From Patescibacteria group bacterium (GTDB lineage: Bacteria; Patescibacteriota; Patescibacteriia; UBA2591; UBA4787): a stretch of DNA of 64,000 bases. A model generated the notes under the pieces. The model did not search any database and was not told the origin of the DNA. It was given only the letters and a program-made list of their open reading frames with translations. The stretch lies in the NCBI GenBank assembly GCA_028715115.1, contig JAQUSN010000001.1:191067-255066 (forward strand). The letters run 5' to 3'. Each line of letters starts with the position of its first letter. Within the stretch, counting starts at the first letter, position 1. The position numbers were made by a program, and so were the translations under genes. Below are positions 1 to 64,000 of this stretch, piece by piece.

Positions 1-2577
1 TTCTTCCGACTCTTTTTTGGTTAAAGTAATGCCCTGTTTGTCTCCGCAGTCTTCTTCACGAATAACCACGTCTTGCGAGACATCAACCATACGCCTGGTC
101 AAATAACCAGCGCTGGCGGTTCTTAGGGCCGTATCAGACGTACCCTTACGGGCACCGTGAGTAGAAATAAAATATTCTAATTCATTGAAACCTTCTTTAT
201 AAGAACTCTTAATCGGCAACTCGATTAAGCGGCCTGTCGGAGACGAAACAATGCCCTTCATACCAAGCATTTGAGTTAATTGCGTCCAAGAACCCCGAGC
301 GCCCGACTCAATCATACTTAAAACCGAACCATATGGATCAAGAGTTTTGCGGCAAAGATTGGTAATTTTATCTTTGACTTGCATCCAAGTTTCAATATTT
401 TTCATATAACGTTCATCTTCGGCCAGTAGCCCCATTTCATATTGATGTTGAATCTCGTCAATTCTTTTCTCGGCGGCTTCGAGGATCTCTTTTTTGCCTG
501 GAATATCCGGCAAGTCGTCCATACCCCAGGACAAGCCTGACTCGGTCAAATATTTCAAAGTTAATTCTTTAATATCATCTAATAAGTCTACTGTTCTTTC
601 TTGGCCGTATTTTTCCATACACTTCATAATCAGTTCTTTTAAAACTTTTTTATCAACCACTTTGTCTAAGTTATAAACATCGGTCGGAAAAATGGAATTG
701 AAAATCAAACGGCCAATGCTGATTTCTTTAATCTCTTTGCCAAAACGAATTTTTACTTTTTCTTGTAGATTAATTTTTTTCAAATCATAAGCAATCTGCG
801 CTTGACCAACGTCGGAAAAAACTTTAATTTTATCAGCTGGCTGAATGTCGCGAATAGTCGTTAAATACCAAGCACCCCAAACCATGTCCTTAGATGGCAC
901 AACGATCGGTTCACCGGTGGCCGGTTTTAATAAGTTCTTAGATGATAAAATTATGTCCGCCGCTTCTTTGACGCCTTGCTCGGTAATTGGCACATGCACG
1001 GCCATTTGGTCGCCGTCAAAGTCGGCGTTAAAGGCCGCGCAAACTAAAGGATGAATTTGGATGGCCTTGCCTTCAATTAAAACTGGCTTAAAGGCCTGAA
1101 CTGAAAGGCGATGTAAAGTTGGCGCACGATTTAAAAATACGTAAGCCCCTTTAATGATTTCTTCTAAAATATCCCAGACTTCTTTAGCGCCTGATTCTAT
1201 ATAACGATTGGCACTGCGGACATTGTGAACAATGCCTTGTTTAATAAGCTGAGAAACAACAAATGGTCTGAATAATTCCACTGCCATAATCTTTGGCAGG
1301 CCGCATTGATATAATTTTAAGTGCGGACCAACCACGATAACGCTGCGGCCAGAATAGTCAACGCGTTTACCAAGCAAGTTTTGACGGAAACGACCTTCTT
1401 TCCCCTTTAAGATATCGGCTAAAGATTTTAAAGATCTTCGTTGGCCGGTCGAAGCGATAACGGTTTTACCAGATCTCATTTCGTTATCAATTAAAGCATC
1501 AACTGCTTCTTGTAACATTCTTTTTTCGTTGCGCAAAATAACTTCCGGCGCATGTAAATCTTTTAATCTTTTTAAACGATTATTGCGGTTAATGACGCGG
1601 CGGTATAAATCATTCAAATCAGAAGAAGCAAATCGTCCACCGTCTAGCTGGACCATTGGTCTTAAGTCCGGCGGAATAACTGGGATAACATTCATAATCA
1701 TCCACTCTGGTTTAATGTTCTGGGCTACCAAATTTTTAATTAATTTTAGCCGTTGGATAATTTTTTTCTTTTTAGCCAAAAGCAACGTTCTCTTTTTTCG
1801 TTTTTCAAGATCAACTACCATGGTTTTTAAGTCGAGCTTTCGCAACATTTTAAGCAAGGATTCGGCGCCAATGCCGGCTTCAAATAAATGACCATATTTC
1901 AGCGAAAGGTCGCGATATTTTATTTCTGAAATAATGTTACCGACCTCGATTTCTTCGATTTCTTTTTTAACTGTTTGATATTGTTTAGTGAATTCTTCTG
2001 ATTGTTTATTAAAATCATTCACCTTGTCGCCAAGTTCTTTTTTTAATAATTTCTTTTTGGTTTTGAATTCGTCTTCCAGCTGAGACTTAATTTCCTTTTT
2101 TAATTCTTCTTTCACGTCCGTAATGATAAAGTTCGCGAAGTAAACAACTTTTTCTAGGGCCTGGCCGGAAAGGTCGAGCAATAAACCAATGCGCGAAGGA
2201 ATGCTGCGTAAAAACCAAATGTGAGTAACTGGCGCAGCCAAAGTAATGTGCCCCATTCTCTCGCGGCGAACCAAAGATCTGGTTACTTCTACGCCACAGC
2301 GGTCGCAAACAATACCTCTAAATCTGACTTTTTTGTATTTGCCGCAAGAACACTCCCAATCTTTAACCGGGCCGAAAATCTTTTCGCAAAACAAACCTTC
2401 TCTCTCAGGTTTTTGCGTACGATAATTAATGGTCTCAGGCAAAAGAACTTCGCCATAAGACCAAGCTAAAATATCCTGCGGAGAGGCTAATCTCAGTCTA
2501 ATAGCGTCGAAATTAATCATGGGCCGAGCCATTTCGGTCGGGAGAATTAATGTTTTTGTTGAACCTGGTAATGACAT
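1..2577 (-). CDS. rpoC: DNA-directed RNA polymerase subunit beta' (C-terminal part outside window)
   Basis: Minus-strand ORF starting at ATG 2575-2577 and running off the window start. Its translation MSLPGSTKTLILPTEMARPMINFDAIRLRLASPQDI...CEKIFGPVKDWECSCGKYKK...CDRCGVEV is the RpoC N-terminus with the Cys4 zinc finger. It lies directly downstream of rpoB. It is absent from the ORF track because no stop codon falls inside the window. Confidence 0.9.
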   Translation of the reverse strand, partial: MSLPGSTKTLILPTEMARPMINFDAIRLRLASPQDILAWSYGEVLLPETINYRTQKPEREGLFCEKIFGPVKDWECSCGKYKKVRFRGIVCDRCGVEVTRSLVRRERMGHITLAAPVTHIWFLRSIPSRIGLLLDLSGQALEKVVYFANFIITDVKEELKKEIKSQLEDEFKTKKKLLKKELGDKVNDFNKQSEEFTKQYQTVKKEIEEIEVGNIISEIKYRDLSLKYGHLFEAGIGAESLLKMLRKLDLKTMVVDLEKRKKRTLLLAKKKKIIQRLKLIKNLVAQNIKPEWMIMNVIPVIPPDLRPMVQLDGGRFASSDLNDLYRRVINRNNRLKRLKDLHAPEVILRNEKRMLQEAVDALIDNEMRSGKTVIASTGQRRSLKSLADILKGKEGRFRQNLLGKRVDYSGRSVIVVGPHLKLYQCGLPKIMAVELFRPFVVSQLIKQGIVHNVRSANRYIESGAKEVWDILEEIIKGAYVFLNRAPTLHRLSVQAFKPVLIEGKAIQIHPLVCAAFNADFDGDQMAVHVPITEQGVKEAADIILSSKNLLKPATGEPIVVPSKDMVWGAWYLTTIRDIQPADKIKVFSDVGQAQIAYDLKKINLQEKVKIRFGKEIKEISIGRLIFNSIFPTDVYNLDKVVDKKVLKELIMKCMEKYGQERTVDLLDDIKELTLKYLTESGLSWGMDDLPDIPGKKEILEAAEKRIDEIQHQYEMGLLAEDERYMKNIETWMQVKDKITNLCRKTLDPYGSVLSMIESGARGSWTQLTQMLGMKGIVSSPTGRLIELPIKSSYKEGFNELEYFISTHGARKGTSDTALRTASAGYLTRRMVDVSQDVVIREEDCGDKQGITLTKKESEE

Positions 2578-2615
2578 ATAATTATAATTTCTAATTTTTA
2601 ATTTTCAATTATTAA

Positions 2616-5600
2616 TTATTTTTTATTTTCCGATTCGTTTAGGCCGATTTTTTTACCGTCTTTCATTAATTCAACGTTTAATCCCAGACCTTTTAATTCG
2701 CGGACTAAAACGCTAAATGATTCTGGCAGGTTAATTTCTTTAATTGGCTCGCCCCGAATAATCGATTCGTAGGCCCGAGTACGTCCCGGCACATCATCTG
2801 ATTTAATCGTTAACATTTCTTGTAAAGTATAAGCCGCGCCATAGCCTTCGAGCGCCCAGACTTCCATTTCACCAAAACGTTGGCCGCCAAATTGCGCCTT
2901 ACCGCCCAACGGCTGCTGGGTAATAAGTGAATATGGACCAATCGAACGTTGATGAATTTTATCTTCAACAAGGTGATTTAGTTTCATCATATAAATATAA
3001 CCAACAGTAGTTTTTTCTTTAAACGGCTCCCCGTTTCGGCCATCGTAAAGTGTAATTTTCCCTGATTGTGGAAAATTAATTTTCTTAAGTTCCTGTTTAA
3101 TCATTTCTTCGGTCACACCGGCTAGGGCAGGTGAAGCGGCTTTATAGCCCAACTTTTTGGCGGCAATGCCGAGGTGGGTTTCTAAAATTTGACCAAGATT
3201 CATTCTGGAGACCACGCCAAGCGGATTTAAAATAATATCAACCGGCGTACCATCGGCTAAATAAGGCATATCTTCTTCGGCAACTACGCGAGAAACCACG
3301 CCCTTATTGCCGTGACGCCCGGCCATTTTATCGCCAACCTGAATTTTTCTTAGATCAGCCACCAAAATTTGGATTGATTTGGTCACGCCTGAGGATAGTT
3401 TATCGCCTTGCTCTCGCGAGAAAATTTTCACACCGATAACTTTGCCATGCTCGCCGTGTTCAAGATATAAAGATGAGTCGCGTACATCTTTGGCTTTTTC
3501 TCCAAAAATAGCGCGCAATAATTTCTCTTCAGCTGATAGTTCGGTTTCGCCCTTGGGCGTAATCTTGCCGACTAAAATATCGCCAGACTTTACTTCCGCG
3601 CCTACGTAAACGATTCCTTCTTCGTCAAGATTTTTTAATTTTTCTTCGCCGACGTTTGGTATGTCGCGAGCAATCATCTCTGGACCAAGCTTTGTTTCGC
3701 GAACCTCAACAACGTGTTCGTCAATGTGAATTGAACTTAAAATATGATCTTTGACTAAGCGCGAAGAAATTAAAATCGCGTCTTCATAGTTTCCACCCTC
3801 CCAAGACATAAACGCGACTAAAATATTGGTTCCCAATGCTAATTCTCCTTGGTCGGTAGAAGCGCCATCGGCTAAGACATCACCGCGCTTAACGTTTTGT
3901 CCTTTATGGACAACTGGCGCTTGTGAAAAACAAGTATCGGCGTTGGAACGAATAAATTTTTCTAACTCATAAACGTCTTCGCCGCCGGCGTTTCTTTTAA
4001 CTACAACATGGGCGCCATCAACTTCGCTGACCTCGCCCGCTTCTTTGACTAAAATAACGTGACCAGTGTCGCGAGCAACCTTACCCTCAATGCCAGTACC
4101 AACCAAAGGTGACTCCGGTTTAATCAAAGGCACGGCCTGTCTTTGCATATTAGAACCCATAAGCGCGCGAGTAGCGTCGTCATGCTCAAGAAAAGGAATT
4201 AAAGAGGTGGCCACACTGACAATCTGATTAGGAGCCACGTCAATGTAATCTACTTCTTTGGCAGAACAAAAGCCGGGACGACCGTAAATTCGTCCCTCTA
4301 CTCTGGTGTCAATAATTCTGCCTTTGTCGTCTGATTGGGTTGAAAAAGAAGCAATAATATGTCTTTCTTCTTCTAGAGCGTTTAAATAAACTACTTCTTC
4401 AGTTAGTTGCCCGTTTTTTACTTTGCGATAGGGTGTTTCGATAAAGCCATATTCATTGAGCCGCGCGTAACAAGACAAGTGTCCGACTAAACCGACGTTC
4501 GGGCCTTCTGGAGTAGCAATCGGACAAATGCGGCCATAGTAAGTGCGGTGCACGTCGCGAATTTCGAAACCGGCTCTTTCTTTGGCTAAACCGCCCGGAC
4601 CAGTAACGGTCAAACGACGTTTATGTTCCAGCTCGGCCAAAGGATTAATCTGGTCCATAAATTGTGATAGTTGGCTGGACATAAAAAACTCTCGAATGAC
4701 ACCGACTATCGGGCGCGAATTAATTAATTGATTGGGTGCCAAATCGCGAACATCAATTGTACTCATTCTGTCGCGAATAATTCTTTGCAGTCTCATCATG
4801 CCTACGCGCATGCGACTTTGGGTTAATTCACCCGCGGCGCGAATGCGGCGGTTAGACAAATGATCAATATCGTCCGGCTCTTCTTGAGCAATATTTAAAC
4901 GAATAATTTCTGACATAATAGCCACTAAGTCTTCTGGCTGTAAAACTCTAGCCTCGACTTCTTTGACTTGTTTAGAAAAAGGCCACTTACCCTGTTCGGC
5001 TAATAATTTATAACGCTGATTAATTTTATAACGACCAACTGCTGATAAATCATATCTGTTAGAATTAAAAAACATCGCCTGGATTAATGATTTAGCATTA
5101 TCTGGTGTAGCTAATTCTCCTGGGCGGATTTTGCGATAAATTTCAATCAAGCCTTCATCTTCGGAAGCAGAAGGATCTTTCTCTATGGTTGAATTCATGT
5201 ATTTAACATCTGGATCAATGTCTAATTTTTTGAATAAATCTAGAATTTCCTGGTCGCTACCAAAGCCAAAGGCGCGTAAAAGCGAAGTGGCAACCGCCTT
5301 GCGCTGTCTATCAATACGCACCCAAATAACGTGATTGGCGTCGGTTTCAAATTCAAGCCAAGCGCCTCGTTCGGGGATAATCTTGGCGCCATAAAAAAAC
5401 CGCCCGCGAATGTTTTCTCTTGTGAAATACACGCCGGGCGATCTAATGAGCTGATTTACGATAACTCGCTCAATGCCATTGATAATAAAGGTGCCTCGAT
5501 CAGTCATCAAAGGAATATCTCCAAAATAGACCTCTTGGTCTACTTTTTTGCCGCTTTTCTTATTGATTAGGCGGGCCTTTACTTTTAGGGCCGCTTCATA

Positions 5601-5825
5601 AGTAAGATTACGGGCCTTGGAAACTCGTTCGTCGAATTTGGGTTCATCTAAATAACAATCAAGAAGGTGGAGTTCTAAGTTTCGGCCAACGAAATCAGTA
5701 ATAGGCGAGAACTCGCGCAATAATTCTTTTAGTCCCCTTTTTAAAAACCACTGATAGGAGTTTTTCTGGACTTCGACTAAGTCCGGAAGTTGGGTTGTTT
5801 TGAAAGGCGCAAGAAAAGTTCTCAT
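2616..5825 (-). CDS. rpoB: DNA-directed RNA polymerase subunit beta
   Basis: 1069-aa ORF with hallmark RpoB segments (GPGGL, NMQRQAVP, rifampicin-region motifs, C-terminal GQRFGEMEVWALEAYGAA). It sits in the rpoB-rpoC order. Confidence 0.95.
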   Translation of the reverse strand: MRTFLAPFKTTQLPDLVEVQKNSYQWFLKRGLKELLREFSPITDFVGRNLELHLLDCYLDEPKFDERVSKARNLTYEAALKVKARLINKKSGKKVDQEVYFGDIPLMTDRGTFIINGIERVIVNQLIRSPGVYFTRENIRGRFFYGAKIIPERGAWLEFETDANHVIWVRIDRQRKAVATSLLRAFGFGSDQEILDLFKKLDIDPDVKYMNSTIEKDPSASEDEGLIEIYRKIRPGELATPDNAKSLIQAMFFNSNRYDLSAVGRYKINQRYKLLAEQGKWPFSKQVKEVEARVLQPEDLVAIMSEIIRLNIAQEEPDDIDHLSNRRIRAAGELTQSRMRVGMMRLQRIIRDRMSTIDVRDLAPNQLINSRPIVGVIREFFMSSQLSQFMDQINPLAELEHKRRLTVTGPGGLAKERAGFEIRDVHRTYYGRICPIATPEGPNVGLVGHLSCYARLNEYGFIETPYRKVKNGQLTEEVVYLNALEEERHIIASFSTQSDDKGRIIDTRVEGRIYGRPGFCSAKEVDYIDVAPNQIVSVATSLIPFLEHDDATRALMGSNMQRQAVPLIKPESPLVGTGIEGKVARDTGHVILVKEAGEVSEVDGAHVVVKRNAGGEDVYELEKFIRSNADTCFSQAPVVHKGQNVKRGDVLADGASTDQGELALGTNILVAFMSWEGGNYEDAILISSRLVKDHILSSIHIDEHVVEVRETKLGPEMIARDIPNVGEEKLKNLDEEGIVYVGAEVKSGDILVGKITPKGETELSAEEKLLRAIFGEKAKDVRDSSLYLEHGEHGKVIGVKIFSREQGDKLSSGVTKSIQILVADLRKIQVGDKMAGRHGNKGVVSRVVAEEDMPYLADGTPVDIILNPLGVVSRMNLGQILETHLGIAAKKLGYKAASPALAGVTEEMIKQELKKINFPQSGKITLYDGRNGEPFKEKTTVGYIYMMKLNHLVEDKIHQRSIGPYSLITQQPLGGKAQFGGQRFGEMEVWALEGYGAAYTLQEMLTIKSDDVPGRTRAYESIIRGEPIKEINLPESFSVLVRELKGLGLNVELMKDGKKIGLNESENKK

Positions 5826-6016
5826 AAAATATATTTAAAATGAATTATGAATAATTTTTATAAGCAGCAAAAATTCCTCTCGCCACAAAATGAGCTGAGA
5901 GGTTTGAAGTAGTTTTAATTGTTTACCTAGAAAAATACATTTAGGGCGAAACGTTCGCTAAACGATTAATATTTTCTAGAAAACCTAGAAAATAGACTAC
6001 TAGGTCAGTGCTATAT

Positions 6017-6044
6017 ATTTTAGTGATTTTTACTTATTTGTCAA
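6017..6044 (-). promoter_or_regulatory. sigma70-type promoter for rpoB-rpoC (TTGACA-16-TAAAAT on minus strand)
   Basis: The reverse complement of 6017-6044 reads TTGACAaataagtaaaaatcacTAAAAT. It lies about 190 nt upstream of the rpoB ATG. Confidence 0.6.
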
Positions 6045-6223
6045 GCTAGAATGTCGAGTTTTCCACAGATTTTCCGACCCTTAGGCCATAAACCCTTGAA
6101 AAATTTATTATTTTTGATAGACTAAGATTCTATAATAATCAACCGAAAAGATTAAGAAATTTAATTAGCCCTTAATCTTTGGCCGGTTATTAAAATTATT
6201 ATATAAAGAGGACAATATTTAAT

Positions 6224-7300
6224 ATGCCTACAAAATTAAAAAGCAAAACCGACCACGATATATCTGAAGCTTCGGATATTAATTTCCCGAAAATAAACGA
6301 TTTATTGGAAGGAACGGTGGTCGAAATTAAAAGAAATGAAGTCTACCTTGATTTAAGCGGTTCAGCAACCGGTTTGGTTCGCGGCCCGGAACTAGAAGAT
6401 GAGTTAGGTGAATATTCTAATTTAAAAGTTGGCGACCAGGTAATGGCCACTGTTATTGATACTGATAACGAAAAAGGCTTGGTAGAGCTATCTTTCCGTC
6501 ATGCCGGCCACATCAAGGCCTGGAAAAAACTCCAGGAAATCATGAGTGAAAAGAATTTAATCGAGGTAAAAGTAACGGGCGCTAATGCCGGTGGATTAAT
6601 CATTCAATACGGCAAATTAAACGGATTTCTGCCCACCTCGCAGCTAGGATTTGATCATTTTCCTCGTGTAGAAAATGGCGACCGCAATAAAATCTTAGAA
6701 ATTCTTAAAAAGTACGTTAATCAAACCTTTAAGGTTAAAATCATTGGTCTGTCTGAAGAAGAAAACAAGCTTATTGTAAGCGAAAAAGAAGTGGCCAAAA
6801 CAGCCAGGGGCGGCAAAGAATTTAAAATCGGAGACCAAGTTGAAGGAGAAGTCCAGGGATTGGTAGATTTTGGCGCTTTTATTAAATTTGACGGCCAAGA
6901 AGGCCTGTGCCACATATCAGAAATTGCTTGGCGACGACTTGATCATCCGTCAGACATCTTAAAAATTCACGATAAGGTCAAAGCTGAAATTATCGGTATG
7001 GAAGACGGTCGATTTTCGCTCTCCATTAAAAAACTATTACCCGATCCTTGGTCGAAAATAAACGAAAAGTATAAAATTGGACAAGGAGTTGATTGTAAGA
7101 TCTTAAAAATTAATCCCTTCGGTTTCTTTGTTGAACTTGACCCGGAAATCCACGGCTTGGTCCATGTCTCCGAGTTTCCTGACGATCAAAAAGATCCGTC
7201 AAAACTAGCCAAGGTTGGTGATATAATGAAGTTTCGAATAATTTCTATTGAACCCGAAGATCACCGCCTAGGATTAAGCCTGAAAGACCTTAAAGAATAA
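6224..7300 (+). CDS. rpsA: 30S ribosomal protein S1-like protein (four S1 RNA-binding domains, short form)
   Basis: Repeated S1-domain signatures (GxxVxGxVxxxxxFGAFV...G..GL.HISE). Confidence 0.75.
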   Translation: MPTKLKSKTDHDISEASDINFPKINDLLEGTVVEIKRNEVYLDLSGSATGLVRGPELEDELGEYSNLKVGDQVMATVIDTDNEKGLVELSFRHAGHIKAWKKLQEIMSEKNLIEVKVTGANAGGLIIQYGKLNGFLPTSQLGFDHFPRVENGDRNKILEILKKYVNQTFKVKIIGLSEEENKLIVSEKEVAKTARGGKEFKIGDQVEGEVQGLVDFGAFIKFDGQEGLCHISEIAWRRLDHPSDILKIHDKVKAEIIGMEDGRFSLSIKKLLPDPWSKINEKYKIGQGVDCKILKINPFGFFVELDPEIHGLVHVSEFPDDQKDPSKLAKVGDIMKFRIISIEPEDHRLGLSLKDLKE

Positions 7301-7375
7301 AACGGTTTAATCTCTTTAAAGATATTGACTTTGCTCGTGGAGAAAATTTGTTAAAACTTTCATTAAATTTTGCTT

Positions 7376-9193
7376 ATGAAAATATTATTGAAAAATTTTC
7401 TTATCTTTTTGATAATTTTTTTAATATTAGCTGGCGTTTTGAGTTTATTGGGATCGTCTGGCGCTAAAACCGAACAAATTTCTGTTAGCCAGTTGGTGAC
7501 CGAGGTTTCTACCGGCCAAGTAAAAACCATTGCTTTAACCGGCAACCGCCTAGACGTTGTTTTGAATAATGGCCAACGTCAATTAGCCTACAAAGGAGAT
7601 GGCGACTTTATCGCGCTCTTAAAAAATTACGGAGTCGATCAAAATAAATTAAATTCTTTTGAGTTCCAGGTAAAAAACAGTTCTGGTCAGAGCATTTGGG
7701 CCACTACGATTTTGCCGATCGGTATACCGCTTATTTTTATAATCGGTTTTTTTGTTTTTCTACAACGGCAAATGCGCGGCGCCGGCAACCAAGCTTTTAA
7801 GTTTGGCGAAAGCCAGGCCAGAGAAATAGGTCCGCTGGATAAAAAAACTAAAATCACCTTTAAGGATGTAGCCGGAGTAAGCGAGGCTAAGTCAGAATTA
7901 GGCGAAATTATTGAATTCTTAAAAAATCCCCGAAAATTCATTAATTTAGGAGCAAAAATTCCTAAGGGCGTACTTTTGGTCGGCGGTCCGGGCACGGGCA
8001 AAACCCTATTAGCTCGAGCTGTGGCTGGAGAAGCTAATGTGCCATTTTTCCATATATCCGGATCTGAATTTGTGGAAATGTTTGTCGGTGTCGGCGCTAG
8101 CCGAGTGCGCGATTTATTCCGCCGAGCTAAAAAAAATCTGCCTTGTATTATTTTTATCGACGAAATCGACGCTGTTGGCCGCCAACGCGGCGCCGGATTG
8201 GGCGGCTCACATGATGAACGAGAACAAACTTTAAACCAAATTTTAGTAGAGCTCGACGGTTTTGAACCCAACATTGGATTAGTGGTGATGGCCGCTACTA
8301 ATCGACCTGATATTTTAGATCCGGCACTACTGCGGCCCGGCCGTTTTGATCGTAAGGTTATTTTAGATATGCCGAGCATTAAAGACCGCGAAGAAATTTT
8401 AAAAATTCATAGCCAAAATAAACCCTTGGCATCGACTGTAAATCTAAAAAAAGTAGCTGAACGTACTCCTGGTTTTTCTGGCGCTGATTTATCAAATTTA
8501 ATGAACGAGGCGGCCATTTTAACCGCCCGGCGCAATAAAAACAAAATCGGCCAATTAGAAATTTTAGAAAGCATTGAAAAGGTTTTGCTCGGCCCAGAAC
8601 GTCGTAGTCGCGTTTTTAGTGAAAAAGAGCGCGAGATTAGCGCTTATCATGAAGCAGGACACGCTTTAGTGGCTCATGAACTGCCTGGTTGCGATAAAGT
8701 CCAAAAAGTTTCCATCATTTCTCGCGGCCAAGCCGGCGGTTATACTTTAATTACGCCCGAAGAAGACAAATATTTAAAAAATAAAAATGAATTTTTAGAC
8801 AACGTAGCCGGACTTTTAGGTGGATTTGTAGCCGAAGAAGAAACTTTTAAACAAACCACTACTGGTTCGAGCAGTGACCTCAAAAAAGCCACCGACCTAA
8901 TTAAAAGAATGGTTACCCAATTTGGCATGAGTGATCTTTTGGGCCCTCGAACTTTTGGCGAAAAAGAAGAACTAATTTTTCTGGGTCGCGAAATCAGCGA
9001 ACAACGTGATTATTCAGAAAAAACAGCTCAATTAATTGACGAGGAAGTGTCTAAATTAATAACTTTATGCTATAATAAAGCCAAGGAAATCGTTAAAAAC
9101 AAAAAGGCTTATTTAGAAAAAATAGCTAAATTGCTTTTAGAAAAAGAAACTTTGGAAAAAAATGAGTTTGAAAAAATATTTACTACTCCTTAA
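7376..9193 (+). CDS. ftsH: ATP-dependent zinc metalloprotease FtsH
   Basis: N-terminal TM segments, Walker A GPPGTGKT, SRH region, and zinc-binding HEAGHAL motif. The track start at 7370 is a TTG; the ATG at 7376 is more likely. Confidence 0.93.
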
Positions 9194-9200
9194 TTAGTTT

Positions 9201-10100
9201 ATGTTAAAATCTCTTATTAAAACCTCCTGGCAAATTGTTTGGCAAAATCCTATTTTGTGGATTTTTGGCTTTTTTAGTACGATTTTAACCGGCAATGAAA
9301 TTAGTTTTGTTGTCAATAATTTTCAAAATTTTTCCAATAGCTTTAATAATAACTCTGTTTTAACCCAAATCACTGGCTTTAATTTTTCATCAACCCCGCT
9401 TCGTTGGTGGGGCCTTTTGTTAATTATTATTTTCTTTTTGATTTTACTATTTCTGGTGGTCTGGTCGCAGGTTGGATTAATTTTGGGCGCTAAACAGCAG
9501 ACTAGCGGCGCTAGGCCTAATTTTAAAGAAATCATGAAACGAATTGGCCACTATTTCCTGCCTTCTTTTTTGATTAATTTTGCCGCTTTAATTATTGTTT
9601 ACGTGGTTTTTGCTGTTATTAGAGTTTCTTTGGTTAGCCTCGTTTATTCTAATCATTTAATTTGGCCTGTTCTTTATTTTTTTATTAATTTAATTTTATT
9701 TATACCTATTTCTTTAATTGTTTATTTTCTTGCTCGCTTTGCTGTGATTAATTTAGTTCTAACCGACGATCCTTTTATGGCCAGCCTTAAAAAGTCTTGG
9801 AAATTTTTATTTAAAAGCTGGTTAACAGTTCTTATTTTGGTTGTTGTTTGGGGTTTAATTGGTTTTGTTTTTGGCTTAATCTTGTTTGTTTTATCATCAA
9901 CCACAGCTGCTCCGTTTGTTATTTTGGTCGCCCTAACTTCTTTGTTAAAATTTAATATGAGTTTTCCACTGGTTTTAGGCATTATATTATTTTTAATTGG
10001 GATTATTTTTGTTTTTTTGGAAGCTTTGTTTTTCTCTTGGCAAAACACGTCTTGGATCCTGTTTTATTTGGGGAAAAAGAGTGAGCAAAAAACTTCCTAA
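9201..10100 (+). CDS. Polytopic membrane protein of unknown function
   Basis: 299-aa highly hydrophobic ORF with many predicted TM helices, AT-rich native composition, immediately after ftsH. Confidence 0.5.
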   Translation: MLKSLIKTSWQIVWQNPILWIFGFFSTILTGNEISFVVNNFQNFSNSFNNNSVLTQITGFNFSSTPLRWWGLLLIIIFFLILLFLVVWSQVGLILGAKQQTSGARPNFKEIMKRIGHYFLPSFLINFAALIIVYVVFAVIRVSLVSLVYSNHLIWPVLYFFINLILFIPISLIVYFLARFAVINLVLTDDPFMASLKKSWKFLFKSWLTVLILVVVWGLIGFVFGLILFVLSSTTAAPFVILVALTSLLKFNMSFPLVLGIILFLIGIIFVFLEALFFSWQNTSWILFYLGKKSEQKTS

Positions 10101-10221
10101 AATCCTTGATTTTGCTATAATATACCTATCTTTTCCATATTTCCACCTACTTATTATTATTACTAATTTATAATATATAAATAGATTATAATACAACAGT
10201 GAAAATTTTCTAAGAAGTTTT

Positions 10222-11334
10222 ATGAAATTAACAGTTCTGCAAGAAAACTTAAATAAAATTTTATCTCAACTTAGTCGTTTAACAAGCACAAAGGCGACTT
10301 TGCCAATTTTAAATAACGTTTTAATTGAAGCCGAAAAAGGAGTTTTGAAATTAAGCACGACCAATTTAGAAATAGCGATTAGTACTCAAATTAGGGCTAA
10401 AGTAGAAAGGGAGGCGAAAATAACCATTCCTTGCCAAATTTTTGCCAACTTTGTTAATTTATTAGATAAGGGTCCGATAGATATCGAGCTTTTAGAAAGC
10501 AATGAAGTTAGCTTGAAGTCAAAAAATAGCGTAACTAAAATAAAGGGCACGGTGGCCGAAGAATTTCCAATTATTCCTCAAGTAGATCATAAAAATTTTT
10601 TCAAAGTTAACGCCCTAGATTTAAAGCAAGCTCTAGATAAGGTTGCTTTTACCGTTTCGCCAAACGAAACGCGCGCTGAAATTAGTGGTGTTTTATTTTC
10701 CTTTAACCCAGAAAACGACATTTTAACCCTAGTCGGCACCGATAGTTATCGTTTAGCAGAGAAAAGTTTTAAGGTTATCGAATCTAATATTAAAGAATCG
10801 CACAGCCTAATTGTTCCGGCGCGAACAATTCAAGAATTAAGTCGGATCGTCGAAGAAAAAGGAGTAATTGAAATTTATTTTGCCGAAAATCAAGTTTTAT
10901 TCATCTATGAAGCTACAGAAATAATTTCGCGTATTATAAATGGCGAATATCCCGACTATCGGCAAATTATTCCTCAAACTTTTGCCACTCGCGCCCTAAT
11001 GGAGAAAGAAGCTCTTTTAAGGGCGGTTAAGGCTGTTAGTCTATTCACTAAAATTGGTTTAAATGACATTAATTTAAAATTCCAGGCTAGCGGCGACAAA
11101 ACCATTGTTTCTTCTTTAAATAGTCAGGTGGGCGAAAGCCAGATTGACTTAAAGGCAGAAATAAAAGGCGAAGACAATGAGATTATTTTTAATTATCGAT
11201 ATTTATTGGATGGACTTTTAAATATTGGCGGCGATGAAGTGAGTTTAAATATTGTTAATGACAATTCGGCGGCAGTTATAACCTCACCAACCGAAAAGGA
11301 CTATTTGTATTTGGTTATGCCTATTAAAAAATAA
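10222..11334 (+). CDS. dnaN: DNA polymerase III beta sliding clamp
   Basis: 370 aa. It opens MKLTVLQENL... and shows a three-domain clamp-like repeat pattern with the right length. Confidence 0.8.
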   Translation: MKLTVLQENLNKILSQLSRLTSTKATLPILNNVLIEAEKGVLKLSTTNLEIAISTQIRAKVEREAKITIPCQIFANFVNLLDKGPIDIELLESNEVSLKSKNSVTKIKGTVAEEFPIIPQVDHKNFFKVNALDLKQALDKVAFTVSPNETRAEISGVLFSFNPENDILTLVGTDSYRLAEKSFKVIESNIKESHSLIVPARTIQELSRIVEEKGVIEIYFAENQVLFIYEATEIISRIINGEYPDYRQIIPQTFATRALMEKEALLRAVKAVSLFTKIGLNDINLKFQASGDKTIVSSLNSQVGESQIDLKAEIKGEDNEIIFNYRYLLDGLLNIGGDEVSLNIVNDNSAAVITSPTEKDYLYLVMPIKK

Positions 11335-11438
11335 TCATTATTAATTTTTTTATTTTGCCGGTGGCTAAAACCATTTTAGGCAAAACAAAGGTCGTCCCAT
11401 TTTTATTTAATCCTTAAAAAGGATTAAGAGGTAATACT

Positions 11439-11714
11439 ATGAATAAAGCTGAATTAATCGAACAGTTAGCCGGCAAGGTGGGCGCCGACTCCAAGGCCGA
11501 AGTCGGTCGTTGGATTGACGCTTTCGTTGATATGGTCATCGGCACCTTAAAGAAAGGCGACGAAGTCGCTATCGCTGGTTTTGGTACTTTTATAGCCAAG
11601 ACTCGCGCTGCTCGAACTGGTCGAAATCCAAAGACTGGAGAAAGCATTCAGATTAAAGCCACTAAGGTTCCAAAATTCAAGGCTGGAAAGGGCTTTAAAG
11701 ATGCTTTAAAATAA
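11439..11714 (+). CDS. hup: Histone-like DNA-binding protein HU
   Basis: 91 aa, [11 protein letters not shown]...GFGTF....[13 protein letters not shown]. An AGGAG-like SD lies upstream. Confidence 0.92.
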
Positions 11715-11745
11715 AAATTAAAGCCAAATCTTCAGTACTGAAAAT

Positions 11746-11782
11746 AAAATCCCTTATTTATTAAAAATAAGGGATTTTATTG
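11746..11782 (+). terminator. Rho-independent terminator after hup
   Basis: aaaatcccttattta/ttaaaaataagggatttt hairpin followed by a T-rich tail. Confidence 0.7.
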
Positions 11783-11995
11783 TTGGGCGAATAATTTTTT
11801 GTTTAAAAATATTTATAGTAAATTGGGAATATGCAAAAAGTAACCCTTCAGGCGCAGACTGTTCGGGGGGGGGTATTTTAGCTCTATTTAGTCCCCAGGT
11901 CTGTCGGCAGGCCTGGGGACGTTGAAGCTAAAATAAAACGGGAGTCGGCGACGAGCGCCTTCTCCCGCGTAGTTCCTCCATGGACTTCTTGTTTG

Positions 11996-13036
11996 TTATC
12001 CTCCCTGTCGATCCTTGCGCAACGCCAGGGCCAGCTTCGCGATACACTCAACGGCCTCTTCGCTTAGCGTGCCCGGATTACCGACCTGTTCCAGTTCTTC
12101 GCGTAGATCGGCGATGACGAGCTGGCGCACGGCCGGGCCTTCTGTTTCGGCTACGTGCACTTCTGCAGCGCGCGCTGTCTCTCTTCGTGCCTGGACCGAC
12201 GATGCTCCTCTCTTGCCTCCGCGATTCTTAGTCGAAACGCCGGCAAGATGACCCCGCCCTCCACCATTACTGCGCCATTCTTTCTCTGGTAGGAGGCTTT
12301 GGTCAACATCCACCAGTAACGAATCTGTAACGACGCCGAGTGCTGAGGCCATGCGCTGAATGGTCTCTATTGACGGCAGGGTGCCCGACTTCTTGAAGCT
12401 GACCCAGGCTGACTGAGGCCGGGCGGCATCGGGAGATATCGCCCTACCTATTACCAGGAGAGTGATCCCTTTTTCTGTCTTGGCCTCTTCGACGTTTCGG
12501 AGAAGCGCCTTCTTTGATTTCGCCTCTCCTTCTTGCGGTTTACGGGGCATAGAGCCCTTCCTTTCGATTGATACCCTTCTTGCCTTGGTGGTCTTTGCTC
12601 TTGTGTTCGGCCTTGTGTTGGCCGCCTTCACTGTTACTGTTTGTGGGTCAGGCGGATCAGCGGCGGTAGCCGTTGGCTTTGGGTTGGTTGCATCATCTTC
12701 TTGGGCTGGCGTAGTCTTTTTGGGGTCGTGCCCATTGTGCATTATAGCGCTCGGACTAATGCCCAAGCGCTGGCAACAGGCGAGAATCTGGTTGCTGGTT
12801 AATAGGTTCCAGGCAGTATCTCTGAGCCAGCTGTGCCAGACTTCAATCGGCCTGTCAGTCCTGGGGCTAACGATAAGTCCCATGGCCGCTTCGCCATACA
12901 TTCGCCGTTCAGCGGCGTCCAAAGCGATGGCTTCTCTCTCTACTCGCGCTGCTTCAAGCCTTCTGGCCACTAGCAGTTTTTGCGCTGTTCCGTCGTGGTT
13001 ATGATGGCCCGCCGCTTCTATTGGGGCCACACTCAT
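11996..13036 (-). CDS. GC-rich islet A: 346-aa protein with a central XRE/Cro-type helix-turn-helix segment
   Basis: Clean ORF at about 58% GC in a 35% GC backbone. The segment ...SAWVSFKKSGTLPSIETIQRMASALGVVTDSLL fits the XRE HTH pattern. It has a strong SD (AAAGGAGGTGTT-ATG) and a TTGACA promoter at 13092-13120. The function of the N- and C-terminal domains is unknown. Confidence 0.6.
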   Translation of the reverse strand: MSVAPIEAAGHHNHDGTAQKLLVARRLEAARVEREAIALDAAERRMYGEAAMGLIVSPRTDRPIEVWHSWLRDTAWNLLTSNQILACCQRLGISPSAIMHNGHDPKKTTPAQEDDATNPKPTATAADPPDPQTVTVKAANTRPNTRAKTTKARRVSIERKGSMPRKPQEGEAKSKKALLRNVEEAKTEKGITLLVIGRAISPDAARPQSAWVSFKKSGTLPSIETIQRMASALGVVTDSLLVDVDQSLLPEKEWRSNGGGRGHLAGVSTKNRGGKRGASSVQARRETARAAEVHVAETEGPAVRQLVIADLREELEQVGNPGTLSEEAVECIAKLALALRKDRQGG

Positions 13037-13091
13037 AACACCTCCTTTCTAAACAGACTTAGTCTTCAATGGAATTCCGAGTTATAAATAT

Positions 13092-13120
13092 AATTAACCA
13101 TTTTTAGCCGACTTTGTCAA
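13092..13120 (-). promoter_or_regulatory. Promoter of islet-A gene (TTGACA-17-TTAATT, minus strand)
   Basis: The reverse complement reads cTTGACAaagtcggctaaaaatggTTAATT, followed by the SD and ATG at 13036. Confidence 0.5.
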
Positions 13121-13130
13121 GTTAAAATAA

Positions 13131-13157
13131 AAATACCCCTAAGGGGCATTTTTGGTA
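13131..13157 (-). terminator. Terminator of the SDR gene (hairpin aaatacccctaaggggcattttt)
   Basis: GC stem with a T-run on the minus strand, immediately 3' of the SDR stop. It is paralogous to the hairpin at 13924-13950. Confidence 0.6.
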
Positions 13158-13194
13158 CTGAGTAGTTCAAGGTAAGAACTGCTATTTTCAGCTT

Positions 13195-13875
13195 TTATGC
13201 CAATCTTCTTTTTTTGCGGTTAATGGTTATGTCTGTTATTTCTATCTGTTTTGGTAATTTTAGTAAATATAAAACTATATTAGCCACATCGTTTGGGTCC
13301 ATCCACTCCGATGGGTCTTCTATTTTTTTTCTATAGTCTTTTTCGTGCATCTGTGTATTCATACCGCCACAGTGAATATATATCATTCTACTTTTTGTGT
13401 TTACTAGCTCTAGGCCGATATTATATGAGCCACCCCTTAGTCCATATTTAGTAGACGTATATGCTAGTTGATCATTAAATCCGGCCTTAAGGTCTGCCGT
13501 TGTGCCTATATTCAATATATCTGCTTCGTTTTTTACAATATTATCAAATAGAGAAGATATGAAATAGAGTGGTGCAATCGTGTTTATTTTAAATGCCCTT
13601 TCGAATTTAAGATATGTAATTTCGTTTATCTTTTCTCTACCCACAATTGCGGCACAGTTTATTATTGCGCTAAAATCATCATATTTTTCTTTTATTATAT
13701 TAACGGCATCGTTAATATTTTCTTCTTTAGATAAATCACAGGCGATATTAATAACACCAGATATATTACAAGGCGTTCTGCTTATATTAATTACCTCTAC
13801 CTCTTTTTTTACACACAAATCGGCGATTGCTTTACCGAGACCATCGCTAGCTCCTAATATGATTATTTTTTTCAT
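13195..13875 (-). CDS. Short-chain dehydrogenase/reductase (SDR) family oxidoreductase
   Basis: N-terminal ILGASDGLGKAIA (TGxxxGxG NAD(P)-binding motif) and a catalytic YTSTK (YxxxK) motif. GC is very low, about 28%. Confidence 0.75.
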   Translation of the reverse strand: MKKIIILGASDGLGKAIADLCVKKEVEVINISRTPCNISGVINIACDLSKEENINDAVNIIKEKYDDFSAIINCAAIVGREKINEITYLKFERAFKINTIAPLYFISSLFDNIVKNEADILNIGTTADLKAGFNDQLAYTSTKYGLRGGSYNIGLELVNTKSRMIYIHCGGMNTQMHEKDYRKKIEDPSEWMDPNDVANIVLYLLKLPKQIEITDITINRKKRRLA

Positions 13876-13923
13876 ATTTTTATTTAAATCAATTTTTAAG
13901 ATTTTGTCAAGAAGTTTTTATAA

Positions 13924-13950
13924 AACAATAAAATGCCCCTTAGTGGCATT
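13924..13950 (-). terminator. Hairpin downstream of tRNA-Lys (aaaatgccccttagtggcatt)
   Basis: Stem-loop at the tRNA 3' end on the minus strand followed by a T-rich tract. It is a sequence relative of the 13131-13157 hairpin. Confidence 0.5.
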
Positions 13951-13951
13951 C

Positions 13952-14027
13952 TGGTGCGCGTGGGAGGATTCGAACCCCCGACCTTCTCCTTAAGAGGGAG
14001 CAGCTCTACCAACTGAGCTACACGCGC
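13952..14027 (-). tRNA. tRNA-Lys (anticodon CUU)
   Basis: The reverse complement gives a cloverleaf GCGCGTG-TA-GCTCAGTTGGTAGAGC-...CTCTTAA...GGTTCGAATCC...CACGCGC-A-CCA. The anticodon loop CUCUUAA carries CUU and the CCA tail is encoded. Confidence 0.85.
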
Positions 14028-14095
14028 GCATTGGTCTTTTAAAATAATTTACCCCGCCTCGATTTATCCGTTCGCTGGCGGACTGAAGACTTATA

Positions 14096-14167
14096 TGCCC
14101 TCAAGAGGATTCGAACCTCTAATCTCAGCTTCGAAGGCTGATGTGATATCCATTTCACCATGAGGGC
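14096..14167 (-). tRNA. tRNA-Arg (anticodon UCG)
   Basis: Reverse complement GCCCTCA-TG-GTGAAATGGATATCAC-A-TCAGC-CTTCGAA-GCTGA-GATT-AGAGGTTCGAATCCTCT-TGAGGGC-A. The anticodon loop CUUCGAA carries UCG. Confidence 0.8.
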
Positions 14168-14190
14168 CTAGGTTTTAGCGGTGGTTTACT

Positions 14191-15243
14191 TTATTTAATA
14201 ATTAATTCCGGATATAAAGTATGAGCTAAGGCCACCTCACGAGTGATAAGTCCTTGTTTTAAAAGTTGGTTAAGAGATTGTTCAATACTGATCATACCTT
14301 CTTGTCCGCCGGTTTGTAGTACTGACTTTAACTGATTAACTTTATTTTCACGAATTAAATTACTAACAGCTGTATTGTTGATTAAAATTTCTCTTGCCGC
14401 GATTCGCCCACCGTCTTGTTTGGCCAATAAGTGTTGAGCAATAACGGCTCGTAAAGCCAAGGCTAATTGCAAACGAATTTGCGTTTGTTGGTGTGGCGGG
14501 AAGACGTCAATAACACGATCAATAGTCTGGGGGGCGTTTGGTGTGTGAAGGGTGGCGAGGATTAGGTGCCCGGTTTCGGCCAGGGTAAGCGCCAGAGAAA
14601 TAGTTTCCAGATCTCTCATTTCGCCAACCATAATTACATTTGGATCTTGACGAACGATGCGTTTTAAGCCGTCAGCAAAAGAGAGCATGTCTTTACCGAG
14701 TTCGCGCTGCGAAACAATACTTTTGTCTGGTGTAAAAACAAATTCAATTGGATCTTCTAGGGTGATAATATTGCAAATCCTGTTTTGATTAATGTAATTA
14801 ATCATAGCGGCCATGGTTGTGGATTTACCGCAACCAGTTGGGCCAGTGACAATAATTAAGCCATTGTGCAGTTTGGTTAATTCTTTAGTAATGGGCGGCA
14901 TATCAATTTCATCCATATCTGGAACGTGCGGCCAAATAATGCGCGCAGCCAGGGCTAGATTGTTTTTCTCCCAATAAAGGTTAATACGGAAACGGGCGCA
15001 GTCATCGAGCTTAAAAGATAAGTCTAACTCTTTATTATTAAAAATTTCTATTTTTTGTTTTTTGTCGATAATCGGAGCGACTAAATTAATAATGTCTTGA
15101 TTGGTCAAGATTGGCCCATTTATTCGCTGCAAAACTCCATCGACACGAAAAACAGGCGGACAATTTGCCAATAAATGAACATCGGACGCTTTTTGATTTA
15201 CTGCTTGTTGAAAAATTTGCTGAAGACTTAAGTTCATAGCCAT
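14191..15243 (-). CDS. pilT: Type IV pilus retraction (twitching motility) ATPase PilT
   Basis: 350 aa, Walker A GPTGCGKSTT, and PilT/GspE family boxes (RQDPNVIMVGEMRD, tetracysteine-free PilT type). Confidence 0.8.
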   Translation of the reverse strand: MAMNLSLQQIFQQAVNQKASDVHLLANCPPVFRVDGVLQRINGPILTNQDIINLVAPIIDKKQKIEIFNNKELDLSFKLDDCARFRINLYWEKNNLALAARIIWPHVPDMDEIDMPPITKELTKLHNGLIIVTGPTGCGKSTTMAAMINYINQNRICNIITLEDPIEFVFTPDKSIVSQRELGKDMLSFADGLKRIVRQDPNVIMVGEMRDLETISLALTLAETGHLILATLHTPNAPQTIDRVIDVFPPHQQTQIRLQLALALRAVIAQHLLAKQDGGRIAAREILINNTAVSNLIRENKVNQLKSVLQTGGQEGMISIEQSLNQLLKQGLITREVALAHTLYPELIIK

Positions 15244-15292
15244 TAAATTTATATTTATAAATTTAAACTAAAAATTCGGCCAGAACCGAACT

Positions 15293-15850
15293 TTAGACTC
15301 TTTCAACGTATTCTCCGGTTTCTGTGTTGATTCTTAGCACATCATTTTCTTTAATAAAGAGCGGGGCGTTAACTTTTAATCCGGTTTCTAGTGTTATTTG
15401 TTTCATAATATTGGTGGCTGAGTCGCCGCGCACTCCGGGCGGAGCGTCAACAACCTTAAGCTCAACCTTTTTCGGCAATTCAATATTAATCGGATTTTGG
15501 TTAAAAAGGACAATTATTACTTCTTGACCATCTTTTAGATATTTTTCTTTGCCGGCCAAAATACTTTTATTTAATCCCAACTGTTCATAGGTTGTCATGT
15601 TCATTAAGTAGACATTATGGTCGTCTTGATAGAGATAGTTGGCTTTAGCTCGCTCTACGTCGGCCTCTTTAACCTGATCGCCAGCATTAAAGGTTTTTTC
15701 CATGGTGACGCCAGAAATCAGATTTTTTAATTTAGTACGCACAAAAGCACGGCGCTGAGCAGTGCGCGCGTGTTGTGACTCTAAGACGATATATGGTTGG
15801 CCCTCTAATTCAATTATTGAACCAACCCTTTTTAATTCATTAATATCCAT
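15293..15850 (-). CDS. efp: Elongation factor P
   Basis: 185 aa, MDINELKRVGSIIELEGQPYIVLE...KPGKG.AFVRTKL-like EF-P signature. Confidence 0.9.
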   Translation of the reverse strand: MDINELKRVGSIIELEGQPYIVLESQHARTAQRRAFVRTKLKNLISGVTMEKTFNAGDQVKEADVERAKANYLYQDDHNVYLMNMTTYEQLGLNKSILAGKEKYLKDGQEVIIVLFNQNPINIELPKKVELKVVDAPPGVRGDSATNIMKQITLETGLKVNAPLFIKENDVLRINTETGEYVERV

Positions 15851-15859
15851 TGTTTAATT

Positions 15860-16084
15860 CTATTTTTTTATAAATGGTAAAAGCCCCATAATTCTTGCTC
15901 TTTTAATAGCCGTGGCCAATTTTCTTTGGTGTTTGGCACAGGTGCCTCTTTTACGTCGAGGTAAAATTTTGTGATAAGAAGAAAGAAAACGCCTTAAAAG
16001 ATCAACGTCTTTGTAGTCGATTTGATTAACGTGATTCAAGCAAAAATAACAGTGCTTTTGTTCTTGACTATTATTCATGTTCAT
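15860..16084 (-). CDS. rpsR: 30S ribosomal protein S18
   Basis: 74 aa, CYFC...[14 protein letters not shown]...[29 protein letters not shown]. Confidence 0.88.
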
Positions 16085-16102
16085 ATTTTTTATTTAATTA
16101 AT

Positions 16103-16546
16103 TTAAAAAGGAATTTCATCCGGACTGATTTCTTCTTCTAGAGAAGATCCTTGATTCGGGGTTGCCTCAACTGGCTCAAAACTTTCTTCTGATTCTGCTT
16201 GATTGGCGCTAGCGCCGCTAGCCTTTGGCCCGATCTGTAAGCGTTCGGCAACTATTTCTGTGCGATAATGCTTTACTCCTTGTGGGTCTTGCCAGTTGCG
16301 AGTTTGAATACGGCCTTCAATATAAGCTAGGCTGCCCTTGGTTAAAAATTTTTGAGCGATTTCAGCTAAACGGCCCCAGACAACGATATTATGGAATTCG
16401 GCTGATTTTTGTTTTTGGCCATTACGATCGGTCCAAAAACGATTGGTCGCCATACCAAAAGAAGCAACATTTTGTCCGCTGGGCGTAGTGCGAATTTCCG
16501 GCGCTTTGGTTAAACGGCCGATGATTAAAGCTTTATTAAGATCCAT
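16103..16546 (-). CDS. ssb: Single-stranded DNA-binding protein
   Basis: OB-fold SSB sequence with an acidic C-terminal tail ...EEEISPDEIPF. Confidence 0.88.
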   Translation of the reverse strand: MDLNKALIIGRLTKAPEIRTTPSGQNVASFGMATNRFWTDRNGQKQKSAEFHNIVVWGRLAEIAQKFLTKGSLAYIEGRIQTRNWQDPQGVKHYRTEIVAERLQIGPKASGASANQAESEESFEPVEATPNQGSSLEEEISPDEIPF

Positions 16547-16563
16547 AGAAATAATTTTAATTA

Positions 16564-17010
16564 TTAGATTTCTAATAATTCATCAATTTTATCATCAATA
16601 CTCTTAAATTCTTGTTTTTCTTCTTTGGGTTCTTCTTTTGGTTCTTCGTCAATGCTTGTCGTTTCTGTGTCGGCAGGTTTTTTGGCGGAAGGTTTTCTTT
16701 TGTGGGTTGGCGCGGGCTTTTTATATTCTACAAAATCGGTGATTTGAAAACGCAAAACCTCAGGAGTTAATTTTAATTTTTCTTCGATTTTTTTGATAGT
16801 CTCGCCCTCGGCCTCAAAATTAACCAAGACATAAAAACCGCGCTTAATTGTTTTGATTGGATAAGCCAATTTTTTATTATCAAGGTTTTCTTCGCTAATT
16901 ATTTTTGCTCCTTGTTCTTCAAGGATTTTAGCGACGTTTTTTTGGATTTCCGGCGCGTCGGTTTCGGTAAACGGCGAAGGAATGATGTATAAAATTTCGT
17001 ATTTTTTCAT
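16564..17010 (-). CDS. rpsF: 30S ribosomal protein S6
   Basis: MKKYEILYII...AYPIKTIKRGFYVLVNFE with an acidic C-terminal extension. It is part of the rpsF-ssb-rpsR operon. Confidence 0.88.
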   Translation of the reverse strand: MKKYEILYIIPSPFTETDAPEIQKNVAKILEEQGAKIISEENLDNKKLAYPIKTIKRGFYVLVNFEAEGETIKKIEEKLKLTPEVLRFQITDFVEYKKPAPTHKRKPSAKKPADTETTSIDEEPKEEPKEEKQEFKSIDDKIDELLEI

Positions 17011-17131
17011 GCCAAAATTATTAAAAAATTAAGAATACGGTTCGTAAATTTTTTCCATAATTTTGTGCACCCCGCCAAGGCGGGGTATCTTAATTATGGT
17101 TAAAATGTTAAACGACTCACTTCAGGTTTAA

Positions 17132-17160
17132 ATTCTAATAAAATCTTAATAAAAAGTCAA
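17132..17160 (-). promoter_or_regulatory. Promoter of the rpsF-ssb-rpsR operon (TTGACT-17-TAGAAT, minus strand)
   Basis: The reverse complement of 17132-17160 reads ggtcTTGACTttttattaagattttatTAGAAT. Confidence 0.5.
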
Positions 17161-17212
17161 GACCAATTAGGGCAATCTTGAAATTTATTAAAAGAAGAGT
17201 ACAATAATTGTT

Positions 17213-18445
17213 ATGTATTGCTTTATTCTAGGCCATAATCCAACTTTGTCAAGCATTGAAATCGCCAAAGTGTTGAGCGGAGATTTTAACTTAATTGAGT
17301 TATCGCCAGAGGTGATGATTGCTGATTGGCACAAAAAGATTAATGCAAAAGAGTTGCAAAATCAGTTGGGCGGGACGATAAAAATAGGCGAAATTATCTC
17401 AGAGATTGATCTCGGGATAAACGAAGCCGTTGTTGCTAAAATCAGCGATGAATTAATTAAAATCGGCGCTAGTTCAAAAAAGGTGTTTTTTGGTTTCAGC
17501 CTTTATTTATTGGACAAAAAGATTAATCCAGAGCTAATTAATGGGCAGCTCAAAAAATTAGCTATGCAAGTCAAGAAAGAGCTACAGACAAAAAAAATAC
17601 CGGCTCGCTGGGTTAGTTCTCGGGAAAGGGTCCTATCATCGGTTATTGTGCAAAAAAATAAACTATTGACACAGGGCGCCGAATTTTGTTTTTTAGTCGG
17701 CAGCCAGAAAATATATTTAGCCAGAACTTTAAGCTGCCAAGAATTTGCCGAATACGGATTTTATGATTTTGGCCGACCCGCTCGTTCAATGAAACAGGGT
17801 ATGTTGCCGCCAAAATTAGCCAAGATGATGATTAATTTAACTCAAGCTAAAAAAGATGACTTTATTTTAGATCCGTTTTGCGGCGCCGGAACCGTTTTGC
17901 AAGAAGCGATAAAAATGGGCTATCATAATTTAATCGGCAGCGATATAGACGATCAGGCCATTGAACGAACTAATAAAAATATTAAATGGTTGGTTGAGCA
18001 ATTAAATCTTAAAATAGACAAAGGAACGGTTAATGTTTTTGCTTCCGACGTTCGCACCTTAGCCAAAACCTTATCTGCTAATTCAGTGGCAGCTATTGTA
18101 ACTGAGCCGTACCTTGGTCCGATTGATAAGGCGCGAATAGGCCATGAGATTTCAAAAGTTATCGTGGAGTTGAGCCATTTATATCTTCTGGCCTTTAAAC
18201 AATTCGATAAAATTTTGAAAAAAGATGGTTGTATTGTGATGATTTTTCCGGCCTATAAAATAGGCGGACATTTGCATTTTTTGCCGATCTTAGAAGCGCT
18301 CAAAGAACAGGGCTGGAGAATTATTAATCCGGTGCCAGAAAAATTTAAAAACAATCAAGCCATTCGCTTAAGCGACCGGCAATCAATTATTTATTCGCGT
18401 CAAGATCAGCACGTGCTAAGAGAAATTTTTGTTTTTAAAAAATAA
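17213..18445 (+). CDS. SAM-dependent methyltransferase, RlmL/Trm11-like (putative RNA guanine-N2 methyltransferase)
   Basis: 410 aa. Motif I is ILDPFCGAGTVLQEA and there is a motif IV-like VTEPYLG. The N-terminal domain is of the kind found in UPF0020/THUMP-associated RNA methylases. The mRNA appears leaderless or near-leaderless (TACAAT 7 nt before the ATG). Confidence 0.5.
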   Translation: MYCFILGHNPTLSSIEIAKVLSGDFNLIELSPEVMIADWHKKINAKELQNQLGGTIKIGEIISEIDLGINEAVVAKISDELIKIGASSKKVFFGFSLYLLDKKINPELINGQLKKLAMQVKKELQTKKIPARWVSSRERVLSSVIVQKNKLLTQGAEFCFLVGSQKIYLARTLSCQEFAEYGFYDFGRPARSMKQGMLPPKLAKMMINLTQAKKDDFILDPFCGAGTVLQEAIKMGYHNLIGSDIDDQAIERTNKNIKWLVEQLNLKIDKGTVNVFASDVRTLAKTLSANSVAAIVTEPYLGPIDKARIGHEISKVIVELSHLYLLAFKQFDKILKKDGCIVMIFPAYKIGGHLHFLPILEALKEQGWRIINPVPEKFKNNQAIRLSDRQSIIYSRQDQHVLREIFVFKK

Positions 18446-18493
18446 AAGTAAAAAAAGACGATAAGGGCAATTTGCTATCTATTTTTATTATTG

Positions 18494-18523
18494 ATCACCA
18501 CGCCAAAATTTTGGCGTGGTGAT
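18494..18523. promoter_or_regulatory. Perfect 30-bp palindrome (candidate operator) abutting the -35 of the islet-B promoter
   Basis: ATCACCACGCCAAAATTTTGGCGTGGTGAT has 15-bp perfect arms. The last base overlaps TTGACA (18523-18528). No U-run follows on either strand, so a terminator role is less likely than a protein-binding site. Confidence 0.45.
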
Positions 18524-18550
18524 TGACAAAAAGCAAAAAATATCTAAAAT
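18523..18550 (+). promoter_or_regulatory. Promoter of islet-B gene (TTGACA-16-TAAAAT)
   Basis: ttgacaaaaagcaaaaaatatcTAAAAT. The TSS is about 18557, about 20 nt before the ATG at 18577. Confidence 0.6.
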
Positions 18551-18576
18551 ATACCTAAGTCTAAATGGAGGAACCA

Positions 18577-19236
18577 ATGACTTTTCGACAGTTTGTTTGT
18601 CGGGCTTCACAGATGACCACAGCGGAGAGGGGCGTCTACTTTCTTTCGCTAAGAGCTGATCTTTTCTGGGATGTTGAGCTGAGCCCAGCCCAACGCGCTG
18701 AAACCCTGCTTTGGTTAGAGAGCCATAGATACGGGTTTGTTCGGGGTCAACCGAGGGTCTTAACTCGAGTTCCTTCCCGGGAACAATCGGAGAAGAGGTG
18801 GCGACGAGAGCGACGCCGGCTGATTATGGCCAGTAGGCCGTATTATCGGTTTTGTTGTCCGTTTTGCCGGACCAAAATCATCGTGCGGCATGAACTTTGT
18901 GCTGGCGACCGGGTCAGATGTCGGAGTTGCGGCGAAGAATCGCAATATCTACATTCTGGCATCCGGCCTGGCACGGTCTTCGGCTCACTGGTTTTTACTG
19001 ATGACGGATCTTTCCGTTGTCCGGTTTGCGCCGAGTTGACGCCAAGCCAGCGCGACAAAAAACACAAAGAGGCAATCGTCTGTAGCTTCTGTAAGTCAGA
19101 GTTCACTAAACACGTGGATTCCCCTGAAGTGGCCAACGGACGAGATCCTCACGGCGTGATCTTTGTGCTTGCCGGCCCGATATTTCATCACCTTCTCGTG
19201 ATGCAAACTCCGCCCGCCCTGTCGGTTCAGCAATGA
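18577..19236 (+). CDS. GC-rich islet B: Cys-rich protein with four CxxC pairs (two predicted zinc ribbons)
   Basis: CPFC...CRSC...CPVC...CSFC motifs at about 56% GC. GGAGG lies 5 nt before the ATG at 18577; the track start at 18565 (the ATG inside ATGGAGG) is unlikely. No recognisable family. Confidence 0.55.
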   Translation: MTFRQFVCRASQMTTAERGVYFLSLRADLFWDVELSPAQRAETLLWLESHRYGFVRGQPRVLTRVPSREQSEKRWRRERRRLIMASRPYYRFCCPFCRTKIIVRHELCAGDRVRCRSCGEESQYLHSGIRPGTVFGSLVFTDDGSFRCPVCAELTPSQRDKKHKEAIVCSFCKSEFTKHVDSPEVANGRDPHGVIFVLAGPIFHHLLVMQTPPALSVQQ

Positions 19237-19264
19237 CCCGCTCGGCGGGCCATTGCTTTTAAAG

Positions 19265-19296
19265 AAAAAGACGGAATTAATGTCCGTCTTTTTCTT
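19265..19296. terminator. Bidirectional intrinsic terminator between the islet-B gene and recA
   Basis: aaaaagacgga-attaatg-tccgtcttttt hairpin with U-runs on both strands. Confidence 0.7.
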
Positions 19297-19319
19297 AATG
19301 TCATAAAGGACATTTCGAC

Positions 19320-20360
19320 TTACAATATTTTTTGATCTTCTTTCCCAGCGGCGCGAACCTTGTCCCAAACCGCGTTTTTAATATCTTTGATAATTTTCGG
19401 ATTTTGTTTTAAAAAGTCGCGCGCGTTTTCTCGACCGACGCCGAGCTTAACTTCGCCATAGAGATAAGTGTTGCCGGACTTTTTAATAATTTTACGATTG
19501 GTCGCCGTATCAAGTACGTCGCCGGCCAGAGAAATGCCTTCATTATACATAATATCAAACTCGCAGGTTTTAAATGGCGGAGCTACTTTATTTTTAACAA
19601 TTTTAACCTTAACTTGATTGCCAACAGTTTCGTCGCCTTTTTTAATTTGTTGAGCGCGGCGAACTTCAATGCGACAGGAAGAATAAAATTTTAAAGCCGT
19701 ACCGCCTGGAGTCGTTTCCGGATTGCCAAAGAAGACGCCGATTTTTTGGCGGATCTGGTTAATAAAAATAACAGTGGTTTTACTTTTACTGACTATGCCT
19801 GTTAGTTTTCTTAATGCCTGGCTCATGAGCCGGGCCTGTAGGCCGATAAATTGATCGCCCATTTCTCCTTCAATTTCCACTCGCGGAGTCAAAGCTGCAA
19901 CCGAGTCAATTACAATAACATCGACGCCGTTTGAACGAACTAGTGTTTCGACGATCTCGAGCGCTTGTTCGCCAGTGTCGGGCTGAGAGATTAAAAGGTC
20001 ATTAATTTTTACGCCTATTTTTTGCGCATAATCAGGATCAAGCGCATGTTCGGCATCGACGAAAGCGGCTACGCCGCCAATTTTTTGTACTTCAGCGACC
20101 ATATGTAGGGCTAGCGTTGTTTTGCCGCTCATTTCTGGACCAAATACTTCAATAATTCTGCCACGCGGTATGCCGCCTACGCCCAAGGCTAAATCAAGAG
20201 ACAAGCAGCCGGTAGAAACGGCATCAATGTCCATTCTTTTGGCTTCACCAAGCCTCATAATCGAGCCGTCGCCAAATTTTGTTTTGATTTGGTCAATAGC
20301 TGCTTGAGCTGCTTTGGCTCGGTCATCATTAATGTCTTTTATTTCATCTTTTTTTGCCAT
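19320..20360 (-). CDS. recA: Recombinase RecA
   Basis: 346 aa, GPESSGKTT-like Walker A ([13 protein letters not shown]), and conserved RecA core throughout. Confidence 0.95.
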
Positions 20361-20389
20361 AAATTATTTTTTACTATTTAAAATTTGAA

Positions 20390-21121
20390 TTATTCTTTAA
20401 CAAAAATTTGGCGCCAAACCACAGACTCAGGACTATTTTTTTTCTTAGCCGAAATCTTAATCATATTTATGCCCGGCACAAGCATTAATTCCTCTTCAAA
20501 GGTGTTATTCTCAAGCTTGGTTATTGATTGATTGTTAATTTTTACAATCGCGTCTTTCTCGGTCACACCCTTAATAATAATATTTTTCTGGCCAATTTCA
20601 ATATTATTATTGGGTTCAGTAACTTTAAGGCGGGGCGGTAAAAATGGTTGGGCGATGACCGTGGTAAAATAAACAACTAACCCCAAAGCCAAAACTGCAC
20701 CGCCAATTTTTTGTAAATTAGTATTGGAAATTTTTTTGGCCCTAGGCAGGTGTAGTTCGGCTGGCTGTTTAATTGGATTAAAATTTGATTTTTTTTGCAG
20801 TGGTCCGAAAAACGGCAGTCCTTTTTGCGCGCGGGAGTTTTTTATGACGCGCTGTTTAATCTCAGAAAAATAATTTTCTCTACGAAACAGAGGCATCAAC
20901 TCCTGAGCGTTAAGGCCTAAAAATTCTGCATAGTGTTCTAAAAATCCTCTGGCATAGGTCGGGCTGGGCAGCTCAAAGTAGTCAGAATTTTCTAGGGCTG
21001 AAAGATATTTTTCGGCAATTTTTGTTTTTTTGGCCACTTCATCTAGGCGCCAGCCAAGGCCAAGCCGGGCCTGTTTTAATAATGTGCCTAAGTTTTCTGT
21101 TTGCGCTTGACCAACGGCCAT
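20390..21121 (-). CDS. RodZ-like helix-turn-helix membrane protein
   Basis: The N-terminal XRE-type HTH matches the RodZ pattern (LKQARLGLGWRLDEVAKKTKI...YARGFLEHYAEFLGL), followed by a TM segment and a C-terminal domain. Confidence 0.5.
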   Translation of the reverse strand: MAVGQAQTENLGTLLKQARLGLGWRLDEVAKKTKIAEKYLSALENSDYFELPSPTYARGFLEHYAEFLGLNAQELMPLFRRENYFSEIKQRVIKNSRAQKGLPFFGPLQKKSNFNPIKQPAELHLPRAKKISNTNLQKIGGAVLALGLVVYFTTVIAQPFLPPRLKVTEPNNNIEIGQKNIIIKGVTEKDAIVKINNQSITKLENNTFEEELMLVPGINMIKISAKKKNSPESVVWRQIFVKE

Positions 21122-21124
21122 AAA

Positions 21125-22021
21125 TTAAAGATTAAGATATTTTTTCATCGCCGCGCTAGCCGCCAGCCAGCAGGTTAGAATGGTGAAAATAAGCGGCCCG
21201 CCAAAAACATACAAGGCGTGATTTACTAGATATGAAAATAGGGTCGTGGACATGCCTAAGAATGTCGATAGTTGCGGTTGAAGCTTTAAGACTATTAGCA
21301 AAAATAATGAGCCGCTGATAATTAGGGCGATAAAAATACTAATTAAAATTTCCACTAAAAATGGACCTTGGATTGACCAGCCAGTGGCGCCAACCAATCG
21401 CATCATTCTTATTTCTTCCAGTCGCCCGTAGACGCTCAAACGGATGGCGTTGAAAATCATTAAAATAACAATGGCGAAAAATAAGGCGCTTAAAATAAAA
21501 CCCAAAAATTTTATTTTTCGACCAAGAAAATCGATTTTATTAATCAATTGTTGATAATTACCAAAATCTTTTTCTTGAATCACGTCTTCATAGCGCGCAC
21601 TGGTCACCAATTGTAAAACAGGATTAACATCAGCATCAGATTTTATTTTCACCAAAAATGTCGGCCCAAAAGGATTCTGGTTTATTTCTTCCAAAGATTT
21701 AATGACGTCAGGATTGTTTTGGTGGCGCTGTTTAAATTGCTCTAAGGCCTGTTGTGGACTAATAACTGCGACGCTTTCGACTTGCGAAAAATTTTCCAAA
21801 TCCGTTTTCAGGGCGTTTAAGTTGATCTCTGTTACTTGCGGGTAAAGATAAAGGCTTAGGTCGGCTTTGGCGCGAATCGAGCTAACCGTTTCTTTGACCA
21901 AAATATTAAGTGAAATCAAAAAAGAAAAAGAAAAAAATAAAAGAATTAAAATAATAATGACCGCGCCAGACAGCCAAAAATTTCTTCTAAAATTTTGCCA
22001 ACCGTATTTAAGTGACTGCAT
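21125..22021 (-). CDS. ftsX: FtsX-like permease (cell-division ABC transporter permease family)
   Basis: 298 aa with the topology N-terminal TM, extracytoplasmic domain, then three C-terminal TMs. No ftsE is adjacent. Confidence 0.5.
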   Translation of the reverse strand: MQSLKYGWQNFRRNFWLSGAVIIILILLFFSFSFLISLNILVKETVSSIRAKADLSLYLYPQVTEINLNALKTDLENFSQVESVAVISPQQALEQFKQRHQNNPDVIKSLEEINQNPFGPTFLVKIKSDADVNPVLQLVTSARYEDVIQEKDFGNYQQLINKIDFLGRKIKFLGFILSALFFAIVILMIFNAIRLSVYGRLEEIRMMRLVGATGWSIQGPFLVEILISIFIALIISGSLFLLIVLKLQPQLSTFLGMSTTLFSYLVNHALYVFGGPLIFTILTCWLAASAAMKKYLNL

Positions 22022-22196
22022 ACTATGAATAGAAAATAGAACTTAGAATCTACCCGGCATAGCCAGGGGGTGAAGTTTGACCCTCTTTTATTGCGATATA
22101 TTTAAAGCGCTAAAATAATAGTGAATTAAATATTTTTAGGATAAATATTTATCAAGATTGAATTCAAGCAATGTCAAATTTCTACCAACTGGCATA

Positions 22197-23594
22197 CTAT
22201 TTTTTATTTCTTAAACAAATGTTTATTTCTTTGAGTTGTTCTTCGGTCATCTCGCTCGGCGCTTCCATCATCAGGTCCTTGGCGTCAGTAGTTTTAGGAA
22301 ATGGAATAACTTCACGGATATTGGGTTCGTTGGCCAAAATCATAACAAGACGGTCAATACCCGGCGCCATGCCTCCATGTGGAGGAGTCCCATATTCAAA
22401 CGCCTCCAACATATGGCCGAATCGAGCCTGGATTAATTCTTTAGATAAACCTAAGAGTTCAAAAATCTTTTGCTGTAGTTCACGCTGATGAATACGGATA
22501 GATCCACTAGACAGTTCATATCCATTTAACACTAAATCATAGGATGCCGCTCGAACACGTAAGGGATCAGTATCGAGCAATGAAACATCCTCTGGATTTG
22601 GCATACAAAATGGATGATGTGTAGCCTGAAGGTCTCCGCCCTCTACTGGTTCAAACATAGGAAAATCTACGATCCAGCAAAAAGCTAATTCATCGGGGTT
22701 TGTTTTGTCCTTTCTCAAGTCGGGCTTATCGTTTCCATATTTTTCTATGGCTTCCTGATATGAAATGCGAGGAAACGGAACGGTTGTGACGATTTTTTTC
22801 GGCGCGACAGTTTTGATTAATTCAATGAACATTCGTTCATTTAAGGCTAGCACGTCTTCCTGGTTAACAAACGACATCTCTAGGTCTAGTTGTGTGAACT
22901 CTGGTTGGCGATCACCGCGCGCATCTTCATCGCGAAAACAGCGGGCCAACTGAAAATAACGCTCGATACCGCCGACCATTAGTAGTTGTTTAAATTGTTG
23001 CGGCGATTGGGGCAAGACGTAAAATTTTCCCGGATATAAACGTGATGGCACGGCAAATTCGCGTGCACCCTCTGGCGTGCCCTTGGTTAAAATCGGCGTT
23101 TCAACTTCCAAAAAACCCTCCCGATTTAAGTAGTCGCGGAAAAATTGGCAAACTTGACTGCGTAAAATTAAATTATTTTTTACTCTTTCGTGACGCAGAT
23201 CTAAATAACGATATTTTAATCGCAGCTCTTCATTGGCGGCGATAATTTCATTATCAATGGTAAATGGCGGAGTTTTGGCTTCGGATAAAATGGTTAATTT
23301 TTTTGCTAAAATTTCTATTGAGCCAGTCAACATTTCTTGATTAATTTGATTCTTTGGTCGGGCATTAACTATACCTTCGATTTCAACGACAAATTCCGGA
23401 CGAATTTTTTTAACTGCCTCATTTGATTGTTCATCAAGTTCTTGCGGGACGAAAACTACTTGCGCTAAACTGCTGCGATCTCTCAAATCAATAAAAACGA
23501 TTTTGCCCATATTGCGGCGAGTATTAACCCAGCCCTTAAGCAAAACCTTTTCGCCGACTTTATTAACTGCGTCTTTTGTCCAAATACGATTCAT
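22197..23594 (-). CDS. aspS: Aspartate--tRNA ligase, short form lacking the GAD insertion domain
   Basis: Class IIb motif 2 CFRDEDARGDRQPEFTQLDLEMSF (bacterial AspRS type), N-terminal OB anticodon-binding domain, 465 aa. Confidence 0.8.
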   Translation of the reverse strand: MNRIWTKDAVNKVGEKVLLKGWVNTRRNMGKIVFIDLRDRSSLAQVVFVPQELDEQSNEAVKKIRPEFVVEIEGIVNARPKNQINQEMLTGSIEILAKKLTILSEAKTPPFTIDNEIIAANEELRLKYRYLDLRHERVKNNLILRSQVCQFFRDYLNREGFLEVETPILTKGTPEGAREFAVPSRLYPGKFYVLPQSPQQFKQLLMVGGIERYFQLARCFRDEDARGDRQPEFTQLDLEMSFVNQEDVLALNERMFIELIKTVAPKKIVTTVPFPRISYQEAIEKYGNDKPDLRKDKTNPDELAFCWIVDFPMFEPVEGGDLQATHHPFCMPNPEDVSLLDTDPLRVRAASYDLVLNGYELSSGSIRIHQRELQQKIFELLGLSKELIQARFGHMLEAFEYGTPPHGGMAPGIDRLVMILANEPNIREVIPFPKTTDAKDLMMEAPSEMTEEQLKEINICLRNKK

Positions 23595-23641
23595 AAATTA
23601 TGAAACAAAATTTAAGTAGTAATAGTATAACATAAAAATAC

Positions 23642-23674
23642 AAAAAAAGAAGAGCCCACCCCGAAGGGTGGGCT
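23642..23674 (-). terminator. Terminator of the islet-C gene
   Basis: agcccaccc-cgaa-gggtgggct hairpin followed by a U-run on the minus strand. Confidence 0.7.
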
Positions 23675-23690
23675 TGATTGACGAAGTGGA

Positions 23691-24266
23691 CTAGGAGACT
23701 TCTGCTTTCTCGGTTTGCCTGAGACCGAGAACCAGCGCCCAGACACCCAGGACGGGCAGGTAGACCCTAGCTATCCAGTCGAAGACGGCTGTGGCGTTCT
23801 CTATTTTGCCAATGGTATCTGTGAGCTTGGACAGCCAGAGCATCAGGATGATCACGCATAGGCCGACGGTCAGGATCAGTCCGAGAGCCTTCTTTTCGCC
23901 CAGGTAGAAACGGACGGCGACGAAGAAGATGGCGACGATCATGGCCGGTTCGATCCAGATGAGCGAAGCGGTGAGCTCGGATGATGGGTAGAGCATGAGG
24001 CCCAGGCCCAGGTAGAACCAGAAAGCGCAGAACATGCCGATCAGGATGCTGGCCGGCGTGTCTTTGGCCTTGAACACGGTGTAGCCGAGTCCCGCCAGAT
24101 GAAACAGGCCGCCGAACAGGATCAGTGACAGTCCGGTCGGGCCGTTCGGCATCATGCCGAATTTGCCCAGGATCGGTTGCCACTTGATGCCGGAGTAGAG
24201 CGCGCAGAGCAGGAAAATGCTCAACAGCACGAATCCGACTGACGAGAACCTCTTTTTGTCATCCAT
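23691..24266 (-). CDS. GC-rich islet C: polytopic membrane protein (about 6 TM), unknown function
   Basis: 191 aa at about 56% GC with GGAGGcaaaATG. The promoter is TTGACA-16-TAAAAT at 24332-24359 on the minus strand. Confidence 0.55.
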   Translation of the reverse strand: MDDKKRFSSVGFVLLSIFLLCALYSGIKWQPILGKFGMMPNGPTGLSLILFGGLFHLAGLGYTVFKAKDTPASILIGMFCAFWFYLGLGLMLYPSSELTASLIWIEPAMIVAIFFVAVRFYLGEKKALGLILTVGLCVIILMLWLSKLTDTIGKIENATAVFDWIARVYLPVLGVWALVLGLRQTEKAEVS

Positions 24267-24331
24267 TTTGCCTCCTTGTGGTTAAAGGGACGACCTTCGA
24301 ATTATACGGATTTCTTTTAGAACTGATTTGA

Positions 24332-24359
24332 ATTTTAGCAGATTTTCGGGCTTTGTCAA
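24332..24359 (-). promoter_or_regulatory. Promoter of the islet-C gene
   Basis: The reverse complement reads cTTGACAaagcccgaaaatctgcTAAAAT. Confidence 0.55.
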
Positions 24360-24403
24360 GATTAATAAAAATATATTTTTTAAAAGATTTTTGTGGAAAA
24401 TTA

Positions 24404-24431
24404 TTGACAAATTTTCCATTTTAAATATAAT
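24404..24431 (+). promoter_or_regulatory. Promoter of the tRNA-Gly/tRNA-Leu pair (TTGACA-16-TATAAT) embedded in a 9-bp-arm inverted repeat (24394-24418)
   Basis: ttgacaaattttccattttaaaTATAAT. The inverted repeat tggaaaatt/aattttcca brackets the -35. Confidence 0.55.
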
Positions 24432-24446
24432 AATTATATTCAAGAT

Positions 24447-24521
24447 GCGGGTGTAGTTCAGCAGTAGAACGTCTCCTTGCCAAGGAGAAGGCCGTGGGTG
24501 CGAATCCCATCACCCGCTCCA
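24447..24521 (+). tRNA. tRNA-Gly (anticodon GCC)
   Basis: GCGGGTG...anticodon loop UUGCCAA...CACCCGC-U-CCA; the CCA tail is encoded. Confidence 0.85.
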
Positions 24522-24528
24522 TATATTT

Positions 24529-24615
24529 GCCGCGGTGGCGGAACTGGTATACGCGTTGGACTTAAAATCCAATGATCGTAAGATCTTGAGGGTTCGAGTC
24601 CCTCCCGCGGCACCA
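24529..24615 (+). tRNA. tRNA-Leu (anticodon UAA), long variable arm
   Basis: GCCGCGG TGGCGGAACTGGTATACGCG...loop ACUUAAAAU...long extra arm...GGTTCGAGTCC...CCGCGGC-A-CCA. Confidence 0.85.
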
Positions 24616-24747
24616 TTAATAAAAAAATTTTTCTTTTATCGCCAAGTGAGCGAGAGACAAAGAAAAATTTATTTTTATTTTCCAAGCGAACGCTGGCAAC
24701 AAACGGCGAAGCCTTTTATTTTTTTCTCTATTTAGTATAATTCAGTT

Positions 24748-25353
24748 ATGAATATTTCTGATTTTTTCGGTTTAATTGCCGGAATTGTTGCCGTCATAGC
24801 TTACGGACTATATTTTAGGCAAGCCGTAAAAGGGAGCTCCACTCCGAATCCTTCTACCTGGGCAATTTGGGTTTTAATCGGCATTATTAATTCGTTTACT
24901 TACTTTTCTTTAGTTGCTAACGATTGGCGGCAGGGATTGGTGGTTTTAACCGCAGCCACTTTTTCTTTAATAACTTTTATTTACTCATTATTTCGAGGAA
25001 GGTTTTCTAGGATTTCAAAAATAGAAATAATAACTTTTATTTTAGCAGTACTTATAGGGATTTTTTGGCGATTTACAGCTAACGACAGAATGGCCAATTT
25101 ATTTTTGCAGGCGATTTACGTCATTTCATATATTCCCACCATCTCGGGTTTAGCCAGAGGTAGGGCTAAAGAGGGTTATGTGGCTTGGGTTGTGGCTTGC
25201 GTGGCTTATTTGCTTTCGGCTATTACCGTAGCCACTAATCCAAGGGCTGATTGGATTGCCTTGGTCTTCCCGCTGGTAAATGGTTTATTGGGTAATGGCA
25301 CGATCGCCGTTTTAACGATTTACAAACAAAGAGTACAAAATAATACATTATAA
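24748..25353 (+). CDS. Membrane protein of unknown function (6-7 TM)
   Basis: 201-aa hydrophobic ORF. TATAAT lies 8 nt upstream of the ATG, so the mRNA is probably leaderless. Confidence 0.5.
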   Translation: MNISDFFGLIAGIVAVIAYGLYFRQAVKGSSTPNPSTWAIWVLIGIINSFTYFSLVANDWRQGLVVLTAATFSLITFIYSLFRGRFSRISKIEIITFILAVLIGIFWRFTANDRMANLFLQAIYVISYIPTISGLARGRAKEGYVAWVVACVAYLLSAITVATNPRADWIALVFPLVNGLLGNGTIAVLTIYKQRVQNNTL

Positions 25354-25357
25354 AAAT

Positions 25358-25441
25358 GCCGAAGTGGCGGAACTGGTATACGCGCATGGCTTAGGACCAT
25401 GTGGGAGAAATCCCTTGGGAGTTCGAGTCTCCCCTTCGGCA
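25358..25441 (+). tRNA. tRNA-Leu (anticodon UAG)
   Basis: GCCGAAG TGGCGGAACTGGTATACGCG CATGG-CTTAGGA-CCATG...GAGTTCGAGTCTCC CCTTCGGC-A. Confidence 0.85.
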
Positions 25442-25467
25442 TTTTAAACGTGATTTGTCAATTAAAA

Positions 25468-25497
25468 CAAAAAGACGTTTCAAAACGTCTTTTTGCA
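25468..25497. terminator. Bidirectional terminator between tRNA-Leu(UAG) and rpmA
   Basis: aaaagacgtttcaaaacgtctttt hairpin with U-runs on both strands. Confidence 0.6.
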
Positions 25498-25512
25498 TAT
25501 TTTATAAAGCTC

Positions 25513-25800
25513 TTATTTTGTTTTTACCGCAGCTACGCTGACGATCTTGGCCTTGCGCAAAGCGCCGTTGAAACGAATCAGTTTTTTGGTATTAAATTTA
25601 ACCACGCCGGCCGTAGCAGCGTATAAAGTATCGTCTACTCCGCGGCGAACGTTTTTACCTGGTCTAAATTTGGTGCCGCGTTGGCGAATTATAATCATGC
25701 CGGCCTTGATTTTCTGGCCGTCTTGAATTTTTACTCCCAGCCGTTGACCGTGTGAATCCCGACCGAGCGATGTAGAGCCGCCTGCTTTCTTGTGTGACAT
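25513..25800 (-). CDS. rpmA: 50S ribosomal protein L27 (with C-terminal extension)
   Basis: [46 protein letters not shown]. Confidence 0.88.
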
Positions 25801-26066
25801 ATATAAGTCTTAAATTAGTAGGTTAATTGAAGCAATCAATATAATAGAAAATTATTATAAACTTGTCAAGTATAATTTTTGCATTATAATATGTTTAGCT
25901 TAACTAGTCAATCCCTCTCTTGGAAATTTTAATCAGACCCGCGATTGGCTTTTATTACTTTTTAATTAGTTAAATCCCCGATAGGTTAATCTATAAAATC
26001 GGTTTATGAATGGTCTACCTGAAAAAACCAATCAAAATTTCCAGGCGAGGGAGTTAAATAATTATT

Positions 26067-26309
26067 ATGGTTATGACCAAAAACATAAAAATTGCCATTG
26101 AAGAAGTTTTAGAAGAAATTCGTCCGATGCTTCATTCGCATGGTGGCGACATCGAATTGGTTGAATGGTTGGAGAAAGGAAAAACGGCTCAAGTCAGATT
26201 TGTTGGCGGTTGTGCTACATGTCCGATGGCACAAATGACCTTTAAAAATTTAGTTGAAGCGAGTTTAAAAGAAAAATTGCCGGAAATTAAAAAAATTGAA
26301 TTAGTATGA
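26067..26309 (+). CDS. NifU-like (Nfu) Fe-S cluster assembly domain protein
   Basis: 80 aa, HGGDIELVEW...VRFVGGCATCPMAQMTFKNLVE (CxxC NifU C-terminal domain). Confidence 0.7.
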   Translation: MVMTKNIKIAIEEVLEEIRPMLHSHGGDIELVEWLEKGKTAQVRFVGGCATCPMAQMTFKNLVEASLKEKLPEIKKIELV

Positions 26310-26677
26310 GCCTAGAAGCAGTTGTAAAAAAACTGAGACAGCAAAAGTTTTGGCACGACAGAAACGCCACAACGCCGCTTTTAATTGCCTTAATAATTAA
26401 CGTCATTAATTGGCCCTATCTTTATTTTCAAATGAGGCATTCGGGCCAATTAGTCCCTCTACGTTATAATATTTTAAATGGTGTTGGCGCGATTGGCCAC
26501 TGGACGAAGCTTTTTGCTTTACCGTTTTATGCAATTTTGATTTTTATTTTTAATGGCCTTTTAATTTATAAATTTTATCAAAAAGAAGACCGTTTTATTT
26601 TACGGCTGCTTTTAATTACGCAAATAGCAACTCAATTGATATTTTTATTGGCGCTCATTTTAATAACTAATCTTTAG
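26306..26677 (+). CDS. Small membrane protein of unknown function
   Basis: 123 aa, 3-4 TM. Its start overlaps the upstream stop (ATGA). Confidence 0.45.
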   Translation: MSLEAVVKKLRQQKFWHDRNATTPLLIALIINVINWPYLYFQMRHSGQLVPLRYNILNGVGAIGHWTKLFALPFYAILIFIFNGLLIYKFYQKEDRFILRLLLITQIATQLIFLLALILITNL

Positions 26678-26682
26678 AATTT

Positions 26683-27726
26683 ATGCTATTTAATCTTATT
26701 AAGGTTTTTTTTCTTAGCACCCTGGCCTTTGTCGTCACTATTCTGTGGACTCCGCTTTTAACAAAATTTTTATATAAGCATAAATTGGGCAAGCAAATCC
26801 GTGACGAAAAAACCGCTCCTATTTTTTCTAAAATGCATCAGGCCAAGACCGGTACGCCGACTATGGGGGGAATGTTGATTTGGGTAACGACCGCAGTTTT
26901 GGCTGTGGTGTTTTTTTATTTAGCCAAGTTTACTAATTTAGATTTTTTTAAGCAGCTTAATTTTCTCGATCGAGGACAGACGTTATTGCTTTTGGGCGTT
27001 TTGATTGCCTCAGCTGTCGTTGGTTTTATTGACGACCTATTTAATGTAAAAAAAATGGGCCCGCGTGGTGGCGGGTTGAAAATGAAACACCGCTTACTTA
27101 TATATACGGCCATTGCTGCAGTGGGCGCTTGGTGGTTTTTCTTCAAACTTGATTGGTATACTATCTATATTCCTTTTGTGGGAAACTTTACTATCGGTTG
27201 GTGGTTTATCCCGCTCTTTATTTTTATCGTTGTCTCGACCGCTTTTTCGGTTAATGAGATTGATGGCTTAGACGGCTTAGCCGGTGGAACATTGTTGACC
27301 GCTTTTGCTGCTTATGGAGCTATTGCTTTTGTTCAGGGTAAATATGATCTGGCCACTTTTTGTGCCGTGATCATTGGATCGCTCGTTGCCTTTTTGTGGT
27401 TTAATATTTTCCCGGCCAGATTTTTTATGGGCGACACAGGCGTCATGTCATTAGGTATCACTCTGGGAGTTTTAGCTATGTTTACTAATTATTTCGCCCT
27501 TTTACCGATTATTGGTTTATTGTTTGTAGTAGAGTCAATATCTGTGATTATTCAACTTCTTTCTAAAAAAATTCGTAAGAAAAAAATATTTTTATCCGCG
27601 CCTATTCACCATCATTTAGAAGCTAAGGGTTGGCCAGAACCAAAGATTGTTATGCGTTTTTGGTTGATTTCCGGCGTGACCGCAGTTTTGGGGTTGCTAA
27701 TATTTTTGATCGATAAACTTATTTAA
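26683..27726 (+). CDS. mraY: Phospho-N-acetylmuramoyl-pentapeptide transferase
   Basis: KxGTPTMGG, DDxxN(V)...D(G)LDGLA, and PIHHHLE motifs of MraY/GT4 polyprenyl-phosphate sugar-phosphate transferases. Confidence 0.85.
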   Translation: MLFNLIKVFFLSTLAFVVTILWTPLLTKFLYKHKLGKQIRDEKTAPIFSKMHQAKTGTPTMGGMLIWVTTAVLAVVFFYLAKFTNLDFFKQLNFLDRGQTLLLLGVLIASAVVGFIDDLFNVKKMGPRGGGLKMKHRLLIYTAIAAVGAWWFFFKLDWYTIYIPFVGNFTIGWWFIPLFIFIVVSTAFSVNEIDGLDGLAGGTLLTAFAAYGAIAFVQGKYDLATFCAVIIGSLVAFLWFNIFPARFFMGDTGVMSLGITLGVLAMFTNYFALLPIIGLLFVVESISVIIQLLSKKIRKKKIFLSAPIHHHLEAKGWPEPKIVMRFWLISGVTAVLGLLIFLIDKLI

Positions 27727-27732
27727 TAATTT

Positions 27733-28674
27733 ATGAAAATTTTGGTTATTGGTTCAACCGGACAGCTTGGTTCGGAGTTGACTCTGGCCTTGCGAAAGAA
27801 ATATGGCGATCAAAACGTGATAGCCGGTATTAATAAAACATTACCAGCCGAAGAACTTAAAAGAGGTCCTTATGAATTTGTCGACGTCAGCAGTCGAGAA
27901 AGTCTAAAAAATGTTATTCAAAAATACCAAATAAACGTCATTTATCATTTGGCGGCCATTTTATCAGCAGTTGGTGAAAAAAATCCGGAATTAGCCTGGC
28001 AAGTAAATATACTTGGTTTAAAAAATGTTCTTGACGTGGCCGTGGCCAATAAAATTGAGCGTGTCTTTTTCCCCAGTTCTATCGCCGCCTTTGGTCCAAA
28101 CACACCCAAAGAAAAAACCCCTCAATATACAGCTATGGATCCAAATACCATGTATGGTCTAACTAAATTGGCCGGTGAATTGCTCTGTCAATATTATTTT
28201 AAAAAATACCAACTTGACGTGCGTAGCGTGCGCTATCCAGGGCTAATTAGTTATAAAACGCAGCCTGGCGGCGGTACGACCGATTATGCAGTGGCGATTT
28301 TTTATGAAGCCCTTAAAACAAAAAGCTATACTTGTTTTGTCAGACAAGATACGGTGCTGCCGATGATGTATATGCCCGATGCAGTCCGCGCCACCTTAGA
28401 ATTAATGGAGGCGCCCAGCGAAAAATTAACCGTGCGTACCAGTTATAATTTATCGGCCATCAGTTTCTCAGTTAAAGATTTAATCAAAGAAATAAAAAAA
28501 TATTTACCTGATTTTTGTTGTGAGTGCAGTCCTGACCACCGGCAAACCATTGCCGACTCCTGGCCCAAGAGCATTGACGATTCTTATGCGCGCCGTGATT
28601 GGGGTTGGCGCCATGAATATGATTTAGCAAAAATGAGCGAAGATATGTTAAAAAATTTGAAAAATATTTTGTAA
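27733..28674 (+). CDS. NAD-dependent epimerase/dehydratase family protein (L-threonine 3-dehydrogenase-like)
   Basis: ILVIGSTGQLG Rossmann motif and a YGLTK catalytic YxxxK. Overall similarity is to extended-SDR TDH/UDP-glucose 4-epimerase-like enzymes. Confidence 0.65.
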   Translation: MKILVIGSTGQLGSELTLALRKKYGDQNVIAGINKTLPAEELKRGPYEFVDVSSRESLKNVIQKYQINVIYHLAAILSAVGEKNPELAWQVNILGLKNVLDVAVANKIERVFFPSSIAAFGPNTPKEKTPQYTAMDPNTMYGLTKLAGELLCQYYFKKYQLDVRSVRYPGLISYKTQPGGGTTDYAVAIFYEALKTKSYTCFVRQDTVLPMMYMPDAVRATLELMEAPSEKLTVRTSYNLSAISFSVKDLIKEIKKYLPDFCCECSPDHRQTIADSWPKSIDDSYARRDWGWRHEYDLAKMSEDMLKNLKNIL

Positions 28675-28701
28675 AAATTATCTATTATATAGCTAAAAAA
28701 T

Positions 28702-28729
28702 AACCCGCAGTTTGCGGGTTGTTTTTTTT
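28702..28729 (+). terminator. Terminator of the epimerase gene
   Basis: aacccgcag-ttt-gcgggtt followed by gttttttttatt. Confidence 0.75.
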
Positions 28730-28730
28730 A

Positions 28731-28758
28731 TTGACAACTATATTTAACGTTTTATAAT
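28731..28758 (+). promoter_or_regulatory. Promoter of the GC-rich element D (TTGACA-16-TATAAT)
   Basis: ttgacaactatatttaacgtttTATAAT. The predicted TSS is about 28766. Confidence 0.6.
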
Positions 28759-28765
28759 TTTAAAT

Positions 28766-29092
28766 ATAAACAACCCATGGAGGTGTCATATAGGCGCGAA
28801 AAGAGACTGCAGTATTTCCGTGGTAGTACCTCCGGACAAGGGACGTCTAAGTATAGACTCGAGACGTTCAAAACCATGTTGTTCTGCCATGGAGGCAGAG
28901 CTGAGACTTTTGCGGCCTCTTCGACAGGGCGCGGTATTGCGTCGTCCCGGCCACAACAATCTAATACCTGGTCGGCCTTGTCCCCACTGCGGAGCACTGA
29001 TTCAACTCCTCATGGAGTAAGTCCTGGGGCGGAGCCGTTTTGGCTCCGCCCTCTGTCATTACCAAGAACACAGAATTGACTTTCTGTCTTTT
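28766..29092 (+). other. GC-rich about 325-nt transcription unit D. Either a small-protein gene with an unresolved start (ORF-track candidates 28777..29079 or 28820..29020) or a structured ncRNA
   Basis: About 52% GC flanked by AT-rich DNA. A consensus promoter lies upstream. An internal GC hairpin sits at 29022-29047 and a terminator (acagaa-ttgact-ttctgt plus T7) at 29063-29092. Three overlapping ORFs with low-complexity translations. The ATGGAGG at 28777 has no canonical start 5-9 nt downstream. Confidence 0.35.
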
Positions 29093-29224
29093 TTTGTTAA
29101 AATAGTTTTAATAAAGACCTACCCGCCTATTGCCTATCCAGGAGTTAATTTTAAATAAGAATTGAAGAAAGAATATTTTTTAATTCTTAACTCGATGGGG
29201 CGGCGTTGGCAGGCGGGCCTGCTC

Positions 29225-29455
29225 GCCATTACTACGCTCAGTGGTAGAGCTCTTATATCGACAATTTTATTAATAGGCGTGCATAGCTCAGCGGCCTAAT
29301 CCAATTCTCTAAGAACTGGACGGCCCGTTCGAGTTTTTTTAAAACTCGAATTAGGGTAGAGCACGACTCTTATATCAATAAATTTTCAATATTTAGTGTC
29401 TTGAGTGCGCGTGTAGCTCAGTGGTAGAGCACCACTCTTATAGCGGTAGATTCCT
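29225..29455 (+). repeat. Three truncated or interrupted tRNA-Ile(UAU)-derived 5'-half copies (pseudo-tRNA fragments)
   Basis: 29232-29262 ctacGCTCAGTGGTAGAGCtCTTATAtcgac. 29276-29376 GGCGTGCATAGCTCAG[63-nt insert]GGTAGAGCACGACTCTTATATC. 29406-29449 GCGCGTGTAGCTCAGTGGTAGAGCACCACTCTTATAGcgg. All share the D-arm and anticodon-arm core of the intact tRNA at 29470. Confidence 0.6.
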
Positions 29456-29469
29456 ATTATTCTCTAAGT

Positions 29470-29541
29470 GGGCGCATAGCTCAGTGGTAGAGCACCACTC
29501 TTATAAAGTGGGGGTCGATGGTTCGAACCCATCTGCGCCCA
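29470..29541 (+). tRNA. tRNA-Ile (anticodon UAU, AUA-decoding type)
   Basis: GGGCGCA-TA-GCTCAGTGGTAGAGC-A-CCACT-CTTATAA-AGTGG-GGGTC-GATGGTTCGAACCCATC-TGCGCCC-A. The anticodon loop CUUAUAA carries U34-A35-U36. The acceptor stem is extended by flanking complementary ctctaagtg / cacttagag. Confidence 0.8.
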
Positions 29542-29618
29542 CTTAGAGAATAAAATAATGTTATCTACCGATATATAGGTCGCAACTTTATAAATTATTT
29601 TAATTGTAGCGACCAATA

Positions 29619-29656
29619 TAAAGTGGGGGCCTCTATTAGAACCCATCTGCGCCCAC
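29619..29656 (+). repeat. Truncated 3'-half copy of tRNA-Ile(UAU) with a replaced T-arm
   Basis: ATAAAGTGGGGGcctctattagAACCCATCTGCGCCCACTTA versus the intact ATAAAGTGGGGGTCGATGGTTCGAACCCATCTGCGCCCACTTAG. Confidence 0.6.
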
Positions 29657-29682
29657 TTATAAATTAATTATTGTTTTAAATT

Positions 29683-29934
29683 ATGCTTAGAGTATTTTTA
29701 GGAATTATTTTGGTTATTATCGGAGCGCTTGCCACCTGGAAGGCCGACTGGATTTATCGTAACATGGGTCCGGTTGAATGGGCGGAAAAACACCTGGGAT
29801 TTGAAGGCGGTACGCGATTATATTACAAGTTACTCGGTATCGCCATAATTTTTCTGGGATTTTTTGTGATTAGTGGTCTGTGGACTGAGCTATTGAATGG
29901 ATTTTTGGGGCTTTTGGGCGTGCCAACAAAATAA
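29683..29934 (+). CDS. Small membrane protein (2 TM) of unknown function
   Basis: 83-aa hydrophobic ORF between the tRNA-Ile region and tRNA-Ala. Confidence 0.45.
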   Translation: MLRVFLGIILVIIGALATWKADWIYRNMGPVEWAEKHLGFEGGTRLYYKLLGIAIIFLGFFVISGLWTELLNGFLGLLGVPTK

Positions 29935-30008
29935 GGGCCTATAGTTTAATGGTAGAACACCTCATTTGCAATGAGGAAACGGCAGTTCGATTCTGCCTAG
30001 GTCCACCA
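29935..30008 (+). tRNA. tRNA-Ala (anticodon UGC)
   Basis: GGGCCTA-TA-GTTTAATGGTAGAAC-A-CCTCA-TTTGCAA-TGAGG...TAGGTCC-A-CCA with the G3:U70 identity pair and an encoded CCA. Confidence 0.88.
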
Positions 30009-30044
30009 AAAATTAAAATATTAATTTGTATCTACACAATTTTT

Positions 30045-30362
30045 ATGAAAAAAACAGATTATATTAAAGAAAGTTTAATAAGTGGATTTGGCGTTTTGAT
30101 TTATGTTTCAGCTGTGGCGTGGTTAATAACCAGCACAAAGTCAATTTTTGGAGACATTCCTGAGCCCAACTTATTTATTCCTGTTTTTATGTTGCTGCTT
30201 TTTATTATATCAGCAACCGTTGTCGGGCTTTTGATTTTGGGCAAACCAATTTATTTGTATCTTAGTGGCTTGAAAAAAGAGGCGATTTTTTTACTTTTAC
30301 TTACCTTAGGCTGGCTTGTTCTTTTCCTTGTAGCAGCTGCAATTGTATTATTGTTTCAATAA
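30045..30362 (+). CDS. Small membrane protein (3 TM) of unknown function
   Basis: The track ORF 29949..30362 begins inside tRNA-Ala. The first plausible start is the ATG at 30045 (MKKTDYIKE...). Confidence 0.45.
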   Translation: MKKTDYIKESLISGFGVLIYVSAVAWLITSTKSIFGDIPEPNLFIPVFMLLLFIISATVVGLLILGKPIYLYLSGLKKEAIFLLLLTLGWLVLFLVAAAIVLLFQ

Positions 30363-30411
30363 TCTTATTTTAATTCATACCTACAAAGTTTGCCAAAATA
30401 AATTAATTTTT

Positions 30412-30861
30412 ATGGACGTTGTAGAATTTCGTTCAAAAATCAGGCCAAACATAAAATTATTTGCTGACGGAAAAGAGTTTTTTGTCAAAGAAGTAATAAA
30501 ATTTAGGTTTGATGACGGCAGTTATTATGTTAAATGTTTTTTAAGCGACGATTTTGTTTTTGCTGATGACTTAAATGAGAACACGTTTCTTTTGGTAAAA
30601 GAGATAAAAACTACAATTAAACAACCCTTTCCGCTAGAGTTCGATTTTGACGGCAAAAAATTTAAATTCCTTTTCAACGCTCATGCTGTTGCCGAAGAAA
30701 TACAAGGCGAAGAAATTTTTAAAAAGGGTGACAGCGAAAAATTCTGGGATTTTAAAGCAGAAGATAATGGTTATTTAAGCTTGGGAGTAAATGATAATAC
30801 GGGAGAAAGATTAGATTTTTACGGAAAGATTGTTCAAAATAATACCGTTAAGTGCGAATAA
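30412..30861 (+). CDS. Hypothetical soluble protein
   Basis: ORF 30343..30861; the likely start is MDVVEFRSK at 30412. No recognisable motifs. Confidence 0.4.
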   Translation: MDVVEFRSKIRPNIKLFADGKEFFVKEVIKFRFDDGSYYVKCFLSDDFVFADDLNENTFLLVKEIKTTIKQPFPLEFDFDGKKFKFLFNAHAVAEEIQGEEIFKKGDSEKFWDFKAEDNGYLSLGVNDNTGERLDFYGKIVQNNTVKCE

Positions 30862-30939
30862 AATAAAATTTTATAATCAAGAATATAATATCCACAATTT
30901 TCATTCCCTAATATTTGTTTTGTGCTATTATTAATTCGT

Positions 30940-31506
30940 ATGGAAAACCTAGATCCAACAAAAGTTCCTGGAGGCAATGAGTTGATTAACGCAAAAGATT
31001 TTTTGCGCAAGGTTGGCATTGAAGAGAGAATGAAGGTTGGTGATCTTGGTTGCGGCGCTCGCGGATATTTTTCTTTACAAGCCGCCAAGATGGTGGGCAG
31101 TAAGGGCATTGTTTATGCAGTTGACGTTATGAAGCGGGCCCTTGATAGTGTAATTGGCCACGCGAGAATCTTAGGAATTTATAATATTAAAACCGTTTGG
31201 TCAAACTTAGAACAATACGGCGCTACCAAGATTCCGGCCGGTTCACTTGATGTCAGTATGTTGATTAATGTTTTATTTCAAACCCAGGATGATGTAACTG
31301 TTATCAAAGAAGCCGTTCGTTTACTTAAATCGGGCGGCAAATTAGTGATTTGCGATTGGAAAAGAACAGGAGCCCCGTTTGGTCCGATACCAGAAATGCG
31401 GGTCAAGTTTGATAATTTAACCCAGGTAATCTTAAATGCCGGATTAAAGCTAGAGAAAGAATTTGAAGCCGGTCCTTATCATCTGGCCATGGTTTTTAAA
31501 AAATAA
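30940..31506 (+). CDS. Class I SAM-dependent methyltransferase
   Basis: Motif I VGDLGCGARGY and motif post-II LKSGGKLVICDW. The likely start is MENLDP at 30940 (the track start is 30922). Confidence 0.6.
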   Translation: MENLDPTKVPGGNELINAKDFLRKVGIEERMKVGDLGCGARGYFSLQAAKMVGSKGIVYAVDVMKRALDSVIGHARILGIYNIKTVWSNLEQYGATKIPAGSLDVSMLINVLFQTQDDVTVIKEAVRLLKSGGKLVICDWKRTGAPFGPIPEMRVKFDNLTQVILNAGLKLEKEFEAGPYHLAMVFKK

Positions 31507-31523
31507 TTTTTCATATTTTATAT

Positions 31524-31943
31524 ATGGATCATCTTGAGTTAGGGCAAAGCGGCGAACAAATCGCCGTTTCTTTTTTAAAAAGAAGGGGATATAAAATTTT
31601 AGAGCGCAACTTTCAGGCCTGCCTGTCCGGTAGGCAGGCCGGTCAGCTTGGTGAAATCGACATCATCGCTCAAGATTTTTCAAGCACGCCCAGACTTAAA
31701 AGAATATTTATTAAAAATGTGACCTTAGTTTTTATCGAAGTCAAAACCAAGTCAGATCATAATTTTGGTTTACCAGAAGAGGAATTAACTACTGCTAAAA
31801 AAGAAAAACTTCAGCGCGCCATTCAGCAATATTTCCGGATCAATCATTTGGATAGTCCAAATTGGCGTTTGGATTTAGTGGCTATAGATTTTTGTGACAA
31901 TAAAATTAAGCCAGAAATAAGGCATTATCAAGGATTAAATTAA
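31524..31943 (+). CDS. yraN: UPF0102/YraN-family endonuclease-like protein
   Basis: GE.IAV.FLKRRGYKILERNF....GEIDIIA...L.FIEVKTK pattern. It contains a GC-rich 9-bp-stem palindrome (about 31618-31650) encoding an inserted loop. Confidence 0.6.
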   Translation: MDHLELGQSGEQIAVSFLKRRGYKILERNFQACLSGRQAGQLGEIDIIAQDFSSTPRLKRIFIKNVTLVFIEVKTKSDHNFGLPEEELTTAKKEKLQRAIQQYFRINHLDSPNWRLDLVAIDFCDNKIKPEIRHYQGLN

Positions 31944-31970
31944 TGAGCCTACTTTTTCCCCAATTTTAAT

Positions 31971-31998
31971 TTGACTTTCATTTTTTTTCTGTTATAAT
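31971..31998 (+). promoter_or_regulatory. Promoter upstream of nusA (TTGACT-16-TATAAT), followed by a hairpin plus U-run at 32012-32040
   Basis: ttgactttcattttttttctgtTATAAT, then aactagtct-atttt-agactagtt + atttttta. This is a candidate attenuator in the nusA leader. Confidence 0.5.
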
Positions 31999-32161
31999 CT
32001 TTATATTAATAAACTAGTCTATTTTAGACTAGTTATTTTTTATTGCCGAGCGAGCGCTGGTAATAGCCCTGAGCGAGTTCGCGAGTCGAAGCGTTACCTC
32101 TAATGTCTCGTCAGTTTATCACAAGGCAATTAAATTAAATTTTTTAAATATTCAAAAATTT

Positions 32162-33493
32162 ATGGCAAATAATGAACCCACAATTTCACAAGCCATTGAT
32201 TTAATTTGTCAGGAAAAAAAGATTTCCCGCGATTTGGTTTTGTCGGCTATCGAGCAGGCCTTGGCCGCCGCTTACCGCCGCGATTATGGTGAAAAAAATC
32301 AAAACATCAAAGTTGAGTTTAACCCGATTGATGGATCAATGCGAGTTTTTGACGTTAAAACCGTAGTTGAAGATTTGCCACCCGAAGAACTGGCCGAAAA
32401 AGAAAACGAAGAAAAAGAGGCAGAAGAAATAAAAAAAACAAAAAAATCCAAAACCAAAAAAATCGAAGCTGAAGAGTCGGTGCCAGTTCAATCAGAAATT
32501 ACCGCCGAAGAAGACGAGGAAGAGAAAAAAAGATTTAACCCTAAAACAGACCTCCAACTATCAGATGCCAAAAAAATAAATAAAAAAATAAAAATTGGCG
32601 AAACCATTACCACTGAATTAAAAATGCCGACTGGATTTGGCCGCGTGGCCGCCCAAACCGCCAAACAGGTTATCGTGCAAAAAATACGTGAAGCCGAACG
32701 ACAAACGGTTTTTGACCGCTATAAAGCGCAAGAGGGCACGGTTATTAACGGTATTATCCAGCGTTATGAAAGAAATATGGTTTTAGTAGAGCTACAAGAC
32801 ACTACTGCGATTTTACCCGCCTCGGAACAGATTATAGAAGAGCGATATATGCCCAATCAAAAATTTAAATTTTATTTACAGGTCGTGCGTCAAACCCCCA
32901 AGGGCCCAGAAATTATCGTTTCGCGCCGACATCCAGAAATTTTAAAAGAATTATTCGTTCAAGAAATTCCAGAGATTACCAATGGCACGGTTGAAATAAA
33001 GGCTATTGCTCGCGAAGCTGGTTCGCGCGCCAAGGTAGCAGTTTTCACTCAAGAAAAGGGTGTTGATCCGGTTGGCGCTTGTATCGGCCAGCGAGGCGTA
33101 CGCATTCAAACAATCATCTCTGAATTAGGCGGTGAAAAAATTGACATTATCGAATGGAGCGAGGATTTGGCAAAATTTATTACTAACGCTTTATCGCCGG
33201 CCAAAGTTCAATCAATCGAAATTGACGAAAAAAACAAAAAAGCAATAGTTAGAGTAAAAGAAGAAAATCTATCTTTAGCTATCGGCCGCGCCGGACAAAA
33301 CGTGCGTTTGGCTTCTCGCTTAACAGGTTATGAAATAGATGTACAAGTAGCGCCGAAAGAAATTGAAAAAAGCGTAGCTCCAGAAGGAGAAGATGCGAAA
33401 GAAGTAACAGCGGTAGTCGATAATCCAGAAGAAAAAAAGGATTCAGCCGAACCGAAAAAAGAGAAAAAATCTCGCAAGAAAAAAACAGAATAA
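32162..33493 (+). CDS. nusA: Transcription termination/antitermination factor NusA
   Basis: N-terminal domain, S1 domain, and KH domains (GACIGQRGVRIQTIISELGGEKIDII; IGRAGQNVRLASRLTGYEIDV). Lys/Glu-rich low-complexity insertions are present. Confidence 0.85.
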   Translation: MANNEPTISQAIDLICQEKKISRDLVLSAIEQALAAAYRRDYGEKNQNIKVEFNPIDGSMRVFDVKTVVEDLPPEELAEKENEEKEAEEIKKTKKSKTKKIEAEESVPVQSEITAEEDEEEKKRFNPKTDLQLSDAKKINKKIKIGETITTELKMPTGFGRVAAQTAKQVIVQKIREAERQTVFDRYKAQEGTVINGIIQRYERNMVLVELQDTTAILPASEQIIEERYMPNQKFKFYLQVVRQTPKGPEIIVSRRHPEILKELFVQEIPEITNGTVEIKAIAREAGSRAKVAVFTQEKGVDPVGACIGQRGVRIQTIISELGGEKIDIIEWSEDLAKFITNALSPAKVQSIEIDEKNKKAIVRVKEENLSLAIGRAGQNVRLASRLTGYEIDVQVAPKEIEKSVAPEGEDAKEVTAVVDNPEEKKDSAEPKKEKKSRKKKTE

Positions 33494-33510
33494 AATATTT
33501 TAAAAAAGAA

Positions 33511-33535
33511 TCGCAGCGGGGCAATGCCCCGCTGC
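33511..33535. terminator. Hairpin terminator shared by nusA (+) and the islet-E gene (-)
   Basis: cgcagcggggc-aat-gccccgctgcg, an 11-bp GC stem. There is a U-run on the minus strand and a weaker one on the plus strand. Confidence 0.65.
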
Positions 33536-33545
33536 GTTAAGGTTT

Positions 33546-33803
33546 CTACGTGTGAAGACCGATTGCCTTCTTCTTGAATCGACTTGGCGGCACAAGTTCG
33601 CAGGCCCCGAGGATAACGAACCCGGTCACGATGGCCCCGAAAAAGGCCTTGAGCAAGCGGATTACGACCAGGGCTGTTGTCTGATAGGCGACTGGTGATT
33701 GCCCGAGAAGGGGCACCTTTTTGATGAACATGGCCGAGACCAGCCAGCCAAGCAGTAAGGCTATCGTCAGCACGATTAGCCAGTAGAAAATCAGTCTCTT
33801 CAT
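33546..33803 (-). CDS. GC-rich islet E: small membrane protein (2-3 TM)
   Basis: 85 aa. ATGGAGGatgagATG places the SD 5 nt before the ATG at 33803 (the track start at 33815 is unlikely). A TTGACA promoter lies at about 33850-33880 on the minus strand. Confidence 0.5.
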   Translation of the reverse strand: MKRLIFYWLIVLTIALLLGWLVSAMFIKKVPLLGQSPVAYQTTALVVIRLLKAFFGAIVTGFVILGACELVPPSRFKKKAIGLHT

Positions 33804-33909
33804 CTCATCCTCCATCGGTTGATATTATCAAGTTTAATTATTTTTTTTGTTTTTGTCAAGATGATTTTCCTTGTCAAAATAAATATTTTATGTTAAGTTA
33901 AAATAACTT

Positions 33910-35181
33910 ATGAATTACACTACTAAAAAATTACCTAAAAATTTATTGGAAATCGAGGTTACCTTAACCGCCGATGAGTTAAAAGAATTTTATCAGCAGG
34001 CCTTGTCTGAGCTGGGAACAACCATAACTGTTTCTGGTTTTAGACCGGGTAAGGCGCCGCTTGATTTGGTTGAACGCCAGGCCGGCCAGAAAAAGGTGCT
34101 AGAGCAGGCGACTGAATTGGCAATTAATAAAAGTTATCGCGATATTATTTTAAAAGAAAAAATTTGGCCCATCGGCGAGCCAAAAGTCGATTTAGTTAAA
34201 TTAGCCCTAGACAATCCTTTTATTTTTAAAATTACTTTAGTTTTAATGCCAAAAGTCAAGCTTGGTGATTATAAAAAAATAAAAACAGAGGCCAAGCCGA
34301 TCAAAATCGATGAAAAACAAGTCGATAGATTTTTAAAAGAATTACAGCAAATGCGCCGTAAAGAAGCGCTGGTCAAACGCCCGGCGCAACTGGGTGATCG
34401 GGCTGAAATTGACTTAGAAATGTTTCTTGATAAGGTTCCATTAGAAAATGGCTCGGCCAAAAACATGTCTGTTGTTTTGGGTGAAGATTTCTACATCCCC
34501 GGGCTTTCTAATCAGTTAATTGGTTTGGAGATTGAGAAAACAAAAGAATTCAATCTGCAATATCCGGCCGAACATTTTGACAAAAAATTAGCCGGCAAGC
34601 AAATTGACTTTAAAGTAAAATTAAATAATCTTTATCAAATAGACTTACCGGAGTTAAATGATGATTTTGCTAAAGGTGTGGGCAAATTCAAGGACCTGGT
34701 CGGACTAAAGGATCAATTGCGGAAAAACTTGGAAGATGAAGCCAAGCGCAAAGAAGAACAACGCCAGGAATTAGAAATTTTAAAACAATTAATCGACAAA
34801 TCACAATTCGAAGAAATCCCCGAGGTTTTAGTGGAAAGTGAGCTGGACAGAATTATCGGCGAACTGCAGGCTACCATTGAAGGACAGGGATTAAAGTTTG
34901 ATGATTATTTGACTCATCTTAAAAAAACCTTACCGGATTTGCGTCGCGAGTTTATTTCTAAGGCCGAAGACAGGGTTAAAACCTCTTTGGCGATTCGCGA
35001 AGTGGCTGAGCAAGAAAAAATAGTCATCTCTGATAAAGAATTAGATGATGAAGTTGAGAAAATGGCCGCTAATTATGCGCAGGAGCCCGATTTGGTCGAG
35101 CATATTAAATCTGCTCGCGGTCGCGATTACTTATATAACATTATATTAAATCGCAGGGTTATTGAATTTTTACGTAAATGA
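33910..35181 (+). CDS. tig: Trigger factor
   Basis: N-terminal ribosome-binding GFRPGKAP signature and the overall three-domain length (423 aa). Confidence 0.85.
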   Translation: MNYTTKKLPKNLLEIEVTLTADELKEFYQQALSELGTTITVSGFRPGKAPLDLVERQAGQKKVLEQATELAINKSYRDIILKEKIWPIGEPKVDLVKLALDNPFIFKITLVLMPKVKLGDYKKIKTEAKPIKIDEKQVDRFLKELQQMRRKEALVKRPAQLGDRAEIDLEMFLDKVPLENGSAKNMSVVLGEDFYIPGLSNQLIGLEIEKTKEFNLQYPAEHFDKKLAGKQIDFKVKLNNLYQIDLPELNDDFAKGVGKFKDLVGLKDQLRKNLEDEAKRKEEQRQELEILKQLIDKSQFEEIPEVLVESELDRIIGELQATIEGQGLKFDDYLTHLKKTLPDLRREFISKAEDRVKTSLAIREVAEQEKIVISDKELDDEVEKMAANYAQEPDLVEHIKSARGRDYLYNIILNRRVIEFLRK

Positions 35182-35741
35182 ATTTTATGAAAATCGTTAT
35201 TATTTCTGACACTCACGACAATTTAACCAACACAGAAAAAGCATTGAAATGGATTAAAAAGCAGGGCATAAATACTTTAATTCATTGTGGCGATTTGTGT
35301 GCGCCGACTTTTTTGACGCAATTTTTAGTTAAAAAATTCACCGGACAGATTCATTTGGTCTACGGCAATGTCGGCGACAAAAAAATGCTGGAGCAACGCG
35401 TGGTTAATTTTCCTAGCGTTAATTATTGCCGTGAATCCGGTTCAATAAAAATAGACGGCAAAAAAATTGCCTTTACTCATCGGCCAGACAAGGCAAAAGA
35501 AATGGCTTTAACAGGAAAGTATGATTTAGTTTTTTATGGCCACACCCACAAACCCTGGGAAGATAAAATAAAAATCAAAGAGAAATCTATTTCAAACGTG
35601 TTGCAAAATAAAAGAAAGACAAAAAAAATCGTGCGTTTGGTTAATCCAGGGACGCTGGCCGGCATGTTTTATCGGGCTAGTTTTGCCCTTTATGACACCA
35701 AAGCTGATAGGTTGGAATTAAAAATTTTGGATAGAATTTAA
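35178..35741 (+). CDS. Metallophosphoesterase (YfcE/MJ0936 family)
   Basis: ISDTHDN...GDLCAP...GNVGD...GHTHKPW phosphoesterase motifs. Confidence 0.7.
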   Translation: MNFMKIVIISDTHDNLTNTEKALKWIKKQGINTLIHCGDLCAPTFLTQFLVKKFTGQIHLVYGNVGDKKMLEQRVVNFPSVNYCRESGSIKIDGKKIAFTHRPDKAKEMALTGKYDLVFYGHTHKPWEDKIKIKEKSISNVLQNKRKTKKIVRLVNPGTLAGMFYRASFALYDTKADRLELKILDRI

Positions 35742-35761
35742 ATTAAAAAAAATTTAAAAAA

Positions 35762-35790
35762 TAAGAGATCGCTCGTTGATCTTTTATTTT
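35762..35790. terminator. Bidirectional hairpin terminator
   Basis: aagagatcgctcgttgatctttt with U-runs on both strands. It ends the phosphoesterase gene (+) and the candidate sRNA (-). Confidence 0.55.
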
Positions 35791-35935
35791 AGTTATAAAG
35801 ATTTGGCATGGCCACGTGGCTGTGCCGATCTCCGCTTTAGGCACCCTGGAGGATTAGTCCAGATCCAGAGAGGGCTTTGTATTGAGGGGGTTAACTGGTC
35901 GGGGCTAGTCGGAAGGATCGGGACACCAACATTTT
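35791..35935 (-). ncRNA. Candidate GC-rich small RNA (about 165 nt) of unknown class
   Basis: About 55% GC intergenic block. A minus-strand promoter TTGACA-16-CATTAT lies at 35939-35966. The 5' segment GGUGUCCCGAUC can pair with the 3' segment GAUCGGCACAGCC. An internal hairpin CUGGA-CUAAUCC-UCCAG is present. It ends at the 35762-35790 terminator. Confidence 0.35.
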
Positions 35936-36017
35936 AAGATAATGTTAGGTGGATATTCCTTGTCAAAAAAGTTCAATCTGCTATCATTCTAATTAAGATT
36001 CTTTACTAATTTATTTT

Positions 36018-37640
36018 ATGCACAAAAATAAACTTTGGACCAATTTCGTTCTAATTTTGATTTTAACGATTTTTGCTTTATTGATTGATATACCCCGTTT
36101 GCCAAGTTGGTTTCCGCTTCACGGGTGGTTTACCGATCAAAAAGTTCACCTCGGTCTAGACCTACAAGGTGGCACGCAGTTAACCTATCAAACCAATACT
36201 TCTGATTTGCCGGCTGATCAACGAGCTGCGGCGGTCGAGGGTGCGCGAGATGTTATTGAACGGCGCGTTAATGTTTTCGGCGTTTCGGAGCCGTTAGTAC
36301 AAACGGCCAAGTCCGGAGACGAGTGGAGAATTATTATCGAGTTGCCCGGCATTAAAAATGTTAACGAAGCCATTAAAATGATCGGCGAAACTCCGACATT
36401 AGAATTTAAAGAAGAGGCGCCAGCCAAGGTTTTGACTGATCAAGAAAAAAAGGAAATTGCCCAATATAATATTAATGCCCAAAAAAAAGCATCGGATGTT
36501 TTAGCTAAGGCGCTAAAGCCGGGCGCTGATTTTGCCGCTTTAGCCAATCAATACTCAGACGACCCCGGCACTCAAGGGCAAGGCGGCGATCTGGGTTGGT
36601 TTAGCCGCGGCGTAATGGTTAAGGAATTCGAAGATGCCGCTTTTACTTTAAAGAAAGGACAGATTGCTAAGACATTAACTAAAACAGAATTTGGTTATCA
36701 TATTATTAAAAAAACCGATGAGCGAACCACCGATGATGCTAAAGAAGAAATTCGCGCTAGCCATATTTTGATTAAAACTGAATCAGAGGCTGCCATTGCT
36801 GCTGGTGGCGGTTGGGCCTACACGGGCTTAACTGGTAAGCAGTTGAAAAGCGCGACCATGACCTTTAATCCGCAAACTAGTGAACCGGAAATTTCTCTGG
36901 AATTTAACGCCGAGGGCGCGAAATTATTTGCCGACATTACTGCTCGCAACGTTGATAAGCCCGTTGCTATATTTTTAGACGGCTATGCGATTAGTATTCC
37001 GACTGTTAAAGAAGCAATTACGAGCGGCAAGGCAGTGATTAGCGGCAAGTTTGGCGTTCAAGAAGCTAAAGACTTAGCGCAACGCTTATCAGCCGGCGCC
37101 TTACCCGTACCGATTAAACTAATTAGTCAAGAAAGCATTGGACCGAGCTTGGGTCAAATTGCTGTGCAAAAAAGCATTGTTGCTGGCGTGATTGGCTTTC
37201 TGGCTGTAGTTATTTTTATGGTGGTTTTTTACGGTCTGAACGGATTAATCGCTTCTTTGGCGTTGTTGATTTATGCTTTAATAAACTTGGCATTATATAA
37301 ATTAATTCCCGTAACCTTGACGCTGGCTGGCATTGCTGGTTTTATTCTGTCGATCGGTATGGCCGTTGATGCCAATGTTTTGATTTTTGAACGCATTAAA
37401 GATGAGCGCCGTTTAGGTAAAACCGGCACAACCGTCATCGATGATGGCTTCCGCCATGCCTGGACCGCTATTCGTGACAGTAATATTACTACCTTAATTG
37501 CCTGTTTCATTTTATATGAATTTGGCACCGGCTTAGTCCGAGGCTTTGGCTTGACCCTGGGCATCGGAGTTCTGCTCAGCATGTTCAGCGCCATTACAGT
37601 GACCCGAGTAATTTTAAAATTATTCGTTTATAAAAAGTAA
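36018..37640 (+). CDS. secD: Protein translocase subunit SecD carrying an inserted PpiC/parvulin-like segment (nt about 36480-36785)
   Basis: LDLQGGT start of the P1 domain and C-terminal SecD TM bundle. Residues about 155-255 read [74 protein letters not shown]...IRASHILIK, a parvulin rotamase signature. Confidence 0.85.
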
Positions 37641-37710
37641 TTTTCTAATTTCTATTTTCTAAATTTCCCGCTGAAGGCGGGTCAGCCTCGGGCTGATAAT
37701 TCATAACCTT

Positions 37711-38586
37711 ATGTATAACATTGTTGGTAAAAATAAAATTCTTTTAAGTATTTCTGCTGTTTTGGTCGGCGCTTCAATTTTGGCCTTAACTCTTTGGGGA
37801 CTAAAACCGGGCATCGATTTTACCGGCGGCACAATCATGGAAATAAATTATACTAACGAGCGGCCAACCGCCACCACGATTAACGAAGAGTTGAAGGGGC
37901 TTAATTTGGGACAAATTGATATTCGTTATAGCGGTGACAATGGCGTAATTTTACGCTTTACTGAAACAAACGAGCAGGTTCACCAGGAAATTTTGCAAAA
38001 ATTAGGGCAGCCCGAAGAGACTCGTTATGAGTCTATCGGTCCGACTATCGGCAAAGAGTTGACCGGCAAGGCTACTTGGGCCGTAGTTTTGGTTTTGGCG
38101 GCGATTTTATTATACTTGGTTTGGGCTTTTCGGCGCTTATCGCGAGTTGTTAAGAAGGGAGAGTCGTGGCGTTATGGCGCTGGCGCAATGTTAGCCCTAT
38201 TCCATGACGTTATTGTTATGCTTGGCTTATTCGCCGTCTTGGGGCACTTTCGTGGTACAGAAATTAATTCGACTTTTATTGTGGCCATTTTGACAGTCTT
38301 GGGTTATTCGGTTAATGACACGATCGTGATTTATGATCGTGTTAGAGAAAATTTATTAGTTGACGGCTGGCGGGATTTTAGAAATACGGTTAATCGTAGT
38401 TTAAATGAAACCATTGTCCGATCGCTCGGCACGACCGTTACTGTAATCGTTGCCATTTTAGCGGTATATTTGTTTGGCGGTGAATCAACTAGAGATTTTA
38501 TCCTTGCCATGATAGCTGGTGTAGCGACCGGCGCTTGGTCTACGATAGCTATTGCCTGCCCATTCCTATTATTAAAAAGGAAATAA
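37711..38586 (+). CDS. secF: Protein translocase subunit SecF
   Basis: 291 aa with SecF topology and conserved motifs (DFTGGT, ...YDRVREN...). Confidence 0.85.
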   Translation: MYNIVGKNKILLSISAVLVGASILALTLWGLKPGIDFTGGTIMEINYTNERPTATTINEELKGLNLGQIDIRYSGDNGVILRFTETNEQVHQEILQKLGQPEETRYESIGPTIGKELTGKATWAVVLVLAAILLYLVWAFRRLSRVVKKGESWRYGAGAMLALFHDVIVMLGLFAVLGHFRGTEINSTFIVAILTVLGYSVNDTIVIYDRVRENLLVDGWRDFRNTVNRSLNETIVRSLGTTVTVIVAILAVYLFGGESTRDFILAMIAGVATGAWSTIAIACPFLLLKRK

Positions 38587-38625
38587 CGTTTAGAAGATTA
38601 TTAATTAGTATATAGGCATTGATTT

Positions 38626-39729
38626 ATGAAAGTTGCTTTGGTCCATGATTTTCTAACGCAGTACGGCGGAGCAGAAAAAGTTTTAGAAGTTTTACATGAA
38701 GTATGGCCGGACGCTCCGGTCTATACTTTATTTTACGACAAAAATGGTTTTGGCGATAAATTCAAGGGTTGGGATATTAGAGTTTCGCCGATTCAAAATT
38801 TACCCTTTGGCGTCAGTCATTATCGCTGGTATCTGGGTCTAATGCCCATGGCCATTGAACGCTTTGATTTAAGGGGATATGATTTAGTCATTTCGGCCGC
38901 CTCGGGCTGTGCAAAAGGAATTTTAACGCATAAAAATACCAAACATTTTTCTTATTGTTATAGCCCGACCCGTTATTTGTGGAGCGATGCTTATGATTAT
39001 TTAAATGGTCTCCGCTCTGGCGAGAAAATTTTTAGAAAGTTATTGCCGCCGCTTCTGACTTATTTGCGCAATTGGGACTATTTGGCTGCCCAGCGAGCCG
39101 ACAAAATTATTGCTATTTCTGATTTTATAAAAAAACGTATTAAAAAATACTATCATCGCGAAGCTGATGCGATTATTTATCCTCCAGTTGAGGTGAATCA
39201 ATTTTATATCTCGCCCGAAATCGGCGACTACTATTTATTGGTTTCGCGTCTGCGCCCTTATAAAAAAATCGATCTGGCCATTCAGGCTTTTAATAAATTA
39301 AAAATACCCTTGAAAATCATCGGGACCGGGCAAGACGCTTCGCTTAAAAAAATAGCCGGACCGTTTATTGAATTTTTAGGTTCGGTCGACGAAGAAACCA
39401 AGGCCAAGTATTTGAGCCATTGTAAGGCCTTGATTTTTCCTCAAGAAGAAGATTTCGGCATAGTGCCGGTTGAAGCCATGGCTTCCGGCCGTCCAGTCAT
39501 TGCTTATCGAGCTGGCGGCGCCTTGGAAATAGTCGAAGAGGGCAAAACAGGAATGTTTTCTAACGAACAAACTTGGGAGAACTTGGCCGAGACAGTCATA
39601 AAATTTAATCCGGAAAATTTTGATCCTAAATATATTCGTAGCCAAGCTGAAAAATTTTCCAAAGAACGCTTTAAAAAAGAACTATTATTATTTCTTCGCG
39701 AGAACGCCCCAAATTTATTTGAGAAATGA
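38626..39729 (+). CDS. Glycosyltransferase family 4 (GT-B, group 1)
   Basis: MKVALVHDFLTQYGGAEKV N-terminus and a C-terminal E..G.PVIA...GG..E.V motif. Confidence 0.7.
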   Translation: MKVALVHDFLTQYGGAEKVLEVLHEVWPDAPVYTLFYDKNGFGDKFKGWDIRVSPIQNLPFGVSHYRWYLGLMPMAIERFDLRGYDLVISAASGCAKGILTHKNTKHFSYCYSPTRYLWSDAYDYLNGLRSGEKIFRKLLPPLLTYLRNWDYLAAQRADKIIAISDFIKKRIKKYYHREADAIIYPPVEVNQFYISPEIGDYYLLVSRLRPYKKIDLAIQAFNKLKIPLKIIGTGQDASLKKIAGPFIEFLGSVDEETKAKYLSHCKALIFPQEEDFGIVPVEAMASGRPVIAYRAGGALEIVEEGKTGMFSNEQTWENLAETVIKFNPENFDPKYIRSQAEKFSKERFKKELLLFLRENAPNLFEK

Positions 39730-39782
39730 ATCGCGGTTAGAAATAATAACCCCGCGGGGTTACAAAAAATAATTAAAGAAGA

Positions 39783-41339
39783 ATGCTTAAAATTATGTTT
39801 CGCAAAAGATTAATTCTAAAAGATTTGAAACAACGAAGTTTCAAATTTATCAGCAAGCTGCATCAAGAATTTCCAGTGGCGGAAATTTATTTGGTCGGCG
39901 GCGCGGTTAGAGATTTACTCCTGGGTCGCTTAAGTAAGGACATCGACTTTGTTGTCCGCGGCGTTTCAGCGCAAAAATTGGAAATTTTTTTGGCGAAATA
40001 CGGCAGCGTTAATTTAGTTGGCAAAAATTTTGGCGTATTTAAATTCGTGCCCGAAGGCGGTGATGCCCACAATCCGATTGATATTGCCTTGCCGCGCACC
40101 GAACATTCTTTTGGCACTGGCGGCTATCGAGACTTTGACGTGCAAAGCGATGAAAAATTAAGCATTGAAGAAGATTTGTCGCGCCGTGATTTTACCATCA
40201 ACGCCATGGCGCTTGATATTACTACGCCGAAAAAAATGAAAATTATTGATCCGTTTTTCGGCCTTAAGGATTTAAAGAAAAAAATAATTCGCGCCGTTGG
40301 CAATCCGCTTGATCGTTTCCAGGAAGATTACTCCAGAATGTTAAGAGCAATCCGTTTTTCTTGCCAAACGGGATTTTCCATAGAAAAATCGACGAAACAG
40401 GCCATCAAAGAAAGCGTTGCGCGCTTAAATGATTTTAACCGCGAGGTTACTTTAGTTAATGATGGTGAGCGCGTGGAGAGCGAGGTTTCCGAAACCAGAA
40501 TTATGCCTTATGAAGTCATCGCTAAAGAATTTTTAAAGGCATTTGTTTCCAACCCGGTTAAAGCCTTTGATTTATTCGATGAATTGGGTGTTTTTAAAGA
40601 ATTAATTCCGGAAATGTTGGCCATGAAGGGCTGCCCGCAAGAACCGCGTTTTCATTCCGAGGGCGACGTCTGGCAGCATACGCGATTAACTTTGGAGAAA
40701 TTAGCCTCGAAGAAATTCAAAACAAAATTTCATCAAAAGAAATTAGAAGTTCAATTAGTCGTGGCAGCTCTTTTGCATGATTTGGGCAAGCCATTGACGA
40801 CTAAAACGCCGCAGGAGCACGGAGTCGACAGAATCCGTTCCAACGAACACGATATAGTCGGCGCAAAAATAGCCCGAGTGATTTGCGAACGCCTAAAACT
40901 ATCGAGTCCCGAAGGTATCGGCGTTGATCCACAAAAGATTTCCTGGTTAATTCAGCATCATATGATTTTGGTTCATGGCAATGTCAATGAAATGCGCGAA
41001 AATACCATCGAAAAATATTTCTTTAATAGTGAAATTCCGGGCGATGATTTACTAAAGCTTTCTTGGGCTGACATTGCTGCCACGATTGGCGCTAATGGTA
41101 AATCCGACTTTTCAACCTTTAAGCAAATGCTCGGAAGAACAAATAAACTAAAAAAAATAGCCCGGAAGAAGAAGATTTTGCCGCCGGCACTTTTGTCGGG
41201 TGAAGAGATAATGGAAATACTTTCCATCGGCCCGGGCAAAAAGATCGGAGACTTGAAGGATTTACTGAGAGAAGAGCAGTTGACTGGGCGGATAAAAACC
41301 AAAGCTCAGGCCATAGAATTTTTAAAAAAATTCGAATAA
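39783..41339 (+). CDS. cca: CCA-adding enzyme / poly(A) polymerase family nucleotidyltransferase with HD domain
   Basis: YLVGGAVRDLLLGR...DIDF head motif and HD motif HDLGKP. Confidence 0.7.
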   Translation: MLKIMFRKRLILKDLKQRSFKFISKLHQEFPVAEIYLVGGAVRDLLLGRLSKDIDFVVRGVSAQKLEIFLAKYGSVNLVGKNFGVFKFVPEGGDAHNPIDIALPRTEHSFGTGGYRDFDVQSDEKLSIEEDLSRRDFTINAMALDITTPKKMKIIDPFFGLKDLKKKIIRAVGNPLDRFQEDYSRMLRAIRFSCQTGFSIEKSTKQAIKESVARLNDFNREVTLVNDGERVESEVSETRIMPYEVIAKEFLKAFVSNPVKAFDLFDELGVFKELIPEMLAMKGCPQEPRFHSEGDVWQHTRLTLEKLASKKFKTKFHQKKLEVQLVVAALLHDLGKPLTTKTPQEHGVDRIRSNEHDIVGAKIARVICERLKLSSPEGIGVDPQKISWLIQHHMILVHGNVNEMRENTIEKYFFNSEIPGDDLLKLSWADIAATIGANGKSDFSTFKQMLGRTNKLKKIARKKKILPPALLSGEEIMEILSIGPGKKIGDLKDLLREEQLTGRIKTKAQAIEFLKKFE

Positions 41340-41356
41340 GGGCCATTGACAATCTT

Positions 41357-42064
41357 ATGAATTTTGATATATTAAATATTCTTTTTGAAGACCCTAACTT
41401 TTTGGTCGTGTTTAAGCCGGCAGGTATTTTAGTTCATCCCGATAAGTACAGCCAAGAAAAAACCTTAATTGACCTGGTTGTTGAGCGATATCCCGAAATT
41501 AAGGCCGTTGGCGGTCCGACGGCTAGCGGACGGCCGGGCATAGTTCATCGTCTCGATAAAGAAGTTTCCGGCCTACTAGTTATCGCCAGAACCGAAGCGG
41601 CCTATCAGAGTCTTTGCCAGCAATTTAAAGATGGTTTGGTAAAAAAAGAATATTTGGCCTTGGTTCACGGCCAACCGGCGTCTACTCATAATATTATTGA
41701 TTTGCCGCTGGCTAGAAACGAAAAGGGCAAAATCATCGCCGTCCAATACCGCAAAGACGTTAAGAACGAGAAGCCGGCGCAAACCGAATATTGGGTCGAG
41801 AAAAAATACGAAAATTCTTCGCTGTTGCGCGTCAGGATTTTGACCGGTCGGACACACCAGATAAGAGTTCACTTGCGCGCCATTAATTGTCCGATTGTCG
41901 GAGACGAGCAGTATGGCTTTAAAGATAAAACTTTTGGCAATGATTTGGGTAGAATTTTTTTGCATTCATCTTACTTGGGATTTAACGATTTGAATAATAA
42001 ATGGGTGGAATTTAAAAGCGATTTGCCGGAAGAACTAATCAACTTTTTATCAAAAATAAAATGA
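41357..42064 (+). CDS. RluA-family pseudouridine synthase
   Basis: Catalytic HRLDKEVSGLLVIART motif. Confidence 0.7.
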   Translation: MNFDILNILFEDPNFLVVFKPAGILVHPDKYSQEKTLIDLVVERYPEIKAVGGPTASGRPGIVHRLDKEVSGLLVIARTEAAYQSLCQQFKDGLVKKEYLALVHGQPASTHNIIDLPLARNEKGKIIAVQYRKDVKNEKPAQTEYWVEKKYENSSLLRVRILTGRTHQIRVHLRAINCPIVGDEQYGFKDKTFGNDLGRIFLHSSYLGFNDLNNKWVEFKSDLPEELINFLSKIK

Positions 42065-42612
42065 TTATTACTTTAAGCGGTGGGCCGGGATCGGGCAAAA
42101 CGACCGTGGCAAAGATTCTAGCCGAAAAATTAGGTTATAAATTTTATTCAACGGGCGATCTGAGAGGTCAAATGGCCATGAAACGAGGATTGACCATCGA
42201 TCAATTAAATGAAATAGGCGCCAAGGAAGATTGGACTGATAAAGAGGTAGATAATTTAACCAAAGAAATAGCCGAGAAAGAAGATAATTTGATTTTTGAT
42301 AGCTGGTTGGCCTTCTTTTTCATCCCAAAGTCCTATAAAATATTTTTAGATATTAATCCGCGCGTTGCGGCCGAACGCGTTTTTAAAGATCAACGCCCAG
42401 ACGAAGAGCATTTTGATTCGCCAGATGGCATTGAAAAAATGTTTAATGAACGCTTAGAGCAGAGCCGCCAACGTTATTTAAAATATTATAATGTCGATTT
42501 TTTGGACAAATCGCATTATGATTTAATAATTGATACCACCAATCTATCCCCAGTAGAAAAAGTGGTTGATAAAATTTTAATTAATTTAAAAGATTATGAC
42601 CGAAGAAAATAA
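42061..42612 (+). CDS. cmk: Cytidylate kinase, short (archaeal-like) type
   Basis: P-loop ITLSGGPGSGKTTVAKILAEKLG. Length is about 180 aa. Confidence 0.55.
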   Translation: MIITLSGGPGSGKTTVAKILAEKLGYKFYSTGDLRGQMAMKRGLTIDQLNEIGAKEDWTDKEVDNLTKEIAEKEDNLIFDSWLAFFFIPKSYKIFLDINPRVAAERVFKDQRPDEEHFDSPDGIEKMFNERLEQSRQRYLKYYNVDFLDKSHYDLIIDTTNLSPVEKVVDKILINLKDYDRRK

Positions 42613-42988
42613 AACTCAAACTGAGGTAACTGAAACCAAAGAATCAAATACTTCAAAAGAAGTCAAAGTTTCTTTACCGGAAATTAAGGTTGGTTCATTG
42701 GTAAAAGTTCACCAAAAAATTAAAGAATTAGACGCCAAGGGAAATCCCAAAGAGCGTGTGCAGATTTTTGAGGGCATTGTGATAGCTCATCATGCCGGCA
42801 AAGAAAAAGGCGCTACTTTTACTGTGCGTAAAATAGCCGCTGACGCTGTTGGTGTTGAAAAGATTTACCCGCTCCACTCACCGACATTAGTGAAAGTAGA
42901 ATTGGTTAAACAGCACAAGGTTCGCCGCGCGAAACTTTACTACTTGCGCTCACAGAAAAAGCATAAAAAAATGAAAGAGATAAAATAA
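42596..42988 (+). CDS. rplS: 50S ribosomal protein L19 (with N-terminal extension)
   Basis: RVQIFEGIVIA...FTVRKI..GVGVEKIYPLHSP....VE.V....VRRAKLYYLR. Confidence 0.85.
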   Translation: MTEENKTQTEVTETKESNTSKEVKVSLPEIKVGSLVKVHQKIKELDAKGNPKERVQIFEGIVIAHHAGKEKGATFTVRKIAADAVGVEKIYPLHSPTLVKVELVKQHKVRRAKLYYLRSQKKHKKMKEIK

Positions 42989-42993
42989 ACACT

Positions 42994-43077
42994 TGCGGAC
43001 GTGGCGGAACGGTATACGCGCATGCTTGAGGTGCATGTGGGAGCAATCCCGTGAGAGTTCAAATCTCTCCGTCCGCA
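42994..43077 (+). tRNA. tRNA-Leu (anticodon GAG)
   Basis: GCGGACG TGGCGGAACGGTATACGCG CATGC-TTGAGGT-GCATG, long variable arm, then GAGTTCAAATCTCTC CGTCCGC-A. Confidence 0.8.
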
Positions 43078-43086
43078 TAAATATAG

Positions 43087-43161
43087 GGGCCCGTAGCTCA
43101 GCGGTAGAGCACTTCCATGGCATGGAAGGGGTCAGGGGTTCAAGTCCCCTCGGGTCCACCA
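43087..43161 (+). tRNA. tRNA-Ala (anticodon GGC)
   Basis: GGGCCCG-TA-GCTCAGCGGTAGAGC-A-CTTCC-ATGGCAT-GGAAG...CGGGTCC-A-CCA. The G3:U70 pair is present. A terminator hairpin lies at 43177-43205. Confidence 0.85.
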
Positions 43162-43268
43162 AAAATCAACAAAAACGAGCCATTTTATCGTGGCTCGTTT
43201 TTGTATTGTTAACTTGTTAATTAAAAGGGTGGGATTATAATTAAGGTATAAATATAACCTTAAAATTT

Positions 43269-43862
43269 ATGAGAAGAGCGTTTAGTAAGGTTTTGTTAAT
43301 TATCGTTTTGGCAATAATTTTAGGCGCGGCTTATTTTTTGTGGCAAATCTATGGAAATAAGTGGTTTAATAAAGGCGAAACTACCCAGGCTCCGAAGATT
43401 GAAATTACCGAAAAAGGCGATCAAAAGATAGTGAAAAACCTGACAGATGGGTATCAAGTGGCAATTTATAAAACGTGGAACGTTAATTTTATTAATAAGG
43501 GGCACAACGAAGGGAGTCTAAAATTAACACCACCAAACTATGAAGTGTCTACGGCGGCGACGGAAAGTGATAATAATTGTAATCTAGAGATTTTTATTAA
43601 TAGAAATAATCAAAAATTAACACTTAATAATTGGCTCGAAATTAATAGTCCAGGGGGCATTTTGTCTGAGCAGAATGTTGAAATCGGCGCCGCGCATTTG
43701 CCCGCCGTTAAAGTTATTGGTAATGAACTAGGGGATTATATTGCGGTTTATATTTTAAACCCCATTAATTACAATGTGAACGAAATTGTCCTAAACACAA
43801 ATAGTGAGAAGAAATGCCTTGATGCATTTAATAATTTATTAGATAGTTATTCTATATATTAA
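43269..43862 (+). CDS. Secreted or membrane-anchored hypothetical protein
   Basis: 197 aa with an N-terminal TM/signal segment. A TTGTTA-16-TATAAT promoter lies at 43213-43240. It sits immediately upstream of the giant M23 peptidase gene. Confidence 0.45.
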   Translation: MRRAFSKVLLIIVLAIILGAAYFLWQIYGNKWFNKGETTQAPKIEITEKGDQKIVKNLTDGYQVAIYKTWNVNFINKGHNEGSLKLTPPNYEVSTAATESDNNCNLEIFINRNNQKLTLNNWLEINSPGGILSEQNVEIGAAHLPAVKVIGNELGDYIAVYILNPINYNVNEIVLNTNSEKKCLDAFNNLLDSYSIY

Positions 43863-43886
43863 TTGAATTGTACAGTACAGTATGGT

Positions 43887-46800
43887 ATGAACGTTGTTTC
43901 TAAATATAGGCTTATAGTCATAATATTTTTAATTTTTCCTCTTTTTGTTTGTTCTAAAATTTGTTTAGCGACGTCCGTTAATTTAAAATTGCCCTATGCC
44001 GATCAGGAAGAATTTAAAATAACAAGGGGTTATAATATTGCGACACACAAAGATTATGGATCATTTGCCAACGACTCCCTCGCTCTAGATTTTGTATTAA
44101 ATGGCTGTGAATCATTTAATAAATCGCACCTAGCAATATCCGATGGATTTATAAGATATCTTAAAATGAGCAACATTGGATATGGGAATACAGTTTTAGT
44201 CCAATATGATAATGGCTTAATTTCGAGATATGCACATTTAGATAAAATTTTAGTTTCCGTGGGCGAAAAAGTGAAAATTGGTCAAATAATAGGGTTAGAG
44301 GGAAATACCGGGAACGTATCGGGTGATTCTTGTCTAGATCATCCCGGAACGCACCTACATTTTGCTGTATATAATTCTGATGGTAGTGCCTATAGACCCG
44401 AGCCAATGTCGGGATACATAAATTTTTTAGCTGGTAATTGGTATATTTCGGATAATAAAATTTACAACCCAAACCACATTTACGCCGAGGCCCCTGACGA
44501 CTCACCCCATATTTTTTGGTGGAAAAGGGTATTAGCCGCCATTGGTAATGCCTTGAATATAGCGGGTGACAATATTCGACAATTTTTTATCGCTTCGCCC
44601 AGCAATTCTCTATCAGGAGAAGATCAAAATCAAATAGAAAATTGGTCGGCGCAAATAGTTTCTAATAATACTACAATTTCGGGCCAGTTAGACCAAGAGA
44701 TAACGCTAATTGCCACTGTCAAAAACACAACTAATCAAACATGGAAACCAATAAATCAGGTTTCCATTAATATTTTTAATCAAACTTCAAAGAATTTGTA
44801 TTCGTCTTCCTGGGCGACTCGTTTGCGTCCGGTAATCTTGAAGAATAACTTAGAGGTGGGTCAATCGACCGATTTGTCTTTTAAAATTAAAATACCATCT
44901 GAATTGGGCGATTATTCAGCCAGGTTTCAATTAGTCTATACTGCCGATGGTATAACTTTTCAAAATTTAGGCAATAATTTCATAGATTGGTCCATTAAAG
45001 CTGAAAAGTTCGCAATTAATCAAGAGTCATCAGCTGAAGACCCTGGCCAGAATATTTTATTACCCCAAGAGGACCAGCTGCCAGATATTTTAAAAGAGAG
45101 CGAAGAATCACAACCTAAGCCACAGGAACTTGTAGGAGGCGGCAGTTCTGCTGATGGCGCGGGTGGTTTAGATGTTAATCCACCAGAAACAACTCTTAAT
45201 AATTTTGACCAGTTGCCCCTCGTTACCAATCAACAGAATATCATTTTTCAATTTACTTCGGATGAAGATAGCTCCAGATTTGATTGCAAATTAGACAATT
45301 CCTTATGGCAACGATGTAGTTCGCCAAAAGAATATTATAATTTAATTGAAGGCGATCACATTTTTAGAGTGCGTGCCATTGATGCATCTAGTAATATTGA
45401 TGATTCTCCGGCCGATTTTTTTTGGCGCATTGATTTAACCTCGCCAGAGATTAGCTTCTTGGCCCGGCCCCCTTCACTGACCAACCAAACCGAAGTAAAT
45501 TTTAATTTTATCGCTGATGATGAGTTCGCAATTTTTGAATGTTCATTAGATGATGCGTTTTGGGAATCATGTTTTGCTCCAAAGAGTTATAATATTTTAG
45601 AAGCAGGCGTGCATTTGTTTTCCGTTCGTGCCCGAGATGCGGCCGGAAATTTTAGTGGCCCCAGCGATATTTATTGGACCATTGACTTAACTGGCCCGAT
45701 TTCAAATATTAATTCAAGCTTTAATCAAACTTATTTTAATCTAATCTCCTGGCCTGATAAAATTTTTGGTTCTACCACCTCGACTATAAGTGATATATTG
45801 CGCGTTGATATTCAAGTAGAGAGGGAAAGCAGCTATTTATATTTAGATTATACTTCTTCCACGCCAATTTGGATTGACGGACTGAATTGGATTGAAGTTG
45901 ATCTAGATAACGACACTTGGAAAATTAATTTAGATCATGAGTTTTTATTAGATGATAAATATTTAGTTTCTTCTCTGGCCAAGGACCGGGCCGGAAACAC
46001 CCAGAGCACTTCTTCGACAGTAGAATTTATTTTTGATCAAACTCCACCGAGTGCACCGACCGACATTGATTTTAATTTTAATCAGGATAGGCGAGAGCTT
46101 TTAATAAATTGGGCTGCGCGGGACAATTTGTCGGGTGTAGATTATTATAATATTTTTTGGCAGGTTGATGGTATGGATAACACAACTTCTACGCCAGACA
46201 ACTTGATTAATTTAATTGTTGAACCAGGATATAATTATTTATTTAAAATCCAGGCCGTTGATCGAGCGGGTAATCAAGGCATTTGGTCAGAAGTCAGTTA
46301 CGTGCCAAAGTTATCATTAGATGGTTGGACTAGAAAGAGAGTCTTAGTTATTGATAATAGTATTGGTGATAAAATTTTAATTAATTTTCCCATTAATATT
46401 GTCATAGATTATCAATCAGAAATGAATCAAGACTTTTCCGACGTTAGGTTTACTGATTCAGACGGCGAAACCTTACTTGATTTCGGTTGGGACGTTGATC
46501 ACGAAGGATTAGAACAAGAACAAGACGGTATTTTGGCGTTAGCAGTAGTTAAAATACCACAACTTTTAGCTAATGAGCAAAAAATAATTTATATGTATTA
46601 CGGCAATAAATATGCTGAATCGGTGGCTAACCTAGAAAACGCCTTGGATTGGTATGATCATTTTAAAATTATTCGTGAAAACTATGACTATCAATGGGTA
46701 ACTTGGGACAACGTCGATTCGGGAATTTTAAAAACTAACTTGCCGAGTTTTATTGGATTCGATGCCTGGATTTCCCTGAAAGCCCCCCTTGAATTAGCAG

Positions 46801-47219
46801 ATTTAGATATTAGTTTTAAGGCTCAGGTAAATCGGGATTATCGTGGCGGTAATGATGTCCAGTTAATGCGTTGGCGCTGGATAGATAATAATTTTTTATT
46901 ACTGGATGCGCATTTTATTGATTTCAATCAGGCCGAGATAAGGCTTTTAAAGGTTGTCGACGGAGTAGCTACAGTATTATATACCTTTTCTGTTGATCCT
47001 CGCAACTGGTTGATTTATGAAATCAAATCGCGCGGTACCCTACACAATATTAAGATCGGCGATTTGGACGAAGTACAAATTAATGTGCCAGAATTAACTT
47101 CAGCTGGCAGGGTGGTTTACATGGCCCTATTGAACAACTATAGCACCATGGATCATTTTTGGACTGATTGGTTCTATGTCCGTCAGGCGGCGGATAACCC
47201 GCCGCAAGTCAGTTGGTAG
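43887..47219 (+). CDS. Very large secreted M23 (LytM-type) metallopeptidase with tandem Ig-like repeat domains
   Basis: Signal peptide, then an M23 core (HxxxD ... GNTGNVSG ... THLHFAVY) at nt about 44150-44390. This is followed by repeated about 85-aa modules (DSPADFFWRIDLTSP / SGPSDIYWTIDLTGP) and a C-terminal beta-rich region. The track start at 43863 is in-frame upstream; 43887 (MNVVSKYRL...) gives a better signal peptide. Terminator at 47242-47266. Confidence 0.75.
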   Translation: MNVVSKYRLIVIIFLIFPLFVCSKICLATSVNLKLPYADQEEFKITRGYNIATHKDYGSFANDSLALDFVLNGCESFNKSHLAISDGFIRYLKMSNIGYGNTVLVQYDNGLISRYAHLDKILVSVGEKVKIGQIIGLEGNTGNVSGDSCLDHPGTHLHFAVYNSDGSAYRPEPMSGYINFLAGNWYISDNKIYNPNHIYAEAPDDSPHIFWWKRVLAAIGNALNIAGDNIRQFFIASPSNSLSGEDQNQIENWSAQIVSNNTTISGQLDQEITLIATVKNTTNQTWKPINQVSINIFNQTSKNLYSSSWATRLRPVILKNNLEVGQSTDLSFKIKIPSELGDYSARFQLVYTADGITFQNLGNNFIDWSIKAEKFAINQESSAEDPGQNILLPQEDQLPDILKESEESQPKPQELVGGGSSADGAGGLDVNPPETTLNNFDQLPLVTNQQNIIFQFTSDEDSSRFDCKLDNSLWQRCSSPKEYYNLIEGDHIFRVRAIDASSNIDDSPADFFWRIDLTSPEISFLARPPSLTNQTEVNFNFIADDEFAIFECSLDDAFWESCFAPKSYNILEAGVHLFSVRARDAAGNFSGPSDIYWTIDLTGPISNINSSFNQTYFNLISWPDKIFGSTTSTISDILRVDIQVERESSYLYLDYTSSTPIWIDGLNWIEVDLDNDTWKINLDHEFLLDDKYLVSSLAKDRAGNTQSTSSTVEFIFDQTPPSAPTDIDFNFNQDRRELLINWAARDNLSGVDYYNIFWQVDGMDNTTSTPDNLINLIVEPGYNYLFKIQAVDRAGNQGIWSEVSYVPKLSLDGWTRKRVLVIDNSIGDKILINFPINIVIDYQSEMNQDFSDVRFTDSDGETLLDFGWDVDHEGLEQEQDGILALAVVKIPQLLANEQKIIYMYYGNKYAESVANLENALDWYDHFKIIRENYDYQWVTWDNVDSGILKTNLPSFIGFDAWISLKAPLELADLDISFKAQVNRDYRGGNDVQLMRWRWIDNNFLLLDAHFIDFNQAEIRLLKVVDGVATVLYTFSVDPRNWLIYEIKSRGTLHNIKIGDLDEVQINVPELTSAGRVVYMALLNNYSTMDHFWTDWFYVRQAADNPPQVSW

Positions 47220-47269
47220 GAGTAAATTACCTTTAAATAAAAAACGAGAGCAATCTCGTTTTTTGTATC

Positions 47270-47297
47270 TTGACAAAAGCTAAAAATATGCTAAATT
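47270..47297 (+). promoter_or_regulatory. Promoter of islet gene J1 (TTGACA-16-TAAATT with TGn extension)
   Basis: ttgacaaaagctaaaaatatgcTAAATT. Confidence 0.55.
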
Positions 47298-47343
47298 ATA
47301 GAATAATCCCAATTTCGTCACTTTGAAAGGAGGTGATATTTCA

Positions 47344-47694
47344 ATGAATGACAGAGTAAATCCGAAGATTAAGCAGTTCCTTCAGAGGTACTTCGGTGGG
47401 ACCGACCTGGCCTCGATCATGACATTCCTGGATAAGGGCTTCAGTCTCAACGGCCAGGTAGTCGTTTCCACCATCTTCGTCTCTGCCCAAGAGTGCAGAG
47501 TCCCCGTGACTCGTGTTTTGGCAGAATGCGAGAAAGAGTGGGACAGGAACTGGAACTTCCAACACCCAGAACTCAGAGGAAACCCCGATGCTCCCGGTGG
47601 CGCTGGTATGCAGAACAGGGCTTCCCTCGAAAAGATCTATACCGCTCTCGGTATACCAAGTCCGAGAGAAGGGCGGGCCAGGAAAAGGGTCTGA
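47344..47694 (+). CDS. GC-rich islet J1: 116-aa soluble protein of unknown function
   Basis: AAAGGAGGTGA SD 7 nt before the ATG at 47344; the track start at 47323 is a TTG inside the SD region. About 53% GC. A terminator (tcggggctgcc-gtag-gcagccccga plus U-run) follows at 47722-47755. Confidence 0.55.
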   Translation: MNDRVNPKIKQFLQRYFGGTDLASIMTFLDKGFSLNGQVVVSTIFVSAQECRVPVTRVLAECEKEWDRNWNFQHPELRGNPDAPGGAGMQNRASLEKIYTALGIPSPREGRARKRV

Positions 47695-47848
47695 GCCCGA
47701 GACTCGCTGTTTCGCAAATCGTCGGGGCTGCCGTAGGCAGCCCCGACTTCTTTATTTAATGAAAGGGCCCAGCTTATTCAGCTAGGGCCCTTCTCTTATA
47801 TGCACGATGTGCATGATACCTCCCCTTGATTGTTAGTGGAGCGCGTTG

Positions 47849-48484
47849 TTATCGAAGCTCCACGGAAGCCACTCTGACTGCGGCGATGAGCAGCCACAGC
47901 ATGAACCACCCTATCTCTTTAAGCAGTCGTTGATTCATCCGAAGATAGAGCGTTCTTAACCACTGCTTGTGCTCCATGCCAACAAACCCAACCGGTTTGG
48001 TGACCAAGAAGCGTTTTTCTTTGCCCATCATTCCAAACAGCACGAACGTCTCGCGACGGAAGGGGCTGAGCCACGAGATTCCGATGTTGAACTCTTTGCC
48101 CTGCTGATCGTACTCACCAAGGCTGTCTTTTCCGAAGTGGAGTAGAGACCCCGCTGCGAACGTTAATGGCCAAATCAATGGCCAGCGCAACAGCAAGGCC
48201 AGTGCAAACCAGACGGTGAGGGCAATGCCGAAATAGAAGGGTTGGTGCAGTATGGTCCGATGATGACCGCGTGAATTGCCCCTTATTTTGGCATCGACGA
48301 CCTTCAGTACGATGTCGAGATCCGGCAGCAACGCAAAGAGAATCGCTGCCGAATAGATCCATGGCCAGTGCTGTCGGAAATAGTGGTCATCGATTGTACC
48401 AAGAGCAGTGCCAATCATCAGACCGCTGCCGATGTCGGCAGTAGCAGCCAGAACGTCACCGAATAAGAGTTTAATTCTGTCCAA
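47849..48484 (-). CDS. GC-rich islet J2: YdjM/DUF457-like membrane-bound metal-dependent hydrolase
   Basis: LLPDLDIVLK...RGHHRTILHQPF aligns with YdjM LLPDIDHPKS...HRGFTHSLL. Multiple TM segments; about 57% GC. Confidence 0.45.
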   Translation of the reverse strand: MDRIKLLFGDVLAATADIGSGLMIGTALGTIDDHYFRQHWPWIYSAAILFALLPDLDIVLKVVDAKIRGNSRGHHRTILHQPFYFGIALTVWFALALLLRWPLIWPLTFAAGSLLHFGKDSLGEYDQQGKEFNIGISWLSPFRRETFVLFGMMGKEKRFLVTKPVGFVGMEHKQWLRTLYLRMNQRLLKEIGWFMLWLLIAAVRVASVELR

Positions 48485-48584
48485 TTTCTCCCGCCTTTCT
48501 GTTTACCATTCGGTCTTCAATCAGTGTTATATCATATAATTTCACATTTTTGCCTTTTTGTCAAGATTATATAATTTTTTGTAA

Positions 48585-48617
48585 AAAGAATAGCGGGTGA
48601 GTATAGGAGCTCACCCG
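48585..48617 (-). terminator. Terminator of islet gene J3
   Basis: agcgggtgag-tataggag-ctcacccgct plus a U-run on the minus strand. Confidence 0.6.
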
Positions 48618-49003
48618 CTCAGAGACAAACTTCGATTGGATTGGACCTTCTCTTGCCAGTATCCCATCAACGAGAGAGCGTAGCCGAAGGCTACATAGCC
48701 AGCGACCAGCACGACGAGCATCACTGGCGAGAAAATGAGTTTCGGCCAGAGATATAGCGCGGCAAATCCGCTCAGAAGTATTCCTGACAGTATGACACCC
48801 GCGGCGAAAGAACCCTTACCCCTTCTCACCGACCCTAGCATAAGGCCGGTGACCATAATGAAGTGTGGAAGGAAACGGGCTATCATCTCTGCGTTGAAAT
48901 TGTGCCGAAGCGTGCCGCTGTTTATCACGGCATAGCCTCCCAGCAACCATGCCGCAACATAAGCAGCCATCAGGAAGGCACATCGGAGTACGTGTCGTAT
49001 CAT
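48611..49003 (-). CDS. GC-rich islet J3: 130-aa four-TM membrane protein
   Basis: About 58% GC. Promoter module cTTGACAaaaggtcaaaaatat at 49040-49075 on the minus strand. Confidence 0.5.
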   Translation of the reverse strand: MIRHVLRCAFLMAAYVAAWLLGGYAVINSGTLRHNFNAEMIARFLPHFIMVTGLMLGSVRRGKGSFAAGVILSGILLSGFAALYLWPKLIFSPVMLVVLVAGYVAFGYALSLMGYWQEKVQSNRSLSLSG

Positions 49004-49124
49004 GCAATCCTCCAGTTTTTAGATCTTAACCATTATTCTATATTTTTGACCTTTTGTCAAGATCATATTTTTAATTATTTTTCTTGCTATTAAAATTTTA
49101 ATATCGTTCTATATAGCCTAAGAT

Positions 49125-49163
49125 TAAAAACAAAGAGGACCTTGATCGAAGATCAAGGTCCGT
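49125..49163 (-). terminator. Terminator of islet gene J4
   Basis: Perfect ggaccttgatc-gaa-gatcaaggtcc hairpin plus a U-run on the minus strand. Confidence 0.65.
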
Positions 49164-49206
49164 CTCGCATGTTCACGTTGCCTCCTTTCTAGGCGTTTGC
49201 CTAGTC

Positions 49207-49407
49207 TTACGACTGCGCTGATTCCTTCTGTTTCTTTTCTTTGCCCGCTTCGACGGCATCCGATATGATCGCCACAATAGCGGAGCAGGAGAGGAGAACC
49301 ATCGTCATCACGAGCATTCGTTGAACGAATGTCGGGAAAGAGATGATCGTGATGATCGCCGCCCCGACAAACCACAGTCTGCCGAACAGATAGAGAGGGT
49401 TATGCAT
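49207..49407 (-). CDS. GC-rich islet J4: 66-aa two-TM membrane peptide
   Basis: GGAGatattATG. Promoter cTTGACAaaaaggcaaaaatatgcTAAGAT at about 49430-49465 on the minus strand. Confidence 0.5.
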   Translation of the reverse strand: MHNPLYLFGRLWFVGAAIITIISFPTFVQRMLVMTMVLLSCSAIVAIISDAVEAGKEKKQKESAQS

Positions 49408-49551
49408 AATATCTCCTTAGTTGTATTAATATCTTAGCATATTTTTGCCTTTTTGTCAATCCTTATTTTTTTAGAAAGTGAGGGGGGTTAAGATAAGATT
49501 TTTTGTAAATTTAATGGAGCGGACTTGCAGTCCGCTCCACTTGGTAGGCAG

Positions 49552-49746
49552 TCATTCCTCCTCGATCCAGACCTGGGTATCGGCCCTGGCGACGCCTATC
49601 GTGAGGTGTCCCAGATTGCCCTGCTCGTCAACTGATGTTGCTGATCCGGATTCCCCTTTCAGGAAGCGTACCTGCTTTCCTTCCCACTCCATCCAGAAGA
49701 ACCTTCCTGCTGGCACAGAGTCCCAATAAGTCTGTCGTTTATTCAT
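49552..49746 (-). CDS. GC-rich islet J5: 64-aa soluble protein
   Basis: aaaGGAGtgctcATG start at 49746 (the track start is a GTG at 49752). Terminator hairpin at 49513-49539. Promoter TTGACA-17-AATAAT at about 49765-49795 on the minus strand. Confidence 0.45.
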   Translation of the reverse strand: MNKRQTYWDSVPAGRFFWMEWEGKQVRFLKGESGSATSVDEQGNLGHLTIGVARADTQVWIEEE

Positions 49747-49835
49747 GAGCACTCCTTTGTCTTTATTATTTCATATTTTTTTGAATTTGTCAATGGTTAT
49801 AATTTTATAATTTATAAGCAAAAGCGGCATTTTTT

Positions 49836-50044
49836 GTAAATAAAGCGGGGGCGGAGAGCCCGCCCCCTTGGGTTCAAACGTGATCTTGGCCGGACGACTT
49901 CTTCTAGGCCGTATTCACGCTTGACGCCCTGAACCGATTTACCATGTATCCTCCATTGGCCTCGAAGAGGCCACTTTGGTACTGGATGGCCCTTGAGCCC
50001 GCAATTGGACAGATCGTCCTTAATTGAAGGGCTCATCAACCATC
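49836..50044 (-). ncRNA. Candidate GC-rich small RNA J6 (about 210 nt), possibly dual-function with a 13-codon ORF
   Basis: Promoter TTGACG-16-TATAAT on the minus strand at 50051-50078. Terminator gggggcgg-agagc-ccgccccc plus U-run at 49847-49867. Internal hairpin GGCCUC-UU-GAGGCC. It contains an SD-ATG (AUGGAGGauacAUG) opening MVNRFRASSVNTA-stop. The track ORF 49812..50039 overlaps the terminator and looks spurious. Confidence 0.35.
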
Positions 50045-50128
50045 AGCTTTATTATAATATCACATTCAGTTTCGTCAACATCTTAGCTTGCAATAAAGTA
50101 ATGTTTTGTTAAAATATAAATTAATTAT

Positions 50129-50674
50129 ATGTCTAAAAAAATTATTTTACTCGTTGCTTTAGAAGAAGAATTCCCCAAAAAATTAGTTCCTAAGGGAGTT
50201 AACGTTTATTATACTCATTGCGGCAAGGTTAATGTAGCCATTGCGGCAACAAGGGCATTAAGCAAGATAAAAAGCAAAAATGTTTTAGTCGTTAATTATG
50301 GCACGGCCGGCTCGGCCAAACATAAAATAGGCGCACTCTTAAAGGTGACGCAATTCAGACAGGCGGATATTGATGCCAGTGGCCTTGGTTTTCCTAAAGG
50401 AGTGACGCCGCTCGATAAAAAGTTTTTTAAATTTAATACGGAAAAAATTAATTTTGGTCCTGGCGAGACTTGTTATACGGCCGATAATTTGCAAAATTTT
50501 CCGTTAGAAGATATGGAGTCATACTCGATTGCCAAAGTTTGTAAAATCTACGGCTTGAAATTTGTCAGCTATAAATTTATTACTAATAATTTTAATAAAA
50601 ATGCGGCTGCTGATTGGAAAAATAACGTTAAGAAAGGAGCTAAAATATTTTTAGATAAACTTTTAAAGTTATAA
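50129..50674 (+). CDS. Purine nucleoside phosphorylase family protein (MTA/SAH nucleosidase-like)
   Basis: 181 aa, PNP_UDP_1-like pattern (VNYGTAGS... central Gly-rich loop, C-terminal ...YESYSIAKVC). Native AT-rich composition; terminator at 50699-50730. Confidence 0.5.
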   Translation: MSKKIILLVALEEEFPKKLVPKGVNVYYTHCGKVNVAIAATRALSKIKSKNVLVVNYGTAGSAKHKIGALLKVTQFRQADIDASGLGFPKGVTPLDKKFFKFNTEKINFGPGETCYTADNLQNFPLEDMESYSIAKVCKIYGLKFVSYKFITNNFNKNAAADWKNNVKKGAKIFLDKLLKL

Positions 50675-50777
50675 TTATAAAAATACGATATTTAAAATTG
50701 AAAAGACGAGTTTTAAGCCCGTCTTTTTGATTAAGAAAAACGCTGACCCGAGAGAGCCAGCGTCGAGGCTGAGTCCG

Positions 50778-50936
50778 CTATGATTGTGTCATTATCGGCT
50801 TGTAGGCGTCGTGGATTTTGGAGCACGCCCAGTCGGTGAGAGAACTTGGCGTATAGAATACTCCATTGTCCTGGACGACCCGAATCATTGGCTTTTCATA
50901 GGGCTTCCTCTTCCTGAGTGGCAATGTACGTGACAT
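50778..50936 (-). CDS. GC-rich islet I1: 52-aa small protein (below the ORF-track size cutoff)
   Basis: Strong SD gAAAGGAGGcggcaATG. The ORF reads MSRTLPLRKRKPYEKPMIRVVQDNGVFYTPSSLTDWACSKIHDAYKPIMTQS. Promoter TTGACA-16-TAAAAT (-35 at 50995-51000, minus strand). Confidence 0.45.
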   Translation of the reverse strand: MSRTLPLRKRKPYEKPMIRVVQDNGVFYTPSSLTDWACSKIHDAYKPIMTQS

Positions 50937-51075
50937 TGCCGCCTCCTTTCCGAGGGATTAAACCTCATTATTATTTTAAAATTAATTTTATTTTTGTCAA
51001 CTCCACAAAATTTTAAAAAGTAAAAGGCTGTTGTTGATATTATCTCCAACAGCCCGTAGCACGAGCAGCTCGTCA

Positions 51076-51345
51076 TTAGTCTATGCCCGCCTCAGGGCCT
51101 CGCCAGGCCTTAGATATCTTCCTTCGCCGAATCCGACTTCGATCTTTCTTTTGCCTTTGCTGATGGTCGTCACGAGCAGGCGGTGTCCTCGACACTTTGG
51201 GTTAGCCACGGCTCTCATCAGGTATGTGCCGGGAGCAAGCCGACGACTCTTCCCTCATGAAGATCTTCCGGCTGAAAAGTCGAGCACGTCCAGGCACTGG
51301 CTGATTGTTAAGACGAATCTGTCTGGCTTCATGAAGCCTCCTTAT
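51076..51345 (-). pseudogene. GC-rich islet I2: ORF interrupted by an in-frame TGA after codon 25 (possible pseudogene, readthrough or recoding)
   Basis: AAGGAGGcttcATG (51343-51345). MKPDRFVLTISQCLDVLDFSAGRSS-TGA-GKSRRLAPGTYLMRAVANPKCRGHRLLVTTISKGKRKIEVGFGEGRYLRPGEALRRA in one frame. Terminator hairpin ggctgttg...caacagcc at 51026-51054. Confidence 0.3.
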
Positions 51346-51445
51346 GTTTTATTTTATTCTTATTTCCAAAAATGAAAAGGGCCTCAAATAAAATTATATC
51401 GGGCGGGAGCTGTGTGCTCCCGCCCGAAAGTTGTAGACTAGCTCA

Positions 51446-51754
51446 TCAGTACCAGGTGGGCCCTGGACGGAAGGCGATCTGTTCTATCCGCTGCTGTCGT
51501 TTTATTCTTTCGACTTCAGCGGCAGCGGCTACTCGCCGATTGGCACGCCATCTCCTCTTCCTGGCGGTTCTCAGAGTGTTCAGGCCCTTGTCTGCGGCCT
51601 TGGACCTTGAGTGTCTTCCTCCGGCGGGCCGTAACATGGTCACGACCTTGTCTTCTCTCGCCCCACACGTCGAACATGCGTTCGGCAACGATCCTTTGCC
51701 TGAGAAGGTCTTGGTGGTGCCGCAGTTTGTGCAGCGCTGAGTGTATCTTGCCAT
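51446..51754 (-). CDS. GC-rich islet I3: 102-aa basic zinc-ribbon protein (CxxC...CxxC)
   Basis: MARYTQRCTNCGTTKTF...ACSTCGARE, then an Arg/Lys-rich tail. AGGAGtactgATG. Promoter TTGACA-17-GATAAT at 51819-51847 on the minus strand. Terminator cgggcgggagc-tgtgt-gctcccgcccg at 51400-51426. Confidence 0.55.
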   Translation of the reverse strand: MARYTQRCTNCGTTKTFSGKGSLPNACSTCGAREDKVVTMLRPAGGRHSRSKAADKGLNTLRTARKRRWRANRRVAAAAEVERIKRQQRIEQIAFRPGPTWY

Positions 51755-51892
51755 CAGTACTCCTGTTTAGGTAATAGAATTCGAGAAATACGACCAGCCC
51801 CTCCATACAGATATAGTTATTATCTCAAAATTTTATCATTTTGTCAAGGCGGTATTTTTGACTTTTTTTTCCACCGGATTAAAATAAAAAGC

Positions 51893-53017
51893 ATGAAAGC
51901 GTTTTTTAAAAGAATAACCAAAAGATATCATAGCCCTGATTATTTATTTATAATTTTATTGGGTTTGGTTTTGGTTTTGGGGTTAATATTTTTAACTTCG
52001 GCCAGCGGCGTGGTTGGTTTAAGGCGATTCGGTAGCACCATTTATTTTTTACAACACCAGATTTTAATGGGCCTTATTCCCGGCTTGATACTTCTGGTGA
52101 TTTTTTCTTTTGTTGATTATCGTTTTTGGCGTAAGTGGGCCACGGTAATTTTTATTTTGAGTTTGATTTTAATGGCCTTAACCTTTGTCTCCGGCGTGGG
52201 CTTGGCCCACGGCGAAGCGCGGCGCTGGATTTCTATTTTTGGTATCGGCTTCCAACCGGCGGAAATTTTGAAGCTATCTTTTATTATTTATTTAGCCGCC
52301 TTTTTCGACAGCCGCCAGAAAAAGATAAAAACCTGGACCGGATCTTTTTTACCGCTAGTTATCATTTTGGGAATTGCGTGCGCTTTAGTTATGGCGCAAA
52401 AAGACATGGGCACGATGATGGTGATTTTTATGATCGCCATTAGTATTTATTTTCTGGTTGGCGGCAATTTATTGCACATGCTGGTTTTATTTGGCGGCGC
52501 TGTTTCCATATTTTTCGTTTTAATTAAAGCTGCGCCTTATCGCATGGCGCGCTTTATTACTTTTCTTTACCCGCAAATGGATCCGCTTGGCGTGGGTTAT
52601 CATATTAATCAGGCGCTTATCGCTATCGGTTCGGGCGGAATTTTCGGTTTGGGCCTAGGTCATTCGCGCCAAAAATTTTTATACCTGCCGGAATCTTACG
52701 GCGATTCTATTTTTGCCGTCATTGGCGAGGAGCTGGGATTTTTAACGACGATTTTAGTACTTTGTCTTTTTGTTGCCGTGGCTTTGCGCGGGTTAAAAAT
52801 AGCCAAAGCCGCGCCGGATTTTTTTGGCCAGATTTTGGGCGGCGGAATTTTATGTTGGTTTATTTTTCAAGCCATGATCAATATAGGCGCCATGTTGCAT
52901 CTTTTTCCATTAACCGGTATACCTATGCCGCTGGTTAGTTATGGCGGCACGGCCATGATGGTGCTTTTGGCGGCCTTTGGAATTTTGATTAATATCTCGC
53001 GCCAAGCCAGGGAATAA
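51893..53017 (+). CDS. ftsW: SEDS-family peptidoglycan glycosyltransferase (FtsW/RodA)
   Basis: 374 aa, 10 TM. Conserved FtsW/RodA/SpoVE blocks (PAEILKLSFIIY..., MAQKDMGT, G.PLPL.SYGGT). Confidence 0.8.
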   Translation: MKAFFKRITKRYHSPDYLFIILLGLVLVLGLIFLTSASGVVGLRRFGSTIYFLQHQILMGLIPGLILLVIFSFVDYRFWRKWATVIFILSLILMALTFVSGVGLAHGEARRWISIFGIGFQPAEILKLSFIIYLAAFFDSRQKKIKTWTGSFLPLVIILGIACALVMAQKDMGTMMVIFMIAISIYFLVGGNLLHMLVLFGGAVSIFFVLIKAAPYRMARFITFLYPQMDPLGVGYHINQALIAIGSGGIFGLGLGHSRQKFLYLPESYGDSIFAVIGEELGFLTTILVLCLFVAVALRGLKIAKAAPDFFGQILGGGILCWFIFQAMINIGAMLHLFPLTGIPMPLVSYGGTAMMVLLAAFGILINISRQARE

Positions 53018-53069
53018 GGGGCTTGACATTTTTCAAAATAAAGTAATAATATATCTGATTGGAGGTAAT

Positions 53070-53423
53070 GTGAATACATCTCGATTCAGAAAGCTGTTGG
53101 TTGGGGTCTGCGATAAGCTCGACCTACTGCCTCACGAATATCCGGACGTTGACGTGAGTTGTTGCCGCGGTCAAATTTCGGTACAGCTTACGGTGACGGA
53201 GCCGGACGACCGTTATCCAGGAGATGAGTTGGTGGTGCTTGACCCTGCTCGGCGAGCCGACGCTCCTGCTTACAGATTCTTTCGCGGTCACGGCGGCGAG
53301 GTACTCGGCTCGTTTATAAGAGCGGTGAGAGCGGCAACTCCGGGTGGCGTTCGAGTCCAGATTAAGGCGCGCTATGCGCGGCTGGGGGTCAGCTTAACCC
53401 GAAGATGCGTCGTTCAGTCCTGA
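53070..53423 (+). CDS. GC-rich islet F: 117-aa protein of unknown function (GTG start)
   Basis: About 62% GC. Promoter TTGACA-17-AATAAT at 53024-53052. GGAGG-taat-GTG. Terminator gaggcgaac-aaccg-gttcgcct plus U-run at 53444-53475. Confidence 0.45.
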   Translation: MNTSRFRKLLVGVCDKLDLLPHEYPDVDVSCCRGQISVQLTVTEPDDRYPGDELVVLDPARRADAPAYRFFRGHGGEVLGSFIRAVRAATPGGVRVQIKARYARLGVSLTRRCVVQS

Positions 53424-53499
53424 TCCAACAGAAGATCGAACGAAGAGGCGAACAACCGGTTCGCCTTTTCTTTTTCTATAAAAATGCTAAAATAGACTC

Positions 53500-54750
53500 A
53501 TGATTGTTCTCTCTTTGGTTTTAGCTGCAGTATTTTTATTAGCTACAATCCGCTGGCCCAGAGTCGCTCTTTTTTCGTTGCTTTTATTTTTACCGGCCTA
53601 TCAAATTAGGGTTGATTTTTTGGGTTTACCCACTACTGCCTTAGAGGTAATGATTTTGGCGTTTTATTTTGGCGTATTGATTGGTAATTTTAAAACATTC
53701 GGACAAATCAAAAAAATTTTTAGCGGTTGGTTGTGGGTGATTCCGGCTTGGCTCGGAGTTGGTTTTATCGCCGCTTTGGTTTCGCCTAATTTTACTCTTG
53801 GTCTGGGACATTGGCGGGCTTATTTTGTCGGACCGATTTTAGTTTTAATGGCTGTCGTTATTTTAATTCGGCGAGACGAAAAGTTAAAAGAATTAATTAT
53901 TCCGACCTTGGCTTTTTCGGCCTTGATTTGCGCTCTCTGGGCCGTGGCCCAGAAATTTTTCGGCGGCGGAGTAATGAGCACCGAAGTTTGGGGTGCGGCG
54001 AAAGTTTGGCGCGCGACCGGGCCGTTTCCGCAACCTAATTTTTTGGGATTATATTTAGCGCCCATTGCGGTTCTGGCTTTCGGGCAATTCATTATTTTAG
54101 TAAAAAAAATTGATAAAAAAATAATTTTTTATCTCGCGGTTTATGTTTTTTCTATCATCGCTCTACTCTTGGCTCGCAGTGAAGGCGGCCTCTTAGCCCT
54201 AGTCTTTGGTACGATTTTTTTATTAATACTTTATCGGCCCAGCAGAAGGGCGACGATAATTATTTTGATAATTTTATTTATTTTACTTGCTTTAATCCCA
54301 ACCTCTCGCCAGTATTTCGTTCAAAAAGCTTCGTTTAACGGCTTGTCAGAACAACTACGTTTAAATATTTGGCATGGCGCTGCCGATTTAATTAAAGCGC
54401 ATCCAATTTTTGGCGTTGGTTTGCGTGGTTATCAGCAATTAATTTCTCATTATCAAAAGCCGTATTATCAACCCGGGACCGATAAGGTTATTTCCGTTGA
54501 GACTCATCCTTATCCGCATAATTTATTTTTAGCGCTGTGGGCTGAAGCCGGCCTCTTGGGACTTATTGTTTTTTCGTTGATTGTTATTAAATTTTTCATT
54601 CAGGGTTTTAAGAAAAAATCAGTCTTTCATTTGACGCTTTTAGCGGCAATGTCGGCAATAATTATTCATGGCCTGGTTGACACTCCTTATTTTAAAAATG
54701 ATTTATCAGTTTTATTTTGGTTTTTAATCTCAATGATGATTTGTTTCTAA
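53500..54750 (+). CDS. O-antigen ligase-like (Wzy_C domain) polytopic membrane protein
   Basis: 416 aa, about 11 TM with a central periplasmic loop containing conserved Arg/His (…ARSEGGLLAL…). The mRNA is leaderless-like (TGcTAAAAT 6 nt before the ATG). Confidence 0.45.
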   Translation: MIVLSLVLAAVFLLATIRWPRVALFSLLLFLPAYQIRVDFLGLPTTALEVMILAFYFGVLIGNFKTFGQIKKIFSGWLWVIPAWLGVGFIAALVSPNFTLGLGHWRAYFVGPILVLMAVVILIRRDEKLKELIIPTLAFSALICALWAVAQKFFGGGVMSTEVWGAAKVWRATGPFPQPNFLGLYLAPIAVLAFGQFIILVKKIDKKIIFYLAVYVFSIIALLLARSEGGLLALVFGTIFLLILYRPSRRATIIILIILFILLALIPTSRQYFVQKASFNGLSEQLRLNIWHGAADLIKAHPIFGVGLRGYQQLISHYQKPYYQPGTDKVISVETHPYPHNLFLALWAEAGLLGLIVFSLIVIKFFIQGFKKKSVFHLTLLAAMSAIIIHGLVDTPYFKNDLSVLFWFLISMMICF

Positions 54751-54813
54751 AAACAAAGACCTCTGCTCGGGGATAAAACCCAAGACAGAGGTGGGGGTCA
54801 AGGAGTCGGGGAA

Positions 54814-55020
54814 CTATGCAGCACTCAGCCTTTCGCGCAGTTCGTCGGCTTTGGATTTGAACCACTTCGACCCTGTTAGCCAGGCCAGTGCCGCCAGGAT
54901 TGCCCACCAGAGGTATGCGGCGATGACTACGACCAGGCTGAGAACCATGACCATGAGGAATACTACAAGGAACGATGACCATGGCGTTGTTCGCTGCTGT
55001 GTGCGATAGGTTGTTGTCAT
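54814..55020 (-). CDS. GC-rich islet G: 68-aa single/double-TM membrane peptide
   Basis: ATGGAGGctacATG start at 55020. Promoter TTGACA-16-TATAAT at 55049-55076 on the minus strand. Terminator about 54760-54800. Confidence 0.5.
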   Translation of the reverse strand: MTTTYRTQQRTTPWSSFLVVFLMVMVLSLVVVIAAYLWWAILAALAWLTGSKWFKSKADELRERLSAA

Positions 55021-55183
55021 GTAGCCTCCATTACTTTACATTTTTATAATTATACATTTTTAAGCCTTATTGTCAAGATTGTCTTATCCGCCAGCTGGCG
55101 GACTATAGGGTGGCTGAGTGCCTGTCCGCCAACCGGCGGAGTCGAAGCTGTTTTATAACAAAATGAAGTGACCTTACTAGGGC

Positions 55184-55270
55184 GGAGGGGTGCTAGAGTG
55201 GACGAATAGGTCGGTCTCGAAAACCGATATACCTGCAAAGGTATCGCGAGTTCGAATCTCGCCCCCTCCG
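55184..55270 (+). tRNA. tRNA-Ser (anticodon CGA)
   Basis: GGAGGGG-TG-CTAGAGTGGACGAATAG-G-TCGGT-CTCGAAA-ACCGA, long variable arm TATACCTGCAAAGGTATC, then GCGAGTTCGAATCTCGC CCCCTCC-G. Confidence 0.85.
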
Positions 55271-55285
55271 TTTTGGTAGGGTTTT

Positions 55286-55440
55286 CCGCGTCATTTGATG
55301 CGGCACCCTATTGGTCGCGAGTTCTGAGCCCTAGGCTCATCTCAGCCCAAGGCTGATGAGCCTAGGGCTCACGCCTCGGGCGGAGAATCCCTGCCTACCG
55401 CCTGCCTAACGGCAGTCAGGGCAGGCAGGTCGCCCCCACC
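55286..55440. repeat. GC-rich block of nested palindromes downstream of tRNA-Ser (about 20-bp near-perfect hairpin at 55325-55371 plus CTGCC/GGCAGG repeats)
   Basis: tgagccctaggctcatc / gatgagcctagggctca gives 17-bp perfect arms around tcagcccaaggct. This is followed by ccctgcctaccgcctgcctaacggcagtcagggcaggcagg. Confidence 0.5.
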
Positions 55441-55451
55441 GCCAGAAAATT

Positions 55452-56465
55452 ATGAGTAAAAAAATAAAATTCAATTTACCCCTAGTTAATACGCATGGCC
55501 ATGCGGCTATGCTTGCTTTTCGGGGAATGGCAGAAGACGTGCCTTTAGATGTTTGGTTAAATAATTATATTTGGCCGGCGGAAAAAAACATCACGCCTCA
55601 ATTTATTTATAAATATACGGACTTAGCTATTAAAGAAATGAAGAGCAACGGCATTAAATTATTCTGTGATATGTATTTTTTTGCCGAAGAAGTGGCTCGC
55701 GCGGCAGAAAAAAATAAAATGCCGGCGGTTATCGGCGAAGGAATTTTAGATTTTCCCACCCCCAGCGCCAAAACAGCGGAAGAGGCGTTGCTGAAAACAG
55801 AAAAGCTATTACAGCAGTATAAAAATCATTCTTTTATTAAAGTCTCCGTGGCGCCGCACTCGATTTATACGGTTAGCAAGGACAACCTACTTAAGGCTAA
55901 AGAATTGGCAAAAAAATACAACGCTTTATATCAGATTCATTGCGCTGAAACAAAAAAAGAAGTTGATGAATGTTTGGTAAAAAATAATTTGACCCCTGTC
56001 GCTTATTTAGATAAACTTGGTGTGTTAGATGATAAGACGCTTTTAGCACATTGTGTTTGGCTGACCGATGAAGATATAGAGATTATTGCCAAGCGAAAGG
56101 CGAAGGTGTCTCATTGTCCTTTAAGTAATTTAAAACTTGGTTCTGGCATTGCTTCAGTTAATAAAATGTTAGCTAGGGGCATCGCGGTGTCGCTAGGAAC
56201 TGATGGAGCGGCTAGTTCTAATCGTTTAGATGTTTGGGAGGCAGGAAAGTATACGGTGTTGTTACAAAAGGGCATTAATTATGATCCGGCAATTCTTACC
56301 GCTCGGCAAGCCATAGAAATGATGACCATAAACGGATTAAAATCCTTGGGCTTTGATGTTTTTTTAAATAAAACCATTGAATCTTGGCAACAAAAAATTA
56401 AAGAAAACAAAGATTATAGCTTTTTATATGATCGTCAGGTTAATGAATTGAATTTTGAGATTTAA
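55452..56465 (+). CDS. Amidohydrolase-superfamily nucleoside deaminase (MTA/SAH deaminase or guanine/cytosine deaminase-like)
   Basis: Metal ligands NTHGHAAM (HxH), HCAE, HCV.L, and LGTDGAASSN. Confidence 0.6.
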   Translation: MSKKIKFNLPLVNTHGHAAMLAFRGMAEDVPLDVWLNNYIWPAEKNITPQFIYKYTDLAIKEMKSNGIKLFCDMYFFAEEVARAAEKNKMPAVIGEGILDFPTPSAKTAEEALLKTEKLLQQYKNHSFIKVSVAPHSIYTVSKDNLLKAKELAKKYNALYQIHCAETKKEVDECLVKNNLTPVAYLDKLGVLDDKTLLAHCVWLTDEDIEIIAKRKAKVSHCPLSNLKLGSGIASVNKMLARGIAVSLGTDGAASSNRLDVWEAGKYTVLLQKGINYDPAILTARQAIEMMTINGLKSLGFDVFLNKTIESWQQKIKENKDYSFLYDRQVNELNFEI

Positions 56466-56556
56466 GCCAGATTCTTTGTCCATATCATATTTATTATAAA
56501 ATAAAGCCTAAAATGGGTCGAAATTAGGGCACTGGTAAGGTTGTTGTGGTTGGGGG

Positions 56557-56584
56557 TTGACAAATTATTACATTAGTGTATAAT
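56557..56584 (+). promoter_or_regulatory. Promoter of the RRM-protein gene (TTGACA-16-TATAAT)
   Basis: gggggTTGACAaattattacattagtgTATAATtaaaat. Confidence 0.6.
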
Positions 56585-56680
56585 TAAAATATTGTAAGTG
56601 TTCTCAGTTGACAAGTTATTTAATCATAATCATCAACGAGATAGGTCGTCTTACAATGTTAATTTCATTATCTTATTCAT

Positions 56681-56990
56681 TATGGCTAAGAAGTTATATG
56701 TCGGCGGTATTCCTTATAGTACTACCGATGACGGATTGAAAGACACTTTTTCTCGTGCCGGTAAAGTTGAATCAGCTACTGTGGTCATGGATCGCATGAC
56801 CGGTCGCTCTCGAGGTTTCGCCTTCGTAGAAATGTCTACGGACGAAGAAGCTAAGGCTGCTGTTGAAATGTTCAATGGCAAAGATTTCGAGGGTCGAACC
56901 ATCACTGTCAATGAAGCGAGACCGATGGGCGAACGCCCTCCTCGCCGCATGGGCGGATTCAACCGCAACCAGGGCTTTGATAACAACTAG
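56681..56990 (+). CDS. RNA-binding protein with a single RRM domain and Arg/Gly-rich tail
   Basis: RNP-2 KLYVGGI and RNP-1 RGFAFVEM. The track ORF from 56598 includes an unlikely N-terminal extension; the ATG at 56681 follows the TSS. Confidence 0.8.
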
Positions 56991-57064
56991 TTGTTAGTCA
57001 AACATTAAAAGCAGAAGTTTCGACTCCTGCTTTTAATTTATCTTAAAAATGTTAGAATTAATTC

Positions 57065-57682
57065 ATGCGCATTACCGAAATTAAAAAACAAAAAAGAGGC
57101 AATCGAGCCAATGTTTATTTAGATGGGCGCTTTGGTTTTGGGGCAACTGCCAACGCCTTGGTTGATTTTGATCTTTTTGTTAATAAAGAATTAAGTCAGT
57201 CGGAAGTAAACGTAATAATAAAAAAAGATCAGGCTGCCAAGGCCATGCAAAAGTGTTTTTTGTGGCTGGGAATTAGACCTCGCAGCGAAAAAGAGTTAAG
57301 AGATAAATTAAAAGAAAAAAAGTTTGACCCACAAATTGTTAATCAAACCATAAAACAAATTGAAGAATTGGGTTATTTGAACGATAAAGAATTTACCAGA
57401 ATGTTTATTGAGATGAAAAAGAGCAAGGGCAAGATTTTTATTCAGCAGGAATTGCGCCGCAAGGGAATAGAGCAAAAAATAATCAAAGATGCCCTGGAAA
57501 ATTATTATCCCCTTGAAGAAGAAATAGAATCGGCCCTGCGTTTGGCCGAAAGAAAAATAAAATCTTACAAAAACTTACCGAATTATAAAATTAAACAAAA
57601 ATTAGCTCAATATTTGGCCGGACGCGGTTTTAATTGGGGAGTTGTTAGCCAAGTTTTCGAAAAATTAAAATCATCGCGCTAG
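57065..57682 (+). CDS. recX: Regulatory protein RecX
   Basis: 205 aa with a three-repeat helical RecX pattern. Confidence 0.55.
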   Translation: MRITEIKKQKRGNRANVYLDGRFGFGATANALVDFDLFVNKELSQSEVNVIIKKDQAAKAMQKCFLWLGIRPRSEKELRDKLKEKKFDPQIVNQTIKQIEELGYLNDKEFTRMFIEMKKSKGKIFIQQELRRKGIEQKIIKDALENYYPLEEEIESALRLAERKIKSYKNLPNYKIKQKLAQYLAGRGFNWGVVSQVFEKLKSSR

Positions 57683-57730
57683 CCAGCCTTTCTTTATTTT
57701 TTAAATTTGTTATAATTTTATTATAAATAT

Positions 57731-57803
57731 GGCCTGGTAGCCAAGTAGTAAGGCAACAGTCTGCAAAACTGTTATACAGGGGTGCAAATCCCCTCCAGGC
57801 CTA
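57731..57803 (+). tRNA. tRNA-Cys (anticodon GCA)
   Basis: GGCCTGG-TA-GCC...GGC-A-ACAGT-CTGCAAA-ACTGT-TATAC-AGGGGTGCAAATCCCCT-CCAGGCC-T. Confidence 0.8.
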
Positions 57804-58041
57804 AAATTAAAAATTGTTTCTTGCAAACACTTTTTTTTATTCTAAAAAATGATAGAATTGGCTTATGCCAGTTGGTAGAAGTTTGGCATTACTTGAGCTT
57901 ATCTATAATTAAGGATTATTAACACTTTCTAATCGCATTTTAGTTAAATTAAGATGCCAGATTATCTAATTAATTTTTGATAATATATATTCTAATTAAA
58001 TTATAATCAATTCACGCGATGTCTAATATGTTGGCATCTTT

Positions 58042-58995
58042 GTGAAGTTATTGTTACTGGGGATGGATAAATTTATTGTCATCGATGGGCCAGCAGTCAT
58101 ACACCGCGCTTGGCATGCTCTGCCGAAATTAACCGATCCTCGGGGTCGTTCGGTTTCGGCTGTTTACGGCTTCATTTCTTTATTATTAAAATTAATTAGA
58201 GAGCAGCAGCCAAAATATATAGCCGTGGCCTTTGATACTAAGGCGCTAACGTTCCGCCACGAAGCTTATAAAGAATATAAAGAAGGGCGAGTCAAGCAAC
58301 CACAGGAATTTTATGATCAGTTTGCTATCATTAAAGAACTCCTGAATGCTTTTGGCATAAAATTTGTCGAGCAGCCGGGCTTTGAGGCAGATGATTTGAT
58401 CGGCACTTTAGTTGATAAATCAGACAAAGAAAACCTTATCGTTACTGGCGATCTCGACACCTTGCAATTGGTTAATTCGCAGACAAAAGTTTATTTTTTA
58501 CATAAAGGAATTTCCGACATAAAAATCTACGACCAAGAGGCGATTGAACAGCGCTATGGTTTAACGCCTCGGCAGTTAATAGACTTTAAGGCCATGCGTG
58601 GCGATCCTTCAGACAATATCGGCGGCATTAAGGGGATTGGAGAAAAAACCGCGCTAGTTTTATTACAAAAATTCGGTAGCTTAGAGAAAATTTATGAATA
58701 CTTAGAAACTTGTCAGAAAGATTGCGAAATTCGTGATTCGGTTAAAGACCTTTTAATTGAGCAAAAAGATAAAGCATTTTTTGATAAAAATTTAGTAACT
58801 ATTAAAAAAGATATGGCTGGCTATGAAGATTTAGAGCAATATAATCTCGAGCCAATGAACAAAGAAAAAATCACAGAAGTTTTAAGTCAGTTGGGCTTTA
58901 GCTCCTTAATTAAGCGCCTAGATAGTCCGCCAAAGGCGGTTAAAAAAACAAAAGAAACGCCGTCTTCGCGGCAGAGCAGCCTTTTCGATAAATAA
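58042..58995 (+). CDS. 5'-3' exonuclease (stand-alone Pol I N-terminal/FEN-like nuclease)
   Basis: PIN-like N-domain with acidic clusters and an H3TH motif GIKGIGEKTALVLLQKFGSLE. The likely start is MDKFIVIDG at 58063. Confidence 0.75.
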   Translation: MKLLLLGMDKFIVIDGPAVIHRAWHALPKLTDPRGRSVSAVYGFISLLLKLIREQQPKYIAVAFDTKALTFRHEAYKEYKEGRVKQPQEFYDQFAIIKELLNAFGIKFVEQPGFEADDLIGTLVDKSDKENLIVTGDLDTLQLVNSQTKVYFLHKGISDIKIYDQEAIEQRYGLTPRQLIDFKAMRGDPSDNIGGIKGIGEKTALVLLQKFGSLEKIYEYLETCQKDCEIRDSVKDLLIEQKDKAFFDKNLVTIKKDMAGYEDLEQYNLEPMNKEKITEVLSQLGFSSLIKRLDSPPKAVKKTKETPSSRQSSLFDK

Positions 58996-59007
58996 ATTAT
59001 CATCGAA

Positions 59008-59979
59008 ATGAAAATCATTCTTTACGGACCGGACACGTATCGCTCAAAACTAAAATTGGCTTATTGGCAGAGCGTTTTTGTGGCTAAAAAAGATCCGACT
59101 GGAGTTAATATGTCTATAATTGACGCTGGTCTTTTGGACGTAAATTCTTTTCGCAAATTGGTTTTATCTTCTGGTCTATTTTCTGATAAACGTCTAGTGA
59201 TTATTAATAAATTTTTTCAGAGAAACAAAGAAGAAGGGCTAGACGAAGAGGTTTTGGAATTTTTAAAGCGCTCGGGCAGAGATGAAAAAAATGATAATTC
59301 TTTGATATTTTTTGACGAAGAAGTTAAGGAGGGTAAAATGTCCAAGACCAAAAAACAGATTCTGGCTTATTTGCTTAAGCAAAAATATAGTCAAGAATTT
59401 CCACTCTTAAGCAAAGGAGACCTATCTGCTTGGGTGCAAAAACAGCTTTTAGCCCAACGCAAAAAAATAGAGCCAGCTGCGATTTCCTATTTAGTTAAAG
59501 AGGTCGGACCTGATTTATGGCGCTTAACCAACGAAATTAATAAATTAATTGCCAGTCCAGAGAAAATCGTTGTCCTGGACTTAGTTAAAAAATTTGTTCC
59601 GCCACAACCGGAAGAGGAGATTTGGCCCCTAGTTGACGCCCTGGGAGATAAAAATAAAATTAAAGCCTTGAAATTATTGCGCGACCAGTTGGATATTGGT
59701 AATGATGTTTTTTCTATTTTTGGTATGCTGGTTCGCCAGTATCGGATACTTATATTGGCACGTGAAGCAATTGATCAAGAAGGGTTCGTTAATGGGTTTG
59801 CATTGGCCAAGCGGTTAGGTCTTCATCCCTTTGTTTGCCAAAAGGCCATTCGTCAGATTAAAAACTACAATTTAATTGAACTTAAAAAAATATATCAGCA
59901 ACTTTTACAGATTGATTTAAAAACAAAAACATCTCCGGTTGACCCAGAGACGTTATTGGACTTATTGATAATTAAGTAA
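59008..59979 (+). CDS. holA: DNA polymerase III delta subunit
   Basis: 323 aa. The N-terminal clamp-loader delta-like domain order is weakly recognisable. Confidence 0.45.
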   Translation: MKIILYGPDTYRSKLKLAYWQSVFVAKKDPTGVNMSIIDAGLLDVNSFRKLVLSSGLFSDKRLVIINKFFQRNKEEGLDEEVLEFLKRSGRDEKNDNSLIFFDEEVKEGKMSKTKKQILAYLLKQKYSQEFPLLSKGDLSAWVQKQLLAQRKKIEPAAISYLVKEVGPDLWRLTNEINKLIASPEKIVVLDLVKKFVPPQPEEEIWPLVDALGDKNKIKALKLLRDQLDIGNDVFSIFGMLVRQYRILILAREAIDQEGFVNGFALAKRLGLHPFVCQKAIRQIKNYNLIELKKIYQQLLQIDLKTKTSPVDPETLLDLLIIK

Positions 59980-60237
59980 TTATTTTGTTTTCATTCTTTT
60001 GGCTAGACGAGATTTTTTGCGACTAGCATTATTTTTTTTGATCAAATTGACTTTGACTGCCTTATCTAAAGATTTTTGTAATTGAATATAAATTTTCTTG
60101 GCTTCGTTTTTGTCTTTAACTAAAGTTTTAAGGAATTTTTTTTCCAAATAATTTAAATTGGCCTTAAGGGCCTTATTATGTAGAGTTCTGGTTTTGGTCT
60201 TTCTTAATTCTTTAATAGCTGATTTTGTTTGAGCCAT
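59980..60237 (-). CDS. rpsT: 30S ribosomal protein S20
   Basis: MAQTKSAIKELRKTKTRTLHNKALKANL... basic helical S20 signature. Confidence 0.85.
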   Translation of the reverse strand: MAQTKSAIKELRKTKTRTLHNKALKANLNYLEKKFLKTLVKDKNEAKKIYIQLQKSLDKAVKVNLIKKNNASRKKSRLAKRMKTK

Positions 60238-60249
60238 TTTATTTTGTTT

Positions 60250-60552
60250 TTAGAAGTTATTTTTATCCTTGTCTTCATAAAGGTCTGCTTCATGCTGGAG
60301 CATTTCTTCTTCTGCGGCAATTAGTTTGTCCCAACGATCGCGACCGTTGATTAATATATTGACTTTAGCTTTAAAATTTTCTTCAAAGGATTCAAGTCGT
60401 TTCGGATCTTTTTGGAAAACCTCTAATAATTCTTGGAGAGCTTCTTCTGGAATAACTGGTAAAAAAAGTAAAAGATCATTTTGATCTTCTGGTGAAATTG
60501 ACGATTGAGCAACCAGTTGCGATAGTTTATCCAAGATGACAGACATAATCAA
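60250..60552 (-). CDS. Hypothetical acidic protein
   Basis: 100-aa ORF immediately downstream of rpsT on the minus strand. Confidence 0.4.
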   Translation of the reverse strand: MIMSVILDKLSQLVAQSSISPEDQNDLLLFLPVIPEEALQELLEVFQKDPKRLESFEENFKAKVNILINGRDRWDKLIAAEEEMLQHEADLYEDKDKNNF

Positions 60553-60573
60553 GGAAGAGAAAATTAATCTATT

Positions 60574-60754
60574 TTTAGAAGTTTATATCTTTAGACCATT
60601 CTTGGGCCACGGTTTGTCCATATCTTCTGTATAAAGCTCTGATTCCCGACCACTTTATTTCTGTTGGGGTGGTGCCTCGTTCGGCGCTAACAATTTGGCC
60701 GATTCGTTGGTCAAGACCTTCTCTTCCTCCTTCTTGTTCAAATGGTTTTTCCAT
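60574..60754 (-). CDS. Candidate 59-aa small protein (below the ORF-track cutoff)
   Basis: GGAGGccgaaaaactATG opening MEKPFEQEGGREGLDQRIGQIVSAERGTTPTEIKWSGIRALYRRYGQTVAQEWSKDINF. Coordinates are approximate to within 1 nt. Confidence 0.3.
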
Positions 60755-60898
60755 AGTTTTTCGGCCTCCGTTAATTTATTAATAAATATATTATACACTA
60801 ATTTAAAAATTAGTCAAGGGTTCGACCTTGTGGAAATCTAATTTTATTATATACTAAAAAGTATTAAAGTTAAATTTTAAAAGGGGATAAAAATAAGT

Positions 60899-61468
60899 AT
60901 GATTTATTATATTGAAGGCCAGGTCAAACAAAAAGGCGATAATTATCTGGTTATTGATAGCGGTAGTTTGGGCTATCAAATTTTTGTTAATGATTTTTTA
61001 CTAAATAAAGCTAAATTAAATGAATTGATCAAGATTTTTACGCATTTTCACGTTTACGAAGAAACCCTTCAATTATACGGCTTTGAAACAGAAGAAGAGC
61101 TATCTTTCTTTAAAAAATTAAACAATATTCCCAATATCGGCCCTAAGTCGGCCAACAATATTTTATCGGCGATTAAATTATCTGATTTAAAGCGAGCAAT
61201 TATTAATGAAGACATGGAAGCGTTAAATAAGGTTTCCGGTATCGGTAAAAAAACCGCCGAAAGAATTATTATTGAATTAAAAGATAAAATTAATGACGTG
61301 ACCTCTTCTACTGCGACCGGAAAAGACGACAGCGATGTCATTGATGGACTGATAAGCCTGGGATACACGCTGAAAGATTCTCGCGTGGCGATTAAAAAAA
61401 TTCCGGAAAGCGTCAAGGGCGCTAACGAACGGCTTAAACAAGCGCTTAAAATTTTATCTGGTAAATAA
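60899..61468 (+). CDS. ruvA: Holliday junction branch migration complex subunit RuvA
   Basis: MIYYIEGQV...LVIDSGSLGYQIFV OB domain, HhH motifs (IPNIGPKSA..., GIGKKTAERII), and C-terminal domain III. Confidence 0.85.
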   Translation: MIYYIEGQVKQKGDNYLVIDSGSLGYQIFVNDFLLNKAKLNELIKIFTHFHVYEETLQLYGFETEEELSFFKKLNNIPNIGPKSANNILSAIKLSDLKRAIINEDMEALNKVSGIGKKTAERIIIELKDKINDVTSSTATGKDDSDVIDGLISLGYTLKDSRVAIKKIPESVKGANERLKQALKILSGK

Positions 61469-61478
61469 CAAATAATTT

Positions 61479-62312
61479 ATGAAAGCAGTCGTAGCTTTAG
61501 CCGGTTTTGGTACTCGGCTTTTGCCATTAACCAAGGCGCAACCCAAGGCGATGTTAAGCGTGGCCGATCGGCCACTCGTTCATTATATTGTCGAAGAAAT
61601 AGTTAATAGCGGTATTAAAGAAATTATTTTTATCATTAATCGCCGCGATAATTCGATAAAGCGCTATTTCGCTCGTGATAAAAATTTGGAAAAAGTTTTA
61701 AAAAGTACCGGCAAAGATGAATTAGCCCGACAGTTAAAAAAGATTTCTAAAATGGCTAAATTTCATTTTGTTTACCAACCGAAACCACTGGGAACCGGTG
61801 ACGCGATTTTAATGGTTAAACGACTGATTGGCAATAAACACTTTGCCCTTTTATACGGCGATGATTTAATTGATTGTGTTACGCCGTGTTTAAAACAATT
61901 AGTTAATGTATATAAAAAATATCGCGGTTCAGTGATTGCTGTTAGAAAAGTGCCGCACAGAGATGTTTATCGCTGGGGCATTATTGATGGCAAAAAGATT
62001 GGTGACAGAAATTATCGTTTGAGCAATATTATTGAAAAACCCAAAATAGAAGAAGCGCCGACCAATCTCTCGATTATTGGCCGCTATATTCTTTCGCCAC
62101 AAATTTTTAAAAATTTATCTTTACTTAAACGCCGACAATCGTTTACCACCGGCAAGAAAGAGCTTTACGTGACCGATGGCATTAAAATGCTTTTAGATCA
62201 TAGGTGTCCAGTTTATGCTTGTGAATTTAAGGGTCAACGCTTTGATGGAGGTAGCCACAAAGGATTAGTTGAGGCCACTATTTTCTATAGCCGCAAACAT
62301 AATATTATTTAA
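61479..62312 (+). CDS. Sugar-1-phosphate nucleotidyltransferase (UTP--glucose-1-phosphate uridylyltransferase-like)
   Basis: N-terminal ALAGFGTRLLPLTKAQPKAML signature of GalU/RmlA-type nucleotidyltransferases. Confidence 0.7.
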   Translation: MKAVVALAGFGTRLLPLTKAQPKAMLSVADRPLVHYIVEEIVNSGIKEIIFIINRRDNSIKRYFARDKNLEKVLKSTGKDELARQLKKISKMAKFHFVYQPKPLGTGDAILMVKRLIGNKHFALLYGDDLIDCVTPCLKQLVNVYKKYRGSVIAVRKVPHRDVYRWGIIDGKKIGDRNYRLSNIIEKPKIEEAPTNLSIIGRYILSPQIFKNLSLLKRRQSFTTGKKELYVTDGIKMLLDHRCPVYACEFKGQRFDGGSHKGLVEATIFYSRKHNII

Positions 62313-62333
62313 TTTGTTATACATAAAAAAATC

Positions 62334-62900
62334 ATGAAAAAAAAGAGTAAAAATTTTTGGGGTCAGATAACTAATTTAGATGGCAATGAACTAGAGAAAA
62401 GCAGTGAAAAAGTAGAAATTTCTACTGAATCAGCGCCTATTAAGGAAAAAATAAAAGCATTAAAAGAGACGGTAATTGAGTCAGAAGCTAAACAAGAAAA
62501 GCCAAAAAATAAAATTAAAAAAGAAATAATTAAAAAAGAGGAGCTGGAAGAGCAGTGGCTGCCGGAAGGAGACGAAATAACTGGGCAATTGTCGGTTGAT
62601 CTTTATGATGGCGGCGACTCATTGATTGTTGAATCAACCATTGCCGGAGTCAAACCGGAAGATATTGATATAAGCGTGGAGCCGGATTTAATCACCATTC
62701 GCGGCAGCAGAAAAAGAGACAAGCAGATTAATAAGAAGAATTATTTTTATCAAGAGTGTTTTTGGGGTGGCTTCTCGCGAACTATGGTTTTACCGACGCC
62801 GGTCAAGCCTGACGGAGTAAGGGCTAATATTAAAAATGGCATTTTAACTGTGATTTTGCCCAAAGCCCAAGAAAAACCAACCAACATAAAGGTAAAATAA
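62334..62900 (+). CDS. Hsp20/alpha-crystallin small heat-shock protein with Lys/Glu-rich N-terminal extension
   Basis: C-terminal alpha-crystallin domain (…DLYDGGDSLIVESTIAGVKPEDIDISVE...FSRTMVLP...NGILTVILPK). Confidence 0.8.
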   Translation: MKKKSKNFWGQITNLDGNELEKSSEKVEISTESAPIKEKIKALKETVIESEAKQEKPKNKIKKEIIKKEELEEQWLPEGDEITGQLSVDLYDGGDSLIVESTIAGVKPEDIDISVEPDLITIRGSRKRDKQINKKNYFYQECFWGGFSRTMVLPTPVKPDGVRANIKNGILTVILPKAQEKPTNIKVK

Positions 62901-63118
62901 TTTATAAGGGGAAGGGAAGAGGGCTTTAAATCAAGAAAAACATTAATGTACCGTCATTATGGGCGGCTTTTATTTTACCCCGTAAAAGATTTGTTTTGTC
63001 GAGCTCAGCGATTAAATAATCTTGAGTGCAAAACCTTATTTTTTTAAAAAATTAACCCCTCAACTCTTTAACCAGGCATGCTTGCCAAATCCTATAATTT
63101 TGCTAAAATCTGAGGCAT

Positions 63119-64000
63119 ATGAAATTAATCGACCATCTTGATTTAATTGAATTGGCTGAGAAGGATCCAATAAAATATCTATCTTCTCCGTCATTTCAAA
63201 GCCGCTTTAAACAATGGCTTAAAAAGTTGTTGTTATTTTTACTTATTGTTTTCTTGATTTTTGTCGGAGCTTTTTTGGCTTATCAGCGAACTTATGCTGG
63301 TCGGGTTTTTCCGGGCGTTTATTTGGGTAAAACTTTGGTGGGCGGCATGAACGAGCAAGAGCTTAAAGATAAAATTGAGCCGGTTATTAATCAAGTTGAG
63401 AACAAAGGACTGATTTTTATCGGCCAAAGCGTCAAAGGCAAGAAAGAAGTGGCCGTTAAGTCGGTTTTAATTGCCGTTAATGACCCTGATCTTTCCCGCA
63501 GAGTCATTACTTTTGATCTAGATGATATTTTACAGCAAGCCATGGCCGTCGGCAGGCACGGATCTATCTTCCAAAGAATTGGCGACGTGTTAATAGCTCA
63601 GGCCAACGGTTATCATCTAGAGGCCGCAGTGCAAATTGATGAGCAAGAGCTAAAAAATAATTTAAAAGATAATTTAAAAGATTTAGAACAGGACTCTAAT
63701 GACGCTTCGTTTCAATTAGCCAAAAGCGGAGACATAAAAATAATTGAAGATCAAGCTGGATATTTTTTTGATTTAGCTACGGCCATTGAGCAGGTAAAAA
63801 ATAACCTTGAGCAAACAGACGCCAGTCCGATTGAAATAAAATTAATTAATTTTGCTCCGACGATAAGAACTAGCGATATTGAGAAGATGGAGCCAAAAAT
63901 TCATGAGGCCCTAGATTCAGCGCCCTTGACGCTTCGTTATCAGGATCAAAAATGGCCGGTCAGTAAAAATTTACTTAGCCAGTGGCTGACCTTTAAAAAA
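63119..64000 (+). CDS. Membrane-anchored protein, possibly VanW/YoaR-like (3' end outside window)
   Basis: The ORF opens at ATG 63119 (MKLIDHLDLIELAEK...), has a TM segment, then ...AGRVFPGVYLGKTLVGGMNEQELKDKIEPV resembling the N-terminal region of VanW-family proteins. There is no stop within the window, so it is absent from the track. Confidence 0.35.
   Translation, partial: MKLIDHLDLIELAEKDPIKYLSSPSFQSRFKQWLKKLLLFLLIVFLIFVGAFLAYQRTYAGRVFPGVYLGKTLVGGMNEQELKDKIEPVINQVENKGLIFIGQSVKGKKEVAVKSVLIAVNDPDLSRRVITFDLDDILQQAMAVGRHGSIFQRIGDVLIAQANGYHLEAAVQIDEQELKNNLKDNLKDLEQDSNDASFQLAKSGDIKIIEDQAGYFFDLATAIEQVKNNLEQTDASPIEIKLINFAPTIRTSDIEKMEPKIHEALDSAPLTLRYQDQKWPVSKNLLSQWLTFKK

Follow-up and report, generated by a model that had tools for sequence, protein, structure and literature searches.

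A SecD protein of Patescibacteria hosts a predicted circularly permuted parvulin domain in its extracytoplasmic P1 region

Introduction

SecDF adjoins SecYEG; its P1 head is believed to take hold of the emerging chains and to draw them out by means of the proton-motive force. Parvulin domains found in this neighbourhood do not always behave as enzymes: the first parvulin domain of SurA keeps both active-site His and was yet reported inactive in standard assays, and the parvulin domain of PpiD was also reported inactive. In Pin1, the β1-α1 loop of the parvulin fold borders the substrate cleft.

In the described systems of translocon and parvulin, the parvulin is a separate protein. PpiD-YfgM and SurA of the E. 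coli Sec translocon are parvulin-containing chaperones that touch SecYEG or SecDF and receive the emerging chains (PMC9643414, PMC9987972). In Mycoplasma pneumoniae, the parvulin lipoprotein Mpn444 presents three cross-links to SecD and was proposed to fold the emerging chains (bioRxiv 10.1101/2024.09.05.611430). PrsA, the foldase of Firmicutes (6VJ6 from B. anthracis, 4WO7 and 1ZK6 from B. subtilis), is a separate dimeric lipoprotein, the N/C chaperone domain of which houses a parvulin domain of the canonical β1-first order. The coupling of extracytoplasmic folding catalysts to the translocon has thus far been studied piecemeal, on PpiD-YfgM, SurA-SecDF, PrsA and Mpn444-SecD.

Here, we describe a SecD encoded in a 64-kb stretch of DNA (the window) that differs from each of these systems. 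It shares with the canonical SecDF of Thermus thermophilus (3AQP, 5YHF) and Deinococcus (5XAN) the transmembrane (TM) domain, the P1 base, the P1 head and the TM Asp, whereas their base-to-head connector, which is about 41 aa long and lacks an enzymatic domain, is replaced by 137 aa that encode a predicted parvulin. With PpiD-YfgM and SurA it would share the functional logic, but these act in trans, as proteins of their own in which the parvulin order is canonical, while the SecD insert is in cis and permuted. In comparison with PrsA, the window SecD has neither a lipobox nor an NC domain, and the order of its parvulin elements is permuted. The likeness to Mpn444 and Mpn436 is that of a parvulin PPIase beside SecD in another minimal-genome bacterium devoid of outer membrane; their association is, however, non-covalent, and these large trimeric lipoproteins are unrelated in overall architecture. 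Finally, the B. fragilis PPIase targeted by BfUbb (8HM3, 8HM4), 28% identical, is a soluble periplasmic chaperone-type protein of 427 aa and lies outside SecD.

What is new is the covalent SecD-parvulin fusion with its rearranged fold; SecD, the parvulin foldase and the concept of translocon-chaperone coupling are known. The sequences and their precomputed Pfam domains are already in the databases, where every source names the protein "SecD" only. In the full-text literature searched, which covers few subscription journals, neither a SecD-parvulin fusion nor a permuted parvulin was found to be described; absence from it is not proof.

Results

The host protein is a SecD

The host gene, secD, is followed by secF, the start of which lies 70 nt 3' of secD. 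The features are as follows.

36018..37640, + strand: secD (540 aa), host of the insert (ORF; TIGR01129, Pfam and PDB matches)
36021..36089, + strand: N-terminal TM helix, aa 2-24 (AF2 DSSP; aligns to TM1 in the SecDFs of Thermus and Deinococcus)
36237..36416, + strand: P1 base, N-terminal part, aa 74-133 (SecD_1st PF21760, E 1.8e-17)
36828..37109, + strand: P1 head, aa 271-364 (SecDF_P1_head PF22599, E 4.4e-30, profile 21-114 of 114)
37113..37622, + strand: SecD transmembrane domain, aa 366-535 (Pfam SecD_SecF_C; invariant "GMAVD451AN")
37711..38586, + strand: secF (291 aa; TIGR00966, 260 bits for a cutoff of 160; SecD_SecF_C, E 3e-51)

The protein reached 390.3 bits against the SecD equivalog TIGR01129 (cutoff 244.4) over aa 45-533, which identifies it as a SecD, and Pfam assigned SecD_1st to aa 74-133, SecDF_P1_head to aa 271-364 and SecD_SecF_C to aa 366-535. 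Its closest PDB entries, by sequence as well as by fold, are the SecDF structures 3AQP, 5YHF and 5XAN, and NCBI holds an identical protein labelled as the SecD of a Patescibacteria MAG. Pfam, AF2 and Foldseek together give the architecture of SecD, i.e. TM1, P1 (base and head) and TM2-6, with SecF adjacent. The Foldseek search with the full-length model returned SecDF and RND pumps only and is uninformative on the insert.

The TM helix at aa 2-24 stands ahead of P1 and places the P1 domain outside the cytoplasm. Its base closes with the strand "TLEFKEE" (127-133 in the AF2 model) and its head opens at the conserved "LTGKQL", the counterpart of which in Thermus SecDF begins at residue 159. In the TM domain, D451 is invariant in 72 homologs, and "GMAVDANV" pairs with "GAAVDGNV" of Thermus SecDF; from its "AVDxN" motif, we take D451 to be the TM Asp of the SecDF proton pathway. 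In the 277 nt 5' of secD, neither an Rfam scan nor a tRNA scan gave a hit.

A parvulin domain occupies the connector between P1 base and P1 head

A sequence-only reading of this DNA had proposed a parvulin-type segment in the P1 domain of SecD at 36480-36785. These positions correspond to aa 155-256 of the 540-aa SecD ORF, where the sequence that it quoted is indeed present, and they fall within a longer insert:

36417..36827, + strand: whole insert, aa 134-270 (alignment with insert-free CPR SecDs; base/core HMM projection)
36438..36512, + strand: long leading helix, aa 141-165 (AF2 DSSP)
36453..36728, + strand: parvulin body, aa 146-237 (α1-α2-α3-β2-α4-β3-β4, with the final "FGYHIIKK")

In the alignment with Thermus SecDF (3AQP), residues 31-132 of the query match 20-117 and residues 270-534 match 159-423, so that 137 aa of the window SecD stand where 3AQP has about 41. 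Alignment with insert-free CPR SecDs puts the extra segment precisely after the final strand of the P1 base ("LEFKE") and before the conserved opening of the head ("TGLTGKxL"). At this site, these relatives show nothing more than a short linker devoid of conservation, which disposes of the possibility that the segment is ordinary P1 sequence.

The Pfam search for rotamase domains gave a match far beyond chance. PF13616 (Rotamase_3) covers aa 146-235 with an E value of 9.9e-27 and 94.2 bits (cutoff 22.5), and PF00639 (Rotamase) gives an E value of 8e-22 and 78.4 bits (cutoff 21.7), which assigns the segment to the parvulin family. By contrast with these family cutoffs, the models of individual parvulin proteins do not claim it: PRK02998 and PRK03095 (PrsA) scored 89.3 and 82.8 bits for cutoffs of 360 and 361, essentially over the parvulin region only, while PRK10770 (SurA) scored 58.3 for a cutoff of 394 and PRK10788 (PpiD-type) 43.1 for a cutoff of 493.

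The 137-aa insert consists of the leading helix, the parvulin body, a relocated β1 strand and a short linker. The C-terminal half of the helix at aa 141-165 is the parvulin α1, and the helix contains Y150-N151 (Y17 and N18 of the insert), invariant in the homolog alignment of the family. The structure prediction that had been suggested as a check gave, for the insert modelled on its own, a single compact domain that includes the trailing strand, with a pLDDT of 92.3 and a pTM of 0.85; the pTM of the full-length SecD model is only 0.52. The predicted insert has the parvulin fold, in which four helices pack against an antiparallel sheet of four strands.

The first strand of the fold follows the last one

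The canonical parvulin order is β1-α1-α2-α3-β2-α4-β3-β4. The insert departs from it, with the order α1-α2-α3-β2-α4-β3-β4-β1, and the Pfam matches begin accordingly at position 28 of 116 (PF13616) and 14 of 97 (PF00639) of the profiles, the N-terminal β1, usual bearer of the first catalytic His, being missing in front. The non-canonical order noticed in the sequence-only reading is thus correct: β1 is absent ahead of the body, and the β1-type motif "IRASHILIK" (about aa 243-255) comes after β4, 21 residues downstream of the GYH228 motif.

36744..36776, + strand: relocated β1 strand, aa 243-253, [11 protein letters not shown] (AF2; in-silico transplant; Pin1 match)

When aa 241-258 were moved in silico to the front of the body, the PF00639 score rose from 83.0 to 90.2 bits and the coverage of the profile from 12-97 to 1-97 of 97, and the same transplant raised Rotamase_3 from 99.8 to 108.4 bits. 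The match of this un-permuted synthetic sequence to human Pin1 widened from 93-163 to 54-163, i.e. to the whole PPIase domain. In the AF2 models, strand 243-253 forms a hairpin after β4, with a pLDDT of 96-98 in the insert-only model. Considering the AF2 secondary structure, its confidence values and the sequence logic, on which the equivalence in three dimensions is based, it is strongly indicated that the trailing strand 243-253 is the spatial counterpart of the canonical β1.

The SecD strand "TLEFKEE" was considered as an N-terminal β1 and rejected: it is part of SecD_1st, aa 134-140 are coil, and a helix comes next.

Profiles and models together confirm that the window SecD hosts a complete parvulin domain, predicted to be circularly permuted, in its outward-facing part. 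The permutation cuts the β1-α1 loop and so makes a phosphate-binding loop of the Pin1 type impossible; we infer that the insert should be non-phospho-specific, as PrsA and Par10 are.

The active site is conserved on both sides of the cut

The residues of the active site were matched to Pin1 and Par14 positions by motif, an assignment that we assume to hold, and their conservation was counted in 113 single-unit homologs.

36561..36563, + strand: codon of Asp182 (D in 108, C in 4 and E in 1 of 113)
36684..36686, + strand: codon of Thr223, fourth member of the active-site tetrad (T in 88, S in 25 of 113)
36699..36701, + strand: codon of His228, in the "GYH" of β4 (H in 113/113; invariant also in a further homolog alignment)
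36762..36764, + strand: codon of His249, the His of the relocated β1, C-terminal to the body (H in 113/113)

All the residues of a parvulin active site, H249, H228, D182, T223, L192, M200 and F204, are present. Phe204 is invariant as well (113/113), and Met200 and Leu192 are kept in 90% and 88% of these homologs. From its position in the "YSxD" motif, Asp182 is presumably the equivalent of Asp74 in Par14 and Cys113 in Pin1, and the Cys found at position 182 in some homologs would then be the Pin1-type residue. As judged from these counts, the active site is under selection in the single-unit SecD inserts. The His on the relocated strand remains invariant, which would be hard to explain unless both His met in a functional site, as they presumably do.

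Some relatives carry two parvulin units

In 19 proteins (about 685 aa, plus Peregrinibacteria fusions), the insert holds two units in the order body 1, strand, body 2, strand. The β4 His is kept in 1/19 of the first bodies and in 19/19 of the second ones, while the His of the strands is kept in 18/19 at the middle position and in 4/19 at the final one, where it is usually replaced by Arg. The sole protein with the His of body 1 also retains the His of the final strand. Pfam reads the middle strand with body 2 as a full-length canonical parvulin. The most economical reading, drawn from the co-loss of His in these 19 sequences, is that an intact canonical unit may be nested in the β4-β1 loop of a catalytically degenerate permuted unit. 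The same loop appears to tolerate insertions in the single-unit forms too, since the spacing between their two His is bimodal, with 20-22 aa in 71 sequences and 38-41 aa in 24.

The body of the first parvulin domain of SurA and the β1 of its second domain (175-274) are colinear with the insert. The classical route, in which a gene segment is duplicated in tandem and then truncated on either side, would explain the permuted order, and we infer that it arose in this way from a tandem parvulin pair. The alternatives left by the sequence-only reading, a permuted or a partially duplicated module, are hence separated: "permuted" describes the present-day fold, on account of the transplant, the AF2 models and the Pin1 match, while "partial duplicate" is plausible only as its origin, given the colinearity with SurA and the two-unit relatives.

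The insert marks one cluster of patescibacterial SecDs

Rotamase domains were found in all the 120 best database homologs (54-100% identity; NCBI, JGI, ENA and Logan). For a survey of SecD architectures, as had been proposed, we took the 80 species-representative genomes whose SecDs resemble that of the window most closely. Among them, the insert was seen in Buchananbacteria, Kerfeldbacteria, Moranbacteria, unclassified Patescibacteria/Parcubacteria and Peregrinibacteria, the carriers in the latter being SecDF fusions. It was absent from the SecDs sampled in Uhr-, Taga-, Davies-, Ryan-, Taylor-, Niyogi- and Saccharibacteria and in Gracilibacteria, and from all the non-CPR SecDs sampled. The insertion site is identical across Buchanan-, Kerfeld-, Moran- and Peregrinibacteria. 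The base-to-head linker has a median of 38 aa in the proteins without parvulin (n = 69; 6-60 aa in many insert-free CPR SecDs), and measures 136-156 aa where one unit is present and 244-282 aa where there are two. Other phyla present unrelated insertions of 85-204 aa at the base-head site.

When the insert columns were left out and a neighbour-joining tree was built on the SecD core, the carriers formed one mostly contiguous cluster with 3 insert-free members inside. The tree, which is only indicative, suggests that the parvulin insert is an old acquisition with occasional loss. In the SecDs sampled, the architecture is thus common within a single patescibacterial cluster, always at the same site, and with two units in some relatives. 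No stand-alone parvulin gene was found within about 6 kb of secD in the 80 loci, and no second parvulin was found in the 64-kb window.

The permuted order outside SecD

An exhaustive search with the insert profile among 1.84 billion representatives gave 51,319 parvulin-like clusters. The top of this search is mostly made of proteins with 3-7 parvulin units and is unsuitable for counting SecD fusions, but it provides a control for the element order. Among the best 150 of the 51,319 clusters, 8 are SecDs, all of them (8/8) without an upstream β1; the other 142 are non-SecD proteins, of which 122 have the canonical β1-first order and none shows a convincing permutation.

The B. fragilis PPIase gave a different picture. 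Its sequence match (8HM3, 8HM4) begins in the leading helix of the insert and extends over the trailing strand, skips a β1 transplanted to the N-terminus, and loses score once the strand is moved. This protein probably shares the permuted topology, as far as its sequence match tells, and the permutation itself may therefore already sit in the PDB, described or not.

Discussion

We consider it likely, though well short of certain, that the permuted parvulin of SecD is a working translocon-tethered foldase or PPIase, the order of which derives from a tandem pair. This proposal rests on the conserved active-site residues and on analogy. The insert occupies the naturally variable connector between P1 base and P1 head, on the extracytoplasmic side, and in the predicted fold the relocated β1 hairpins back beside β4 and gives the second active-site His. 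Considering that SecDF lies beside the SecYEG exit and that its P1 head handles the emerging chains, the fused parvulin should meet the same chains. It may then bind the unfolded secretory chains emerging from SecYEG and speed their prolyl isomerisation and folding, and/or hold them for folding. The foldase job would be done in cis, whereas PrsA, PpiD, SurA and Mycoplasma Mpn444 do it in trans.

Conserved catalytic residues are no guarantee of activity, as the first parvulin domain of SurA, inactive despite its two His, illustrates. The main alternative is a catalytically silent chaperone or docking element: at the translocon, the module would hold unfolded chains or a partner protein but isomerise no prolines. 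Translocon-associated parvulin domains devoid of measurable PPIase activity are known (PpiD, SurA P1), and the two-unit relatives retain a unit stripped of its catalytic His, which implies that the parvulin fold may be useful without catalysis. Nevertheless, the two-unit forms always keep one fully intact site, and in the single-unit forms the active site is strictly conserved, with both His and Phe204 in 113/113 and D or C at position 182 in 112/113. Owing to this conservation, we regard a silent module as rather unlikely.

A bolder extension of the foldase proposal is that the parvulin is mechanically coupled to the swing of the P1 head driven by the proton-motive force, so that capture and release in its cleft would be energised from the membrane. 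The permutation would be important here, since it puts both tethers at the cut β1-α1 loop; this would turn the cleft towards the base-head hinge that holds the emerging chain, and a chaperone or isomerase cycle could in this way operate in a compartment without ATP. We find this coupling unlikely.

The insert could also act on SecDF itself, as a structural or regulatory element of the base-head hinge that tunes the cycle of the P1 head and leaves the substrates alone. Its position, exactly in the base-to-head connector, agrees with such a role, and the unrelated insertions of other phyla at this site suggest that it may tolerate or exploit bulky modules mechanically. A mechanical spacer, however, needs no conserved PPIase active site, and many CPR SecDs work with short linkers there, which makes a pure hinge element very improbable.

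An artefact or a decaying remnant, i.e. a mis-assembly or frameshift joining prsA and secD or a truncated duplicate that does not fold, might be suspected from the metagenome-assembled source and from the parvulin match incomplete at its N-terminus, but it is effectively refuted, with a negligible probability, by the single ORF with SecD sequence in frame on both flanks, by more than 120 homologs of the same architecture in independent NCBI, JGI, ENA and Logan assemblies, and by the missing strand, which is found downstream, invariant and confidently modelled.

As to the family, the permuted parvulin foldase proposed here offers a clean natural case of a small enzyme fold that is circularly permuted, and its single- and two-unit relatives resemble snapshots of a duplication-and-truncation route. 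For the Patescibacteria, annotation is concerned in both directions: the pipelines say "SecD" and overlook the enzyme domain, and an automated call of "PrsA present" may sometimes be a SecD. A survey reported PrsA annotations in all the CPR classes (PMC9166423), and we speculate that some of these could really be parvulin-bearing SecDs. The fusion would also provide a simple single-polypeptide system for testing the coupling between translocon and foldase. Finally, a natural covalent fusion that is widespread and strongly conserved gives independent evidence, drawn from evolution, that SecDF and a parvulin foldase act simultaneously on one and the same substrate.

Genomic context of secD

Upstream of secD, the window carries the following features on the way to the secD start.

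33910-35181, + strand: trigger factor gene (tig), with Trigger_N, FKBP_C and Trigger_C domains
35178-35741: metallophosphoesterase gene, between the trigger factor gene and secD
35742-36017: non-coding gap of 277 nt, directly upstream of secD
35776-35937: TTG-start ORF of 53 codons, inside this gap

Trigger factor is the ribosome-associated PPIase chaperone of the cytoplasm, and secD lies less than 1 kb downstream of its gene. The 277-nt gap gave no Rfam or tRNA matches. In other bacteria, sec genes can be preceded by regulatory arrest peptides, the subject of PMC12992588.

A tRNA gene is also present in the window.

29470-29542, + strand: tRNA-Ile, anticodon UAU

In most bacteria AUA is decoded by a lysidine-modified CAU tRNA, instead of a UAU anticodon.

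Parvulin units in SecD and in other proteins

Two parvulin units at the same SecD site were found at the loci L006-L009, L023 and L027 and in the proteins P0087, P0093, P0095, P0100, P0101, P0103, P0104, P0112, P0113, P0115, P0117, P0118 and P0120. In these SecDs the β4 His is gone from unit 1 and Arg usually replaces His in the final trailing strand, while unit 2 and the middle strand are intact. Because His is lost from unit 1 and usually from the final strand, with the middle strand and unit 2 kept, the sequences suggest that a canonical parvulin unit is nested within a degenerate permuted unit.

In the insert-profile search of the representative library, proteins with 3-7 parvulin units in tandem and a length of 320-1040 aa (P0121-P0130, P0146, P0166 and P0217) scored above the SecD inserts. 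The leading helix of the insert carries a Tyr-Asn pair, Y150-N151 (window 36465-36470), which is invariant across the family and is not known as a parvulin motif; it may mark the interface of the insert with the SecD P1 domain.

The base-to-head connector

The SecD of locus L018 (ORF 662-2344) is placed amid the two-unit forms in the core tree and has no parvulin at the insertion site, where residues from about 168 to 229, numbered along the stop-to-stop translation, form a low-complexity linker of about 60 aa rich in Ser, Thr and Glu. The insert looks to have been lost secondarily. L018 is one of six MAG records, with L002, L007, L009, L013 and L017, titled Lysobacteraceae or "uncultured Gammaproteobacteria"; their SecDs group with Patescibacteria and several bear the CPR-specific parvulin insert, and these labels are probably wrong.

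At the same site, linkers of 85-204 aa, in which a parvulin signal is absent, occur in non-CPR SecDs of Dehalococcoidia, Ignavibacteria/Melioribacteraceae, Calditrichaceae, Fibrobacteraceae and others (L026, L055, L058, L059, L071, L074, L075, L080 and further loci). The SecD base-to-head connector is a general insertion hot-spot.

Follow-up and report, generated by a model that had tools for sequence, protein, structure and literature searches.

Organization of the region

What kind of genes make up the run of small GC-rich ORFs at 47.27-51.85 kb of the window (the whole 64-kb stretch of DNA analyzed here), and how did they come to lie in a low-GC CPR chromosome? The region holds nine GC-rich single-gene units and one native nucleosidase gene, and we give a little better than even chances to the reading that the units are moron-like accessory cassettes, acquired horizontally and piecemeal from a CPR gene pool, and not a toxin-antitoxin locus. 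An earlier note had proposed about ten separately transcribed GC-rich units here; units J1-J6 and I1-I3 lie where it placed them, and mapping of promoters, SD sites, and hairpins for each supports that proposal as a prediction. The typical order is TTGACA promoter, AAGGAGG leader, ORF, and strong hairpin.

47270..47747, plus strand: J1 unit; promoter TTGACA-16-TAAATT (47270-47297), SD AAGGAGG (47327-47333), CDS 47344-47694 (116 aa, all-helical), terminator 47721-47747
47763..48564, minus strand: J2 unit; promoter 48564-48536, SD GGGAG, CDS 48484-47849 (211 aa, TTG start, predicted YdjM-like membrane hydrolase), hairpin 47763-47792
48592..49060, minus strand: J3 unit; promoter 49060-49032, SD GGAGG, CDS 49003-48611 (130 aa, about 4 TM), terminator 48592-48619
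49137..49459, minus strand: J4 unit; promoter 49459-49431, SD AAGGAG, CDS 49407-49207 (66 aa, 2 TM, lysine-rich tail), conserved 3'UTR block, terminator 49137-49161
49513..49793, minus strand: J5 unit; promoter 49793-49765, SD AAGGAG, CDS 49746-49552 (64 aa, soluble), hairpin 49513-49541 without a clean T-run
49840..50078, minus strand: J6 unit; promoter TTGACG-16-TATAAT (50078-50051), predicted transcript 50044-49840 (~206 nt, internal GGAGG-N5-ATG 13-codon ORF), terminator 49847-49867
50129..50674, plus strand: native nucleosidase-like gene, 181 aa, GC 0.35, no SD
50739..51000, minus strand: I1 unit; promoter 51000-50973, SD AAGGAGG, CDS 50936-50778 (52 aa), terminator 50739-50764
51025..51378, minus strand: I2 unit; weak -35 only (TTTTCA, 51378), SD AAGGAGG, ORF 51332-51081 with one in-frame TGA at 51257-51255, hairpin 51025-51055
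51399..51847, minus strand: I3 unit; promoter 51847-51819, SD CAGGAG, CDS 51754-51446 (102 aa, CxxC...CxxC zinc ribbon and arginine-rich tail), terminator 51399-51427

Most units thus carry the TTGACA promoter and hairpin terminator that had been claimed for all of them, the exceptions being the poor promoter of I2 and the J5 hairpin. Small membrane peptides do lie beside small soluble proteins, as noted earlier: J2, J3, and J4 are membrane proteins, J1, J5, I1, and I3 are soluble, and, counting K2, C1, and D1 from other parts of the window, about half of the cassettes encode membrane proteins. The nucleosidase-like gene, the only core gene within the region, matches PF01048 (PNP_UDP_1; E=7e-12) and scores below the cutoffs of the NCBIfam nucleosidase models. 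The neighbors of the region are housekeeping genes (M23 peptidase, nucleosidase, FtsW, Wzy), and no integrase, transposase, or terminal repeat was found in or beside it. The boundary once drawn at 51850 is too narrow, as units of the same kind occur beyond it and elsewhere in the window.

53023..53470, plus strand: K1 unit, flanked by native FtsW and Wzy_C; promoter 53023-53050, SD GGAGG, CDS 53070-53423 (GTG start, 117 aa, GC 0.57), terminator 53442-53470
54814..55076, minus strand: K2 unit; promoter 55076-55049, SD GGAGG, CDS 55020-54814 (68 aa, TM peptide)
11996-13036, 18577-19236, 23691-24266, and 33546-33803: other units of the same kind, outside the 47-52 kb region

A distinct class of genes

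The cassettes constitute a distinct gene class, with at least 13 genes in the 64-kb window, that differs from the native genes in composition, codons, amino acids, and SD use. An SD precedes 13/13 GC-rich genes and only 1/45 native genes (Fisher p=4e-12), and the GC3 ranges of the two sets are disjoint (0.53-0.80 and 0.28-0.46, respectively). The amino-acid composition of the GC-rich genes is skewed toward GC-rich codons, with GARP residues at 0.28 versus 0.21 in native genes, FYMINK residues at 0.23 versus 0.33, and K/(K+R) at 0.43 versus 0.67. The same promoter and SD architecture is seen for relatives of J1, J2, J3, and J4 on other CPR-like contigs.

The earlier note had passed over both the SD contrast between GC-rich and native genes and the recurrence of the class throughout the window and in further CPR genomes.

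Promoters and terminators

Promoter-like sites number 26 in the sequence compared with 9.9 +/- 3.0 in shuffles, terminator-like sites 18 compared with 9.7 +/- 3.6, and nearly all promoter-like sites scoring at least 10/12 lie directly upstream of units. Folding energies of the hairpins are -16 to -28 kcal/mol for the units and approximately -13 kcal/mol for the two native terminators. The three near-identical 22-nt promoter modules reported previously are present (48546-67, 49042-63, and 49441-62; at most 3 mismatches, 0 expected), but the duplication of promoter cassettes read from them is not borne out. The module is an extreme case of the organism's genome-wide extended promoter consensus, cTTGACAAAA-N5-AAAAAT-N3-TAnAAT, which also precedes native tRNA and protein genes, e.g., at 24404(+), 13910(-), and 6044(-). 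The J4 promoter, moreover, is conserved with its homolog in contig L113, which indicates that it was inherited with the gene rather than copied locally.

Products and relatives of the units

The statement that no known family could be assigned holds for most units; the exceptions are J2, which matches Pfam PF04307 (YdjM; E=1.3e-11, 44.8 bits, cutoff 29), and I3, with only weak zinc-ribbon matches, and searches of Pfam, NCBIfam, PHROGs, and PADLOC returned nothing further for the units. No phage or viral homologs were found. Among 1.84e9 representative proteins, most units have at most one homolog: none was returned for I3 or K1 (K1 matched only itself), and J3, J4, J5, and I1 have one distant homolog each (E 1e-6 to 1e-15), namely P0068 for J3 (35% identity, E=8.6e-10), P0042 for J4 (58%), P0099 for J5 (37%, E=4.6e-6), and P0067 for I1 (51%, E=1.7e-10). 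J2 has homologs in four clusters at 43-67% identity. The J1 family, unannotated and found almost exclusively in CPR-like contexts, comprises ~95 representative clusters in one search and 52 in another; the AF2 model of J1 (pLDDT 94.7) has no structural match in the PDB.

In L112, the J2 homolog has the same architecture (promoter, AAGGAGG leader, TTG start) and a GC3 of 0.49 against 0.20-0.28 for the core genes of that contig, and the J3 homolog in L114, which an IS110 transposase adjoins, has its own TTGACA promoter and a AAAGGAGG leader bearing the SD. The whole J4 unit, from promoter through leader, CDS, and 3'UTR to terminator, aligns at ~70% nucleotide identity to L113, a contig from another, unrelated metagenome. 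In these three cases, the cassette behaves as a unit. The I1 homolog in L115, by contrast, lacks an SD, and its GC3 is host-like. An SD is kept by J1 homologs at 17/17 metagenome loci and at both long-contig loci examined, and their GC3 is above the host median in 16/17 loci (mean excess +0.09, Wilcoxon p=1e-4), ranging from an excess of ~0 to +0.26, with the copy in the window at the extreme. Their neighbors are other SD-led small orphan genes, with restriction-modification genes or tyrosine recombinases adjoining.

Alternative readings

The probability that the mosaic is an assembly chimera, with reads of a GC-rich organism joined onto a CPR scaffold, is vanishingly small. One NCBI MAG (GCA_028686935.1) is broken inside J4, where its contigs end at window positions 49423 and 49288, but the same DNA is present in four MAGs and in four independent single-run read-set (Logan) assemblies of one Patescibacteria species, which argues against a chimera; Logan assemblies and NCBI MAG contigs are 99.95-100% identical to the window across junctions, and all junctions are spanned, at 100% identity, by four single-run Logan contigs and by MAG contigs of up to 479 kb. 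Each junction also sits exactly between terminator and promoter, and L112, L113, and L114, from unrelated samples, show the same architecture. GC-rich islands within AT-rich genomes are often structured non-coding RNAs, and some or all of the units could be such RNAs with accidental ORFs. J6 fits this, with a predicted fold of -90.4 kcal/mol (z=-5.1 against shuffles) and no codon-position GC pattern, as do the lack of protein homologs for I3, K1, and I2 and the in-frame stop in I2. As an account of the class it is nevertheless very improbable, given that all units but J6 have an SD 5-9 nt ahead of the start codon and an ORF filling the space to the terminator, that GC3 exceeds GC2 in 13/13 GC-rich ORFs and GC1 in all save A1, B1, and K1, that six units have protein-level homologs, and that Rfam yields nothing at the gathering threshold and only chance-level matches at E<=1. 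J6 itself, which has no Rfam match and no homolog in the fetched loci, may be a structured small RNA or a gene remnant, and I2 is probably a pseudogene, a decaying copy.

The earlier note had likened the region to a type I toxin/antitoxin or stress-peptide locus. On such a reading, J4, and possibly J3 and K2, would be held in check by small RNAs such as J6 or by antisense transcripts. Hok/Sok, TisB/IstR, Ldr, Ibs, and Fst likewise combine independently transcribed small hydrophobic peptides with a structured small RNA close by; J4, with its charged tail, and K2 look like membrane-active peptides, J6, an RNA running from promoter to terminator, is strongly structured, and J4 is the sole unit polymorphic at the amino-acid level, with four variants among the four MAGs. 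Even so, none of the tests favored this reading, and we consider it improbable. Pfam, NCBIfam, and PADLOC gave no toxin or antitoxin family match, no convincing antisense promoter/terminator pair overlaps J3 or J4 (the candidates reach only 9/12 matches, which is background level), no repeat shared by J6 and the J3, J4, or J5 mRNAs and no complementarity between them is reported, and the majority of the products, J3 and J2 among them, exceed the size of type I toxins. The consensus promoters look constitutive and the SDs are strong, without any hint of repressed translation; an unrestrained toxin expressed in this way would be lethal.

Origin of the cassettes

A rival to horizontal gain that we regard as unlikely, although it carries appreciable weight, is that the units are vertically inherited, lineage-specific genes in which selection on expression maintains high GC, strong SDs, and strong hairpins, for example, so that small proteins needed in abundance are made from single-gene mRNAs that are structured, stable, and translated efficiently. 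The unit promoters match the host's own consensus, the J4 promoter and leader are conserved with the homolog at ~70% nucleotide identity, J1 homologs retain the SD even at host-level GC3 (L100, L101, L109, L116, and L118), and mobility genes are absent nearby. One other metagenome, JGI 3300075153, holds J2, I1, and J5 homologs together, which could equally be explained by vertical inheritance in a genus-level group, and the host-type promoters fit long residence as well as transfer within the CPR. However, native ribosomal-protein genes are not GC-rich (e.g., L19 at 42596-42988, GC3 0.36), so high expression alone does not raise GC here; the amino-acid composition has shifted along with the synonymous sites, a sign that the genes long evolved under another mutational bias; and J1 homologs differ from host to host in their GC3 excess, which argues against a constant selected offset. 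The scarcity of homologs for most units also stands against vertical descent.

Horizontal, piecemeal gain remains the reading that we prefer, and the range of J1-homolog GC3 excess suggests that transfer took place repeatedly, some events being older than others. In the nearest genomes fetched, FtsW is only ~50% identical and local synteny is absent, and since they provided no empty site and all four species MAGs carry the units, insertion is something that we infer. No donor was found, and every recovered homolog context is CPR-like. The region would be an accessory-gene islet of head-to-tail single-gene cassettes flanking the native nucleosidase gene, each consisting of a sigma-70 promoter of the host type, a canonical AAGGAGG SD within a short AT-rich leader, a GC-rich ORF, and a GC-rich intrinsic terminator. 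Such cassettes may have entered singly from a GC-richer pool circulating mainly among CPR bacteria, a mode of gain that would resemble that of phage 'morons' but in a cellular chromosome. They would be transcribed independently and translated via SD/anti-SD pairing, and their products may act mostly at the cell envelope, consistent with the membrane proteins among them.

Relation to known systems and implications

Phage 'morons', in the Hendrix/Juhala definition summarized in PMC2920897, are single ORFs with their own promoter and factor-independent terminator. The cassettes share this build, a composition unlike that of their neighbors, a position wedged between unrelated genes, 'hotspots' with several different units, and products that are often hypothetical or membrane proteins (PMC2920897), but they lie in a cellular chromosome amid housekeeping genes, no phage genes or homologs were found, and they are GC-richer than the host. 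Patescibacteria are reported to carry hundreds of genomic islands as well as individually transferred genes, with mostly Patescibacteria-to-Patescibacteria exchange (PMC12455944). The cassettes, too, are accessory DNA of atypical composition within CPR genomes, and the almost exclusively CPR-like contexts of their homologs fit mostly CPR-to-CPR exchange; unlike those islands, they have no integrase, directly adjacent tRNA gene, or direct repeats, and the unit of gain is apparently one gene with full expression signals. That study, in which the word 'promoter' never appears, makes no mention of an SD contrast with core genes (PMC12455944). Integron cassette arrays also consist of small, mutually unrelated orphan genes that stand in tandem on one strand and are separated by hairpins, but no IntI integrase, attI, or attC-type sites are present here, and integron cassettes are usually promoterless, whereas the units here have promoters (in I2, only a weak -35).

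The anti-SD motif is reported to be missing in approximately half of Parcubacteria 16S sequences (PMC9297842), and SD use is not widespread in GC-rich CPR relatives either, at 0-0.36 of genes compared with 0.42-0.60 in Firmicutes controls. The core genes here resemble those of SD-poor bacteria, such as Bacteroidetes and anti-SD-less Parcubacteria (PMC9297842), in their AT-rich SD-less leaders, on which, presumably unstructured, translation would start; the difference is that here a defined, accessory, GC-rich minority has perfect SD sites. The mini-genes expose a sharp split between core and accessory genes in the predicted mode of translation start.

Layout of the GC-rich units

Between 47.27 and 51.85 kb of the window, where overall GC is 40% and native genes lie at 0.32 to 0.45, blocks with a GC of 0.50 to 0.60 alternate with short AT-rich spacers. 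Nine units, J1 to J6 and I1 to I3, flank a native nucleosidase gene here, and both their positions and the sizes of their ORFs (116, 211, 130, 66, 64, 52, and 102 aa) agree with those in the earlier note. Its claim that the units are independent was also borne out: eight of the nine have a promoter matching TTGACA-N16-18-TATAAT at 10 or more of 12 positions, the exception being I2 with a weak -35 element alone, and each unit is closed by a hairpin that folds at -16 to -28 kcal/mol, compared with about -13 kcal/mol for the region's two native terminators. Promoter-like sites number 26, against 9.9 ± 3.0 in shuffled sequence.

Unit promoters with at least 10 of 12 consensus matches
47270, plus strand, J1
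48564, minus strand, J2
49060, minus strand, J3
49459, minus strand, J4
49793, minus strand, J5
50078, minus strand, J6
51000, minus strand, I1
51847, minus strand, I3

The region is genuine DNA from a single organism. Both J2 and the nucleosidase have exact protein matches in Logan assemblies of SRR22315506-09 and in the NCBI MAG GCA_028686935.1, and these MAG and Logan contigs are 99.95-100% identical to the window across all junctions; both proteins are present in four near-identical MAGs of a single species, on contigs of up to 479 kb. Of the cassette proteins, J4 alone varies in amino-acid sequence between the four MAGs (F24I; L38P+S40A; I44L). Clustered SNPs occur at 49290-49297, within J4, and at 42742-42757 (three in each), and GCA_028686935.1, a fragmented MAG, breaks within J4 (49288-49423), its two contig ends overlapping by 136 nt.

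The earlier note had taken a 22-nt module common to three promoters as a sign that promoter cassettes had been duplicated, a reading that did not hold. Allowing up to three mismatches, the 22-mer ATCTTGACAAAAAGGCAAAAAT is matched three times where none is expected, and it is the sharp end of an extended consensus, cTTGACAAA(A)-N5-AAAAAT-N3-TAnAAT, which appears genome-wide when every TTGACA in the window is listed. This consensus precedes native genes and tRNAs (24404+, 13910-, 6044-, and 56557+) as well as other GC-rich units (18523+, 13120-, 24359-, 33859-, 55076-, and 53023+). Moreover, the promoter and leader of J4 recur in front of its homolog in L113, an unrelated ENA contig; the promoter thus travels or is inherited with its gene, with no local copying. 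Apart from matches to the promoter consensus, no terminal or direct repeats of the kind that border IS elements, MITEs, cassettes, or integrons were found. An exact 12-mer, TTTACAAAAAAT, occurs four times in the window, and three of its copies lie directly 3' of the terminator hairpins of J3, J5, and J6; it could belong to the terminator tail or be a junction motif.

The three copies of the 12-mer beside unit terminators
48574-48585, minus strand
49498-49509, minus strand
49829-49840, minus strand

Directly 3' of the J4 stop codon is a 24-nt 3'UTR block, GGCAAACGCC(T)AGAAAGGAGGCAA (within window 49165-49206, minus strand, and within 307-360 in L113), which is 100% conserved between J4 and this 58%-identical homolog and hence better conserved than the coding sequence. 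Beyond the block, both J4 and L113 carry a 7-codon mini-ORF (VNMRDGP / MRTTRSP) extending into the stem of the terminator. The block may be a translation-coupled 3' element.

A gene class with distinct composition and ribosome-binding sites

Curated sets of 13 GC-rich and 45 native genes from the window differ sharply in their upstream regions. A Shine-Dalgarno (SD) site is present in 13/13 GC-rich genes and 1/45 native genes (Fisher p=4e-12): every GC-rich ORF has an AAGGAGG-like motif 5-9 nt 5' of its start codon, whereas native upstream regions are AT-rich and lack such a motif. GC at third codon positions (GC3) spans 0.53-0.80 in the GC-rich genes and 0.28-0.46 in the native genes, ranges that do not overlap, and whole-gene GC is 0.49-0.58 versus 0.32-0.45, with GC1 and GC2 raised as well. 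The encoded proteins differ in GARP residues (0.28 versus 0.21), FYMINK residues (0.23 versus 0.33), and K/(K+R) (0.43 versus 0.67), and by hydropathy 6 of the 13 GC-rich genes encode membrane proteins. Many native genes begin a few nucleotides past a -10-like element or a pure A/T leader, for example at 13910 on the minus strand (TTGACA...TTTAAATAAAAATATG), which suggests that leaderless or SD-independent initiation is the default in this organism.

GC-rich genes and one further GC-rich unit elsewhere in the window
11996-13036, minus strand, SD-led gene, 346 aa, weak HTH-like match
18577-19236, plus strand, SD-led gene, 219 aa, multiple CxxC motifs
23691-24266, minus strand, SD-led gene, 191 aa, about six TM, GC3 0.80
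33546-33803, minus strand, SD-led gene, 85 aa, two TM
53070-53423, plus strand, K1 coding sequence, same class, between the FtsW and Wzy genes
54814-55020, minus strand, K2 coding sequence, same class, 68 aa
28731-29060, plus strand, GC-rich unit with promoter and hairpin, start codon ambiguous

The first four of these genes had no family match above threshold. The unit at 28731-29060 consists of TTGACA-16-TATAAT followed by CCATGGAGGTG, about 300 nt with a GC of 0.52, and a hairpin at 29027-29053; Rfam returned chance-level matches at most.

Homologs of the small proteins

The earlier note could assign no known family by eye, and database searches largely agreed: Pfam, NCBIfam, PHROGs, and PADLOC gave only a YdjM assignment for J2 and weak zinc-ribbon signals for I3. 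J2 is a YdjM membrane-bound metal-dependent hydrolase (PF04307) by Pfam (E=1.3e-11; 44.8 bits against a cutoff of 29), aligned over profile positions 9-165 of 176, and its homologs also carry PF04307. In the PADLOC defence-system search, the matches were weak ones of zinc-ribbon type, to I3 and to B1, a GC-rich gene elsewhere in the window. The native nucleosidase belongs to the PNP_UDP_1 superfamily (45.7 bits against 25.1), and all NCBIfam nucleosidase models, including the MTA/SAH nucleosidase equivalog, scored below cutoff (best 68.7 against 129).

When the mini-proteins were concatenated and searched exhaustively with phmmer against 1.84e9 representatives, J1 gave about 95 clusters, J3 (35%), J4 (58%), J5 (37%), and I1 (51%) a single distant relative each, and I3 and K1 none. 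J2 has four relatives of 43-67% identity. One JGI metagenome, 3300075153, holds homologs of J2 (60%), I1 (51%), and J5 (37%) on separate short contigs, and a relative of the window organism probably lives at its source. Overlapping the end of the I1 homolog there is a further ORF of 50 aa that the window lacks.

The J1 family has no annotation, and the sources that carry a name are few: Patescibacteria, Staskawiczbacteria, and one Atribacteria SAG. AF2 models are confident for both the short form, represented by the window's J1 (pLDDT 94.7), and the long form (P0013; pLDDT 94.3), and predict a domain of five to six helices to which the long form adds a six-stranded beta domain; a structural search of the PDB with these models found generic helical repeats at most. 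An SD site precedes the J1 homolog in every locus examined and is strong in all 17 metagenome loci. In these 17 loci, the GC of the homolog always exceeds that of the remainder of its contig, and in 16 its GC3 is higher than the host median (mean difference +0.09; Wilcoxon p=1e-4). This GC3 surplus is graded, from about 0 to +0.26 with the window copy at the extreme, as expected if transfer occurred repeatedly, at various times, with amelioration afterwards, and the retention of the SD site in ameliorated copies argues that it works in these hosts. In Candidatus Staskawiczbacteria (L118, 10001-12990; L119, 7596-10585), the J1 homolog adjoins two tyrosine-recombinase (Phage_integrase) genes amid housekeeping genes. 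Predicted to be well folded, unannotated, and almost confined to contexts resembling Patescibacteria (CPR), the family is a candidate for follow-up.

The same architecture is found in other contigs. Housekeeping genes around J1 homologs in CPR-like contigs lack SD sites, and in three of these loci (L093, L095, and L110) small SD-led orphan genes cluster near the J1 homolog. A J2 homolog in a contig of GC 0.34 (L112; S6/SSB/S18/EF-P context) combines a TTGACA promoter of its own with an AAGGAGG leader and a TTG start, and its GC3 is 0.49 versus 0.20-0.28 in the core genes there. A J3 homolog (L114) likewise has its own TTGACA promoter and SD site, and adjoins an IS110 transposase. In L110, an unrelated CPR-like contig, four small genes beside the J1 homolog carry the same 20-nt leader, AGTTCTTTGGAGGTGAAATA, in identical or nearly identical form (8623-8642, 9373-9392, 9826-9845, and 13876-13895), and by this similarity leader/SD modules appear to have been copied within that genome. 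GC-rich CPR relatives were considered as SD-using donors and rejected as an obvious source: their SD frequency is as low as that of AT-rich CPR.

RNA elements and an interrupted frame

J6 is predicted to be a promoter-to-terminator transcript of about 206 nt that folds at -90.4 kcal/mol (z=-5.1), with three long helices, and holds a 13-codon ORF (GGAGG-N5-ATG); it matched none of the Rfam covariance models. I2 (51332-51081, minus strand) is one reading frame with a single TGA interruption at 51257-51255. An alternative genetic code was rejected, since table 11 suffices to read the native ORFs and those of the other cassettes normally, and a pseudogene is therefore the simpler reading. Directly upstream of tRNA-Ile(TAT) (29470-29542), whose UAU anticodon is an uncommon one, are two or three degenerate tRNA-like fragments (29181-29460, plus strand), e.g., GTGGTAGAGCTCTTATATCGA and GGGTAGAGCACGACTCTTATATCAA, which by their sequence look like decayed tandem copies of this tRNA. 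No 16S rRNA gene was found in the window or in the homolog loci analyzed.

Comparison with known element types

The best-supported reading of the region is an accessory-gene islet of self-contained, moron-like expression cassettes in a cellular chromosome. Phage morons have their own promoter and terminator, deviate in GC, and occupy hotspots that hold several unrelated units (PMC2920897). The units resemble them as single-ORF units with their own promoter (at least 10/12 in 8/9, I2 being weak) and terminator hairpin (9/9), and in a GC of 0.49-0.58 versus 0.32-0.45 in surrounding genes; unlike morons, they are flanked by housekeeping genes of a cellular chromosome and not by phage or prophage genes. 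A phage origin was rejected: no phage homologs were found in PHROGs, in four IMG/VR scans (J1 family, J2, I3, and A1, another GC-rich gene of the window), or by tblastn of J1 and J2 against 50,697 GenBank phage records. A classical genomic island would share the atypical composition, but the region has no mobility gene, adjacent tRNA target, or flanking direct repeats; no integrase or transposase ORF was found within 43-56 kb, and the nearest tRNA genes (42994-43161 and 55183-55271) do not adjoin the units. Integron cassette arrays have an IntI integrase, attI, and attC recombination sites, whereas the region has no tyrosine recombinase and its inter-unit hairpins are GC-rich terminators without common sequence.

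The earlier note had likened the locus to type I toxin-antitoxin or stress-peptide loci, and this idea fared poorly. Type I toxins are hydrophobic peptides, usually of less than 60 aa, and their antitoxins are antisense or adjacent RNAs with their own promoter and complementarity to the toxin mRNA. With 130 and 211 aa, respectively, J3 and J2 are longer than this allows; opposite the units, the only antisense signals were 9/12 promoter-like matches, at background level and without a paired terminator; no inverted repeats link J6 to J3, J4, or J5; and Pfam, NCBIfam, and PADLOC gave no homology to known toxin families. J4 (66 aa, 2 TM) and K2 (68 aa) may still be toxins, the idea having otherwise failed at each testable point.

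The main rival to an islet of acquired cassettes is that these are vertical, lineage-specific genes whose GC and SD sites are maintained by selection. Promoters of host type favor it, as does a second sample in which J2, I1, and J5 all have homologs, while the graded GC3 excess of J1 homologs is the pattern expected of transfer. A synteny and empty-site scan of GTDB genomes anchored on FtsW found no relative closer than about 50% FtsW identity and no common nucleosidase, M23, or Wzy neighborhood. Insertion of the cassettes, a donor pool, SD-dependent translation, and any cassette function are putative.

Implications for Patescibacteria

As a probable islet of orphan genes gained by horizontal transfer, the locus is of a fairly ordinary type. 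Patescibacteria harbor numerous islands as well as genes acquired singly, and the exchange is mostly within the group (PMC12455944), a picture that an islet of cassettes fits. In the literature searched, we found no description of the clean cassette architecture or of the all-or-none SD contrast with core genes; both recur in other CPR genomes and merit a systematic test.

A broader possibility, which we consider unlikely, is that CPR have two initiation regimes, with SD-free core genes set against a mobile, CPR-wide pool of SD-dependent cassettes, each consisting of a promoter, a perfect SD site, a GC-rich ORF, and a strong terminator. Such a pool would, by analogy, be the chromosomal counterpart of phage morons, its cassettes could be switched as a block, e.g., by exposure or masking of the anti-SD, and two new components would be the J1 family (helical, with or without the six-stranded beta domain) and J6 (a structured RNA of 206 nt). 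The anti-SD motif is reportedly missing from about half of Parcubacteria 16S sequences (PMC9297842), and the contrast seen here raises the question of whether SD/anti-SD pairing still operates in such lineages; if this organism's lineage lacks the anti-SD, the cassettes might instead be meant to work in a different cell, for example that of the episymbiont's host.

The small membrane proteins could plausibly act at the cell surface or in interaction with a host. If the cassette reading holds, streamlined CPR genomes would gain ready-to-express cassettes singly, at hotspots between housekeeping genes, and a canonical SD site in an otherwise SD-free genome, with or without raised GC, would mark the accessory or mobile fraction of CPR genes, which is mostly annotated as hypothetical and hard to separate by homology.

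Follow-up and report, generated by a model that had tools for sequence, protein, structure and literature searches.

Between a tRNA-Ser(CGA) gene and a deaminase gene in this Patescibacteria (CPR) genome lies a short block of GC-rich, nested palindromes, and the question that it raises is whether it is an RNA gene, a regulator of the gene that follows, or a by-product of events at the tRNA gene. The initial annotation of the window (the whole stretch of 64,000 nucleotides that was analysed) proposed four identities: a REP/MITE-like element, a remnant att site of an element integrated at tRNA-Ser, a processed sRNA, or an attenuator ahead of the deaminase gene. The reading favoured here, to which I assign a probability of about 0.6, is that the block is a composite DNA relic, made of the 3' end of an older tRNA-Ser copy and of REP-like palindromes, rather than an RNA gene or a regulator. 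The first two of the proposed identities would then each be partly right and apply together.

A structured block between tRNA-Ser(CGA) and a deaminase gene

The genome has a GC content of 40%. Upstream of the block lie the genes for FtsW (51893–53017) and an O-antigen ligase (53500–54750), separated by a GC-rich stretch without family matches (53070–53423), and then a unit (54814–55076) with a small GC-rich minus-strand ORF (54814–55020) for a 68-aa membrane protein; its ribosome-binding site is GGAGG, its promoter, TTGACA-N16-TATAAT, is perfect, and it is part of a variable GC-rich islet around tRNA-Ser. The flanks of the block are those given by the initial annotation. On one side is the intact tRNA-Ser(CGA) gene (55184–55270, plus strand; called by ARAGORN, 54.2 bits with the Rfam tRNA model), which has the acceptor stem GGAGGGG/CCCCTCC, does not encode CCA and is directly followed by TTTT. 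On the other side is an MTA/SAH-deaminase-like amidohydrolase gene (55452–56465, plus strand), identified by Pfam Amidohydro_1 (4e-58) and by its homologues, beyond which come the genes for an RRM protein and for RecX. An independent Logan contig is identical at the locus, so that a misassembly is unlikely.

The highly structured, GC-rich and nested character attributed to the block was confirmed. The segment 55272–55450 folds at −98.9 kcal/mol on the plus strand (z = −7.5) and at −106.7 kcal/mol on the minus strand (z = −7.8), a stability reached by 0 of 200 shuffles, and the block is the most stable 120-nt segment of the window, also after correction for GC. In the spacer that follows the tRNA, hairpin hp1 (55277–55310, plus strand) places TAGGGT...ACCCTA around the small hairpin CCGCGTC-ATTT-GATGCGG, which lies at 55286–55303 as originally reported and contains one G-T pair. 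Hairpin hp2 (55325–55371) indeed has perfect 17-bp arms, TGAGCCCTAGGCTCATC at 55325–55341 on the plus strand and at 55355–55371 on the minus strand (two matches of the 17-nt arm in the window, against 0.10 expected), and its inner hairpin, TCAGCC-CAA-GGCTGA (55342–55356), has 6 bp. The CCTGCC/GGCAGG repeats were found as well, at 55390–55429 and not at 55395–55435 where they had been placed. The palindromes reported upstream of the tRNA, at 55083–55096 and 55120–55137, are likewise present, 3–6 nt away from these positions: they are two 16-nt palindromes in the tRNA leader (55087–55140), TCCGCC-AGCT-GGCGGA (55087–55102) and TCCGCC-AACC-GGCGGA (55125–55140), in the same nested style as those of the block. 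The window has 11 perfect palindromes of the form NNNGCC-N3-5-GGCNNN, where shuffles have 0.4, and five of the 11 sit around tRNA-Ser.

The split 3' end of a tRNA-Ser inside the block

Comparison of the window with itself revealed pieces of tRNA-Ser's own 3' end inside the block, all on the plus strand. The first piece, P (TCGCGAGTTC, 55315–55324), corresponds to the 5' strand of the T-stem and the first 3 nt of the T-loop; the second, GAATC (55385–55389), to the second half of the T-loop; and the third, P' (TCGCCCCCACCG followed by CCA, 55430–55444, the CCA being at 55442–44), to the 3' strand of the T-stem, the acceptor 3' strand CCCCACC, the discriminator G and CCA. A split-aware alignment of the block with the last 27 nt of the window's own tRNA-Ser is collinear, with 26 of 27 positions identical and a score of 33, to be compared with a mean of 15.6 (sd 2.6, maximum 25) in 1000 dinucleotide shuffles; no match to the block was obtained with any of the ten remaining tRNAs. 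Read across the two inserts, the block contains CGCGAGTTC-GAATC-TCGCCCCCACCGCCA. The final 29 nt of an intact tRNA-Ser(CGA) gene, with its CCA, at the syntenic locus in a related contig, L185, have this very sequence (29/29; score 42, against 17.2 ± 3.1 in shuffles, 0 of 300 of which reach it). As judged by alignment, three collinear tRNA-Ser pieces that terminate in CCA show the block to be the 3' end of a tRNA-Ser (T-arm, acceptor 3' strand, discriminator and CCA) split by two inserts.

The remnant lies downstream of the live tRNA-Ser(CGA) gene, in the same orientation and after a gap of only 44 nt, and its CCA ends 7 nt ahead of the deaminase ATG. It belongs to another allele: it ends in CCA, which the live gene lacks, and the 3:70 pair differs. 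Both strands of the live acceptor stem differ from the L185 type, and the live gene is thus no simple hybrid of an old 5' part and a new 3' part. These features are those expected of the remnant att site first suggested (a displaced 3' end, identical at 29 of 29 positions to an intact allele, downstream and in the same orientation), but the integrase and the island that should accompany such a site are absent: only 44 nt separate the tRNA from the fragment, and no integrase or transposase domain was found in the examined ORFs (43–63 kb). BLAST of a phage collection gave matches to the tRNA only.

A 5' remnant of the old tRNA was sought upstream, and the only candidate, GGTGGGG(G) at 54790–54797, is not significant. 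This sequence, GGTGGGGG, lies 40 nt past the ligase stop codon and is the exact complement of CCCCCACC in the remnant (55433–55440); it may be all that is left of the 5' end of the old tRNA, although its match to the L185-type acceptor stem is statistically not significant.

Other derivations from tRNA were rejected. A second, insert-bearing or permuted, tRNA or tmRNA was discarded because there is no 5' half and ARAGORN makes no tRNA or tmRNA call inside the block. A tandem duplication of the tRNA 3' end and trailer was discarded because the sequence past the remnant is unlike the trailer. The likeness of CTCGGGCGGAG (55375–85) to the leader and 5' end of the tRNA (55177–87) is at chance level. 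The Rfam scan, which had been proposed as a check on the block, returned the tRNA alone at gathering score and nothing but noise at E ≤ 10; the processed sRNA of the initial annotation thus found no support.

The two inserts

Insert 1 (60 nt, 55325–55384, plus strand) lies at the centre of the T-loop, TTC/GAATC. It holds hp2, whose tip is the 55342–55356 hairpin, and a small hairpin, CGCC-TCG-GGCG, at 55372–55382. The dead T-arm is itself palindromic (GCGAG TTC/GAAT CTCGC), and the 60-nt insert sits at the centre of the dyad. Insert 2 (40 nt, 55390–55429, plus strand) is hp3, the interlocked CCTGCC...GGCAGG palindrome, and lies between GAATC and the 3' strand of the T-stem. Both junctions (TTC/insert/GAATC and GAATC/insert/TCGCC) are clean and devoid of target duplication.

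In the window, the 17-mers of hp2 and hp3 have no further copies, even when up to 3 mismatches are allowed, and a scan of the hp2 arm against IMG/VR gave no matches. Hairpin hp3 is 86% identical over 42 nt to an IMG/VR contig (L038), and its core, CCTGCCTRYCSGGYAGGCAGG, occurs in 26 IMG/VR stretches against an estimated 0.4 or so expected, with up to 8 or more copies per contig, in contigs with GC contents between 0.39 and 0.67. In many cases the core itself sits inside a loop that is closed by a C-run/G-run stem. Sequence matches of this number show that hp3 belongs to a dispersed multi-copy palindrome family. Palindromic inserts, the membership of hp3 in this family and a T-loop position shared with other loci (see below) agree with the REP/MITE-like element proposed initially; against it stand the single-copy status of the units within 64 kb and the absence, at the insert junctions, of terminal inverted repeats with a target-site duplication, as a MITE should have.

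Units of 15 nt identical or similar to those of the block occur in other loci (TCAGCCCAAGGCTGA; TGAGCC-N3-GGCTCA; TCAGCC-TCG-GGCTGA), and the sole other occurrence of such units in the window is TCAGCC-TCG-GGCTGA at 37682. There it forms, with CCCGC-TGAA-GGCGGG, a tandem pair of palindromes (37667–37696) styled like the units of the block and located directly past the stop codon of the gene at 36018–37640. A search of the literature for the palindrome sequence found nothing relevant. Across L038 and L159–L183 (IMG/VR; GC 0.39–0.67), a 21-nt palindrome, CCTGCCTGTCCGG(T/C)AGGCAGG, is nearly invariant and present in several copies per contig, often in the loop of a CCCCC...GGGGG stem. A REP-like repeat would not be expected to change so little from one taxon to another, which suggests a protein recognition site of a mobile element.

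Syntenic relatives of the locus

In relatives found through the O-antigen ligase (L184–L190), the order ligase, tRNA-Ser(CGA) is kept, and what lies between ligase and tRNA is different in every one. L184 and L185 are close relatives, with 81% identity between their ligases. L185 has an intact GGTGGGG...CCCCACCGCCA allele of the tRNA, ending in ...TACCGCGAGTTCGAATCTCGCCCCCACCGCCA, and no remnant. The tRNA-Ser(CGA) of L184 is of another type, GGAGGCG/CGCCTCC, also found in L186 and L190, and about 16 nt past it come TACCGCGAGTTC, 62 nt made of two hairpins and GAATCTCGCCCCCACCG, followed by a terminator-like hairpin. The L184 remnant aligns with the L185 tRNA (score 50, against 16.5 ± 3.1) and not significantly with its own tRNA, and the spacer that precedes it is unrelated to the hp1 spacer of the window. 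On these alignments, L185 seems to show the state before, and L184 the state after, the exchange of one tRNA allele for another in which the old 3' end stayed in place. In L184, GAATCTCGCC runs uninterrupted; insert 2 is missing there, and the CCTGCC hairpin of the window is therefore an extra insertion. Altogether, the remnant layout is found in 2 of 7 syntenic relatives and is absent from L185, L186, L187, L188/189 and L190.

Synteny through the deaminase gave no homologues of the block, since both tRNA and block are missing upstream of the deaminase relatives that could be read. In L034 and L035 (71% identity), the gene that ends 5 nt upstream of the deaminase gene encodes a HAD hydrolase and there is no block; in L002–L004 (about 61–64% identity), no tRNA gene was found.

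Several further features of these loci deserve mention. In L184 (4310–4555) and L190 (4198–4458), ORFs of 81 and 86 aa, 48% identical to each other and limited to a GIY-YIG catalytic domain, lie directly upstream of the same type of tRNA-Ser(CGA) allele (GGAGGCG), and in L184 this allele adjoins the remnant of the older one; the pairing may reflect a homing-endonuclease-like linkage. Right after the ligase stop codon of L184 (4231–4300), GGTGG and GGTGGC enclose two TCCGCT...AGCGGA hairpins (52 nt). Joined, these flanks are the first 11 nt of an L185-type tRNA-Ser; alternatively, GGTGG is a 5-bp target duplication. The place equivalent to the small ORF of the window is occupied in L185 by unrelated GC-rich small ORFs, and comparison of the small GC-rich ORFs in these two contigs showed no homology between them or with the other loci fetched.

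Recurrence downstream of tRNA-Ser in other contigs

When metagenomes were scanned with the last 25 nt of the tRNA, 120 tRNA-Ser loci came up, of which 117 are distinct. In several of the loci with a GC content of 0.51 or less, fragments of the tRNA 3' part lie 13–185 nt downstream of the tRNA; among the scanned loci none lies upstream. In the window, L184, L105, L139, L041, L126 and L040, the fragment follows an intact tRNA of its own isotype and has the orientation of that tRNA. The layout in which tRNA-Ser is followed by a short spacer, a T-arm piece, a palindromic insert and the sequence from GAATC to the 3' end recurs in L184, L105 and L139, and less clearly in L093. In L105, a 35-nt copy of the 3' half is followed by a 30-nt insert (two 15-nt palindromes) at TTC/GAAT and then by 17 nt, and a terminator-like hairpin comes after this remnant too. 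The remnants of L139 and L041 have several inserts each, among which are one of about 60 nt in L139 and one that carries a CCTGCC-type palindrome in L041. A 31-nt two-hairpin insert interrupts the anticodon loop in L040; L126 has a 3'-part fragment downstream of its tRNA-Ser, and in L057, L154 and L070 the 3' halves are uninterrupted. L093 reads GGGTTC, 38 nt, GAATCCTCTCGCCTCCG; its 3' piece matches the tRNA end of the L184/L186 type, and the alignment of its pieces with its own tRNA is not significant.

The insert position, TTC/GAAT, is identical in the window (60 nt), L184 (62 nt), L105 (30 nt) and L093 (38 nt), and the probability that four independent inserts fall by chance at one T-loop position is estimated at roughly (1/30)^3. 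All four begin with T (TGAGCC, TGTGCC, TGTGCC, TCCGCT) and three end in GA; apart from these 2–6 nt at their ends, inserts from different genomes are not alignable. The genes that flank the recurrent loci are housekeeping genes (FtsH, LigA, GatA, DsbA, NUDIX), with no integrase among them. Gapped patterns split at the T-loop, scanned in IMG/VR, gave 3 chance hits in coding DNA with no tRNA nearby. A literature search for palindromic insertions at CPR tRNAs found nothing specific, and I know of no description of tRNA remnants in CPR genomes that are recurrently interrupted in a position-specific way; this part of the analysis deserves follow-up.

Proposed origin of the block

Partial tRNA genes arise through the integration of genetic elements (PMC9897764). 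In the scenario that I propose, the 3' end of an old tRNA-Ser gene would have been displaced when the tRNA gene of this variable locus was replaced or rebuilt by incoming DNA, which could be an integrating element or a cassette that carried tRNA-Ser sequence. The dead T-arm would later have been colonised by selfish hairpin units akin to REP/REPINs or to the PATEs of IS200/IS605 elements, units that would favour the single-stranded loops of stem-loops and would be tolerable only in dead tRNA copies. Neither promoter-like sites inside the block nor terminator-like sites in 55271–55451 on either strand were found; for want of both, the block is probably co-transcribed with tRNA-Ser, of which it would form the 3' trailer while also forming the 5' leader of the deaminase mRNA. 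In this transcript it would be at most a passive stable structure.

As in att-type partial tRNA genes, the block is a copy of the tRNA 3' part in the same orientation downstream of the intact gene, its boundary falls at the T-arm/T-loop, its allele differs from that of the live gene, and an 'empty' state exists in L185. It differs from them in that the repeats are 44 nt apart with neither integrase nor island between them, the repeat is split by palindromic inserts, and the live tRNA is no simple hybrid. With so short a gap, the scar of a classical prophage or island could have arisen only if a large deletion followed.

REP/REPIN and BIME elements are associated with RAYT, and the Rickettsia palindromic elements insert into genes, including RNA genes. 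Like these, the inserts are short, nested, GC-rich extragenic palindromes, hp2 consisting of two inverted 17-mers, and hp3 belongs, like REP/REPIN and BIME elements, to a dispersed multi-copy family. Unlike REP/REPINs, each unit of the block is single-copy in the 64-kb window, there is no conserved 5' tetranucleotide of the GTAG type, no RAYT gene was seen among the window ORFs scanned, and the CCTGCC core is common to contigs of very different GC content instead of being species-specific. The inserts resemble the PATEs of IS200/IS605 elements in being made of hairpins and in being cleanly inserted, with no target duplication, immediately 3' of a fixed TTC (in 4 of 4 T-loop cases), the target being the single-stranded loop of a stem-loop; they depart from them in their length (30–62 nt, shorter than typical PATEs), and neither a TnpA or TnpB gene nor extra copies were identified. 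Free-standing GIY-YIG homing endonucleases such as SegB of phage T4 adjoin tRNA genes, and in L184 and L190 a GIY-YIG ORF is likewise linked to a tRNA-Ser(CGA) allele that replaced an older one. Unlike SegB, these ORFs comprise the catalytic domain only, and there is none in the window.

The relic origin gains from the fact that tRNA-Ile of the same genome is also surrounded by its own fragments, one of which has a 60-nt insert in the D-loop. Several facts count against it: there is no integrase, transposase or island within 10 kb; the remnants of other loci always lie within about 200 nt of the tRNA, which looks too regular for random decay; no simple joining of old 5' and new 3' parts gives the live tRNA; and hp2 and hp3 are single-copy in 64 kb, unlike classical high-copy REPs. 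If the relic origin is correct, a striking 'structured RNA candidate' is explained for annotation purposes as a tRNA-gene scar with selfish palindromes, and blocks of this kind will turn up as false positives when AT-rich CPR genomes are screened for structured RNAs. The tRNA-Ser loci of these very small genomes would be hotspots of allele replacement, and their dead tRNA arms would draw palindromic inserts at one exact loop position; should this loop targeting be real, it would imply an uncharacterised insertion mechanism in CPR bacteria, specific for single strands or hairpins.

A bolder extension, which I regard as possible and still unlikely, is that CPR bacteria carry undescribed elements of 30–60 nt, each a pair of hairpins, that insert without duplication into tRNA-type loops, and that their tRNA-Ser genes turn over rapidly through self-restoring cassettes. 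The target loops may be the T-loop at TTC/GAA, the anticodon loop and the D-loop, and the cassettes may consist of a tRNA with a small ORF or a GIY-YIG gene. On this view the block would record a process that is still going on, and P-insert-P' might be the recombination site of the cassettes.

Alternative explanations

One alternative, on the improbable side, makes the block part of a miniature mobile unit that is still active: a non-autonomous cassette, possibly including the live tRNA and the small ORF, would be moved in trans by a recombinase that targets the T-loop of tRNA-Ser, P and P' being the current attL and attR. The mover would be a tyrosine or serine integrase, a Y1 transposase/RAYT, or GIY-YIG-assisted homing. 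The four inserts located exactly at TTC/GAAT, all T-initial and three of them GA-terminal, speak for such a unit, but those of different genomes share only 2–6 nt at their ends. Duplication-free insertion agrees with an element of the IS200/IS605 type; for a tyrosine recombinase, an overlap sequence would be expected on both sides and was not seen. Also in its favour, the replacing allele of L184 is immediately preceded by a GIY-YIG ORF, and in L190 such an ORF lies upstream of an allele of this type; the ligase–tRNA interval differs in every relative; and tRNA-Ile of the window has inverted repeats around it as well as halves of itself that share TATA. No recombinase gene, however, was found in the window regions examined, and there are no more copies of hp2 in 64 kb.

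The main rival, which I hold to be improbable, is that the block is a selected, tRNA-like 3'-trailer RNA of tRNA-Ser, in which the T-stem closes a multi-hairpin junction and leaves a free, acceptor-like 3' tail. Released by tRNA processing, it would act as a stable sRNA, a decoy or a processing signal. The P-insert-P' arrangement follows tRNA-Ser in at least 4–5 unrelated contigs, with conserved flanks and hairpins that vary in sequence while keeping their hairpin form; for the flanks, however, descent from copies of a conserved tRNA gene is explanation enough, and since the inserts are not alignable, there is no evidence of covariation. Insert length is often about 60 nt (60 in the window, 62 in L184, about 60 in L139), but when all loci are considered, inserts vary in number, length (30–62 nt) and position (T-loop, anticodon loop, D-loop). 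The L184 version is predicted to fold as a clean three-way junction, and that of the window has an extreme stability, which is higher still for the minus strand. The stems, on the other hand, lack the G-U pairs of RNA-style stems and are perfect palindromes at the DNA level, and the T-loop motif is disrupted by the insert. The element precedes a terminator-like hairpin in L184 and L105 and therefore lies inside the tRNA transcription unit, and the recurrence of one layout in such a position would fit a selected RNA as well as a relic. Against an RNA under selection stand its patchy occurrence in syntenic relatives (2 of 7) and the absence of an Rfam family.

Finally, a cis-regulatory leader of the deaminase gene, whether an attenuator as first proposed or a riboswitch, is very improbable: the block ends 7 nt ahead of the ATG and, since no promoter lies between the tRNA and the gene, its structure would belong to the mRNA leader, but it has no terminator-like U-tract and no Rfam match at E ≤ 10, its sequence is tRNA-derived with perfect palindromes, and in L034 and L035 a HAD gene takes its place, and in L002–L004 no tRNA gene was found.

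Other sites in the window

The tRNA-Ile(TAT) gene (29470–29541) is surrounded by its own fragments (29230–29660). Three 5' halves end in the anticodon loop: 29236–57; 29281–94 with 29355–74, which is split in the D-loop by a 60-nt palindromic insert; and 29414–42, identical to the gene at 29 of 29 positions. The anticodon loop is also where the one 3' half (29617–55) begins, and TATA is common to both kinds of half. Inverted repeats of about 26–30 nt (CGGTAGAT...TTCTCTAAGT and ACTTAGAGAA...ATCTACCG) stand on the two sides of the intact gene. The site looks as if a mini-cassette that carries the tRNA had inserted into the anticodon loop several times.

Small GC-rich ORFs on the minus strand of this AT-rich genome are found at 54814–55076, 49190–49407 and about 49540–49750, each with a near-consensus TTGACA-N16/17-TAxxAT promoter and a GC-hairpin terminator. 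Those that were read closely are hydrophobic or membrane-like, and none of the ORFs has a Pfam match above the curated threshold. The stretches 50700–51890 and 53070–53423 have a GC content of 0.5–0.6 and contain only low-complexity-looking ORFs, with no Pfam match and no Rfam match at E ≤ 0.1; an Rfam scan of 49000–54800 returned nothing. The two stretches may represent foreign DNA, or structured RNAs that annotation has missed. The window's other very stable folds between genes are located at 11841–12000, where GTCCCCAGGTCTGTCGGCAGGCCTGGGGAC is found at about 11891–11920, and at 47641–47840, which contains CGTCGGGGCTGCCGTAGGCAGCCCCGAC at 47720–47747 and GGGCCCAGCTTATTCAGCTAGGGCCC nearby.
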